From an uncultured bacterium (GTDB taxonomy: Bacteria > Patescibacteriota > Saccharimonadia > Saccharimonadales > CAIOMD01), in contig CAIRQE010000027.1 in assembly GCA_903880655.1 (NCBI GenBank), positions 1-34,618 on the forward strand: a DNA stretch of 34,618 nucleotides. Reading direction: 5' to 3'. Of this stretch, positions 1-34,618 are shown one piece after another; within the stretch, counting starts at the first letter, position 1, and every line of letters starts with the position of its first letter. The notes below the pieces were generated by a model. That model saw only the letters and a list, made by a program, of their open reading frames with translations. It did no database searches and was not told the origin of the DNA. The translations under genes and the position numbers were made by a program.

Positions 1-1172
1 ATAATAAAAAAGTTTTTAAAACGAAACGAATTACTCTTGGTGTTTCAGATATTGATGAAGTATTTGGAGGTGGTATAGTTGCCGGTAGTGTTTGTCTTAT
101 TGCAGGACAGCCTGGAATAGGAAAGAGCACGTTACTCCTTCAGCTCGCTTACAATGCGGCACAGACATCAAGTGTACTTTACGTAAGCGGTGAAGAGTCT
201 CCAGAACAGGTACAGATAAGAGGAGAACGGCTTAAAGCAGCGCACACAAACCTAAAGCTAGTAAGTTCAACGAGTACCAATGATATCGCTGCAACAATTG
301 CAGCTAATGAATATGACCTAGTGATCGTCGATTCAATTCAAACTGTAGCAGCTGAAGAAATCACTGGTATGCCCGGAAGCGTAAGCCAAGTTACCAATAG
401 TACACAGTTTCTAACGATTGCTGCCAAGAAAACAAATACCGCCCTAATTTTAGTTGGTCATGTCACGAAAGAAGGAAGTATTGCTGGGCCTAAAGTTCTA
501 GAACATGCAGTCGACGTTGTATTGCAACTAGAAGGAGACAGGTATGGTGGCTTCAGAATCCTAAGAGCAATTAAAAACAGGTTTGGTTCGACAAATGAAG
601 CAGCAATTTTAGAAATGCTTGATAGTGGACTCGAGATTGTAGATAATCCTTCGGCAGCACTGCTTGCAGAGCGTCAGCTCAGTGATGGTTCAGTAGTATT
701 AGCAACCCTAGAAGGTACTAGACCGTTGCTGGTTGAAGTGCAGGCACTTGTACATACAACTAGTTATGGCTATCCTAAAAGGGCTGCAACAGGTATTGAT
801 TTGAATCGATTAAATTTACTTGTAGCGATGCTCGAGAAACGAACAAAGCTTAAACTTTCAGACAAAGATATTTATATAAATATCGTGGGAGGCATGAAGA
901 TTACAGAGCCAGCCGCTGATCTTGCTATATGCATGGCTATTGCATCAGCTACCAAAGGGATGAAGCTTAAGAAGGATGCGGTGGTATTTGGAGAAGTTGG
1001 ATTGAGCGGAGAAGTTAGACATGTACCCTGGATTGATAAACGTATTGCTGAAGCTAAGAAACTGGGCTTCAAAGATGTCATTGGCCCAAAAGTAAGGGGT
1101 GCTCAACCAGCAACAATATTACATCAAATGAATGATGTTCGTTCAGCACTCAATACATTTTTAGAGAAATAA
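1..1172 (+). CDS. radA: DNA repair protein RadA (5' end truncated by window edge)
   Basis: The frame of the 321..1172 track ORF stays open back to nt 3. Nt 3-320 translate to ...GQPGIGKSTLLLQLA (Walker A) and LYVSGEES. Downstream are the RadA KNRFG motif (AIKNRFGSTNE) and a Lon-protease-like C-terminal domain. TAA stop at 1170-1172. Confidence 0.93.
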   Translation, partial: NKKVFKTKRITLGVSDIDEVFGGGIVAGSVCLIAGQPGIGKSTLLLQLAYNAAQTSSVLYVSGEESPEQVQIRGERLKAAHTNLKLVSSTSTNDIAATIAANEYDLVIVDSIQTVAAEEITGMPGSVSQVTNSTQFLTIAAKKTNTALILVGHVTKEGSIAGPKVLEHAVDVVLQLEGDRYGGFRILRAIKNRFGSTNEAAILEMLDSGLEIVDNPSAALLAERQLSDGSVVLATLEGTRPLLVEVQALVHTTSYGYPKRAATGIDLNRLNLLVAMLEKRTKLKLSDKDIYINIVGGMKITEPAADLAICMAIASATKGMKLKKDAVVFGEVGLSGEVRHVPWIDKRIAEAKKLGFKDVIGPKVRGAQPATILHQMNDVRSALNTFLEK

Positions 1173-1188
1173 TGAAAAGGAAAAAATA

Positions 1189-1959
1189 ATGTTAGAACTA
1201 ATACAAACGATGGCAATAGTTATCATTGGAATAATTGTTGTCAAAAAAGAACTGCCTATATTGGCTTCAAAGAAAGAAAAGCAAAAAGCTGTTATTTTGG
1301 ATAGTTGTGCCCTTATTGATGGGAGGATTGTTGATTTAGTCAGAGCAGGCTTCATCCCCTATAAATTAGTAGTTCCAGAATTTATTCTGTCAGAACTACA
1401 GATGCTAGCAGACGGCAATGATTCCCATAAAAGAGAACGAGCTCGATTTGGGCTTGAAGTAGTGCAACAGTTACAGCGAGAACCATCAGTTGAAGTAGAA
1501 GTTGATAAAACTTCAATTGCTGATCGTATGAATGATGACAAATTAGTATCTTTGGCGCTCGAAATTGGTGCTGACTTATTCACCACTGATTTTAACCTTA
1601 ATCAGGTAGCTAGTATAAAAGGAGTCAGGGTGTTAAACGTTAATGAACTATCGCATGCCCTTCGTCCTGTTTCACTTCCTGGGGAGAACCTTGAGATAAA
1701 AATATTGCAACCTGGAAGTAATCGCGATCAAGGAGTGGGATATATGGAAGATGGAACAATGATTGTAGTTGATGGGGCACGAAAAGATATTGGCAAAACA
1801 ATAACTGTAAAAACAACTAGAACGCACCAAACAGTTGCCGGAAAGATGGTTTTCGGAACCAAACTTACTGTTCCTAAAACTGTCCATTCTAAAAGACCAG
1901 TGCGAAAGTATACTAACAAGCATGAATCAGCTCTTATTGACGCAGTTGATCGAAGCTAG
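1189..1959 (+). CDS. PIN/TRAM domain protein (YacL-like), membrane anchored
   Basis: N-terminal hydrophobic helix (MAIVIIGIIVV). PIN-like block VILDSCALIDGRIVDL...FTTDFNLN. C-terminal TRAM-like block GYMEDGTMIVVDGARKDIGKTITV. It sits after radA, as yacL does in Bacillus. Confidence 0.8.
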   Translation: MLELIQTMAIVIIGIIVVKKELPILASKKEKQKAVILDSCALIDGRIVDLVRAGFIPYKLVVPEFILSELQMLADGNDSHKRERARFGLEVVQQLQREPSVEVEVDKTSIADRMNDDKLVSLALEIGADLFTTDFNLNQVASIKGVRVLNVNELSHALRPVSLPGENLEIKILQPGSNRDQGVGYMEDGTMIVVDGARKDIGKTITVKTTRTHQTVAGKMVFGTKLTVPKTVHSKRPVRKYTNKHESALIDAVDRS

Positions 1960-1991
1960 GCGTATTTAAATTTTTACGGGTTTGTTGGTTT

Positions 1992-4757
1992 TTAAATTGG
2001 AGTAGTGGGTGCTACTGGAGTAGCACTTAGCGTAATTGAATTGGACGTGACATCGTATAGGCTCGCATCAATAACATCAGCAGTTAGGACTCCCGAAGCC
2101 GTCCCTGCGGGTAATGTTAGCGTTAAAGCTGGGTTAGGATAAGTTCCAGCCGCAGTAACCGCCAAGGAGCCACCATTAATTATATTTCCGTCTAACTTGA
2201 AGTTGAGGGTTGTTAGAGCTGCTTTACCTTGAGTAACCGTTGCAGAAACAGCGTAACTTCCGTCAGTATTTTTGTGAGCACTTAACTGGACAGAAGGTTG
2301 ATCTTGGGTAAAGCAGTTATTTCCGTCTCCGTGTACATTATCTGTTGCAGTTGGGGCTGATCCTCCGACTGGTCCATATCTTGCAATAATTGGTCCGACC
2401 CAAGCACCAAAATTAGGATCTGACTGAGGAATCTCTGGAAGAAAACCAACGCCCGACTGTGTTTTGCGTGCCAAAGCAGGAGTACAGTCAGTTGCAAGTA
2501 ATCCTGAAACTGAATCTATGGTTGTAGTCTGTGAGTTAGAGGGATACTGAGGATTGTACCAACTTGGGAAAATATCACAGTTACCACCTGAGTTTGTTGC
2601 ATATCCTGAGTTTGTATCTATACAAACAGTTTTCATATTCGATGGTTTCACCCATGCGGTATTACTTATATGAAGTTCTTCATTCGCTTGAATCATAAAC
2701 GATCGCCATTTGGGTGCTAGATTATTCTCAGCAAAATAGGTATGTAAAGAGAATGGTTCACCATTTCCGTCTACTCCTCCAACCCACATTCCGTAGACAA
2801 GATCAGTCGTATACCCCATGAAAAGGTTATTATCTTGATAATCGGTTGTACCGGTCTTAGATGCTACCATTACATTTCCGGGCAGGTTGCCGCCCTCATA
2901 TCGCGTAGCTTCACTTGTATTGAGCATGCTATTTACGGAATAGGCAATCTGGGGATCAAGTACTTGCTGGCCACTGCTATCTTTCCACTGATAAAGAGAT
3001 TTGTTATTTGAATCGGTGATACTGAGGATATACGTCTCAGGCTTATAGAGACCGCCTCGTGATGCTGTAGCGTAGCTGTTTGCATGCTCATCAAGTCGCA
3101 AGCTGCCTGAGCCGATTCCTGAGTCAAGTCCACAACCACCACCACATTTATATCCACTTACTAGTCCCATTTTCTGTGAAAGACTGATAGTGTTTTGTAT
3201 GCCCGCTATATACATTGCTTTTAGTGCTGGTATATTTCTTGAATTTCCGAATGCTTGTCGCATGGATTCGGCACCTTGACTTCCATTATCAAAGTCGTGA
3301 GGGATGAAGCTTCCGCCGAAATCAGTGTTAATGTCATACATAGTTGAGCCCGCACCCCAGCTTTTCGTAGAAGCCATCAGCGCGCTATAATCGTAAATCT
3401 TATACGAAGATCCTGGCTCATGGGGAGATGTTGCGTTGTTAACCTGGCTGGTTCCGTAGTTACTTCCTCCTACTTCAGCAAGTACTTGGCCCGTTTTAGC
3501 ATCAAGCGCAACTGACGCTAAGTCATCTTTTGTGTTCCATCGATTTTCCTCAATCTTCAAGTCGGCTATATTTTTTTCTGCTAGTGCCTGTAGTTTAGGA
3601 TTAAGCGTAGTGACAATCGTAAGGCCTGCGCTTGAAATATCTTCTAGCTTACATTTGCCATCAACTGACGAATCGAAATTAATTGATTCGCAGTAAGCGC
3701 ACTCAGCAATGTCAAGACCTGAGTATATGCAGGCAGCCTGCGTCTCGGCTTCGTCAACAAAGTATGGTGCATTTTTTCCGACCGCGCTATTTGAGTTATT
3801 CGTAACTTTAGCAAGTGTATTAACCTTCTTTGCTGCATCACCTTGAGCTTTCGTGATCATGCCTTGCTGCACCATAAGATCAATGACATGGTGCTGCCTA
3901 ACAGTCAAATCCTGGGTATGGCTGCCATATGGAGAATAATAAGTAGGCGCGGGGATGATAGCAGTTAGTAATGCAGCTTCATCAATCGTTAAGTCCTTGG
4001 CTTGTTTATTGAAGTAACCTCTTGAAGCTGCCTCGGCACCATTATAAATAGATCCAAAAGGAATTTCGTTGAGGTATGCATTTAGTATCGCATCTTTAGA
4101 ATATTTTCTTTCAACATCAATGGATACAACTAGCTCAACAACTTTTCTTGAGATTGTTCGTGCCGTGCTTTTGAGTAATGAATTCTTGACATATTGTTGA
4201 GTAATAGTTGAACCACCTTGAGTAGAACCGCCGGTTATGTCATTTACGAATGCACGTCCAAGTCCGCGAACACTAAACGCTCCTTCGTTGTAGAAGTTTT
4301 TATCTTCGGAAGCCACTACGGATTGTCTAAGATACGGGGAGATGTTTTCAAATGTGACAGGAGTACAGATTGAATTTCCAGAGGTTGCATAGAGAAGTGA
4401 CTTATCTCTTGCCAATATATTAGAACTTTCACCTTGGGTACATGAATTGAGATTAATGTTCTTGGGAAGATCTTTTCCAAAGAAGGCAAATAATGCAAGA
4501 ATTAAAATCATCAAACCGACAACTCCAACACCGAATAATTTTAGTGCCATAATTCCGCCCTCGCGGCTAAACCAATAGTGGTAGAGATTGGATGGTTTTA
4601 GCTTGTAGAGCATTCTTTTAACTCTAGTTTTGGGCATTGCCGCTAAGTATTCGGCTCTCTTACGAGCCCGTTCGTCATTATGAACGGTTGATCCTTTTCG
4701 CTTTACGTTTCGATTTATACGAACATTTCTACTACTTGTTTTAGACTTTTTACTCAT
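1992..4757 (-). CDS. Class A penicillin-binding protein (bifunctional glycosyltransferase/transpeptidase) with long C-terminal extension
   Basis: GT51 motifs EDKNFYNEGAFSVRG and GGSTITQQYVKN. Transpeptidase motifs SxxK (SSYK), SxN (SRN) and KTG (KTGTT). One TM helix (LFGVGVVGLMILILALFAFF) follows a very basic N-terminal tail. Confidence 0.9.
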   Translation of the reverse strand: MSKKSKTSSRNVRINRNVKRKGSTVHNDERARKRAEYLAAMPKTRVKRMLYKLKPSNLYHYWFSREGGIMALKLFGVGVVGLMILILALFAFFGKDLPKNINLNSCTQGESSNILARDKSLLYATSGNSICTPVTFENISPYLRQSVVASEDKNFYNEGAFSVRGLGRAFVNDITGGSTQGGSTITQQYVKNSLLKSTARTISRKVVELVVSIDVERKYSKDAILNAYLNEIPFGSIYNGAEAASRGYFNKQAKDLTIDEAALLTAIIPAPTYYSPYGSHTQDLTVRQHHVIDLMVQQGMITKAQGDAAKKVNTLAKVTNNSNSAVGKNAPYFVDEAETQAACIYSGLDIAECAYCESINFDSSVDGKCKLEDISSAGLTIVTTLNPKLQALAEKNIADLKIEENRWNTKDDLASVALDAKTGQVLAEVGGSNYGTSQVNNATSPHEPGSSYKIYDYSALMASTKSWGAGSTMYDINTDFGGSFIPHDFDNGSQGAESMRQAFGNSRNIPALKAMYIAGIQNTISLSQKMGLVSGYKCGGGCGLDSGIGSGSLRLDEHANSYATASRGGLYKPETYILSITDSNNKSLYQWKDSSGQQVLDPQIAYSVNSMLNTSEATRYEGGNLPGNVMVASKTGTTDYQDNNLFMGYTTDLVYGMWVGGVDGNGEPFSLHTYFAENNLAPKWRSFMIQANEELHISNTAWVKPSNMKTVCIDTNSGYATNSGGNCDIFPSWYNPQYPSNSQTTTIDSVSGLLATDCTPALARKTQSGVGFLPEIPQSDPNFGAWVGPIIARYGPVGGSAPTATDNVHGDGNNCFTQDQPSVQLSAHKNTDGSYAVSATVTQGKAALTTLNFKLDGNIINGGSLAVTAAGTYPNPALTLTLPAGTASGVLTADVIDASLYDVTSNSITLSATPVAPTTPI

Positions 4758-4782
4758 TTTCTACTCTGGCTTTAAGCCTTTA

Positions 4783-4843
4783 ATTTGCTATACGCGTGAT
4801 ACCTCAAATTCTTAACCCTTTATCTGCATTCAGTATAGCAAAT
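4783..4843. repeat. 11-bp perfect inverted repeat (ATTTGCTATAC / GTATAGCAAAT) with 39-nt spacer in the divergent PBP/recG intergenic region
   Basis: Read directly: 4783-4793 is the reverse complement of 4833-4843. The function (operator or RNA stem) is unknown. Confidence 0.5.
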
Positions 4844-4946
4844 GTAATAAATAGTTGTATAAATTCTTATGGTTAACCAATCATCATATTACTACAGGAT
4901 AATCTGGCTTTTCGTTGAAGCCCAAGAGACTGGTACACTAAATGTA

Positions 4947-6986
4947 ATGAATCTTGATACAAATCTAATTGAACTCAAAGGAGTGGGTGAGCGTCTTTAT
5001 AGTATATTTGAAAAAAATGATCTCAGAACAATTGGCGATTTGCTACTTTATTTTCCTCGAAAATATGAGGATTATTCTGATGTTCTGGCAATTTCATCGA
5101 TGCGCCCCGGGCTAGTCACTATTCAAGTGATCTTTTCGAATATAAAGACACGACGTGTTCGTCGTGGACTGCACATTACGGAAGCCATAGCGACTGATCA
5201 ATCTGGGAAAGTTAAGGTTGTATGGTTTAATCAACCATATCGCTCTAAAACAATTGACCTTAGTGTTTCATATTATCTTAGTGGCAATTTTGACCTAAGC
5301 AACCAACAACTGCAAATAACGAATCCTAGTATTGAAAAAGCAGAATCAGCCCTGCATAGTCAAACGGCAAGAATTCTTCCCACATACCGAGAATCGAAAG
5401 AACTTACTTCAGTCCTAATTCGTAAAACTATTGCCCAAATAGAGCAGCTAAACCTGGCGATTCCGGAAACACTCCCAGAATGGGTAGTTACAACAGCCAA
5501 GGTTATTTCATATAAAGAAGCAATATTTTCAATTCATCTTCCTAAAAATTCCGATGATCTAATTAAAGCTAAGGAGCGGCTTGGCTTTGAGGAACTTTTC
5601 ATTATTATGTGCGCTGCCCAAGCAAATAAAATAGAAGCTACAAAAGTGCCCTCACCCAAGATTCCATTTTTACAAAAATCAGCAATCGATTTTGTGAGTA
5701 ATTTGCCTTTCACTTTGACTGATGCCCAAAGAAAAACAGTATGGCAAATCTATTTAGATATGGAACGGGATGAACCTATGAATCGTCTAGTTGAAGGAGA
5801 CGTAGGCTCTGGAAAAACGGTTGTCGCAGCTATGGCGTCTCTTATGGTGGCAGAAGGGGGCCTCCAAGTTGCGGTTCTTGCGCCTACTGAGCTACTCGCG
5901 CAGCAGCACGCATTAACTTTTGAAAAAGTATTCAGTCATAGTAAATTTGGCAAAAAAATCGGTTTACTCACGGGAAGCCTTAAGGCTGGTGAAAAAAAAG
6001 CCATTAAGGAAAGAATCGAAAATAACAAAATATCTATTGTTATAGGAACGCATGCACTTTTGCAGGAAAGTGTTAATTGGCACAATTTAGGGTTAGTCAT
6101 AATTGATGAGCAGCATCGTTTCGGCGTGCAACAAAGACAGAGGCTTCATCTTAAGTCTGGCTATATGCCACACGTGCTGTGTTTAACAGCCACACCTATC
6201 CCAAGAAGTCTAGCGCTGACGGTGTACGGGGAACTATCTTTATCAATTCTTGATCAAGCCCCAAGCAATCGGGCTGGTGTGCTTACAGAAATAGTTTCAC
6301 CAAATTCAGTAAAGCAAATGTACGAAAAAATGATTGAACAATTGCGCATTGGACATCAAGCATATATTGTTTGCCCCCTTATAGAAGAAAGCGATTCGCT
6401 GCAGGTAGACAGCGCCGAGAAAGTATACAAAGAATTATCTCAGGGAGTGCTTAAAGATTGGAAAGTTGGGCTGCTGCACGGAAAGCTCAAAGCTGACGAA
6501 AAAGATGCCATTATGCGAAAGTTTATATCCAAGGAGATAGACGTACTGGTCTCAACTACGGTGATTGAAGTAGGAGTAGATGTGGCCAATGCTACGTTCA
6601 TGGCTATTTTGTCAGCAGATAGATTTGGGCTTGCGCAGCTGCATCAATTAAGAGGACGAGTTGGCAGATATATCCATCAAGGCTATTGTTGTCTTGTATT
6701 GAGTGACTCTAGGGCTCCTTCGAAACGTATGCGTGCTATAGCACAAACAACTGATGGCTTTGAGCTGGCAGAGCTTGATCTCGAAATACGTGGCCCGGGT
6801 GCCATTTATGGTCTTCGCCAGCACGGCGGCCTTGATCTCAGAATAGCCTCCTTAACGGACACAAAGCTCATTATTCGAGCACGTAATGTTGTAGCAAAAT
6901 TTATGGAAAAAGAAGAAAATCTGTTAAAATATAAGCAAATCGCCGATCAAGTGCGGCGCGCAAGTAAGCTGACCTACTTGAACTAA
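4947..6986 (+). CDS. recG: ATP-dependent DNA helicase RecG
   Basis: Walker A GDVGSGKT, DEQHRFG box, TATPIPR and QLRGRVGR. The N-terminus MNLDTNLIELKGVGERL...FPRKYEDYS matches the RecG N-terminal pattern. I prefer the ATG at 4947 over the track start at 4869, because the 26 extra codons have no RecG-like counterpart. Confidence 0.92.
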   Translation: MNLDTNLIELKGVGERLYSIFEKNDLRTIGDLLLYFPRKYEDYSDVLAISSMRPGLVTIQVIFSNIKTRRVRRGLHITEAIATDQSGKVKVVWFNQPYRSKTIDLSVSYYLSGNFDLSNQQLQITNPSIEKAESALHSQTARILPTYRESKELTSVLIRKTIAQIEQLNLAIPETLPEWVVTTAKVISYKEAIFSIHLPKNSDDLIKAKERLGFEELFIIMCAAQANKIEATKVPSPKIPFLQKSAIDFVSNLPFTLTDAQRKTVWQIYLDMERDEPMNRLVEGDVGSGKTVVAAMASLMVAEGGLQVAVLAPTELLAQQHALTFEKVFSHSKFGKKIGLLTGSLKAGEKKAIKERIENNKISIVIGTHALLQESVNWHNLGLVIIDEQHRFGVQQRQRLHLKSGYMPHVLCLTATPIPRSLALTVYGELSLSILDQAPSNRAGVLTEIVSPNSVKQMYEKMIEQLRIGHQAYIVCPLIEESDSLQVDSAEKVYKELSQGVLKDWKVGLLHGKLKADEKDAIMRKFISKEIDVLVSTTVIEVGVDVANATFMAILSADRFGLAQLHQLRGRVGRYIHQGYCCLVLSDSRAPSKRMRAIAQTTDGFELAELDLEIRGPGAIYGLRQHGGLDLRIASLTDTKLIIRARNVVAKFMEKEENLLKYKQIADQVRRASKLTYLN

Positions 6987-7004
6987 AATCAGCAAAATTT
7001 ATAT

Positions 7005-7826
7005 ATGTATTCTGGATCAACCTTAACTAACCGTTCCGGCAATTTAGCAGGAGCACACCAAAAACTTGACCGTATTGCACGAAAGTCATTGGCGGATTTG
7101 TTGAAGCAAAATACTAATTTTCCGGCCACGAAGCTAATCCTCCATTTCGAAGGCAAAAATGGTCCTGATAGTGCAAAAATTAAACTCGATGGAGAGCACG
7201 CACCGTGGCATTTCTTTGATCCCTTTGATACAGATGACAGCGCCCTTGTTAAGCTGATAATTGGACATAAAAAAAATCTTGTTAAAAGCCTCAAAGCTAA
7301 CAACCTTGAGCGAGCAGCATTTGAAGCAAGTTGGATGGCTCACGCAATAGTTGACGGCTTAACCCCAGCTCATCATTATCCTTTCGAAGAAGAACTTGAA
7401 AAATTAAGAGGTGAAGGAAAGGAAACCCGAACAACCGTACTTAAAAAACTTATTATTCCAGCTACTACTAAAAAAGAGTTAGTTGCTAAGAACTGGGAAA
7501 TGTGGGGAGCAAAGGGTCTGTTCACCACGCATGCACTGTTTGAATGGGGCGCAGCAATGGTTATCGCACCCATGTCAGCCGCGATAGCAACACCCTCTCG
7601 TTATGACATCAAGGCTATTGAACACTTAGGTGTTGGTGAATATTTCAAGAGAATTGCTCGAGAAATCGCTATGCTTAATCTATATGAGAATTTCTATGAA
7701 AAAGGCTGGACACCACGCCTTGCCAATAAGATTCGCAAGGAATTAGCTCCAAGAATGGCAAAAACAATTACCCTCGCTTGGTATATGGCAGCAAAAGAAG
7801 CAGAACTAACAACTGCTGAGATTTAA
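7005..7826 (+). CDS. Hypothetical protein with a zinc-dependent phospholipase C / P1-nuclease-like His/Asp motif pattern
   Basis: The ordered motifs resemble the Zn ligand pattern of Bacillus cereus-type PLC: GAHQKLDRIA, EGKNGPD, WHFFDP (compare HFYDP), MAHAIVDGLTPAHH (compare H...D...P.H). There is no signal peptide and no N-terminal Trp ligand. The coding call is firm; the function is tentative. Confidence 0.55.
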   Translation: MYSGSTLTNRSGNLAGAHQKLDRIARKSLADLLKQNTNFPATKLILHFEGKNGPDSAKIKLDGEHAPWHFFDPFDTDDSALVKLIIGHKKNLVKSLKANNLERAAFEASWMAHAIVDGLTPAHHYPFEEELEKLRGEGKETRTTVLKKLIIPATTKKELVAKNWEMWGAKGLFTTHALFEWGAAMVIAPMSAAIATPSRYDIKAIEHLGVGEYFKRIAREIAMLNLYENFYEKGWTPRLANKIRKELAPRMAKTITLAWYMAAKEAELTTAEI

Positions 7827-7829
7827 ATT

Positions 7830-8360
7830 ATGCGTATTATTTCTGGTTCTTTAGGTGGTCAAACATTCGAAAGTCCCCGAAGCCATAAAACACATCCGAT
7901 GAGCGAAAAGATGCGAGGAGCATTATTTAATAGTTTGGGAGACATAAGTGGGCTTACTGTTTTTGACGCGTACGGAGGGAGCGGCGCCATAGGACTTGAG
8001 GCATACAGTAGGGGCGCCTCTAAGGTCCTAATTACTGAAATAGATTATCTTGCTACAAAAATAATCAGTGACAATATTAAAAAATTAGGGGTTGAAGAGA
8101 ACGTTACCCTGGTGCGCGCTAATGCTGCATCGTACAGCGTTAAGAATCCTTTAAAAAAGTTCTCAATTGTTATTTGTGACCCACCATATGACGACATTGT
8201 GCATAATCAAATCCTGCAGGTAGGATCAAGCGTAGAGAAAGAGGGCTTGCTCGTATTATCACTCCCACCTGAATATAAAAGCTATGTGTTGGATGGGTTT
8301 GATCTGATACATCAAAAAAAATATGGTGATGCTACTCTAGTCTTTCAGCGAAAAATCTGA
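7830..8360 (+). CDS. rsmD: 16S rRNA (guanine966-N2)-methyltransferase RsmD
   Basis: RIISGSLGG start, PMSEKMRGALFN, SAM-binding DAYGGSGAIGLEAYSRGA and catalytic DPPY. The size (176 aa) is typical. Confidence 0.85.
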   Translation: MRIISGSLGGQTFESPRSHKTHPMSEKMRGALFNSLGDISGLTVFDAYGGSGAIGLEAYSRGASKVLITEIDYLATKIISDNIKKLGVEENVTLVRANAASYSVKNPLKKFSIVICDPPYDDIVHNQILQVGSSVEKEGLLVLSLPPEYKSYVLDGFDLIHQKKYGDATLVFQRKI

Positions 8361-8387
8361 TAAATTAAATCGGTACTCCATTTTTAT

Positions 8388-8472
8388 GCCGCGGTGGTGG
8401 AATTGGTAGACACGCTAGCCTTAGGAGCTAGTGCCTCCGGGCGTGAAGGTTCAAGTCCTTTCCGCGGTACCA
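8388..8472 (+). tRNA. tRNA-Leu (anticodon UAG), class II with long variable arm, CCA encoded
   Basis: Hand-folded. Acceptor GCCGCGG/CCGCGGT (G1-U72 wobble). D arm GTG..CAC. Anticodon stem CTAGC/GCTAG with loop CTTAGGA (anticodon TAG). 13-nt variable arm TGCCTCCGGGCGT. T arm GAAGG-TTCAAGT-CCTTT. Discriminator A plus CCA. Confidence 0.9.
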
Positions 8473-8485
8473 AATGAAGTTAACG

Positions 8486-8514
8486 AAATCCCCCATAATA
8501 TGAGGGATTTTTTA
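8486..8514 (+). terminator. Intrinsic terminator after tRNA-Leu
   Basis: Stem AAATCCC (8486-8492) / GGGATTT (8504-8510), followed by a T run. Confidence 0.6.
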
Positions 8515-8574
8515 TATTAACAGCTTAAAAGTGCTCATCAAGATTCTTATCTTATGGTATTCTAATAAACAGAT

Positions 8575-9831
8575 ATGACACAAACATTATCAGAAGAACT
8601 AACCTGGCGCGGGTTCGTTAATCAAACAACCTATCCTGACATTACTGCGCTTGACGGAGCGCCTATTACTTTTTACTGGGGAGTAGATCCAAGTGCTGCC
8701 AGTATGACTGTTGGTCACCTTGCAGTAGCTATGATGATTCGGCATTTTATTAATGCTGGACACAAACCGATTCTTCTGGTGGGTGGAGCGACCGGACTCA
8801 TTGGCGACCCTGATGGTAAAGCGCAAGAACGTGACCTAAAAACTAATGATGAAATAGAAAAAAATGTCCAGGGTATTAAAAAACAATACGAGCAAGTATT
8901 TTCCGGACAAGATCTTAAACTTGTTAATAACTATGATTGGTTTAAAGATTTTGGTTATTTGGATTTTCTTCGTGAAGTTGGTAAACACGTACCGATGAGA
9001 CAAATGCTTGGGCGGGAGTTCGTGCAATCACGCCTTAGTGAAGACGGCGCAGGCATTAGCTACGCCGAATTTAGCTACTCATTAATACAGGGTTACGATT
9101 TCCTCCATCTTTTTAAAGAACACGGAGCAACCTTGCAGGTATGCGGCGCTGACCAATGGGGTAATTGTATTGCAGGCGTTGAACTGATTCGCCGTATAGG
9201 TGGCGGTGAAGCGCACATATTTTCTGCACCTCTAGTTATTAATAAGGCAACTGGTATTAAGTTTGGTAAAAGTGAAGAAGGCGCAGTATGGCTTGATCCA
9301 GCGCTTACGTCTCCATATAAGTTCTACCAATTTTGGTTAAATGCTGATGACGAAAGTGTTAAAGATTACCTAAAACTGTATACACTAATCGCTAAAGATC
9401 AGTACGTTGCATTGATTCACGAATTCGAAGCAGACAAGAGCGATCGAAAAGCTCAAAAAGTTCTTGCCTATGAAGTGACCAAGATTGTTCATGGCGAAGC
9501 ACGAGCCCAAAGCGTCCAAAAAATCAGTGAAGTACTTTTTGGAAACGGCGAATACACAGAACTTAAAAAGGAAGATTTTATTGAACTCGGAGAAGAACTT
9601 GGCATATTTGAAGCACCGGAAGGTGTAGATCTTGCAGGATCAGTGGTTGAGGCTGGACTTGCAACATCAAAGGGAGAGGCTCGACGCTTCCTAGATAGTA
9701 ACGCGATATATATTAATGGTTCTCAGATTCCGCTCAATAAGACGACGATTGAGAGCGATGACGCTATTAATGGCTTCGTAGTGCTTCGTAGAGGCAAGAA
9801 TGCACAAGTAATAATAAAGCTGGGAGCGTAA
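8575..9831 (+). CDS. tyrS: Tyrosine--tRNA ligase
   Basis: Class I HIGH-type region YWGVDPSAASMTVGHL, KMSKS-type KFGKS, and a C-terminal S4-like domain (SKGEARRFLDSNAIYINGS). Confidence 0.95.
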   Translation: MTQTLSEELTWRGFVNQTTYPDITALDGAPITFYWGVDPSAASMTVGHLAVAMMIRHFINAGHKPILLVGGATGLIGDPDGKAQERDLKTNDEIEKNVQGIKKQYEQVFSGQDLKLVNNYDWFKDFGYLDFLREVGKHVPMRQMLGREFVQSRLSEDGAGISYAEFSYSLIQGYDFLHLFKEHGATLQVCGADQWGNCIAGVELIRRIGGGEAHIFSAPLVINKATGIKFGKSEEGAVWLDPALTSPYKFYQFWLNADDESVKDYLKLYTLIAKDQYVALIHEFEADKSDRKAQKVLAYEVTKIVHGEARAQSVQKISEVLFGNGEYTELKKEDFIELGEELGIFEAPEGVDLAGSVVEAGLATSKGEARRFLDSNAIYINGSQIPLNKTTIESDDAINGFVVLRRGKNAQVIIKLGA

Positions 9832-9832
9832 G

Positions 9833-11113
9833 ATGGCACTTTCAACTGCACCATATAAAGGAGCTCGAGATTTTTACCCTGAAGATCAAAGAATTGAAAT
9901 GTATATATTCTTTGTGTGGAGAGAAGTTGCACTTAAGTTCGGCTACGAGGAATATAACGCTTCAATTATTGAATCTGAAGAACTATATCTTTCTAAAACG
10001 AGTCAAGAGATCGTAAACGAACAGACCTACTCATTCGAAGATCGTGGAGGACGAAAAGTAACTTTGCGACCAGAAATGACACCATCAGTGAGTCGTATGG
10101 TTGCCGCTAAAAGGCAAGAACTTGCCTACCCACTAAGATTATTTAGTATTCCGAACGTTTGGAGATATGAACGTCCACAAAGAGGAAGGCTGAGAGAACA
10201 CTGGCAGCTAAACGTTGATCTTTTTGGCGTTTCTGAACTTGCTGCTGATCATGAAATGATCATTCTAGCTGATAGTATTATGCAACGCTTTGGGGCTAAT
10301 AGGGATAGCTATTCTATACGGATAAATAGCCGTAAGCTTATTGATCACCTGCTTAAAACACGCTACTCAATGGATGAAGAAAATGCCCTTGCAGTTATAA
10401 GACTTATCGATAAGAAGAATAAGATGACTAAGGAAGTATTTAATTATGGGCTTCAAAAATTAGTGCACTCAGATCACATTGAAGAACTTACTGGAATCTT
10501 AGATGCAAACGATTTCAACAGCCTACCCGATGACGTGAGGGCGTTGCCATCCGCCCAACAGATCCATAATCTTCAGATGCTCTTAGGTCGCGAAGGCATC
10601 ACCAATGTCACCTTCGACACCAGTCTCATGAGGGGGTTTGATTATTACACAGATATTGTTTTTGAAATGTTTGATACAGCACCAGAAAATAATCGATCAT
10701 TATTCGGCGGCGGTCGCTACGACGGACTTGTCGGTCTTTTTGGAGTAGAGCCCTTACCGACTGTTGGTTTCGGCATGGGCGATGTGTCAATTCGTGATTT
10801 TCTGGAAACCCATAAACTTCTTCCTGAATTCGGTACAACAGTTGATGTCGCGGTCCTTATAGTAGGTAATCATTACGAAGCACTTGTTGAGCTTATTTCA
10901 GACTTACGATCTGAAGGAATCCATGTGGCGGTTGATGCAACTGACCGAAAGCTTGATAAAAAAATAAAATCTGCAGATAAATCTGGCTACAAAAAAGTAC
11001 TGATTATTGGGGATAACGAATTAAAGATTAAGCGAGTTGTCTTAAAAGATCTCCAAACAGGTCAGGAAACTTCTGTTTCTTTTGCAAACATTGCAGATAA
11101 GCTATTCGCCTAA
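9833..11113 (+). CDS. hisS: Histidine--tRNA ligase
   Basis: Class II motifs LRPEMTPSV, RYERPQRGRLREHWQLN and GGGRYDGL, plus a C-terminal anticodon-binding domain. The start is 1 nt after the tyrS stop. Confidence 0.95.
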   Translation: MALSTAPYKGARDFYPEDQRIEMYIFFVWREVALKFGYEEYNASIIESEELYLSKTSQEIVNEQTYSFEDRGGRKVTLRPEMTPSVSRMVAAKRQELAYPLRLFSIPNVWRYERPQRGRLREHWQLNVDLFGVSELAADHEMIILADSIMQRFGANRDSYSIRINSRKLIDHLLKTRYSMDEENALAVIRLIDKKNKMTKEVFNYGLQKLVHSDHIEELTGILDANDFNSLPDDVRALPSAQQIHNLQMLLGREGITNVTFDTSLMRGFDYYTDIVFEMFDTAPENNRSLFGGGRYDGLVGLFGVEPLPTVGFGMGDVSIRDFLETHKLLPEFGTTVDVAVLIVGNHYEALVELISDLRSEGIHVAVDATDRKLDKKIKSADKSGYKKVLIIGDNELKIKRVVLKDLQTGQETSVSFANIADKLFA

Positions 11114-11171
11114 AACGGGGACCAATTAACTCTTTAAAACCTCAGTTATTTGTGGTACAGTTAACACTTAT

Positions 11172-12452
11172 ATGAAAATAACAACCACACCCCAAGAGAA
11201 TAATATTACTAAAATTGTCATTGCCGCCGATACATCAGATCTAGCGACCATGAAAACCCATGTACTCGAAAAGATGGCACCATCAGTAAAAATGGCTGGC
11301 TTCAGAGCCGGAAAAGCCCCCCTTAATCTAGTAGAAAAACAAGTTGATCCAAACCGACTTCAAGCAGAAGTAATCGATGAAGCGATTAATCATTTTTATT
11401 CTGACGCAATTGCAAAAGAAGGAATTCGAGTAGTATCCCAGCCGAAAGTTGATATTTTAAAATTTGTACCATTCACAGAGCTAGAATTCAGTGCTGAAGT
11501 TGAAGTATTACCGATAATCACGCTTCCGAACTACAAAAAGAAGCGAACCATGACTAAAGTCGAAGAAGTAACTGCAAAAGATGTAACGGAAGTCATGGAG
11601 CGTTTAGCATTACAGGGCGCAACCTATAAAGAAGTCGAACGAGCTTCTAAAAACGAAGATCGAGTAAATATAGACTTTGAAGGTAGTGATACCAAGGGGG
11701 AGCTTGTTAGTGGAGCGAGTGGTAAAGATTATCCTCTTGCACTGGGAAGCAATACTTTTATCCCTGGTTTTGAAGATAATGTTGTTGGTCTAAAAAAAGG
11801 TGATGAAAAAACGTTCACCATTCCATTTCCTAAAGACTACGGCGTAAAAGCTTTACAGGGTAAAAAAGTAACCTTTAAGATTACGGTGAATAAAGTTGAG
11901 GAAACATCTAAAGCTGTAATTGATGACACTTTTGCATCTACCGTAGGTCCTTTCAAGACGGTTGCAGAACTTAAGACAGATATCAAGAAGCAGCTCAAGG
12001 AAGAAAAAGAACGACAAGCTAAGGCTGAATTTGAGAACACCCTTATAAAGGATCTCGTACAGCAGACAGCCATTGCACTCCCAGAGTCATTACTTGAAGA
12101 ACAAATGGAAAGTGTTGATCGCGAATTTAAGCAAAATCTTGCGTACCGAGGGCAAACTTTTAAAGAATATCTTGCAAATGCAAAACTTACAGAAGAAACT
12201 TACAAAGAAAAAGAACTTAAACCCGCTGCCGAGGAACGCCTGAAGGCAGGCCTCATACTCAGTGAAATAGCAGCGGTCGAAAACCTTACCATTACTCCAG
12301 AGGAGCTTGAAGTACGAATGCAAATCATGAAAGGACAATACACGGACGCTCAGATGCAGTCTGAGCTTGAAAAGCCAGAAGCGAAGCGAGACGTAGCTTC
12401 ACGAATGCTTACTGAAAAGACTGTCGCAACCCTTGTTAAATACGCTCAATAA
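11172..12452 (+). CDS. tig: Trigger factor
   Basis: Ribosome-binding signature GFRAGKAP, central FKBP-type PPIase block (FIPGFEDNVVGLKKGDEKTF) and a helical C-terminal domain. Followed by clpP, as in many bacteria. Confidence 0.9.
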   Translation: MKITTTPQENNITKIVIAADTSDLATMKTHVLEKMAPSVKMAGFRAGKAPLNLVEKQVDPNRLQAEVIDEAINHFYSDAIAKEGIRVVSQPKVDILKFVPFTELEFSAEVEVLPIITLPNYKKKRTMTKVEEVTAKDVTEVMERLALQGATYKEVERASKNEDRVNIDFEGSDTKGELVSGASGKDYPLALGSNTFIPGFEDNVVGLKKGDEKTFTIPFPKDYGVKALQGKKVTFKITVNKVEETSKAVIDDTFASTVGPFKTVAELKTDIKKQLKEEKERQAKAEFENTLIKDLVQQTAIALPESLLEEQMESVDREFKQNLAYRGQTFKEYLANAKLTEETYKEKELKPAAEERLKAGLILSEIAAVENLTITPEELEVRMQIMKGQYTDAQMQSELEKPEAKRDVASRMLTEKTVATLVKYAQ

Positions 12453-12501
12453 TTAGCACTCTCTATTGACGAGTGCCAACTCTGTGTATTATATTTATAG
12501 T

Positions 12502-13092
12502 ATGAAAAGTATGCTCATTCCTACAGTTATTGAAAACGACGGCCGTGTTGAACGTGCCTATGACATCTACAGCCGATTGCTCAAAGATCGCATTATCTTT
12601 TTAGGTGAAGACGTAAACGAGCATACTGCTAATCTTGTTGTCGCTCAAATGCTTTTTTTGGAATCACAAGATTCAAAGAAAGACATTATTTTCTATATCA
12701 ATAGTCCTGGTGGAAGCGTTTATGATGGTATGGCTATCTATGACACTATGCAATTTGTTAAATGCGACATTCAAACTGTTGGACTTGGCGTGCAAGCTAG
12801 TATGGGTGCATTTTTGCTCAGCAGCGGCACTAAGGGTAAACGATATATGTTGCCTCACGCTACAACCATGATTCACCAGCCGAGCAGCGGCACAAGGGGT
12901 AAAGTTACTGATATGGAAATTGACCTTAAAGAAGGCTTGCGCCTCAAGAAACAGTTGAACCAAATCCTTGCTAAAAATACTGGGCAAAAGCTAGCTAAGA
13001 TCGAGCAAGACGTTGAACGAGATTACTGGATGACAGCTGAAGAATCGAAAAAGTATGGTCTCATTGACGAAATCATCACTAACCGAAAATAA
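12502..13092 (+). CDS. clpP: ATP-dependent Clp protease proteolytic subunit
   Basis: Catalytic triad contexts [11 protein letters not shown] (Ser), TMIHQPS (His) and ERDYWM (Asp). I prefer the ATG at 12502 ([11 protein letters not shown]...) over the TTG track start at 12466. Confidence 0.93.
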
Positions 13093-13271
13093 TTTATACT
13101 AAAAGTATTGACAATTTGCTAACAGTGGTGCAAACTTCTTTCAAGAAGTAGTGTAATCGGGCTGTGCTCGCTTGTCTCAAAAAACGAGTACCAAACACCC
13201 CCGCTTAGTTATCCTTCGCGCGCAAAAACAAGGTAACCATCAGTTAAATTTAAACAGGAGTCTGCTTTTTT

Positions 13272-16200
13272 ATGGCCAAGACAGCAGCTATGAAGAGTGA
13301 TGCATCAGCATCCCGTATTTACTACACTAAGAACGAAGATATCAATCTTCCTAATCTTGTAGATCATCAAAATAAGAGTTTCCAATGGTTTGTAGACGAA
13401 GGATTAGGCGAATTACTTGCTGAAGTAAGCCCAATTGACGACTATACTGGAACGAAATTGTCTCTTTCTTTCAAGAGCTACCATTTCGAAGAACCAAAGG
13501 TATCAGAGGCTTTAGCCCGAGAAAATAATGTTAGTTATGACGCACCGCTCAAGGCAGTCGTTGAACTAACCAATAAAGTAACTGGCGAAGTTAAAGAATC
13601 AGAAATCTACCTCGGCGATTACCCTTGGATGACTCAACGTGGTACTTTCGTAATTAACGGTGCAGAACGTGTTGTAGTTAGCCAGTTGATTAGAAGTCCT
13701 GGTGTTTTCTTTATTGCGGAAAATCACGGTAATTCACGATTATACGGCGCGAAGGTAATCCCAAACCGTGGTGCATGGTTAGAATTTGAAACTGCAGTAA
13801 ATGGTGCATTGTATGTAAAAATCGATCGTCGCCGAAAAATTGCAGTAACAACTCTCTTCAAAGCACTTGGAATGAGCGAAACATCAATCAAAGAAGCGAT
13901 GAAGCATGTTGACCAAGGTAAACTTAGCTACGTTGATGCGACTCTTGAAAAAGATCCTTCAAAAGGAACAAATGAAGCATTAATTGAAGTATATCGACGG
14001 CTCCGACCAGGTGACCTCGCGACTCATGACAATGCTCGTTCATTACTCGAGAATATGTTTTACAATTTCAAGCGATTCGATTTTAGCCGAGTTGGACGAT
14101 ATAAGATCAACAAAAGACTTGATCTAGACGTTCCTAATACAACTGAAAACCGAGTTATGCGACTTGAAGATCTTCTTGCGATTGTTGCTGAAATCATTCG
14201 TCTTAACAACACACAAGAACCTGCTGATGATATTGATAGTCTTGCAAACCGACGAGTCAAATTAGTTGGTGAACTCGTGCAAAGACAATTCCGTATTGGC
14301 CTTCTTCGAATGCAACGAAACGCTATGGATCGAATGTCTATGAGCGAAATTGAGACAGTTACTCCAGGGCAGCTTATTAATGCTCGCCCGGTTGTTGCTG
14401 CTGTTCGTGAATTCTTCGCAAGCTCACAACTTAGTCAGTTCATGGACCAAATTAATCCATTATCTGAACTTGCTCACAAGCGACGCTTGAGCTCAATGGG
14501 ACCTGGTGGTCTAAGCCGTGAACGTGCTGGATTTGAAGTACGTGACGCGCATGCTACTCACTACGGACGTATTTGTGCAGTAGAAACTCCTGAAGGTGCA
14601 AACATTGGACTTGTACTTAACATGGCAAGCTATGCTCGCATTAACGATTACGGTTTCCTCGAAACTCCTTATCGAAAAGTGCTTAGTGCACTTCCTGCTA
14701 AAGAATTAGCTGGCCACATCGCTGCTGTTGATCTTGAAGATGAAAAAGGCAAAACCATAGTTAAAAAAGGTACTAAGATTACTGCAGCAGATATTAAGAA
14801 GCTCGATGCTATTAAAACGAGAGCTACTTGGCCTATTAAAGCCAAAGTTACTTCTGAAGTTATCTATCTAGACGCTTTTGAAGAAGAAAAGGCTGTTATT
14901 GCTGGAGCTGGAAATGATATTGATGCTGATGGCTATTTTGTAAACGACCGCGTGTCAGCGCGTAGTCATCTAGTTGCTGGTGAGGTTGATTCAGACGATG
15001 TCACTTATATGGACGCTGCATTAAAGCAAATCGTCGGCTCATCTGCTTCACTTATTCCGTTTATTGAAAAGAACTATGTATACCGCTCACTCATGGGTAG
15101 TAATCAACAGCGACAAGCAGTACCCCTTATTAATCCTACCGCTCCTATCGTAGGAACTGGTATGGAAGCGAATGCTGCTCGAAATACAGGACAAATCGTT
15201 CTTGCTGAAGATAAAGGCACCGTTATTAAAGCGGCTGGAGATGGTGTAGTCGTTCAGTACGAAAAAGTAAAGAAAACATATGTTCCTTTGCGATTCCAAC
15301 GAAGTAACGAAGGCTCTAGTATCAACCAAAAAGTTGTTGTTAATACTGGTGATGTAGTAAAAGCAGGCGATGTTCTTATCGAAGGTATGAGCGTCGACAA
15401 CGGCGAACTCGCACTAGGTAAGGATTTACTTGTTGCATTCATGCCATGGGCTGGTTACAACTTTGAAGATGCGATCATCATCAGTGACCGATTGATTAAA
15501 GATGATGAATTCACCAGTATTCATATCGTTGATTACATGACTGAAGTTCGTGAAACAAAACTCGGACCTGAAATTGTGACTATGGATATTCCAAACGTAT
15601 CTGAAGAAGCGCTTCGTCATCTTGACGAAGAAGGTATCGTACGAATAGGTGCAGAAGTGCATCCTGGTGATATCCTTGTTGGTAAGATTACTCCTAAGGG
15701 TGAACAAGAGCTTTCGAGTGAAGAACGACTTTTGCGAGCTATCTTTGGAGAAAAAGCAAAAGAAGTACGTGATACTTCTCAGAGAATGAGTAATGGTAAG
15801 CACGGTAAAGTTGTTGGCGTTAAGGTATTCAGCCGTGCAAACGGTCATGAACTTAAGGCTGGCGTTATCATGCAGATCCAGGTCTTCGTTGCTCAAATGC
15901 GAAAAGTTGCTGTTGGAGATAAGCTCGGTGGACGTCACGGTAACAAGGGTGTTATTGCCCGAATTCTTCCACAAGAAGATATGCCATTTACTGAAGATGG
16001 TACCCCGATGGATATCATTCTTAACCCACTTGGTATTCCGAGCCGTTCAAACCTAGGTCAGCTTTTCGAAACGCACCTTGGTATGGCAGCGCGTGCGCTT
16101 GGTTTACATGTAGCGACACCTCCATTTAATGGAGTTCCTATTGATAAGATCCGAAGCCTTCTTAAGGAAGCTGGTCTCCCAGAAGACGGCAAACAGCAAT

Positions 16201-16817
16201 TGTTTGACGGCCGTACTGGTGACGCTTTCAAGGAACGAACAACTGTCGGTTCTATGTACATGATTAAGCTAAATCACATGATTGCGGACAAGATTCACGC
16301 TCGTTCAACTGGGCCTTACACTATGGTTACCCAGCAACCACTTGGCGGTAAAGCGCAAAATGGTGGACAGCGGTTTGGTGAGATGGAAGTATGGGCGCTT
16401 GAAGCGTATGGTGCCGCTAGTACTTTGCAGGAAATGCTCACCATCAAGTCAGACGATGTATACGGACGAGCTAAGGCGTACGAAAGTATCATTAAGCAGA
16501 CTGAAATTGTTGGGCCTAAGGTTCCAGAAAGCTTTAACGTGCTCGTTAAGGAACTACAAGGTCTTGGACTTAAAGTTGATCTAATTGATCAAAATATGGG
16601 CCAAGTTGTAGATGCAGAAGAATTGCTTGAAGTGAATATTAAAGACGAAGCTTCACATTTGTCAGCTGTCGAAGCGCCACAATCAGAAATTAATGACCTT
16701 GATCTTTCAGCTGATGTAGTTGGCGAAGATTTTCTAGTAGTAGATGAAAATGGTGAAGAGGTTGAAACAGCCGAATTACCCGTTGAAGTTAATGAAGAGG
16801 AGGTGACCAATGCGTAA
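13272..16817 (+). CDS. rpoB: DNA-directed RNA polymerase subunit beta
   Basis: Conserved blocks FVINGAERVVVSQL, GPGGLSRERAGFEVRD, QQRQAVPL, GRHGNKGV and GEMEVWALEAYGA. There is an acidic C-terminal tail. Confidence 0.98.
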   Translation: MAKTAAMKSDASASRIYYTKNEDINLPNLVDHQNKSFQWFVDEGLGELLAEVSPIDDYTGTKLSLSFKSYHFEEPKVSEALARENNVSYDAPLKAVVELTNKVTGEVKESEIYLGDYPWMTQRGTFVINGAERVVVSQLIRSPGVFFIAENHGNSRLYGAKVIPNRGAWLEFETAVNGALYVKIDRRRKIAVTTLFKALGMSETSIKEAMKHVDQGKLSYVDATLEKDPSKGTNEALIEVYRRLRPGDLATHDNARSLLENMFYNFKRFDFSRVGRYKINKRLDLDVPNTTENRVMRLEDLLAIVAEIIRLNNTQEPADDIDSLANRRVKLVGELVQRQFRIGLLRMQRNAMDRMSMSEIETVTPGQLINARPVVAAVREFFASSQLSQFMDQINPLSELAHKRRLSSMGPGGLSRERAGFEVRDAHATHYGRICAVETPEGANIGLVLNMASYARINDYGFLETPYRKVLSALPAKELAGHIAAVDLEDEKGKTIVKKGTKITAADIKKLDAIKTRATWPIKAKVTSEVIYLDAFEEEKAVIAGAGNDIDADGYFVNDRVSARSHLVAGEVDSDDVTYMDAALKQIVGSSASLIPFIEKNYVYRSLMGSNQQRQAVPLINPTAPIVGTGMEANAARNTGQIVLAEDKGTVIKAAGDGVVVQYEKVKKTYVPLRFQRSNEGSSINQKVVVNTGDVVKAGDVLIEGMSVDNGELALGKDLLVAFMPWAGYNFEDAIIISDRLIKDDEFTSIHIVDYMTEVRETKLGPEIVTMDIPNVSEEALRHLDEEGIVRIGAEVHPGDILVGKITPKGEQELSSEERLLRAIFGEKAKEVRDTSQRMSNGKHGKVVGVKVFSRANGHELKAGVIMQIQVFVAQMRKVAVGDKLGGRHGNKGVIARILPQEDMPFTEDGTPMDIILNPLGIPSRSNLGQLFETHLGMAARALGLHVATPPFNGVPIDKIRSLLKEAGLPEDGKQQLFDGRTGDAFKERTTVGSMYMIKLNHMIADKIHARSTGPYTMVTQQPLGGKAQNGGQRFGEMEVWALEAYGAASTLQEMLTIKSDDVYGRAKAYESIIKQTEIVGPKVPESFNVLVKELQGLGLKVDLIDQNMGQVVDAEELLEVNIKDEASHLSAVEAPQSEINDLDLSADVVGEDFLVVDENGEEVETAELPVEVNEEEVTNA

Positions 16818-19800
16818 ATACACATATGGTACCAATATTGCAGATTTTGATGCAGTTCGACTTGCTGTTGCAAGCCCAAGTGACATTATGGAATGGAGCT
16901 ATGGCGAAGTAACCAAGCCTGAGACTATTAACTATCGAACACAGAAGCCTGAACGTGATGGTCTCTTTTGTGAAAAGATTTTCGGACCAGTTAAAGATAT
17001 AAACTCAAATGATTCTAAGTATAAAGGTCTTCGTAGCCGAGAAGCCGCAGTAGATAAGAACGGTGAACTTGTTACTAAGTCTATCGTTCGACGTGAACGA
17101 ATGGGTCATATTGCACTTGCTTGCCCAGTAACGCACATCTGGTTCCTTCGTGGAACTCCAAGCTCAATCGGTCTTGTCCTTAACATGACGGTAAAGAATC
17201 TTGAAAGAATTGCTTATTTCGCAAGTTACGTTGTACTTGATGTAAAAGACGAAAAGCGAGATCAGATCAAAGCAGATAAGGAAGCTGAAGCCGCAGCCGC
17301 TAAGGTTGCAATTGAAGCTCGTTACGAAAAGATGGCTTCTGAAGAAAATGCCAATGTTAAGCAATTAGCAGCAGAACGAACTAAGGAATTAGAAGAAACT
17401 GCAAAAGACTACGAGCTGCTAAAATCACAACTTGATAGCCTACAACTCAATGCACTTATGAGCGAAACAGACTATCGTCTTCTTCCTGATGAACTACAAG
17501 ACCTCATTAAGGTTGGCATGGGTGGTGAAGCCGTTAAGGGAATGCTTGAAAGAGTTGAGCTTGAATCACTTATCAAGCAACTTTCTGGTGAAGTAGAAGA
17601 AGCTAAGGGACAACGTAAGAAAAAGATTATGAAACGACTTCGGATCTTAGAGAGCATGCAACGTGCTGGTATTACACCGGTGAGCATGTGTCTCACGGTT
17701 CTTCCTGTTATTCCTCCAGATCTTCGCCCAATGGTACAGCTTACTGGTGGTCGTTTTGCGACATCTGACCTCAATGATCTTTACCGACGTGTTATTAACC
17801 GTAACAACCGACTAAAGAAATTAGTAGATCTTAACGCTCCTGAAGTAATTCGACGAAACGAAATGCGTATGCTTCAAGAAGCTGTTGATGCACTTATCGA
17901 TAACAGCTCAGCTCGTAGTGGACGTGCAGTATCAAATACTGGCCAACGTCGAAAACTTAAGAGTCTTAGTGACATGCTTAAGGGCAAACAAGGTCGTTTC
18001 CGACAGAACCTTCTCGGAAAGCGTGTTGATTACTCTGGACGTTCTGTAATCGTTGCTGGTCCTGAACTTAAGATTAATGAATGTGGTCTCCCAAAGATGA
18101 TGGCACTTGAATTATTCAAGCCATTTGTTATTGGTCAGCTTATCGCTGATGAGCACGCTCATAACATCCGTTCAGCAACTCGACTTATTGAAATGGGTGA
18201 AACGATAGTTTGGGATGCACTAGATATAGTGATTGCTGGTAAATATGTACTGCTTAACCGAGCACCATCATTGCACCGACTTTCGATTCAAGCTTTCCAA
18301 CCGCGCCTCATCGAAGGGAAGGCTATCCAGCTTCATCCTCTCGTATGTAAAGGTTTCAACGCCGACTTCGATGGTGACCAGATGGCCGTTCATCTTCCGT
18401 TATCCGATGCTGCTCAAAAAGAAGCTCGTGAAATCATGGCTGCAAGCAAGAATATTTTAAAGCCTGCAGATGGATCTCCCGTTCTTCATATAGAACAAGA
18501 TATCGTGCTTGGTGCGTACTATCTTACTTACGATAAATTTGCGAGTGACGCACTGCGGAACTTCAGCGATGTAAACGAAGCCTTGATGGCATATGATGAA
18601 GGCGAATTAAAGCTTCAGTCACCTATCTCAGTTTCATTCAGAGGTATTGTTCGTGAGACTACCCTAGGACGATTACTCTTTAATGAGCTATTCCCAGATG
18701 ATTTCCCATTCCAAAATGAAGCAATGCCTAAAAAGCGCATTCAAAAAGTTATGGCTGACGTATATGAAATGTATGGCCAAGAGAAAACTGCTGAAATTGC
18801 AGATAACCTCAAAGACCTTGCGTTTGAATATGCAACAGTTTCAGGTATCTCAATGGGTATGGATGACTTCCCATCAATCGTTGGTATTGAAAAGGTTATT
18901 GATGCCGGTGAAGTAAAAGCTGCAGATATTAGTGACCAATACGAAGCTGGATTTACTACAAATGACGAGCGTTATCGTCTAACGATTGATAACTGGCTCA
19001 AGGTAGACAATGAAGTACAGTCAATGCTTGCCGAACAACTCGCAACACAGGATAACTCTATGTCAATCGCAGTTGTTTCTGGCGCTCGTGGTAACATCGG
19101 CCAAATGAAGAACAGTGTTGGTATGCTTGGGGTCGTTTCAGACACTAGCGGCCGAGCTATTGAACTTCCAATTAAGTCGAGCTATAAGAGCGGTCTAACG
19201 CCTCTTGAATACTTTACTGGTACTCGTGGTACTCGAAAGGCCCTCATCGATATCGCGCTAAAGACTGCTGACTCTGGTTACTTAACTCGACGACTCGTAG
19301 ACGTATCGCAAGATGTGTTTATCGTAGATGAAGACGTTGAAGACCCAGGTTTCACTATCTACCGAAGCGATGCCGAAGAAATTGGTGTTACGTTTGCGCT
19401 TAAACTTGAAGGTCGTTTTGCGGCTGAAAAGATTGCAGCTAACGGCACAACAATTGTTAAGAAGGGTGAACTCATCACTCGTGCACTAGCTGCTGAGATC
19501 GATAAGAGCGAACTTCCAGCCGTAAAGATCATGAGTGCGCTTACTACTGGTACCGTTCGTGGTATCAGCCGAAAGAGCTATGGAATTGATCCTGCAACAG
19601 GTCAACTTGTCGAAAACCGACATCCAGTTGGTGTGATTGCTGCACAAAGTATCGGTGAACCTGGTACGCAGTTGTCACTAGACTCTAAGCACCGTGCCGG
19701 CGCTACTATTGCTGACGAAACCGCCCAAGGCCTCAACCGTGTTGAAGAACTTTTCGAAGTTCGAACTCCAAAGGGTCAGGCGTATCTTTCAGATGTTGAT

Positions 19801-20622
19801 GGTACTGCCAACGTATGGGAAGAAGGCGATCACTATATTATCCAGGTTGTCGGACAAGACCAGCAATCACTTGTCTTACCACTACTCGGCCGTAAGGCGT
19901 CTGTAGCTGAAGGGCAAGAAGTTGCAATTGGTGATGTTATAGCTTCTAAAGATAAGGCGAGTGAGCCACTTGTTGCGAGCATGGCCGGTAAAGTAACCCT
20001 AAATGAAACGGAAGTAACTATTGTTCCAAAGGATCAGGCTATCGTTCGATACGAAATTCCTGGCTTTAAGCAACTTCTTGTTAAGGATAAAGATTCAGTT
20101 AAGGCGGGCGACCGACTTACTAGTGGATCTGTTAACCTCCATGATCTTATGCGACTCAAGGGTGTTGAATCTACTCAGCGCTACATCATGAACGAAATAA
20201 GTAAGATCTTCGCATCACAGGGTCAAAACATAGCTGACAAACATCTAGAAATTGTCGTACGACAAATGTTTAGCCGTGTCACTATCGAAGAACCGGGTGA
20301 GAGCGAATATGTTACTGGAGATATCGCAAGTAAAGCGGCGGTTATCGAAGCGAACATGGGCCTTGTAGCGAATAAGAAGAAACCTGCACAATTTAGTCAA
20401 TTACTGCTTGGAATTACAAAGGTTTCTACCTGGGCTGATAGCTTCCTCTCTGCAGCAAGCTTCCAGGATACTACTCGAGTACTTATCAGTGCCGCTACAA
20501 GCGGTAAGGTTGATCAACTCTATGGTCTTAAAGAAAACGTTATCTTGGGTCGTAAGATTCCAGTTGGTACTGGGTATATTCCAGAGACTGACGAAGATGA
20601 AACCATTGACGAAGAAGCTTAA
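16810..20622 (+). CDS. rpoC: DNA-directed RNA polymerase subunit beta-prime
   Basis: Catalytic [12 protein letters not shown], plus [20 protein letters not shown] and [10 protein letters not shown]. The ATG overlaps the rpoB stop by 8 nt (ATGCGTAA). A GGAGGTGA Shine-Dalgarno lies upstream. Confidence 0.98.
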
Positions 20623-20644
20623 ATCTGTTTAAATAAAGGAAGTT

Positions 20645-21058
20645 ATGCCAACAATTAATCAATTAGTTAGAAAATCACGAAAGACAAGTGTTTACAAAAG
20701 TAAATCGCCAGCTCTTTTACGTGTGACTAACAACCTAAAAACCAAAGCTTATGAAAAGCCTGCACCATTCAAACGCGGTGTGTGTGTTAAGGTAACAACT
20801 AAAACTCCTAAGAAGCCAAACTCAGCCCTTCGTAAGGTTGCACGTGTGCGCCTTACAAATGGCTATGAAGTTTGGGCCTATATTGGTGGAGAAGGTCACA
20901 ACCTCCAAGAACACGCTGTTGTTCTTATAAGAGGTGGTCGTGTTCCTGACTTACCTGGTGTGCGTTATCACGTAGTACGTGGTAGCTTAGACCTTCAAGG
21001 TGTTAGCAATCGCAAGAATGGCCGTAGCAAATACGGAGCCAAAAAAGATAGTAAATAA
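20645..21058 (+). CDS. rpsL: 30S ribosomal protein S12
   Basis: [10 protein letters not shown]..., [11 protein letters not shown] and [10 protein letters not shown]. It has the Gram-positive-type internal insertion. Confidence 0.97.
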
Positions 21059-21137
21059 TTTTAGTGGCTTCAGTGACCGCTTCTCCCACTAATTTGGGTT
21101 GAAGAGCGAGCAGAAGTATATATAAAGGAGTACAGAA

Positions 21138-21614
21138 ATGCCACGAAAGAAAACCAAGAGCCTGGTACGAGATATACCAGCAGATCGTAAATATAATGAC
21201 GTTCGCGTTGCTCGTTTAATTAACCGAGTAATGCTTAACGGCAAAAAACAACTTGCAGAGAAAATTATCTATGATGGTATGGAAACAGCCGCTAAGAAAT
21301 TGAAGCAAGAAAGTCCGCTTGAAGTGCTTAACCGAGCACTAGATAACGTTAAGCCTAACGTTGAAACTCGTTCACGTCGTGTTGGTGGCGCTAACTATCA
21401 AATCCCATTTGAAGTTCGCGGACAAAGACAGAGTCATCTTACACTTATGTGGTTCGTAGCAGCTGCTCGATCTCGTAAAGGTATGCCAATGGCTGACCGT
21501 GTTGCAGCAGAAATCATGGATGCATTTAATGGTACCGGATCTGCTGTTAAGAAGCGTGAAGATACACACAAAATGGCTGAATCTAACAGAGCATTCGCTC
21601 ACTTCGCACGATAA
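21138..21614 (+). CDS. rpsG: 30S ribosomal protein S7
   Basis: Full-length S7 pattern (MPRKK..., VETRSRRVGGANYQIP, HKMAESNRAFAHF) in the canonical str-operon position. Confidence 0.97.
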   Translation: MPRKKTKSLVRDIPADRKYNDVRVARLINRVMLNGKKQLAEKIIYDGMETAAKKLKQESPLEVLNRALDNVKPNVETRSRRVGGANYQIPFEVRGQRQSHLTLMWFVAAARSRKGMPMADRVAAEIMDAFNGTGSAVKKREDTHKMAESNRAFAHFAR

Positions 21615-21655
21615 GAAACGCATTACTTTTAAAATTTTAATAAAACGAGGAATTT

Positions 21656-23749
21656 ATGGCAGCTAAAGTAACCCCTATGGATAAGATGCGCAATATTGGA
21701 ATTATTGCCCATATTGACGCCGGTAAAACAACAACAACTGAAGGTATTTTGTACCGAACTGGACTAAAGCATAAAATTGGTGCAGTTCACGAAGGTGGAA
21801 CAACAACTGACTGGATGGCACAGGAAAGAGAACGTGGTATCACGATTGTTTCTGCTGCTGTTACCAGCTATTGGAAAGATCACCAGATTAATATTATCGA
21901 TACACCAGGACATATCGACTTTACTGTAGAAGTAGAACGATCACTCCGGGTGCTTGATGGCGCTGTTGTAGTTTTCGACGGTAAAATGGGTGTTGAATCA
22001 CAATCGGAAACTGTATGGCGACAAGCTGACAAATATAAAGTTCCTCGTGCGTGTTTCATTAACAAGATCAACCAAACTGGTGGAGATTTTTATAAGTCTC
22101 TCGATTCAATCCATAATCGTCTTAACAAACGAGCTTTTCCAATTCACCTACCGATCGGTTTTGAGCAAGAAATCAATGGCGTAATTGACCTCGTAACCAT
22201 GAAGTCATACACCTATAAAGAATTTACTGATCACGAACTTATTGAAGGTGATGTACCTGCGGATATGCTTGACCAGGCGACGAAAGCACGAAGTCTCCTC
22301 GTTGAAAACGCAGTTGCAGAAGATGAGAAAATTCTAGAAAAATATTTTGAAGTTGGTGAAGAAGGCTTGAGTATCGCTGAAGTTAAACAAGCTATCCGAA
22401 CAGCAACCCTTAGTGGTCGTTTTTTCCCAGTAACTGGTGGAGATGGACGCGGCGTTATTGTTGAGAAGGTGCTTGATCTTGTTGTAGATGTATTACCAAG
22501 TCCGCTAGATCGTGGTAGCACATGGGGCCATCATCCAAAAACTGACGAAGAAATAGAACGTAAGCCAAATGACAGTGATCCTTTTGCAGCACTAGCCTTT
22601 AAGATTGCGACTGACCCCTTCGTCGGTAAGCTCGCTTACTTCCGTGTTTATAGCGGTAAAGTTTCTGCAGGTAGCTATATCTTAAATAGCTCAACTGGTG
22701 AAAAAGAACGTGTTGGTCGTATTGTACGTATGCAAGCTGACAAGCGTGAGGACGTCACTGAAGTTACTGCCGGAGATATCGCTGCTATTGTTGGCCTGAA
22801 GGGCACGACAACAGGTAACACACTCTGTGATATTGCAAAGCCTATTATCCTTGAAAGTATTACATTCCCTGAACCACCTGTTAGTATTGCGATCGAACCA
22901 GCTACAAAAGCTGACCAAGAAAAAATGGGTATTGCTTTGCAACGGCTTGCTGAAGAAGATCCTACATTCCGAGTGCGAGTTGATCACGAAACTGGCCAAA
23001 CCATTATTAATGGAATGGGTGAGTTACATCTTGAAATCATTGTTGATCGAATGAAGCGAGAATTCAACGTTGTCGCAAATATCGGTGCCCCGCAAGTTGC
23101 TTATCGAGAAACTATCCGTAAGGATGCTGTTGAAATCCAAGGCAAGTTTATACGTCAATCTGGTGGTCGTGGACAATACGGAGACGTATGGCTTCGATTA
23201 TCTCAGAATGAAGCTGGAAAAGGTTTTGAATTCATCAATAGCATTAAGGGTGGTGTTATCCCTACCGAATACATTCCCGCTGTTAAAGCAGGTATTGAAG
23301 AAGCTATGTCTAATGGTGTTCTTGCTGGCTATCCAGTTGTAGATATAAAAGCAGAACTTTATTATGGTAGTTATCACGACGTTGACTCATCTGAAATGGC
23401 CTTTAAGATTGCCGGTTCAATGGCGTTACAAGAAGGCGTTCGAAAAGCAAGTCCAGTACTCCTAGAGCCAGTCATGAAAGTTGTTGCTGTAACCCCAGAA
23501 GAAAACATGGGTGAAGTCATCGGTGACCTTAACTCAAAGCGTGGTCGCATTGAATCAATGGAAGACCTCCAGGCTAACGTTAAAGAAATAACAGCCTTTG
23601 TACCACTTGGCGAAATGTTTGGCTATACAACCAATCTTCGAAGCATGACAAAGGGTCGAGCAAGCAGTTCTATGGAGCTTGATCACTATGCTGATGTTCC
23701 AGGACATGTCGCCGATGCGATCGTCGCAAAAAATGCAAAGAGTGCTTAA
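21656..23749 (+). CDS. fusA: Elongation factor G
   Basis: GTPase G1 AHIDAGKTT and G3 DTPGHIDF, followed by EF-G domains II-V (for example [16 protein letters not shown]). Confidence 0.97.
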
Positions 23750-23760
23750 AAATAATACTC

Positions 23761-23790
23761 TTTACAAACAGATACCAAATTAGTTACAAT
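23761..23790 (+). promoter_or_regulatory. Candidate sigma70-type promoter for tuf (TTTACA-18-TACAAT)
   Basis: TTTACA at 23761-23766 and TACAAT at 23785-23790, in the 106-nt fusA-tuf spacer. Motif match only. Confidence 0.35.
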
Positions 23791-23855
23791 CTATGAGTTA
23801 TGCGTAAAAAGGCATTGCTCTTGAACGCAAAAAATATTAATCCCAAGGAGAACAA

Positions 23856-25040
23856 ATGGCAGAAACATTTGATCGCAGCAAACCGCATGTGAACGTTGGA
23901 ACTATGGGTCACGTTGACCATGGTAAAACTTCACTTACTGCTGCAATAACTATGACATTAGCAAAGCGCTTACCAAGTGCTGTTAACAAAGCTGTTAATT
24001 ATGACCAAATTGACAATGCACCTGAAGAAAAGGCTCGTGGTATAACCATTGCTACATCTCACCAGGAATATGAAAGCGAAAAGCGACACTACGCTCACGT
24101 GGACATGCCGGGTCACGCAGACTATGTAAAGAACATGATTACTGGTGCTGCTCAAATTGACGGTGCTATTCTTGTAGTATCAGCAGCTGACGGCCCTATG
24201 CCTCAGACTCGTGAACACGTTCTTCTTGCTAAGCAAGTTGGTGTTCCAAAGATTCTTGTTTTCCTAAACAAGATGGACCTTGCTGATCCTGAATTAGTAG
24301 AACTAGTTGAAATGGATGTTCGTGAGCTATTAGCTAAGTACGATTACGACGAAAACTGCCCGATCATTAAGGGTTCTGCTACCAAAGCTATCGAAGGCGA
24401 CAAAGAAGCTGAAGATGCTGTCATGGAACTCGTTGCAGCTATGGATGATTTCATTCCAGAGCCAAAGCGAGACCTAGACAAGCCTTTCCTAATGCCTATT
24501 GAAGACGTATTTAGCATCAAGGGTCGTGGTACTGTTGCTACCGGTCGTGTTGAAACTGGAATCGTCAAGGTTAACGAAGAAGTTGAAATCGTTGGTCTTA
24601 AGGACACACGCAAGGTTGTCGTAACTGGTGTTGAAATGTTCAAGAAACAACTTGACCAAGGACAAGCTGGTGACAACGTTGGAATCTTGCTTCGTGGTGT
24701 AGAACGTGATGATATCGAGCGCGGCCAAGTGCTTGCTAAACCAGGTTCTATTACTCCTCATACTGAATTTGATGCTGAAGTATATATCCTTACTAAAGAA
24801 GAAGGTGGACGGCACACTCCTTTCTTCAAGGGATACAAGCCTCAATTCTACTTCCGTACTACGGACGTAACTGGTGAAGTTGAACTTCCAGCAGATAAAG
24901 AAATGGTTATGCCTGGTGATACTATTACCTTCAAGGTTAGCCTACTTAATCCAATTGCTATGGAACAAGGACTACGCTTCGCTATTCGTGAAGGTGGCCG
25001 TACCGTAGGTGCTGGTGTTGTAACTAAGATTACTAAATAA
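23856..25040 (+). CDS. tuf: Elongation factor Tu
   Basis: [18 protein letters not shown] and NKMD. Full-length EF-Tu pattern. AAGGAG Shine-Dalgarno upstream. Confidence 0.98.
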
Positions 25041-25060
25041 TCTGATTGCACTAAAAAATG

Positions 25061-25090
25061 GAGCTGGCTTAAACAACCAGCTCTTTTTTT
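25061..25090 (+). terminator. Intrinsic terminator after tuf
   Basis: Stem GAGCTGG (25061-25067) / CCAGCTC (25077-25083), followed by T7. Confidence 0.8.
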
Positions 25091-25093
25091 GAT

Positions 25094-25122
25094 TTGAAAA
25101 AAACAACTATAACAGGTATAAT
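25094..25122 (+). promoter_or_regulatory. Near-consensus promoter for rpsJ (TTGAAA-17-TATAAT)
   Basis: TTGAAA at 25094-25099, an exactly 17-nt spacer, and TATAAT at 25117-25122. It lies immediately after the tuf terminator and ~95 nt upstream of rpsJ. Confidence 0.65.
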
Positions 25123-25217
25123 AAAACTTGTAAAATAATTGTAATGACAACTCATCCAGATGTGTGCACATAGGTCACAATTCGAGAAGAGGTTACATTA
25201 CGCGACAGGAGCTATAA

Positions 25218-25544
25218 ATGGCAACAGCCGAACAACCAAAGCAACAACGAATTCGCATTCGTCTAAAAGCGTATGATCATAAAGTTATTGATCAATCAGC
25301 AAAGCAGATCGTAGACACCGCGCTACGTACCGGAGCAACAATTGCCGGCCCAATTCCTCTTCCAACTCGGAAAACGGTTTATACGGTCGTTAAAAGCCCC
25401 CACGTGTATAAAAAAGGCCGTGAACAGTTTGAGATGAGAGTGCACAAGCGTCTTATTGATATTTCTAATCCAACCCCTAAGACAATCGATAGTTTAATGA
25501 ATCTATCTTTGCCAGCTGGTTGTGACGCTGAAATTAAGATGTAA
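25218..25544 (+). CDS. rpsJ: 30S ribosomal protein S10
   Basis: [11 protein letters not shown]..., [22 protein letters not shown]. Confidence 0.97.
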
Positions 25545-25565
25545 AGAGAATTTTATTAAAAAAAT

Positions 25566-25594
25566 ACACCCCAATAATATGGGGTGTTTTTTAT
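25566..25594 (+). terminator. Intrinsic terminator immediately after rpsJ
   Basis: Stem ACACCCC (25566-25572) / GGGGTGT (25581-25587), followed by TTTTTTATT. Confidence 0.75.
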
Positions 25595-25597
25595 TGC

Positions 25598-25646
25598 AAA
25601 GATAAGGGGAGAGTTCAAGGGCATATTACTGCCCAAGAACTCTCCC
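25598..25646 (-). terminator. Long hairpin downstream of the minus-strand 76-codon ORF (candidate terminator)
   Basis: GGGAGAGTTC (25607-25616) pairs with GAACTCTCCC (25637-25646). An inner GGGCA/TGCCC stem has a 6-nt loop. An AA/AA internal mismatch separates the two stems. On the minus strand the hairpin is followed by UUAUCUUUG. Confidence 0.5.
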
Positions 25647-25678
25647 AGGTGAATGTGAGTGATGCGGGCCGGTGAGAT

Positions 25679-25909
25679 TTAGGTAAGTGGTACGAATACC
25701 AAATGATCAAAATCAATCCAGCCTGGATCATGTCCTGTGTCTTTGAAGACACGCTTTCGGAATTGCATCGCAACATTCTTGCGATAATTCTCGCTACCAG
25801 CTCTTGCTTTTGCGTAGGTGTTGTCGTTCAGCCGAAGCCGTTCAACAACCCAGCCACGCACATGCGAGACCCGGTAGATGGTGCTGGATCCTCGAGGCAA
25901 CCAGACCAC
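25679..25909 (-). CDS. Small hypothetical protein (73-76 aa; GTG or in-frame TTG start)
   Basis: The ORF has its own upstream TTGTGT-17-TATAGT promoter, a G-rich Shine-Dalgarno (AAAGGGGG) and a downstream hairpin. I recognised no family motif. It lies in a locally GC-rich patch (~50-60% by eye). A coding call is preferred over the overlapping plus-strand ORF but is not certain. Confidence 0.45.
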   Translation of the reverse strand: MVWLPRGSSTIYRVSHVRGWVVERLRLNDNTYAKARAGSENYRKNVAMQFRKRVFKDTGHDPGWIDFDHLVFVPLT

Positions 25910-25952
25910 CCCCTTTGGGTAAAATGCTCTAACAACTTGTCAGAGCGATAAT

Positions 25953-25981
25953 ACTATACAATAAAAAGATAAAATACACAA
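25953..25981 (-). promoter_or_regulatory. Candidate promoter for the 76-codon ORF (TTGTGT-17-TATAGT on minus strand)
   Basis: The reverse complement of 25953-25981 reads TTGTGT ATTTTATCTTTTTATTG TATAGT. Confidence 0.4.
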
Positions 25982-25984
25982 TAA

Positions 25985-26028
25985 GCAAAAAGCCCTACAA
26001 AACTGTTATCACAGTGAAGTAGAGCTTT
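25985..26028 (-). terminator. Intrinsic terminator after the 192-aa ORF
   Basis: On the minus strand AAAGCTCTAC pairs with GTAGGGCTTT (one mismatch) around a 20-nt loop, followed by UUUUGCUUAUU. It starts 4 nt after the TAG stop. Confidence 0.5.
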
Positions 26029-26031
26029 ATG

Positions 26032-26610
26032 CTAGCGCCTTTTTGGAAGGGCGCAATCAAAACTGTAGGCTGTTTTGCCTAATTCTTTTTCATAGGGACG
26101 GGGCAGCACGGTTATTCGAACTGCACTGTGACCAATTCTAAAGAATCGACGAAACTTTCTCGCAACGGTGTCCTTTTGGGGTACATGCCTCGGAACTGTT
26201 GACTTAGTACTAAATGCTTTTCCGTCTATAAGACGATTCAAGCGATTATACAGTAGGTGAGAAATTGTTTCGTAATTGATTGCGCCACGGCCATCTCGTC
26301 GCCACTGGATTTCCAGGTAGGGCATCTTAAATGTGTCGCTCTTATCTTTGATAAGATCATACTTGTGATCAATCGCATAGACGAGAATGAGTGAAATTAT
26401 GATGTCCTCAGCTTCATTCAACTCATTAATTGTAGCCTTGTATCGCGCTGCGATCGCCGGATTAAGGCTGGCCATTACTGATTCAAATGAAGCTTTCCTG
26501 TTTCTTACTCTGTTAAGAGTTCTTCCAAGTTTATTCAGATCTGCTTTTGATCTGGGTATTACTATCCTCAGCTTTATTTTGCTGGTTCGATTCCTTGGCC
26601 GATCGGCCAT
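26032..26610 (-). CDS. Orphan hypothetical protein, 192 aa, highly basic, possible ribbon-helix-helix-like N-terminus
   Basis: Strong Shine-Dalgarno (GAGGAGG, 8 nt before the ATG), with its own promoter and terminator. The protein is rich in Arg/Lys. Its N-terminus KIKLRIVIPRSKADLNKLGRTLNRVRNRKASFESV fits a beta-strand/helix/helix pattern. I recognised no catalytic family motif. Confidence 0.7.
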   Translation of the reverse strand: MADRPRNRTSKIKLRIVIPRSKADLNKLGRTLNRVRNRKASFESVMASLNPAIAARYKATINELNEAEDIIISLILVYAIDHKYDLIKDKSDTFKMPYLEIQWRRDGRGAINYETISHLLYNRLNRLIDGKAFSTKSTVPRHVPQKDTVARKFRRFFRIGHSAVRITVLPRPYEKELGKTAYSFDCALPKRR

Positions 26611-26626
26611 AGAATATACCTCCTCG

Positions 26627-26653
26627 TAGTGGGACTAGTAGGACTAGCAGTAT
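26627..26653. repeat. Tandem 9-nt units TAGTGGGAC / TAGTAGGAC / TAGCAGTAT between the promoter and Shine-Dalgarno of the 192-aa gene
   Basis: Read directly. Units 1 and 2 match 8/9. Unit 3 is degenerate (6/9). They lie at the predicted transcription start of the minus-strand gene. Confidence 0.45.
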
Positions 26654-26654
26654 T

Positions 26655-26683
26655 ACTTTATAACAATAGCTTAGCAAAGTCAA
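26655..26683 (-). promoter_or_regulatory. Candidate promoter for the 192-aa gene (TTGACT-17-TAAAGT on minus strand)
   Basis: The reverse complement of 26655-26683 reads TTGACT TTGCTAAGCTATTGTTA TAAAGT. The -35 is bracketed by a 9-bp inverted repeat, AGCTTAGCA (26668-26676) / TGCTAAGCT (26704-26712). Confidence 0.4.
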
Positions 26684-26744
26684 TTAAACATAAGAATTTT
26701 TTATGCTAAGCTGTACGAGCAATAAAATAATTGCCGAGAAGAAC

Positions 26745-26771
26745 TCTATAAATAAAGCCCATCAGGGCTTT
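26745..26771 (-). terminator. Hairpin terminator at the stop codon of the MprF-like gene (potentially bidirectional)
   Basis: AAAGCCC (26754-26760) ATCA GGGCTTT (26765-26771). It is followed by AUUUAU on the minus strand and by ATTTTTTAT on the plus strand. Confidence 0.5.
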
Positions 26772-28398
26772 ATTTTTTATCTTTGTAGCTTAACAGTGTA
26801 TTAAGTCCAAGTATTATTTGCGGTAAGTTAGCCGCAGACCCCTTATAGAGAATATACCGAGGTTCCCAAGAAGGTTCAAACTTATTTTTGAACTGTTCCA
26901 GCCCTTCGAATGAATAATACCTGCGCCCTATTTTTTTAATCACTATAAGAAATTTGTCTGAAATGCCTGATATATTATCGTCTAATTTGGAAAGGGGGGC
27001 TAGGCCCAAATTTAATGTAGCGATATTATGGTTTCGTAGCTCCTCGATAGTCTTAAGAAAGAGGAAGTGCATGGAAATACTTGGAATATTTTTTCTAAAG
27101 CGCATTAGATCAACGCTCGAATGTAGGTTATCGAATGTAGGTATCAGATTTATAAACGCTTTAGGCTCGTCATCTTTATAGAGCACTGAAACATTGCAAT
27201 CGTTCAAGTAACTGCCATTGAAGTATCCCATAACAAATTCGTATTCTCTTCGGTCATTATTGAGCCAATCATTGGAAATACTTTTTAATTTCGCTATTCT
27301 ATCAATCGTATGGGGAGCTTGCCAGAATTCAACATGAAGATTTTCTGTATTAGCCTTATTCTTTACGTACCTAAAGTGTTTATTATTTTCAATTGATTCA
27401 AAATGAGATATATCTACACGCGCTTCTGAACCAATATATTGTTTTTGAAAAGTAAGTTCTGCCCATCCCTTGGCTTCTTCTTCGTCTGCATGTATAACTG
27501 TAATTTCCCAACCATTATTAAAACATTCATCACTAAATGCCCTTCGTAGTGTTGAGAAATGTGCCCTGTTCCCGGTACAGCCATCAAGAATAAAAGCTAT
27601 CCCATTCTTAAGTCCATAGCAAATGAATGAATCATCATAGAAGAAAAAGTGTTTATTACGAGTTGGCCATATTTTAAAATAATCTTCACTTGACGATGAA
27701 TAGCGTTCTAGGATCCTGTGGGCTTGTGAAAATTGAAAGCTAGAAGAGTTAGCTCCTAATTTACGGGGTCTGAATATTGCGAATAACATGGTGGCAATTG
27801 CAAATAATATGCTGAATCGCATCAAGTTGATTAAGAAATGTGCTTGAGGTGATTCAAATAAGTATTTAGGTATTGGCTTGCCGAGTATTGCATCCCATGT
27901 TATTCGTATATCCTGAGTGGTAGTAAGATGAACGCCGAATTCCCGATTATCAATAATTAAAAATGATGCTGCCACTACCACGAGCAGCACAAAGACCACA
28001 GCTACGCTTGTCGAAACTATTTTACTGGCACTTCTAAAATCACTTCTTACGATGTACTGTTTCCTTGATTGTATAAGCAAAATGAGGATGCCGCTATATA
28101 GAATGAGTGGCAGATGATAACTCTGATGAAGAAAATCAAAAACTATCAATAGCGATAGCCCAATAACTGCAAGAATAAAAGCAGTTCTTTTTCTATTAAA
28201 TAACTGGGCTGAAATATAGAGGAGGATAATACCGATAAAAATTCCTAGTATTCTTGATATTGATTCTGGGTCATATGGTAGATATTGCTCGATACGTGTT
28301 GGAACAATGCTTAACGGAACACTTATAAGAGCAACAACGCCCGCAATTCTAACGAGCCAGGCGCTAATATTTATCGTATTTATTTTTCCTAAACCCAT
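26770..28398 (-). CDS. Aminoacyl-phosphatidylglycerol synthase-like protein (MprF C-terminal/DUF2156-type; six TM helices plus cytosolic domain, no flippase half)
   Basis: The N-terminal ~215 aa contain about six hydrophobic helices. The C-terminal domain carries blocks typical of MprF/LysX synthase domains: FFFYDDSFICYGLKNGIAFILDG, DLMRFR, ATLNLGLAPLS, RRYYSFEGLEQFKNKFEPSWEPRYILY. The gene looks more AT-rich (~35% GC in sampled lines) than its neighbours. Confidence 0.7.
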   Translation of the reverse strand: MGLGKINTINISAWLVRIAGVVALISVPLSIVPTRIEQYLPYDPESISRILGIFIGIILLYISAQLFNRKRTAFILAVIGLSLLIVFDFLHQSYHLPLILYSGILILLIQSRKQYIVRSDFRSASKIVSTSVAVVFVLLVVVAASFLIIDNREFGVHLTTTQDIRITWDAILGKPIPKYLFESPQAHFLINLMRFSILFAIATMLFAIFRPRKLGANSSSFQFSQAHRILERYSSSSEDYFKIWPTRNKHFFFYDDSFICYGLKNGIAFILDGCTGNRAHFSTLRRAFSDECFNNGWEITVIHADEEEAKGWAELTFQKQYIGSEARVDISHFESIENNKHFRYVKNKANTENLHVEFWQAPHTIDRIAKLKSISNDWLNNDRREYEFVMGYFNGSYLNDCNVSVLYKDDEPKAFINLIPTFDNLHSSVDLMRFRKNIPSISMHFLFLKTIEELRNHNIATLNLGLAPLSKLDDNISGISDKFLIVIKKIGRRYYSFEGLEQFKNKFEPSWEPRYILYKGSAANLPQIILGLNTLLSYKDKK

Positions 28399-28545
28399 TG
28401 CTCGTAGTATAGATTAATATCATCAAACTTTAAAATTATGCTTGCAATAGTTTTTATTTGTTTCATACTAAAATAAAACTCGTTCAAATTGAATGAACAA
28501 AAGAAACACAGAGCTAAAATAATTGGGGTAATAGGGTTTAAACGT

Positions 28546-30129
28546 ATGACGACTAAATATATTTTTGTTACAGGTGGAGTTTTAAGTGGAGTAGGAAAGG
28601 GTATTACTGCTGCCAGTATCGGAGCGCTCCTTAAGGCGAGAGGATACAAAGTTAATATCCAAAAGTGTGACCCTTATTTTAATTTTGATGCAGGAACGCT
28701 GAATCCAGCAGAGCATGGAGAAGTATTCGTCACTAAGGATGGAGCCGAAACTGACCTTGATCTTGGGCACTACGAGCGTTTTCTAGATATTGAACTAACA
28801 CAATCGAGCTCTACGATGAGTGGACGTATATTTAGACAAGTAATTGAAGATGAACGAGCAGGAAAGTATCTTGGAAAAACAGTTCAAATTATTCCGCATG
28901 TCACGAACGCGATGCAAGAAGCAATTGCAGAAGCTGGAAAAGGTTTTGATGTGCATATTGTTGAAGTTGGTGGCACTGTAGGAGATTATGAAAGTACTGC
29001 ATTTATTGAAGCTATAAGACAATTCCGCCATCAAGTAGGCGCCAAAAATACACTTTCTGTTCATGTCGTTTATTTGCCCTACCTAACAGCTTCAGCTGAA
29101 GTAAAGTCAAAACCAGCTCAAAATGCAGTAAGAGATCTAAGGGAAGCAGGTATTCAACCAGATATTTTAATTGCTAGAACAGATCATCCGGTGCCAAATG
29201 GTGTTCTTAATAAGCTAAGTCTTTTTGGTGATGTAGCGCGTGAAGCTGTCATCGCACTCCCGACAGTAAAAACTGTCTATAGTGTTCCAGTTATTCTTGA
29301 AGACGCTGGAGTTGGCAGGATTGTTGCCGAACATTTCGGACTAACGAAAAAGAAACCTAATTTGAAAAATTGGCATAACTTAGAGTTAAAAGTTTTATCT
29401 AAAAACAATAAAACCGTAAAGATAGGACTTGTTGCTAAGTATCTTGACCACCAAGACACTTACGCATCTGTTATTGAAGCTATAAAGGCTGCTTGTTGGG
29501 CAGAAGATAAAAAAGCCGATATTAAATGGATCGATGCTGAATCGCTCACTACGAAAAATGTTGCTTCAAAGCTAAAAGGGCTTGATGGAATTGTTGTGCC
29601 AGGTGGCTTCGGTTCAAGGGGTGTTGAAGGAAAAATCGTAGCTGCAACACACGCCTTTAAGCGCAACATTCCCTACTTAGGCCTATGTCTTGGTATGCAA
29701 GTTGCCTGTATTGCCGCAGCGCGGCTTTCAGGTTTGCACGATGCCAACTCAACTGAATTTGATCCCAAAACAACGAGTCCCGTTATAGGACTTATGGAAG
29801 AGCAAAAAACATTAACAGTTATAGGTGGCACTATGCGCCTCGGTAATTATGAGTGTGCGCTGGAAAAGAAATCAAAGGCTGCCAAGCTCTATGGTAAGAC
29901 CAAAATAGAAGAACGACATCGGCATCGCTATGAGTTTTCGAATGATTATGAGGATGCACTTCGCTCTCAAGGACTTACAGTCGTCGGTAGAAATCCACTA
30001 ACTGGGCTTGCTGAAGTAGTAGAGGCATCAGCTAAAAAATACTTTATCGCTAGCCAGTATCATCCAGAATTTAATTCACGCCCAATGCGACCCCACCCAT
30101 TATTTTTAGGCTTGATCCGCTCAATTTAG
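28546..30129 (+). CDS. pyrG: CTP synthase
   Basis: N-terminus MTTKYIFVTGGVLSGVGKGI, glutamine amidotransferase Cys in GLCLGMQ, and HRHRYE. I prefer the ATG at 28546 over the TTG track start at 28489. Confidence 0.95.
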   Translation: MTTKYIFVTGGVLSGVGKGITAASIGALLKARGYKVNIQKCDPYFNFDAGTLNPAEHGEVFVTKDGAETDLDLGHYERFLDIELTQSSSTMSGRIFRQVIEDERAGKYLGKTVQIIPHVTNAMQEAIAEAGKGFDVHIVEVGGTVGDYESTAFIEAIRQFRHQVGAKNTLSVHVVYLPYLTASAEVKSKPAQNAVRDLREAGIQPDILIARTDHPVPNGVLNKLSLFGDVAREAVIALPTVKTVYSVPVILEDAGVGRIVAEHFGLTKKKPNLKNWHNLELKVLSKNNKTVKIGLVAKYLDHQDTYASVIEAIKAACWAEDKKADIKWIDAESLTTKNVASKLKGLDGIVVPGGFGSRGVEGKIVAATHAFKRNIPYLGLCLGMQVACIAAARLSGLHDANSTEFDPKTTSPVIGLMEEQKTLTVIGGTMRLGNYECALEKKSKAAKLYGKTKIEERHRHRYEFSNDYEDALRSQGLTVVGRNPLTGLAEVVEASAKKYFIASQYHPEFNSRPMRPHPLFLGLIRSI

Positions 30130-30158
30130 TCACCCCAATCGGATAGTCATAAATAACC

Positions 30159-30187
30159 TTGACCTAACAGGGATAATCTGCTAGAAT
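30159..30187 (+). promoter_or_regulatory. Candidate promoter upstream of rplC (TTGACC-17-TAGAAT)
   Basis: TTGACC at 30159-30164, a 17-nt spacer, and TAGAAT at 30182-30187. It lies 30 nt after the pyrG stop and ~140 nt before rplC. Confidence 0.5.
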
Positions 30188-30213
30188 TCTTTGGTATATC
30201 AAGATTTTTGTTC

Positions 30214-30267
30214 CTTGGTGAGTCGGTAAGTCTATAAAGATACTGCCGTTCCACCAAGCATTTTTAT
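30214..30267 (+). promoter_or_regulatory. Terminator-like hairpin plus U-tract inside the rplC leader (candidate attenuator)
   Basis: CTTGGTG (30214-30220) pairs with CACCAAG (30252-30258), and an inner CGG/CCG extends the stem. CATTTTTAT follows. A second GC-rich hairpin, GGGCG (30276-30280) / CGCCC (30288-30292), lies downstream. Confidence 0.35.
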
Positions 30268-30328
30268 GCTCTGAAGGGCGCGTCGAACGCCCCTGGTATG
30301 GGAACACCTAAATAAAGAACGGAGAACT

Positions 30329-30940
30329 ATGAAAGCTCTCATTACGAGGAAAGTTGGCATGACTAGTATCATCTCTGAAGATGGTGCGCTCACTCCTGTC
30401 ACTTTGCTTTCCGCTAGTCCCTGTGTTGTTACACAGGTCAAAACAGCAGAAAACGACGGTTATACTGCGGTACAGCTCGGTTTCGAAGAAGGTAAGCATA
30501 CTGCTAAGCCTCAAGTTGGACACTTTAAAAAGTCTGGCGCGAATCCAAAGATTGTACGTGAATTTAGGGTCACTGAAATTGAAGAAGACATAAAAACAGG
30601 AGCTACTTTTGCTGCTGATGTTTTTGAAGTTGGTGATACCGTTCATGTAACAGGTACAAGTAAAGGTAAAGGCTTTGCCGGAACCATTAAGCGACATAAT
30701 TTTAAAAGAGGTCGTAAGACACATGGTGGCCGAAGCTATCGACGCCCAGGTTCAATTGGATCCATGTACCCTCAAAAAGTTTTCAAAGGTATGAAAATGG
30801 CAGGACAAATGGGTCACGAACAAGTTACTGTTCAGAACTTACGTGTTGCTTTAGTTGACCTTGAAAACCAAGTTATTGGTCTTGTTGGCGCCGTACCTGG
30901 CCCACGTAAAGGTATCATCCTTGTGAAAGGAGCTAAATAA
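30329..30940 (+). CDS. rplC: 50S ribosomal protein L3
   Basis: MKALITRKVGMT..., GTSKGKGFAGTIKRHNF. GGAGAA Shine-Dalgarno upstream. Confidence 0.97.
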   Translation: MKALITRKVGMTSIISEDGALTPVTLLSASPCVVTQVKTAENDGYTAVQLGFEEGKHTAKPQVGHFKKSGANPKIVREFRVTEIEEDIKTGATFAADVFEVGDTVHVTGTSKGKGFAGTIKRHNFKRGRKTHGGRSYRRPGSIGSMYPQKVFKGMKMAGQMGHEQVTVQNLRVALVDLENQVIGLVGAVPGPRKGIILVKGAK

Positions 30941-31575
30941 TGGCTACTCCAACATTTACATCATCTGGCGCTAAAGCTACTACAGCCGTGTCACTACCAA
31001 AATCAGTATTCTCTATAGAAGTAACATCACATCAGCTTCTTAAGGATGCATATCTTGCTCATCAAGCGAATACTCGTCCTAATTTAGCTAAGACCCTCAA
31101 AAGAGGTGAAGTTAGTGGTGGTGGTAAAAAACCATGGCAGCAAAAAGGCACAGGACATGCCCGTGTCGGTTCTTCACGAAGTCCCATCTGGCGTAAAGGT
31201 GGTGTTATATTTGGACCATCTGGCAACGAGAACTACAGCCGAAAGATTAATGTCAAGGCTAAACGTCTTGCTATAACTCAAGCGTTATCACTTGCTAGTG
31301 AAGCAAAGAAAGTTATCATCATTGATGATTTTAAAACTACTGGCAAAGTCAGTGATACTGCTAAATTTATGAATAAGATTGGTGCAGATCGAAACGTGCT
31401 TCTTGTGGTTAACGAATTAACTGATCTCGTTAAGCGTTCAACAAATAACCTACCATACGTTGCAGCAGTACAGGCAACTCGTCTTAATGTATGTGACATC
31501 CTTGATGCAGGAGTTATCGTCGTAACTAAAGATTCAATAAGCGCTATTGAAAAATGGCTTGGAGGTACAAAATAA
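30940..31575 (+). CDS. rplD: 50S ribosomal protein L4
   Basis: GGGKKPWQQKGTGHARVGS motif. TAATG overlap with rplC. Confidence 0.96.
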   Translation: MATPTFTSSGAKATTAVSLPKSVFSIEVTSHQLLKDAYLAHQANTRPNLAKTLKRGEVSGGGKKPWQQKGTGHARVGSSRSPIWRKGGVIFGPSGNENYSRKINVKAKRLAITQALSLASEAKKVIIIDDFKTTGKVSDTAKFMNKIGADRNVLLVVNELTDLVKRSTNNLPYVAAVQATRLNVCDILDAGVIVVTKDSISAIEKWLGGTK

Positions 31576-31889
31576 TGGATTTTGTTTTATACCCACGAGT
31601 AAGTGAAAAAGCATACGGCAGTGCAACTGCACTTAACTGCTACGTTTTCAACGTACCACTTACTGCTAATAAAATTGAAGTTAAAAAAGCTGTTGAAACT
31701 AAATACGAAGTTACTGTGGAAACAGTTAACATGGTTCGTATGAAGGGCAAACGAGTTAACCGAGCTATCAATAACCGTGGAACTCGAACTAGAGGAAAAC
31801 GAATTGATTTCAAGAAGGCATATGTACTTGTTAAAGAAGGTCAAACTATTCCAGTCTTTGCATCAGCTGAAGAAGAGGAGAAGAAATAA
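31575..31889 (+). CDS. rplW: 50S ribosomal protein L23
   Basis: MDFVLYPRVSEKA... L23 pattern. The ATG at 31575 overlaps the rplD TAA (TAATG), with GGAGG 10 nt upstream. The track start at 31554 is an in-frame extension inside rplD. Confidence 0.93.
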   Translation: MDFVLYPRVSEKAYGSATALNCYVFNVPLTANKIEVKKAVETKYEVTVETVNMVRMKGKRVNRAINNRGTRTRGKRIDFKKAYVLVKEGQTIPVFASAEEEEKK

Positions 31890-32734
31890 TGGCTATTAAA
31901 TTATTAAATCCAACCACTCCTGGCCGTCGTGGCATGACCACGCAGGACTTCTCTGACATTACTTCAAAGAAGAACAAACCTGTTAAAAGCCTGATTACTA
32001 TCAAAAAAGGTTCAGTTGGGCGAAACAACCAAGGTCGTATTACAACTCGACACCGTGGTGGTGGCGTTCGACGATACTACCGAAATGTTAACTTCAAATT
32101 AGAAGCCGGCACACAAGCAGTTATCGAAGCTATTGAATATGATCCAAACCGATCTGCACGTATTGCTCGAATCAAGGATCAAAACGGTGTTTACCACTAT
32201 ATCCTTGCAGCAAATGGTATGACTGTTGGACAAAAGATTGTTTCTGCTGAGGATGCTCCTATTGAAACTGGTAACAGACTTCCTATTAAGAGTATTCCAA
32301 CCGGTAGTGCTATCTATGCTATTGAACTTCAGATTGGCCGTGGTGCGCAACTAGTGCGAAGTGCTGGTAATAATGCACAGCTCGTCGCCAAAGAAGGCGA
32401 TTACGCACAAGTGAAGTTACCTTCTGGTGAAGTACGTCTAATACATGTTGAATGTACTGCCCAAATTGGTACTGTTGGTAACGCACAGCACCAAAACGTT
32501 AAGATTGGTAAAGCCGGACGAAACCGTAAACTGGGTAAGCGACCAAGCGTTCGTGGTGTGGTTATGAATGCTGTCGATCATCCGCACGGTGGTGGTGACG
32601 GTGGACGTCACCGAATGGCCAAAGCGCCGCGTACTCCATGGGGTCAAAAGACTCTTGGATACAAGACTCGACGACGTAAGCTTACTAATTCATTTATTGT
32701 TAAAACTCGTCATCAGACTAAGAGGAGAGGTTAA
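31889..32734 (+). CDS. rplB: 50S ribosomal protein L2
   Basis: RHRGGG, VMNAVDHPHGGG and GYKTRR motifs. TAATG overlap with rplW. Confidence 0.97.
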   Translation: MAIKLLNPTTPGRRGMTTQDFSDITSKKNKPVKSLITIKKGSVGRNNQGRITTRHRGGGVRRYYRNVNFKLEAGTQAVIEAIEYDPNRSARIARIKDQNGVYHYILAANGMTVGQKIVSAEDAPIETGNRLPIKSIPTGSAIYAIELQIGRGAQLVRSAGNNAQLVAKEGDYAQVKLPSGEVRLIHVECTAQIGTVGNAQHQNVKIGKAGRNRKLGKRPSVRGVVMNAVDHPHGGGDGGRHRMAKAPRTPWGQKTLGYKTRRRKLTNSFIVKTRHQTKRRG

Positions 32735-32737
32735 ACC

Positions 32738-33007
32738 ATGAGTCGTTCACTGAAAAAAGGACCATTTATTGATCCAAAACTTGCAAAGAAAGTTGCGAAA
32801 CTTGGTAATGAAGATCGAACCATTATTAAAACATGGGCTCGTGCTTCAACAATCACTCCTGAATTTGTTGGTAAGACAATAGCGGTACACAACGGTCGTG
32901 TGCATGTACCCGTATTTGTTACAGAAAACATGGTTGGACATAAATTAGGTGAATTTTCACCAACCCGTAAGTTCCGCTCGCACGGCGGTAAATTGGCTAA
33001 GAAGTAG
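32738..33007 (+). CDS. rpsS: 30S ribosomal protein S19
   Basis: [12 protein letters not shown]..., [18 protein letters not shown]. Confidence 0.97.
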
Positions 33008-33018
33008 GAGTTATTACT

Positions 33019-33423
33019 ATGTCTGTACTCGCAATTGCTAAAGGTGTAAGAATGAGCCCACGAAAAGTTGGGGTAGTAGCTGCTCTCGTAAGAGGCCGTA
33101 CTGTTGCTGATGCACTCGTAATCCTAGAACATACTCCACGAAGAAGTGCGGAACCAGTTGCTAAGGTTATTGCAAGTGCTCGAGCTAACGCTGAGCATAA
33201 CCATAACTTGAAGCCTGATACGCTCCGAATTGTAGAAATAAGTGTTTCTCCAGGCCAACGTCTGAAGAGATACCGACCTGCTGCTCGTGGACGAGCTAAT
33301 CCTTTCCAACGACGAACAAGTCACATTCGAGTTGTTGTTGATGGTGAAGCACGTGTATCTAAAAAAGTTTCTGAAAAGGCTCCAAAAGCTGATTCAGCTA
33401 AAGCTAAGAAGGAGACCAAATAA
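33019..33423 (+). CDS. rplV: 50S ribosomal protein L22 (with basic C-terminal extension)
   Basis: SPRKVGVVAALVRGR... and RYRPAARGRA motifs in the canonical position. About 25 extra Lys/Ala-rich C-terminal residues. Confidence 0.95.
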   Translation: MSVLAIAKGVRMSPRKVGVVAALVRGRTVADALVILEHTPRRSAEPVAKVIASARANAEHNHNLKPDTLRIVEISVSPGQRLKRYRPAARGRANPFQRRTSHIRVVVDGEARVSKKVSEKAPKADSAKAKKETK

Positions 33424-34052
33424 TGGGTCAAAAAGTAAATCCAATTAGTTTCCGTCTACAGCTTAATAAGAACTGGCGTAGTAAATGGTTCGCTCCTAAA
33501 AAGGATTACACCATTTTTCTAACACAAGATCTTGCTGTTCGACGAATGATCGATAAAAAAATTGGTTCTCGTGGTGCTATTAATACGGTGGATATAGAAC
33601 GATCTCCAAACATGGTATCCGTTACTATTCACACCGCTAAAGCCGGTGTTGTTATTGGCCGTGGTGGTGCGGGAGCCCAAGAACTAAAGGCTGCTATTGA
33701 AAAAATTTATGGCATCCAAGTTCGAGTTAACATTGAAGAAGTTAAAAAGCCTGAACTACATGCAAAATTAGTTGCTGAAAATATCGCAAACCAACTTGAA
33801 CGACGTATTGCATTTAGACGAGCTATAAAGAGCTCTGCTGGTGCAACTATGCGTGCTGGTGCTAAGGGTATCCGTATTGAAGTCGCTGGACGACTTAATG
33901 GTGCTGAAATGTCACGACGAGAAAAGATGATTGAAGGTTCAGTTCCTCTTCATACCCTTCGTGCAGATATTGACTATGGCTATGTAAGAGCAAAGACTAT
34001 CACCGGTATTATCGGTGTTAAGGTTTGGATCTACAAAGGAGAGGTAAGCTAG
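33423..34052 (+). CDS. rpsC: 30S ribosomal protein S3
   Basis: [12 protein letters not shown]..., KH-domain [13 protein letters not shown] overlap with rplV. Confidence 0.97.
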
Positions 34053-34053
34053 T

Positions 34054-34467
34054 ATGTTACTCCCAAATAAAATGAAGCACCGAAAGGTGTTCAAAGGTAA
34101 AATCCGTGGTACAGCAAGTGCCGGTAACTACATTGCTTATGGAAGTTATGCACTGCAGTCACTCGGCAACGAACGTATTACGAGCCGTCAAATTGAATCA
34201 GCTCGTCAGGCTATGACTCGTTACGTCAAGCGTGGTGGCCGTATCTGGATTCGTATTTTTCCACATACGCCTGTTACTCGTAAACCACAAGACGTTAAAA
34301 TGGGTAGCGGTAAAGGAAATCCAGAATTTTTCGTAGCTAAGGTTCGACCAGGCACAATCTTGTTCGAAATGCAGGGTGTTGATGAATCAGTTGCTAGAGA
34401 AGCTATGAGACTTGCTGCACATAAGCTACCTATCAAGACTAAATTCTTGGTTAAGGAGGACGTATAG
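34054..34467 (+). CDS. rplP: 50S ribosomal protein L16
   Basis: [11 protein letters not shown]..., IWIRIFP and KMGSGKG motifs. Confidence 0.97.
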
Positions 34468-34468
34468 T

Positions 34469-34618
34469 ATGAAAACTGTTGATATACGCAAAATGAATAC
34501 TGAGCAACTAACGCTTGAAACTACTAAACTACGTGAAGAGATAGCTCAAATGCGAAGAAAAATCGCTATGGGTGAAGTCACAAATGTACGTTCTATTAGA
34601 GTAAAGCGAAAAGATCTC
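34469..34618 (+). CDS. rpmC: 50S ribosomal protein L29 (3' end truncated by window edge)
   Basis: Not in the ORF track. The ATG at 34469 sits 1 nt after the rplP TAG and is preceded by AAGGAGG. It translates to [50 protein letters not shown], an L29 pattern in the canonical position. The frame is open to the window end. Confidence 0.9.

Follow-up and report, generated by a model that had tools for sequence, protein, structure and literature searches.

Separation of rpsJ from rplC across Saccharibacteria, and the lineage-specific genes that occupy the gap

In the canonical S10 operon of E. coli (rpsJ-rplC-rplD-...), rpsJ leads and is adjacent to rplC, and the operon is preceded by an S10 leader with an attenuator that responds to ribosomal protein L4. 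Ribosomal proteins S10 and L3 are commonly used as syntenic markers for binning and phylogenies of the candidate phyla radiation (CPR). Another type of described system is the gene-flux hotspot, or flexible genomic islet, in which fixed core-gene borders enclose content that varies by lineage and turns over via recombination and deletion.

The window analyzed here is a stretch of 34,618 nucleotides from a Saccharibacteria (TM7) genome, which was compared with 73 further Saccharibacteria genomes, each representing one species of the collection. Gene calls confirm the endpoints given in an earlier note on this DNA, with rpsJ ending at 25544 and rplC starting at 30329. The 4784-bp gap between them carries four genes, three on the opposite strand. 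The earlier note favored a recent insertion, but overall the locus shows a gene order of an ordinary, lineage-specific kind and contains two small genes that have been little studied. Its genes and predicted signals are as follows.

25094-25122, plus strand: promoter-like site of rpsJ, TTGAAA-17-TATAAT (promoter scan, 11/12 match)
25218-25544, plus strand: rpsJ, ribosomal protein S10 (Ribosomal_S10, 1e-36)
25566-25594, both strands: intrinsic-terminator-like hairpin (25566-25587) and T-run 3' of rpsJ (terminator scan)
25607-25646, minus strand: hairpin with 17-bp arms, likely the orf73 terminator (inverted-repeat search; conserved in relatives)
25679-25900 (or 25909), minus strand: orf73, encoding a 73-aa basic orphan protein (open reading frame; third-position-biased substitutions)
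25990-26030, minus strand: hairpin and T-run, likely the orf192 terminator (read from the letters, outside the scan list; conserved in relatives)
26032-26610, minus strand: orf192, putative divergent Mu Gam-like protein of a family of Ku-like DNA-end binders (Pfam and profile searches)
26655-26683, minus strand: promoter-like site of orf192, TTGACT-17-TAAAGT (promoter scan)
26750-26775, no strand: 11-bp hairpin across the mprF stop codon (scan; kept in the related assembly L081 beside a deletion scar)
26770-28398, minus strand: mprF, synthase-only MprF homologue, a predicted aminoacyl-phosphatidylglycerol synthase (PF09924)
28406-28434, minus strand: promoter-like site of mprF (promoter scan)
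28546-30129, plus strand: pyrG, CTP synthase (NF003792, TIGR00337)
30159-30187, plus strand: promoter-like site of the rplC operon, TTGACC-17-TAGAAT with TG (extended -10) (promoter scan)
30188-30328, plus strand: predicted structured rplC leader (covariation, covariance model)
30329-30940, plus strand: rplC, first gene of the tight rplC-rplD-rplW-rplB... operon (gene call)

At the left border, rpsJ is the final gene of an rpoB-rpoC-rpsL-rpsG-fusA-tuf-rpsJ string, and the tuf terminator hairpin (25061-25083) precedes its promoter-like site. Both the promoter and the terminator that had been proposed for rpsJ were recovered by scanning at the same positions, and the stem of the terminator-like hairpin is kept in relatives, with a variable loop. 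The further claim that rpsJ is transcriptionally apart from rplC is supported by this predicted terminator and by the promoter predicted before rplC. To drive a resistance gene, Wang et al. 2023 selected the rpsJ promoter of TM7x as a separate promoter; its strength was predicted to be high. The region has 11 terminator-like sites, compared with 4.9 ± 2.2 in shuffled sequences, and promoter-like sites show no enrichment (18 versus 14.6 ± 4.4). A terminator after rpsJ was detected in 29 of 80 surveyed loci by a strict hairpin scan that is too crude to call absence in the others; these loci are the best rpsJ matches and not a random draw from the class. Each minus-strand gene had been credited with signals of its own, which is borne out by promoter-like sites for orf192 and mprF but not for orf73, where no promoter site passed the scan.

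The expectation that rpsJ is directly followed by rplC does not apply in these bacteria. Among 73 Saccharibacteria loci, the rpsJ-rplC distance ranges from 134 to 7641 bp (median 1432), exceeding 300 bp in 95% and 1 kb in 67%, while the rplC-rplD spacing at the same loci has a median of -1. The split is therefore a class-wide Saccharibacteria trait, and the content of the gap differs by lineage. Open reading frames in the gap are mainly lineage-specific (147 of 228 are singletons), and their products include NUDIX proteins, peptidases, IMPDH/GMP reductase, adenosine deaminase, GDH, Ham1 and VKOR, among others. In the best 25 of 59 Pfam and best 25 of 31 PHROG families of these open reading frames, integrases and transposases are absent. 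A 192-aa open reading frame adjoining rpsJ in L006 was considered as an orf192 homologue and rejected, since it is a VKOR protein. No account of an rpsJ-rplC split in Saccharibacteria turned up in literature searches.

The explanation that we regard as likely is that the saccharibacterial S10-type operon starts at rplC and that the gap behind a separate rpsJ has been filled lineage by lineage. In such a layout, rpsJ would be a separately promoted and terminated gene closing the rpoBC-str-tuf string, and rplC would be driven by its own conserved extended -10 promoter through a leader that is structured and terminator-like. The stretch separating the two genes would be permissive, and lineages fill it with different ordinary genes. 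In the genus of the window, the occupants orf73, orf192, mprF and pyrG would form four independent transcription units that are vertically inherited and remodeled in place by deletion and homologous recombination, with no mobile element taking part. The gene layout and its distribution, the scar of the deletion, the discordant divergence and the leader covariation are observed directly, whereas the transcription units, the mechanism of recombination and the biochemical roles are inferred from them.

The order orf73-orf192-mprF-pyrG is common to seven further assemblies from different samples (L001, L082, L095-L098 and the P0001 contig) and is kept in an eighth, L081, from which mprF is missing. 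The block was found in every clade member recovered, with mprF as the sole variable gene, and mprF and pyrG have saturated synonymous sites when lineages that share the block are compared. This shared order and this saturation contradict a recent single insertion. The earlier note had reasoned that insertion would not be recent if close and distant relatives all carried the same block; close relatives in the genus do carry it, but distant relatives have other genes at the site. Two segments bear on how the block has changed.

26785-28422, no strand: 1638-bp segment missing from L081 (alignment of the window with L081)
25400-26650, no strand: putative recombination tract comprising the rpsJ 3' end, orf73, and orf192 with its promoter (discordant identity)

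The flanks of the missing segment in L081 are 97-100% identical to the window, and a scar of 13 codons (MNTSTWLAKNDKK*) is joined there from the 5' and 3' ends of mprF. The presence or absence of mprF reflects a deletion in L081, marked by this scar, and not a gain in the window. The mprF product has an LPG_synthase_C (DUF2156) domain (PF09924, 2e-52, positions 2-298 of 298) and 5-6 transmembrane helices, with no N-terminal flippase half. Against the model for bifunctional MprF, only positions 325-838 of 841 are aligned, with 317 bits compared to an equivalog cut-off of 600. Such a synthase-only MprF would aminoacylate phosphatidylglycerol, and the gene is dispensable in L081. Genes like mprF are present at other sites in other Saccharibacteria, and a Saccharibacteria genome with a phosphatidylglycerol lysyltransferase gene has already been reported (PMC6031116).

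The second segment has a different history. In comparison with L081, the tract is 72-84% identical and its flanks are 97-100% identical, whereas in comparison with L001 the tract (93-97%) exceeds the flanks (88-95%). Similarly, dS between the window and L081 is 0.51-0.58 for orf73 and orf192 and 0.02-0.29 for the flanks, and between the window and L001 it is 0.11 for orf192 and 0.35-2.75 for tuf, fusA, rpsJ and pyrG. In assembly L082, a window-like mprF (98%) stands alongside an L081-like orf192. This discordance indicates recombination, presumably homologous exchange of the orf73-orf192 tract between related lineages. Natural competence is documented in Saccharibacteria, where incoming DNA is integrated through homologous recombination using arms of about 1 kb (PMC10633639), and the highly conserved flanks of the gap probably act as homology arms.

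An alternative that we would place somewhat below even chances is confined to the segment with orf73 and orf192 (about 25.6-26.65 kb), which might be foreign: a remnant of a domesticated Mu-like prophage or mobile element, captured in the genus ancestor and later spread or replaced by recombination. This reading is compatible with the favored explanation for the remainder of the block. The divergence discordant with the flanks is in keeping with it, as are the GC3 values of orf73 (z +4.4, with 49% GC, z +3.9) and orf192 (z +2.5), measured against a background of just 30 kb, made up mostly of highly expressed genes. Further evidence comes from the family to which orf192 can be tied. The protein itself scores 19.6 bits against PF07352 (Phage_Mu_Gam), below the gathering cut-off of 28.3, but the locus orthologue P0007 reaches 35.5 bits and P0009-P0011 reach 41-58 bits. 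A profile search ties orf192 positions 15-181 to P0009-P0011, which in turn span positions 9-148 of the 149-position Pfam model; the link to Phage_Mu_Gam and PHROG 491 runs via P0007 and P0009-P0011. The contigs of P0009 and P0011 are 1.4-1.6 kb long and provide no useful gene context. PDB 2p2u is the sole match of orf192 in a sequence-profile search (E=0.06); its AF2 model (pLDDT 62) is too poor for fold matching and has no Foldseek match at E<=0.001. Under the favored explanation too, orf192 would encode a fast-evolving Mu Gam-like DNA-end-binding protein. The family is extremely rare, with 7 representatives among 1.84e9 proteins, and the search pattern was matched by a single one of the 185,579 species genomes in the collection.

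Against a foreign origin of the segment, other phage genes are not found nearby, and no relatives of orf192 are present in INPHARED (50,697 phage records) or IMG/VR. Furthermore, orf73 and orf192 are both under purifying selection (dN/dS 0.2-0.3, about 0.2 for orf73) and occupy one fixed locus throughout the clade, and the orf192 protein of the window stays under the Pfam cut-off. The orf192 gene evolves fast (locus orthologues 45-98% identical).

Its neighbor orf73 has a TTG start with a GGGGG Shine-Dalgarno sequence upstream, and its product is predicted to fold as beta-beta-alpha-alpha-beta (pLDDT 81). No match was obtained in Pfam, NCBIfam or PHROGs, by tblastn against phages, or for the predicted structure in PDB and BFVD (Foldseek), and there are 3 matches among 5.8e9 proteins. 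The basic protein is probably a nucleic-acid binder. The GC-rich DNA at 25.6-25.93 kb was also considered as a noncoding RNA; this candidate was rejected, as there is no credible Rfam match, the minus-strand reading frame is open in three lineages, and substitutions are biased to third codon positions.

It is very improbable that the whole 4.8-kb block arrived recently by integration of a genomic island or mobile element and broke an intact S10 operon. The compositional mosaic described earlier does exist: computed GC and tetranucleotide statistics confirm that the intervening DNA is heterogeneous, with 58.7% GC at 25800-25920 (top 0.06% of 120-nt windows), 36.3% GC in mprF (z -3.1) and the highest tetranucleotide deviation over mprF (z up to 4.9), all relative to the same small background. 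This heterogeneity would fit an island, as would opposite-strand genes with their own signals and a gene that is present or absent between near-identical genomes. However, the GC3 of mprF is normal (z +0.2) and the gene deviates at codon positions 1 and 2 alone, so its low GC stems from amino-acid composition and not from codon usage, and its absence from L081 is a deletion with a scar. The lack of an integrase, transposase or tRNA at the borders had been noted earlier and holds, and recombinases and flanking or direct repeats were likewise not found there; within the block, no tRNA or Rfam family was found. The split in 95% of the Saccharibacteria examined and the order shared by lineages with saturated synonymous sites also count against an island, as does the native composition of pyrG.

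The description of the block as clearly accessory DNA needs similar revision, because pyrG is a housekeeping gene, although the block does hold the least-characterized genes of the window. The pyrG product matches NCBIfam CTP synthase (2e-222), exceeding the cut-offs of the equivalogs NF003792 (739 bits, cut-off 308) and TIGR00337 (707 bits, cut-off 463). Its true start is probably 28546 and not 28489. The composition of pyrG is native, and L005 and L006 also have pyrG between rpsJ and rplC.

Finally, an assembly or binning chimera of unrelated contigs can be dismissed for practical purposes: the window does derive from a genome of metagenome type, and taxon labels are wrong in some related records, but eight further assemblies, independent and drawn from different samples, show the order (L081 among them, with mprF missing), and the L081 alignment is continuous over both borders at 96-98%.

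The right border holds what is probably the most novel item of the locus, an rplC leader without an Rfam match. The promoter motif TTGACA-N13-16-TGnTAnnnT is conserved class-wide (68 of 75 loci). Downstream of it, and upstream of the ribosomal-protein operon, lies a conserved covarying structure that includes a hairpin (30214-30258) followed by a U-tract (30261-30265). In the leader alignment, 92% of cells are paired compared with 80% in shuffles (0/500), and compensatory cells number 148 versus 42; slid controls give 30-47%. A covariance model found 73 matches in 1.33 Mb, every one just upstream of rplC. Rfam 15 gave no match (E<=1) to the leader in either the window or L014, the leader is absent from the r-leaders in PMC7247131, and literature searches gave no description of it in Saccharibacteria. 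Where gaps are very short, the hairpin of the leader could be nothing more than the terminator of rpsJ.

A broader, rather doubtful scenario would join these observations. A class-specific attenuator before rplC may have evolved after rpsJ became detached, and might be sensed by a ribosomal protein (by analogy L4) that controls the S10-type operon. The gap would serve as a class-wide landing pad for transformation-driven homologous recombination, and in this genus would have captured a domesticated Gam-like DNA-end protector and its orphan partner, which might affect the fate of incoming DNA.

There are several lessons for future work on these genomes. Annotators should treat an rpsJ-rplC gap in Saccharibacteria as the lineage norm and not read it as an insertion, and the variable spacing between S10 and L3 genes (0.1 to >10 kb) bears on assumptions of contig co-linearity. 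The gap also offers a natural case in which ultra-small epibionts with natural competence turn over gene cassettes through recombination and deletion. Cultivated members of the phylum are now genetically tractable; orf73 and the Gam-like orf192 are two rare genes flagged as knockout candidates, and rplC, with its conserved promoter and structured leader, offers a testable candidate for ribosomal-protein autoregulation.

Comparison with described systems places the individual parts of the locus. The mprF product shares a full-length LPG_synthase_C domain and N-terminal transmembrane anchors with MprF and other aminoacyl-phosphatidylglycerol synthases, but it is without the N-terminal flippase half of bifunctional MprF, and the gene can be lost, as in L081. 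Like the Mu Gam and host-nuclease inhibitor Gam family (PF07352, PHROG 491, PDB 2p2u), orf192 is predicted to have a long N-terminal helical region followed by strands; it is of similar length and aligns full-length with members above the Pfam threshold (alignment A4). Unlike Mu Gam, it falls below the Pfam cut-off, is chromosomal and fixed at one locus outside any prophage, and has no confident structural match.

For the locus as a whole, the window shares with the canonical S10 operon the tight gene order from rplC onward (rplC-rplD-rplW-rplB-rpsS-rplV-rpsC-rplP...), but rpsJ is detached, with its own predicted promoter and terminator. The rplC leader may be analogous to the S10 leader as a structured terminator-like RNA, although it is placed before rplC and not before rpsJ. 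The gap resembles gene-flux hotspots in its fixed core-gene borders, its lineage-varying content and its turnover via recombination and deletion. It differs in that its occupants, judged from the Pfam and PHROG families given above and per-ORF scans of L005 and L006, with no defence-gene library, resemble ordinary genes with metabolic or membrane roles and not integrative elements or defence islands, and in that its content is stable inside the genus of the window.

The gene order rpoB, rpoC, rpsL, rpsG, fusA, tuf, rpsJ is followed in the window by an interval of 4784 bp, between 25544 and 30329, and only then by rplC, 3' of which rplD-rplW-rplB-rpsS-rplV-rpsC-rplP are closely spaced. The split described in the earlier note is therefore present, and four genes occupy it, three on the minus strand and then pyrG on the plus strand:

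Genes at and around the rpsJ-rplC interval
21656-23749, fusA
23856-25040, tuf
25218-25544, rpsJ
25679-25900, minus strand, small ORF (orf73)
26032-26610, minus strand, 192-aa ORF (orf192)
26770-28398, minus strand, mprF, 542 aa, complete LPG_synthase_C domain (2e-52)
28489 (TTG start by mechanical call), plus strand, pyrG, CTP synthase equivalog (739 bits)
30329-30940, rplC

Judging from the family alignment and from gene calls of 527 aa in relatives, the ATG at 28546 is the probable true start of pyrG, in which case a 147-bp divergent promoter region would separate mprF and pyrG. The signals proposed earlier are also found, namely a predicted promoter for rpsJ at 25094, a terminator-like hairpin after rpsJ (25566-25587 plus a T-run), which is bidirectional, and a predicted promoter before rplC (30159-30187). 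As had been reported for the borders, no integrase, transposase, or tRNA was found in the interval, nor any Rfam family or bracketing repeat.

The expectation that rplC directly follows rpsJ, from which the earlier note started, cannot be applied to Saccharibacteria. An rpsJ query retrieved the 80 best-matching loci, each from a different species genome of the collection and nearly all labelled Saccharibacteria or Saccharimonadales, with CAIOMD010000007.1 (L001) closest to the window. The distances measured at these loci demonstrate that the adjacency rule does not hold for this class, and the split is the norm:

Distances between neighboring genes in Saccharibacteria
rpsJ-rplC, 73 loci, median 1432 bp, range 134-7641 bp (95% above 300 bp, 67% above 1 kb)
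rplC-rplD, 69 loci, median -1 bp (0% above 300 bp)
fusA-tuf, 59 loci, median 509 bp, up to 5.4 kb (68% above 300 bp)
tuf-rpsJ, 70 loci, median 587 bp, up to 2.5 kb (77% above 300 bp)

The whole str-tuf-rpsJ string appears to be split into single-gene units in this group (loci L001-L080). The corresponding fusA-tuf and tuf-rpsJ junctions of the window lie at 23750-23855 and 25041-25217. Two of these loci, L002 (2501-12500) and L003 (10325-18317), come from close relatives whose rpsJ is 96-98% identical; neither carries rplC, pyrG, or mprF within 8-10 kb downstream of rpsJ, and their ribosomal cluster is wholly apart from this gene.

The contents of the gap vary greatly, with 147 of 228 gap ORFs being singletons. 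The recurrent families are a NUDIX hydrolase and a small membrane protein of ~90-110 aa without a Pfam match, which is found in the gap of 42 of 80 loci (for example, L076 1651-1941, L014 11233-11550, L015 11486-11764, and L006 6500-6763) and is absent from the window. This protein is always encoded on the rplC strand, usually ends ~170-210 bp before rplC, and carries a motif that reads roughly YFLK...G..W...IPIP.G...G...A.HDHF.IDRKIE. The remaining ORFs encode common kinds of enzymes and membrane proteins, among them IMPDH/GMP reductase, adenosine deaminase, Ham1, an NTPase, glutamate dehydrogenase, peptidases, VKOR, and VIT1, and no integrase or transposase is present among the family matches listed (the top 25 of 59 for Pfam and the top 25 of 31 for PHROG). 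Genes for nucleotide metabolism or sanitation in the gaps of L004-L080 include NUDIX, Ham1/ITPase, NTPase_I-T, IMPDH/GMP reductase, adenosine deaminase, and guanylate kinase. The presence of pyrG matches this pattern, which may represent a functional bias of the site.

The proposal that the block is a recent insertion of accessory DNA is only partly right. Independent assemblies of relatives (L001, L082, the contig bearing P0001, and L095-L098) share the identical order rpsJ, orf73, orf192, mprF, pyrG, rplC:

Amino acid identity of block proteins to those of the window
orf192, 45-98%
mprF, 63-98%
orf73, 79-99%
pyrG, 82-100%
rpsJ, 99-100%

Synonymous substitution in mprF and pyrG has reached saturation between L095 and the window, so the arrangement is old and inherited rather than recent. 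Family-level relatives (L005, L006) likewise carry pyrG between rpsJ and rplC, with other neighbors, and mprF-like genes of 27-45% identity reside at unrelated positions in other Saccharibacteria, a group from which a genome with a phosphatidylglycerol lysyltransferase gene was previously reported (PMC6031116). Overall, the genes of the block are independent of one another, specific to this genus, and vertically inherited; the block has been remodelled through deletion and recombination and bears no mobile-element hallmarks.

The GC mosaic noted by eye is real, but its causes are mixed. GC content reaches 58.7% in 25800-25920, and synonymous positions are atypical in orf73 (GC3 z +4.4) and mildly so in orf192 (z +2.5). 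The 36% GC of mprF arises at codon positions 1 and 2 with GC3 normal (z +0.2), and reflects the amino acid make-up of a membrane protein; pyrG is indistinguishable from background. A foreign origin for the orf73/Gam-like pair is conceivable, though we consider it somewhat the less probable history.

For orf192, the match to Pfam Phage_Mu_Gam scores 19.6 bits, under the threshold of 28.3. Searching 1.84 billion representatives with a profile yielded seven proteins, including the same-locus ortholog P0007 and three more distant homologs; these four score 35-58 bits, above the Pfam threshold, and also hit PHROG 491 'Mu Gam-like end protection'. The sole PDB match of the family profile is 2p2u, a putative Gam protein (E=0.06). 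By transitive homology, orf192 was filed as a divergent Gam-like protein, with its fold and DNA-end binding putative. Searches of phage collections turned up no relatives, and the subfamily pattern matched only the genome of L001 among 185,579 GTDB species genomes. Two distant Gam-like proteins lie on short contigs (stretches concerned: L099 1-120 and 276-818; L101 1058-1369). P0009 adjoins sequence translating to TPAGFEPA, typical of a tRNA gene, and P0011 is followed by a membrane ORF resembling, by eye, the VKOR that abuts rpsJ in L006.

The smaller orf73 is a real gene, with a frame open in all lineages, substitutions clustered at third codon positions, and a dN/dS of ~0.2. It has only three relatives in 5.8 billion proteins and no family match, and its confidently predicted structure (pLDDT 81, beta-beta-alpha-alpha-beta) has no match in PDB or BFVD.

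Deletion is evident in the relative L081, which aligns with the window at 95.7% over 16026-26784 and 97.8% over 28423-34431 and lacks 26785-28422. What remains is a 13-codon ORF, MNTSTWLAKNDKK*, in which mprF codons ~7-16 are joined to the last five codons. Since both ends of the gene persist, mprF was deleted in L081, not gained in the window. Also, the orf73-orf192 tract (~25400-26650) has a history that differs from its flanks:

Divergence of the orf73-orf192 tract and its flanks
Window versus L081, nucleotide identity: tract 72-84%, flanks 97-100%
Window versus L081, dS: tract 0.51-0.58, flanks 0.02-0.29
Window versus L001, nucleotide identity: tract 93-97%, flanks 88-95%
Window versus L001, dS: orf192 0.11, orf73 0.20; tuf 0.35, rpsJ 0.44, fusA 0.98, pyrG 2.75

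In L082, an mprF of the window type (98%) occurs alongside an orf192 of the L081 type (76%). Homologous exchange of the tract among related lineages would be the simplest account of this discordance, and it fits the natural competence demonstrated for Saccharibacteria, in which recombination occurs with homology arms of ~1 kb (PMC10633639). Identity to L081 also drops to 86-90% at 22400-22800 (fusA) and 34200-34400 (rplP), within surroundings of 97-100%; these dips may be further small recombination tracts.

The extended -10 promoter motif TTGACA-N13-16-TGnTAnnnT precedes rplC in 68 of 75 loci (30159-30187 in the window) and is followed by a conserved hairpin (30214-30258) and a nearly invariant U-tract. 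Promoter and leader together span 30159-30285 in the window, 11594-11700 in L014, and 10779-10885 in L028. RNAalifold predicts 13 pairs with compensatory changes in 11. For a 17-pair structure, 92.2% of cells are paired versus 79.8% in shuffles (0/500), with 148 double changes versus 42, and slid controls give 30-47% paired. The window copy adopts the same hairpin (z -3.35). Furthermore, a covariance model run against 1.33 Mb gives 73 matches, with a single one at each locus (73 of the 83 sources covered), all directly upstream of rplC on its strand and including loci outside model building. The leader has no Rfam match at E<=1, and a 2020 catalogue of ribosomal leaders includes none for this lineage (PMC7247131).

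The promoter and leader thus constitute a candidate for a new ribosomal-protein leader or attenuator. A terminator-like structure that follows a promoter and precedes an essential operon, combined with the conservation of internal-loop sequences, suggests a conditional attenuator. Where the gap is very short, the hairpin could double as a terminator for rpsJ transcripts. Both the class-wide variable gap and this undescribed leader are worth follow-up. By analogy with the S10 leader of E. coli, the Saccharibacteria rplC leader may respond to L4.

What the first reader, a model, noticed from the sequence alone, without database searches (positions are those of the whole stretch)
26032..26760. 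Orphan 192-aa basic protein with RHH-like N-terminus and a promoter embedded in tandem and inverted repeats
The ORF has a strong Shine-Dalgarno (GAGGAGG), a TTGACT-17-TAAAGT promoter and its own terminator, so it looks like a genuine monocistronic gene. I cannot assign it to any family from motifs. It is very Arg/Lys rich. Residues ~11-50 (KIKLRIVIPRSKADLNKLGRTLNRVRNRKASFESVMASL) fit a strand-helix-helix (ribbon-helix-helix-like) pattern, and about 140 further residues are of unknown nature. Its control region has 2.5 tandem 9-nt units (TAGTGGGAC, TAGTAGGAC, TAGCAGTAT; 26627-26653) at the predicted transcription start. A perfect 9-bp inverted repeat (26668-26676 / 26704-12) brackets the -35. 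That layout is typical of autoregulated DNA-binding proteins such as toxin-antitoxin, plasmid or phage modules. The assignment of these repeats as an operator is an inference.
Basis: partly seen in the sequence, partly recalled or inferred. Interest (0 to 1): 0.65.

Follow-up and report, generated by a model that had tools for sequence, protein, structure and literature searches.

The report
Divergent Mu Gam-like gene in Saccharibacteria
The "orphan" 192-residue basic protein is a real, transcribed gene, but it is a very divergent relative of phage Mu Gam (a Ku-like protein that caps DNA ends), fixed in the core chromosome of a small group of freshwater Saccharibacteria; it is not a ribbon-helix-helix repressor with an operator.

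Summary
The gene is real. It is conserved at the same locus in 17 loci, has dN/dS of about 0.27, a conserved promoter, Shine-Dalgarno and terminator, and RNA contigs in six metatranscriptomes.

It is not an orphan. Its own Pfam score for Phage_Mu_Gam (PF07352) is below the cut-off (19.6 against 28.3 bits). A 45%-identical orthologue passes it. A Gam profile built without this subfamily scores the protein at 68-77 bits over residues 11-178, against at most 9.1 bits for shuffles. A profile-profile comparison with true phage Gams gives 98% probability.

The ribbon-helix-helix reading fails: the model shows two long helices, which lie inside the stretch aligned to Gam. The operator reading fails on conservation: the 9-bp inverted repeat and the tandem 9-mers are lost in close relatives that keep the promoter.

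No prophage, phage, plasmid or viral-contig context was found.

Also seen:
- a linked, conserved 76-aa orphan ORF with a structured 3' hairpin;
- an old divergent allele block covering both genes;
- RNA contigs that cover these two genes but not tuf or rpsJ.

Verdict: new member of a known kind, moderate interest.

The parts
26032..26610 (-). Gam-like (Mu Gam / Ku-like family) CDS. 192 aa, pI 10.5.
   Evidence: ORF. Orthologues at 98/93/75/45% identity, always at the same locus. dN/dS 0.27-0.28. Gam-family profile built without this subfamily: 68-77 bits over residues 11-178. hhalign against phage Gams: 98% probability. RNA contigs over 26068-26634.
26619..26625 (-). Shine-Dalgarno GAGGAGG, 8 nt before the ATG.
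   Evidence: Sequence. AGGAGG is invariant in all 6 aligned loci.
26655..26683 (-). Promoter: -35 TTGACT (26683-26678), 17-nt spacer, -10 TAAAGT (26660-26655). An overlapping TGnTATAAA lies at 26665-26657.
   Evidence: Scan. TTGAC and ATTGTTATAAA(G/A)TAATA are conserved out to the 45%-identity loci. An RNA contig ends at 26634, downstream of the predicted start.
26611..26650 (-). Conserved 5' UTR (TGCTAGTCCT...CACTAC.AGGAGG). It contains the 2.3 tandem 9-mers at 26627-26647.
   Evidence: The sequence block is conserved, but the tandem register holds only in the window and L002. A possible UCCU/AGGA anti-SD pairing is predicted without covariation.
26668..26712 (.). 9-bp perfect inverted repeat (26668-26676 / 26704-26712) around the -35. 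Lineage-specific, so probably not an operator.
   Evidence: Found. Occurs in 5.4% of shuffles. Absent in L002, L001, L003 and L005.
26732..26745 (-). Invariant upstream motif AGTTCTTCTCGGCA, followed by a small hairpin with lineage-specific arms. A better candidate regulatory site than the reported repeats.
   Evidence: Invariant in all 6 loci, including those at 45% protein identity. Function not tested.
25987..26030 (-). Intrinsic terminator of the Gam-like gene: a long interrupted hairpin followed by TTTTT.
   Evidence: -25 kcal/mol, z = -6.45. The stem is kept by compensatory changes in L003. RNA contigs leave a gap at 25934-26067.
25679..25909 (-). Linked small orphan ORF. 76 aa from the GTG, or 73 aa from the TTG at 25900. 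pI 10.3. Own promoter: TTGTGT (25981-25976), 17-nt spacer, TATAGT (25958-25953).
   Evidence: The frame is open in all loci. Third-position bias appears in this frame only, with dN/dS 0.19-0.29. Present next to the Gam-like gene in 17 of 17 loci. RNA contig at 25724-25933. No family hit. Only near-identical homologues.
25607..25646 (-). Conserved 15-bp hairpin in the 3' UTR of the small ORF.
   Evidence: Invariant across alleles whose flanks vary. L003 shows 3 compensatory pairs and one G-U pair that only works on the - strand.
25566..25587 (.). Bidirectional terminator shared by the small ORF (-) and rpsJ (+).
   Evidence: Conserved.

Best explanation
The ORF encodes a very divergent, unusually basic member of the phage Mu Gam family (PF07352, 'host-nuclease inhibitor Gam', the phage and bacterial counterpart of Ku). 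It is a stand-alone chromosomal gene in a narrow clade of freshwater Candidatus Saccharibacteria. It sits between rpsJ and an mprF-like gene and pyrG, and it has its own sigma-70-type promoter, strong Shine-Dalgarno and intrinsic terminator.

Shown here:
- homology to the family through intermediate sequences;
- purifying selection;
- fixed synteny without any phage genes;
- transcription in situ.

Inferred from what is known of Mu Gam (PMC1378119; bioRxiv 10.1101/2022.02.08.479637):
- the protein dimerises through its long N-terminal helices into a ring;
- the ring threads onto double-stranded DNA ends without sequence specificity;
- it shields the ends from exonucleases and may help ligase-dependent end joining, or preserve linear DNA taken up by the cell.

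The repeats near the promoter are lineage-specific. They are not needed to explain the gene.
For: Family:
- Window protein against Pfam Phage_Mu_Gam: E = 9e-4, 19.6 bits. It is the only hit at E <= 10.
- Window protein against PHROG 491, 'Mu Gam-like end protection': E = 2.6e-4.
- The syntenic orthologue P0004 passes the Pfam cut-off, 35.5 against 28.3 bits, and hits phrog_491 at 1.5e-8.
- An exhaustive HMMER search with the subfamily profile finds P0006, P0007 and P0008 at 1.6e-11, 1.2e-9 and 5e-7. These score 41-58 bits on PF07352.
- A profile of 7 such intermediates, with or without 5 authentic phage Gams and with the window subfamily left out, scores the window protein at 68-77 bits over residues 11-178. 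The best of 2000 shuffles scores 9.1 bits and the reversed sequence scores 0.4 bits.
- hhalign of the extended family against Mu, Pasteurella, Pseudomonas, Stx-phage and Rhodobacter Gams: 98% probability, E = 1.6e-13, window residues 10-147 aligned to Mu Gam 8-144.
- The best PDB sequence hit is 2p2u, 'host-nuclease inhibitor protein Gam' (E = 0.06).

Real gene:
- dN/dS is 0.27-0.28 in three comparisons.
- All 17 loci have the same arrangement.

Expression:
- RNA contigs in six metatranscriptome runs cover the gene, while a DNA run covers the whole region evenly.

Not a prophage:
- The neighbours are core genes.
- No match in phage records, plasmid records or IMG/VR viral contigs.
Against: - The window protein alone does not reach Pfam's curated cut-off.
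- Against a profile of the Mu-type phage Gams only, it scores 7.3 bits, no better than shuffles.
- hhalign of the four closest sequences alone gives only 10.8% probability. Membership therefore rests on a chain through intermediates.
- Both AlphaFold models are of low confidence (pLDDT 62). Foldseek found neither 2p2u nor any phage Gam, so the fold is not confirmed.
- No biochemical property was tested: neither the dimer, nor end binding, nor nuclease protection.
- The net charge of +22, against about +1 for Mu Gam, and the apparently high RNA level could mean a changed role, such as general DNA coating.
Confidence: 0.72

Rival explanations
1. Autoregulated sequence-specific DNA-binding protein. 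A ribbon-helix-helix N-terminus binds the tandem and inverted repeats around its own promoter, as in antitoxin, plasmid or phage repressor modules.
For: The repeats exist and are mildly unusual within this sequence. The protein is very basic. The 5' UTR and an upstream motif are strongly conserved, so some regulation of this promoter is likely.
Against: No RHH family appears at E <= 10. The models show two long helices and no N-terminal strand, and this segment aligns to the Gam family. The inverted repeat is absent in L002, L001, L003 and L005, and the tandem register is lost outside the window and L002, although the protein's N-terminus is almost invariant. No toxin or defence model matches. 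The downstream small ORF has its own promoter, placed after a terminator.
Confidence: 0.06
2. A Gam-derived protein that has been re-purposed as an abundant general DNA-coating (nucleoid-associated) protein. It may work with the linked 76-aa basic protein rather than as an end-specific cap.
For: Net charge is +22 and pI 10.5, against 7.8 for Mu Gam. The promoter and Shine-Dalgarno are strong and conserved. In six metatranscriptomes the only same-organism contigs in 19.6 kb fall on this gene and the small ORF, not on tuf, rpsJ, fusA or rpoBC. No RNA run holds tuf-rpsJ words. The small ORF accompanies it in 17 of 17 loci and lies in the same divergent allele block.
Against: Contig-level RNA data are a poor measure of abundance, and the runs were picked because they hold this locus. 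The gene evolves fast (45% identity where EF-Tu is 98% identical) and occurs only in a narrow clade, which is unusual for a core nucleoid protein. No binding data exist.
Confidence: 0.15
3. A decaying remnant of a Mu-like prophage, or a spurious ORF, with no present function.
For: Gam genes in bacterial genomes are usually ascribed to prophages (PMC1378119). The subfamily is rare in databases.
Against: The frame is intact in 17 loci across three allele classes down to 45% identity. dN/dS is 0.27, the expression signals are conserved, and RNA is detected. No other phage gene lies nearby.
Confidence: 0.03

Closest known systems
Bacteriophage Mu Gam (gp10, 'host nuclease inhibitor'; Pfam PF07352, PHROG 491), the phage orthologue of Ku
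   Same: Similar size (192 against 174 aa). Collinear alignment over almost the whole length (window 10-147 to Mu Gam 8-144; residues 11-178 to the family profile). Shared motifs: h-P-(Q/R)-(S/N) near the N-terminus, L..LG, Y/W-x-x-x-(H/N)-(K/R)-x-(E/D)-L, the (I/V)-x-W-R strand, and a 'G...F(I/V)..K..V.K' segment. The predicted long N-terminal helices followed by an alpha/beta part are in keeping with a Gam-type protein, but the models are of low confidence and the fold was not confirmed.
   Different: Direct similarity to Mu-type Gams is not significant (phage-only profile). The link needs intermediate sequences. The protein is much more basic (pI 10.5 against 7.8). It is not in a transposable-phage early operon. 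It is a monocistronic gene in the core chromosome of a CPR bacterium, with no phage, plasmid or viral-contig relatives found.
2P2U, putative host-nuclease inhibitor Gam (structural-genomics entry)
   Same: Best sequence hit in the PDB for the family profile, aligned over profile positions 18-143.
   Different: E = 0.06 only. Foldseek with the low-confidence models did not retrieve it.
Bacterial Ku (NHEJ end-binding homodimer, partner of LigD)
   Same: Expected mode of action by analogy: a homodimeric ring on double-stranded DNA ends. Mu Gam can support ligase-dependent end joining in E. coli (bioRxiv 10.1101/2022.02.08.479637).
   Different: No Ku Pfam hit at E <= 10. No ligD-like neighbour. 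Whether this genome has any NHEJ ligase was not examined.
Ribbon-helix-helix repressors and antitoxins (Arc/MetJ/CopG type)
   Same: Small, basic, and preceded by repeats near its promoter.
   Different: No RHH profile hit. No predicted N-terminal strand. The helices are 26 and 31 residues long. The repeats are not conserved.

Membership tests
Phage Mu Gam-like (Pfam PF07352 / PHROG 491) | The protein itself scores above the curated family threshold | tested here: not met
   19.6 bits against a cut-off of 28.3, E = 9e-4. It is the only Pfam hit at E <= 10. PHROG 491 gives E = 2.6e-4.
Phage Mu Gam-like (Pfam PF07352 / PHROG 491) | Homology to family members shown through orthologues and intermediates (transitive profile evidence) | tested here: met
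   The syntenic orthologue P0004 scores 35.5 bits, above the cut-off. The subfamily profile finds P0006, P0007 and P0008 at 1.6e-11 to 5e-7, and these score 41-58 bits on PF07352. A profile without the window subfamily scores the window protein at 68-77 bits, against at most 9.1 bits for 2000 shuffles. hhalign against authentic phage Gams gives 98% probability, E = 1.6e-13.
Phage Mu Gam-like (Pfam PF07352 / PHROG 491) | Single-domain protein of about 170-190 aa, aligned collinearly over most of its length, with a long N-terminal helical region followed by an alpha/beta part | tested here: met
   192 aa. Aligned over residues 11-178. Predicted helices at 22-47 and 51-81, then strands and helices. 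The models are of low confidence.
Phage Mu Gam-like (Pfam PF07352 / PHROG 491) | Three-dimensional fold like solved or predicted Gam structures (2p2u; Ku-like core) | tested here: inconclusive
   pLDDT is 62 in both models. Foldseek against PDB (twice) and BFVD gave no hit at E <= 0.001 and no Gam.
Phage Mu Gam-like (Pfam PF07352 / PHROG 491) | Homodimer that binds double-stranded DNA ends and protects them from exonucleases | not testable with these tools
   Needs purified protein. This property is known for Mu Gam (PMC1378119).
Phage Mu Gam-like (Pfam PF07352 / PHROG 491) | Usual context: early region of a Mu-like transposable phage or prophage | tested here: not met
   The neighbours are tuf, rpsJ, an mprF-like gene, pyrG and rplC in all loci. 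No phage, plasmid or viral-contig relative was found. Context is typical of the family, not part of its definition.
Ribbon-helix-helix DNA-binding proteins / RHH antitoxins | N-terminal beta-strand followed by two short helices, recognised by RHH profiles | tested here: not met
   No RHH family at E <= 10. No strand before residue 93. The helices are 26 and 31 residues long.
Ribbon-helix-helix DNA-binding proteins / RHH antitoxins | Conserved repeated or palindromic operator at its own promoter | tested here: not met
   The inverted repeat is present only in the window and L009. The tandem register holds only in the window and L002. The promoter itself is invariant.
Ribbon-helix-helix DNA-binding proteins / RHH antitoxins | Co-transcribed toxin partner | tested here: not met
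   The only linked gene, the 76-aa ORF, lies behind a strong terminator and has its own promoter. It matches no toxin or defence model.
Bacterial Ku (PF02735) | Match to the Ku core profile | tested here: not met
   No Ku hit at E <= 10 in Pfam or in the PDB sequence searches.

The most novel reading that the evidence does not exclude
The Gam-like gene and the linked 76-aa orphan gene, with its structured 3' hairpin, form a domesticated two-gene cassette. The cassette is among the most strongly transcribed loci of these epibiotic Saccharibacteria and is kept as ancient, highly divergent alleles (dS about 1) in otherwise near-identical genomes. That pattern would point to a conflict-related or DNA-uptake-related role. 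One example would be protecting the cell's own or imported linear DNA from host or phage nucleases in an organism that lives on acquired nucleic acids. It would not fit a passive prophage leftover.
Probability: 0.2. Interest if true: 0.6.

Novelty: new member of a known kind. Interest (0 to 1): 0.38.

Why it matters
Gam and Ku proteins are the only known ring-shaped caps for DNA ends. Bacterial Gam genes are normally written off as prophage cargo.

This one has lost every trace of phage context. It sits inside the ribosomal-protein gene cluster of a reduced-genome CPR epibiont, and its RNA is more readily detected in lake metatranscriptomes than that of tuf. If it really caps DNA ends, it would give these minimal cells a cheap way to protect or rejoin broken DNA, or to preserve DNA taken up from outside. 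It would also be a very basic, very divergent Gam that could be useful as a double-strand-break probe.

For the scan itself the lesson is narrower. The orphan label and the RHH/operator reading do not survive profile searches and cross-species comparison.

Tried and rejected
- Structure route. Two AlphaFold2 runs (4- and 12-sequence alignments) gave pLDDT 62.5 and 61.9. Three Foldseek searches (PDB twice, BFVD once) returned only coiled-coil noise. The fold is neither confirmed nor refuted.
- Direct comparison with Mu-type Gams. hhalign with the four closest sequences gave 10.8% probability. A phage-only HMM gave 7.3 bits, no better than shuffles. tblastn of P0008 and of the window protein against phage and plasmid records found nothing.
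- Non-coding RNA in the 487-nt 'gap' downstream of the gene. I first suspected a structured RNA or tmRNA, because the gap is 91% identical to L001, more than the ORF itself. Rfam and ARAGORN found nothing. Codon-position analysis then showed that most of the gap is a small protein-coding gene. Only the 40-nt hairpin at 25607-25646 behaves as RNA structure.
- Defence or toxin-antitoxin system. PADLOC gave no hit for either gene or for the mprF-like neighbour.
- Identity of the small ORF. Pfam, NCBIfam, PHROGs and PADLOC gave nothing. The 5.8-billion-protein search found only near-identical copies. A PDB profile search gave a weak, non-significant resemblance to the C-terminus of the MecR1 sensor domain (E = 0.5).
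- 5' UTR structure. RNAalifold proposes a UCCU/AGGA pairing that would mask the Shine-Dalgarno, but all of those pairs are invariant, so there is no covariation support.
- Alignment A4 was too divergent for the search for related loci.
Full report
**1. Observation**

The ORF at 26032..26610 on the minus strand encodes 192 residues. The listed signals are all present:
- GAGGAGG at 26619-26625, 8 nt upstream of the ATG.
- TTGACT, 17-nt spacer, TAAAGT at 26683-26655.
- 2.3 tandem 9-mers at 26627-26647.
- A perfect 9-bp inverted repeat at 26668-26676 / 26704-26712.
- A strong terminator hairpin with a T-run at about 25987-26030 (-25 kcal/mol, z = -6.45).

In 5000 dinucleotide shuffles of the 159-nt upstream region, such an inverted repeat appears in 5.4%, such a tandem in 1.6%, and both in 0.14%. 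The protein has 41 K+R against 19 D+E and a pI of 10.5.

**2. The gene is real**

Homologues at 98, 93, 75-76 and 45% identity exist. In all 17 loci recovered, the gene lies in the same place and orientation, next to rpsJ. The one named genome is 'uncultured Candidatus Saccharibacteria bacterium'. The DNA runs that hold the stretch are lake and freshwater metagenomes.

dN/dS against three relatives is 0.27-0.28. For tuf and rpsJ it is 0.00-0.03. The -35, the -10, a 40-nt 5' UTR and the Shine-Dalgarno are conserved even where the protein is only 45% identical. The terminator stem is kept by compensatory changes.

Six metatranscriptome runs from three studies contain contigs at 95% identity or more over 26068-26634. 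One contig ends at 26634, just downstream of the predicted start site. A DNA run covers the whole region evenly.

**3. What it is**

The protein's only Pfam hit at E <= 10 is Phage_Mu_Gam, at 19.6 bits and below the 28.3-bit cut-off. PHROG 491, 'Mu Gam-like end protection', gives E = 2.6e-4.

The evidence becomes solid through relatives:
- The syntenic orthologue P0004 passes the Pfam cut-off at 35.5 bits.
- An exhaustive HMMER search of 1.84 billion representatives with the subfamily profile finds only seven proteins. Three of them (E = 1.6e-11 to 5e-7) score 41-58 bits on PF07352.
- I built a profile from seven such intermediates, with or without five authentic phage Gams (Mu, Pasteurella, Pseudomonas JBD5, an Stx phage and Rhodobacter). 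The window subfamily was left out.
- That profile scores the window protein at 68-77 bits over residues 11-178. The best of 2000 shuffles scores 9.1 bits and the reversed sequence 0.4 bits.
- hhalign of the extended family against the five phage Gams gives 98% probability and E = 1.6e-13, aligning window residues 10-147 to Mu Gam 8-144.
- The best PDB sequence hit is 2p2u, a putative Gam (E = 0.06).

Limits:
- Direct similarity to Mu-type Gams alone is not significant.
- The AlphaFold models are poor (pLDDT 62).
- Foldseek was uninformative.

I therefore file the protein as a divergent member of the Gam family on sequence-profile evidence. The fold and the activity are untested.

**4.

The 'RHH' segment (residues 11-50) lies inside the stretch aligned to Gam. 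The I-P-R-S motif corresponds to the family's V-P-Q-(N/S). The models show no N-terminal strand and two helices of 26 and 31 residues.

The inverted repeat is present only in the window and L009. It is missing in L002 (93% protein identity), L001, L003 and L005. The tandem register is broken by a 1-nt indel outside the window and L002. The promoter hexamers between and beside the repeats are invariant, and the protein's N-terminal 75 residues hardly change. An operator that drifts while both the promoter and the supposed DNA-reading head stay fixed is unlikely.

A better candidate for regulation is the invariant motif AGTTCTTCTCGGCA at 26732-26745, or the conserved 5' UTR. Neither was tested. 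No toxin or defence model matches.

**5. Context**

The window is core chromosome. It carries recG, a class A PBP, tyrS, hisS, tig, clpP, rpoB/C, rpsL/G, fusA, tuf and rpsJ. After that come three minus-strand genes: the small ORF, the Gam-like gene and an mprF-like LPG_synthase_C gene. They are followed by pyrG, rplC and further ribosomal-protein genes.

There are no phage genes nearby. No relative was found in 50,697 phage records, 72,556 plasmids or IMG/VR viral contigs. The gene is thus a stand-alone chromosomal Gam, not prophage cargo.

**6. Likely mechanism**

This is inferred from the family. [quoted passage not shown] It is described as a doughnut-shaped dimer that slides on DNA and slows RecBCD. 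It can support LigA-dependent end joining (bioRxiv 10.1101/2022.02.08.479637). The same review notes that Gam-carrying bacteria tend to be naturally competent (PMC1378119).

I propose that the Saccharibacteria protein dimerises through its long helices and caps DNA ends. Its much higher positive charge (+22, against about +1 for Mu Gam) and its apparently high RNA level leave room for a broader DNA-coating role. I list that as the main rival.

**7. Additional findings**

(a) The 487-nt 'intergenic' stretch downstream is 91% identical to L001, more than the ORF itself. It is not a known RNA. It contains a conserved 76-aa basic ORF at 25679-25909 (-), with frame-specific third-position bias and dN/dS of 0.19-0.29. 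The ORF has its own promoter and no detectable family.

(b) A 15-bp hairpin at 25607-25646 follows the small ORF. L003 shows three compensatory pairs and one G-U pair specific to the minus strand.

(c) The small ORF accompanies the Gam-like gene in 17 of 17 loci.

(d) Between the window and L021 the flanks are 95-100% identical, but about 25350-26440 is only 68-88% identical. That block spans Gam-like codons 58-192, the small ORF, the hairpin and the 3' end of rpsJ. Within it dS is about 1.0 and dN/dS is 0.21. This is an old allele exchanged by recombination, not recent fast evolution.

(e) The mprF-like gene is precisely deleted in some relatives.

(f) No RNA run holds tuf-rpsJ words of this organism, whereas six hold the Gam-like locus.

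**8. Verdict**

- The central claims do not hold: orphan status, the RHH head, and an operator made of the repeats.
- Novelty: a new, highly divergent and unusually placed member of a known family.
- Interest is moderate. It comes from the non-phage chromosomal fixation in a CPR epibiont, the apparent high transcription, and the linked orphan ORF with its allele block.

Noticed in passing
window 25679-25909 (-); promoter 25953-25981: A conserved small ORF lies in what looks like an intergenic gap. It is 76 aa from the GTG, or 73 aa from the TTG at 25900, with pI 10.3. Third-position bias appears in this frame only, and dN/dS is 0.19-0.29. It is present next to the Gam-like gene in 17 of 17 loci and is covered by an RNA contig. 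No family was found. The only lead is a weak, non-significant resemblance to the C-terminus of the MecR1 sensor domain (E = 0.5).
   Followed up: partly
window 25607-25646 (-): A 15-bp hairpin (GGGAGAGTTCTTGGGC...GCCCTTGAACTCTCCC) sits in the 3' UTR of the small ORF. It is invariant across alleles whose flanks vary. In L003 it is kept by 3 compensatory pairs and one minus-strand G-U pair. Its function is unknown. Its 5' arm shares AGAGTTCTT..GGCA with the invariant motif upstream of the Gam-like promoter (26732-26747).
   Followed up: partly
window ~25350-26440, compared with L021/L001/L022/L009: A divergent allele block. Genomes that are 95-100% identical in tuf, pyrG, the mprF-like gene and rplC are only 68-88% identical across Gam-like codons 58-192, the small ORF, the hairpin and the 3' end of rpsJ. 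Within the block dS is about 1.0 and dN/dS is 0.21. dS is also mosaic between genes: in L002 it is 0.11 for the Gam-like gene and 0.35 for tuf, while in L001 it is 0.58 and 0.08. This points to recombination or balancing selection at the locus.
   Followed up: partly
window 26770-28398 (-), compared with L001 9663-9830, L018 and L022: The mprF-like gene (LPG_synthase_C, 542 aa) shows presence/absence polymorphism. Aligned in detail for L001, the relative keeps only the first ~15 and last ~4 codons plus the terminator, a clean internal deletion. L018 and L022 show no mprF match and were not aligned in detail.
   Followed up: partly
window 25545-30328: The S10 ribosomal-protein operon is split. 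rpsJ is separated from rplC by three minus-strand genes (small ORF, Gam-like, mprF-like) and by pyrG on the plus strand. The arrangement is conserved in all related loci.
   Followed up: no
window 15000-34618 in RNA runs X25-X30: In six lake and freshwater metatranscriptomes, the only near-identical full-contig matches fall on the Gam-like gene, plus the small ORF in one run. None fall on tuf, rpsJ, fusA, rpoBC or the ribosomal-protein genes. No RNA run holds tuf-rpsJ words, while a DNA run covers everything evenly. This suggests unusually high or stable RNA from the locus. The evidence is at contig level only.
   Followed up: partly
window 26597-26608: A perfect 12-bp palindrome GGCCGATCGGCC spans codons 2-5 of the Gam-like gene. 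It is degraded in the 75%-identity alleles (GGCCAATCGGCC), so it is probably a by-product of the A-D-R-P codons.
   Followed up: partly
window 1189-1959 (+): A PIN_9 plus TRAM domain protein (256 aa) lies next to a radA-like gene (ChlI/Lon_C domains). This is ordinary housekeeping context, noted only for annotation.
   Followed up: no
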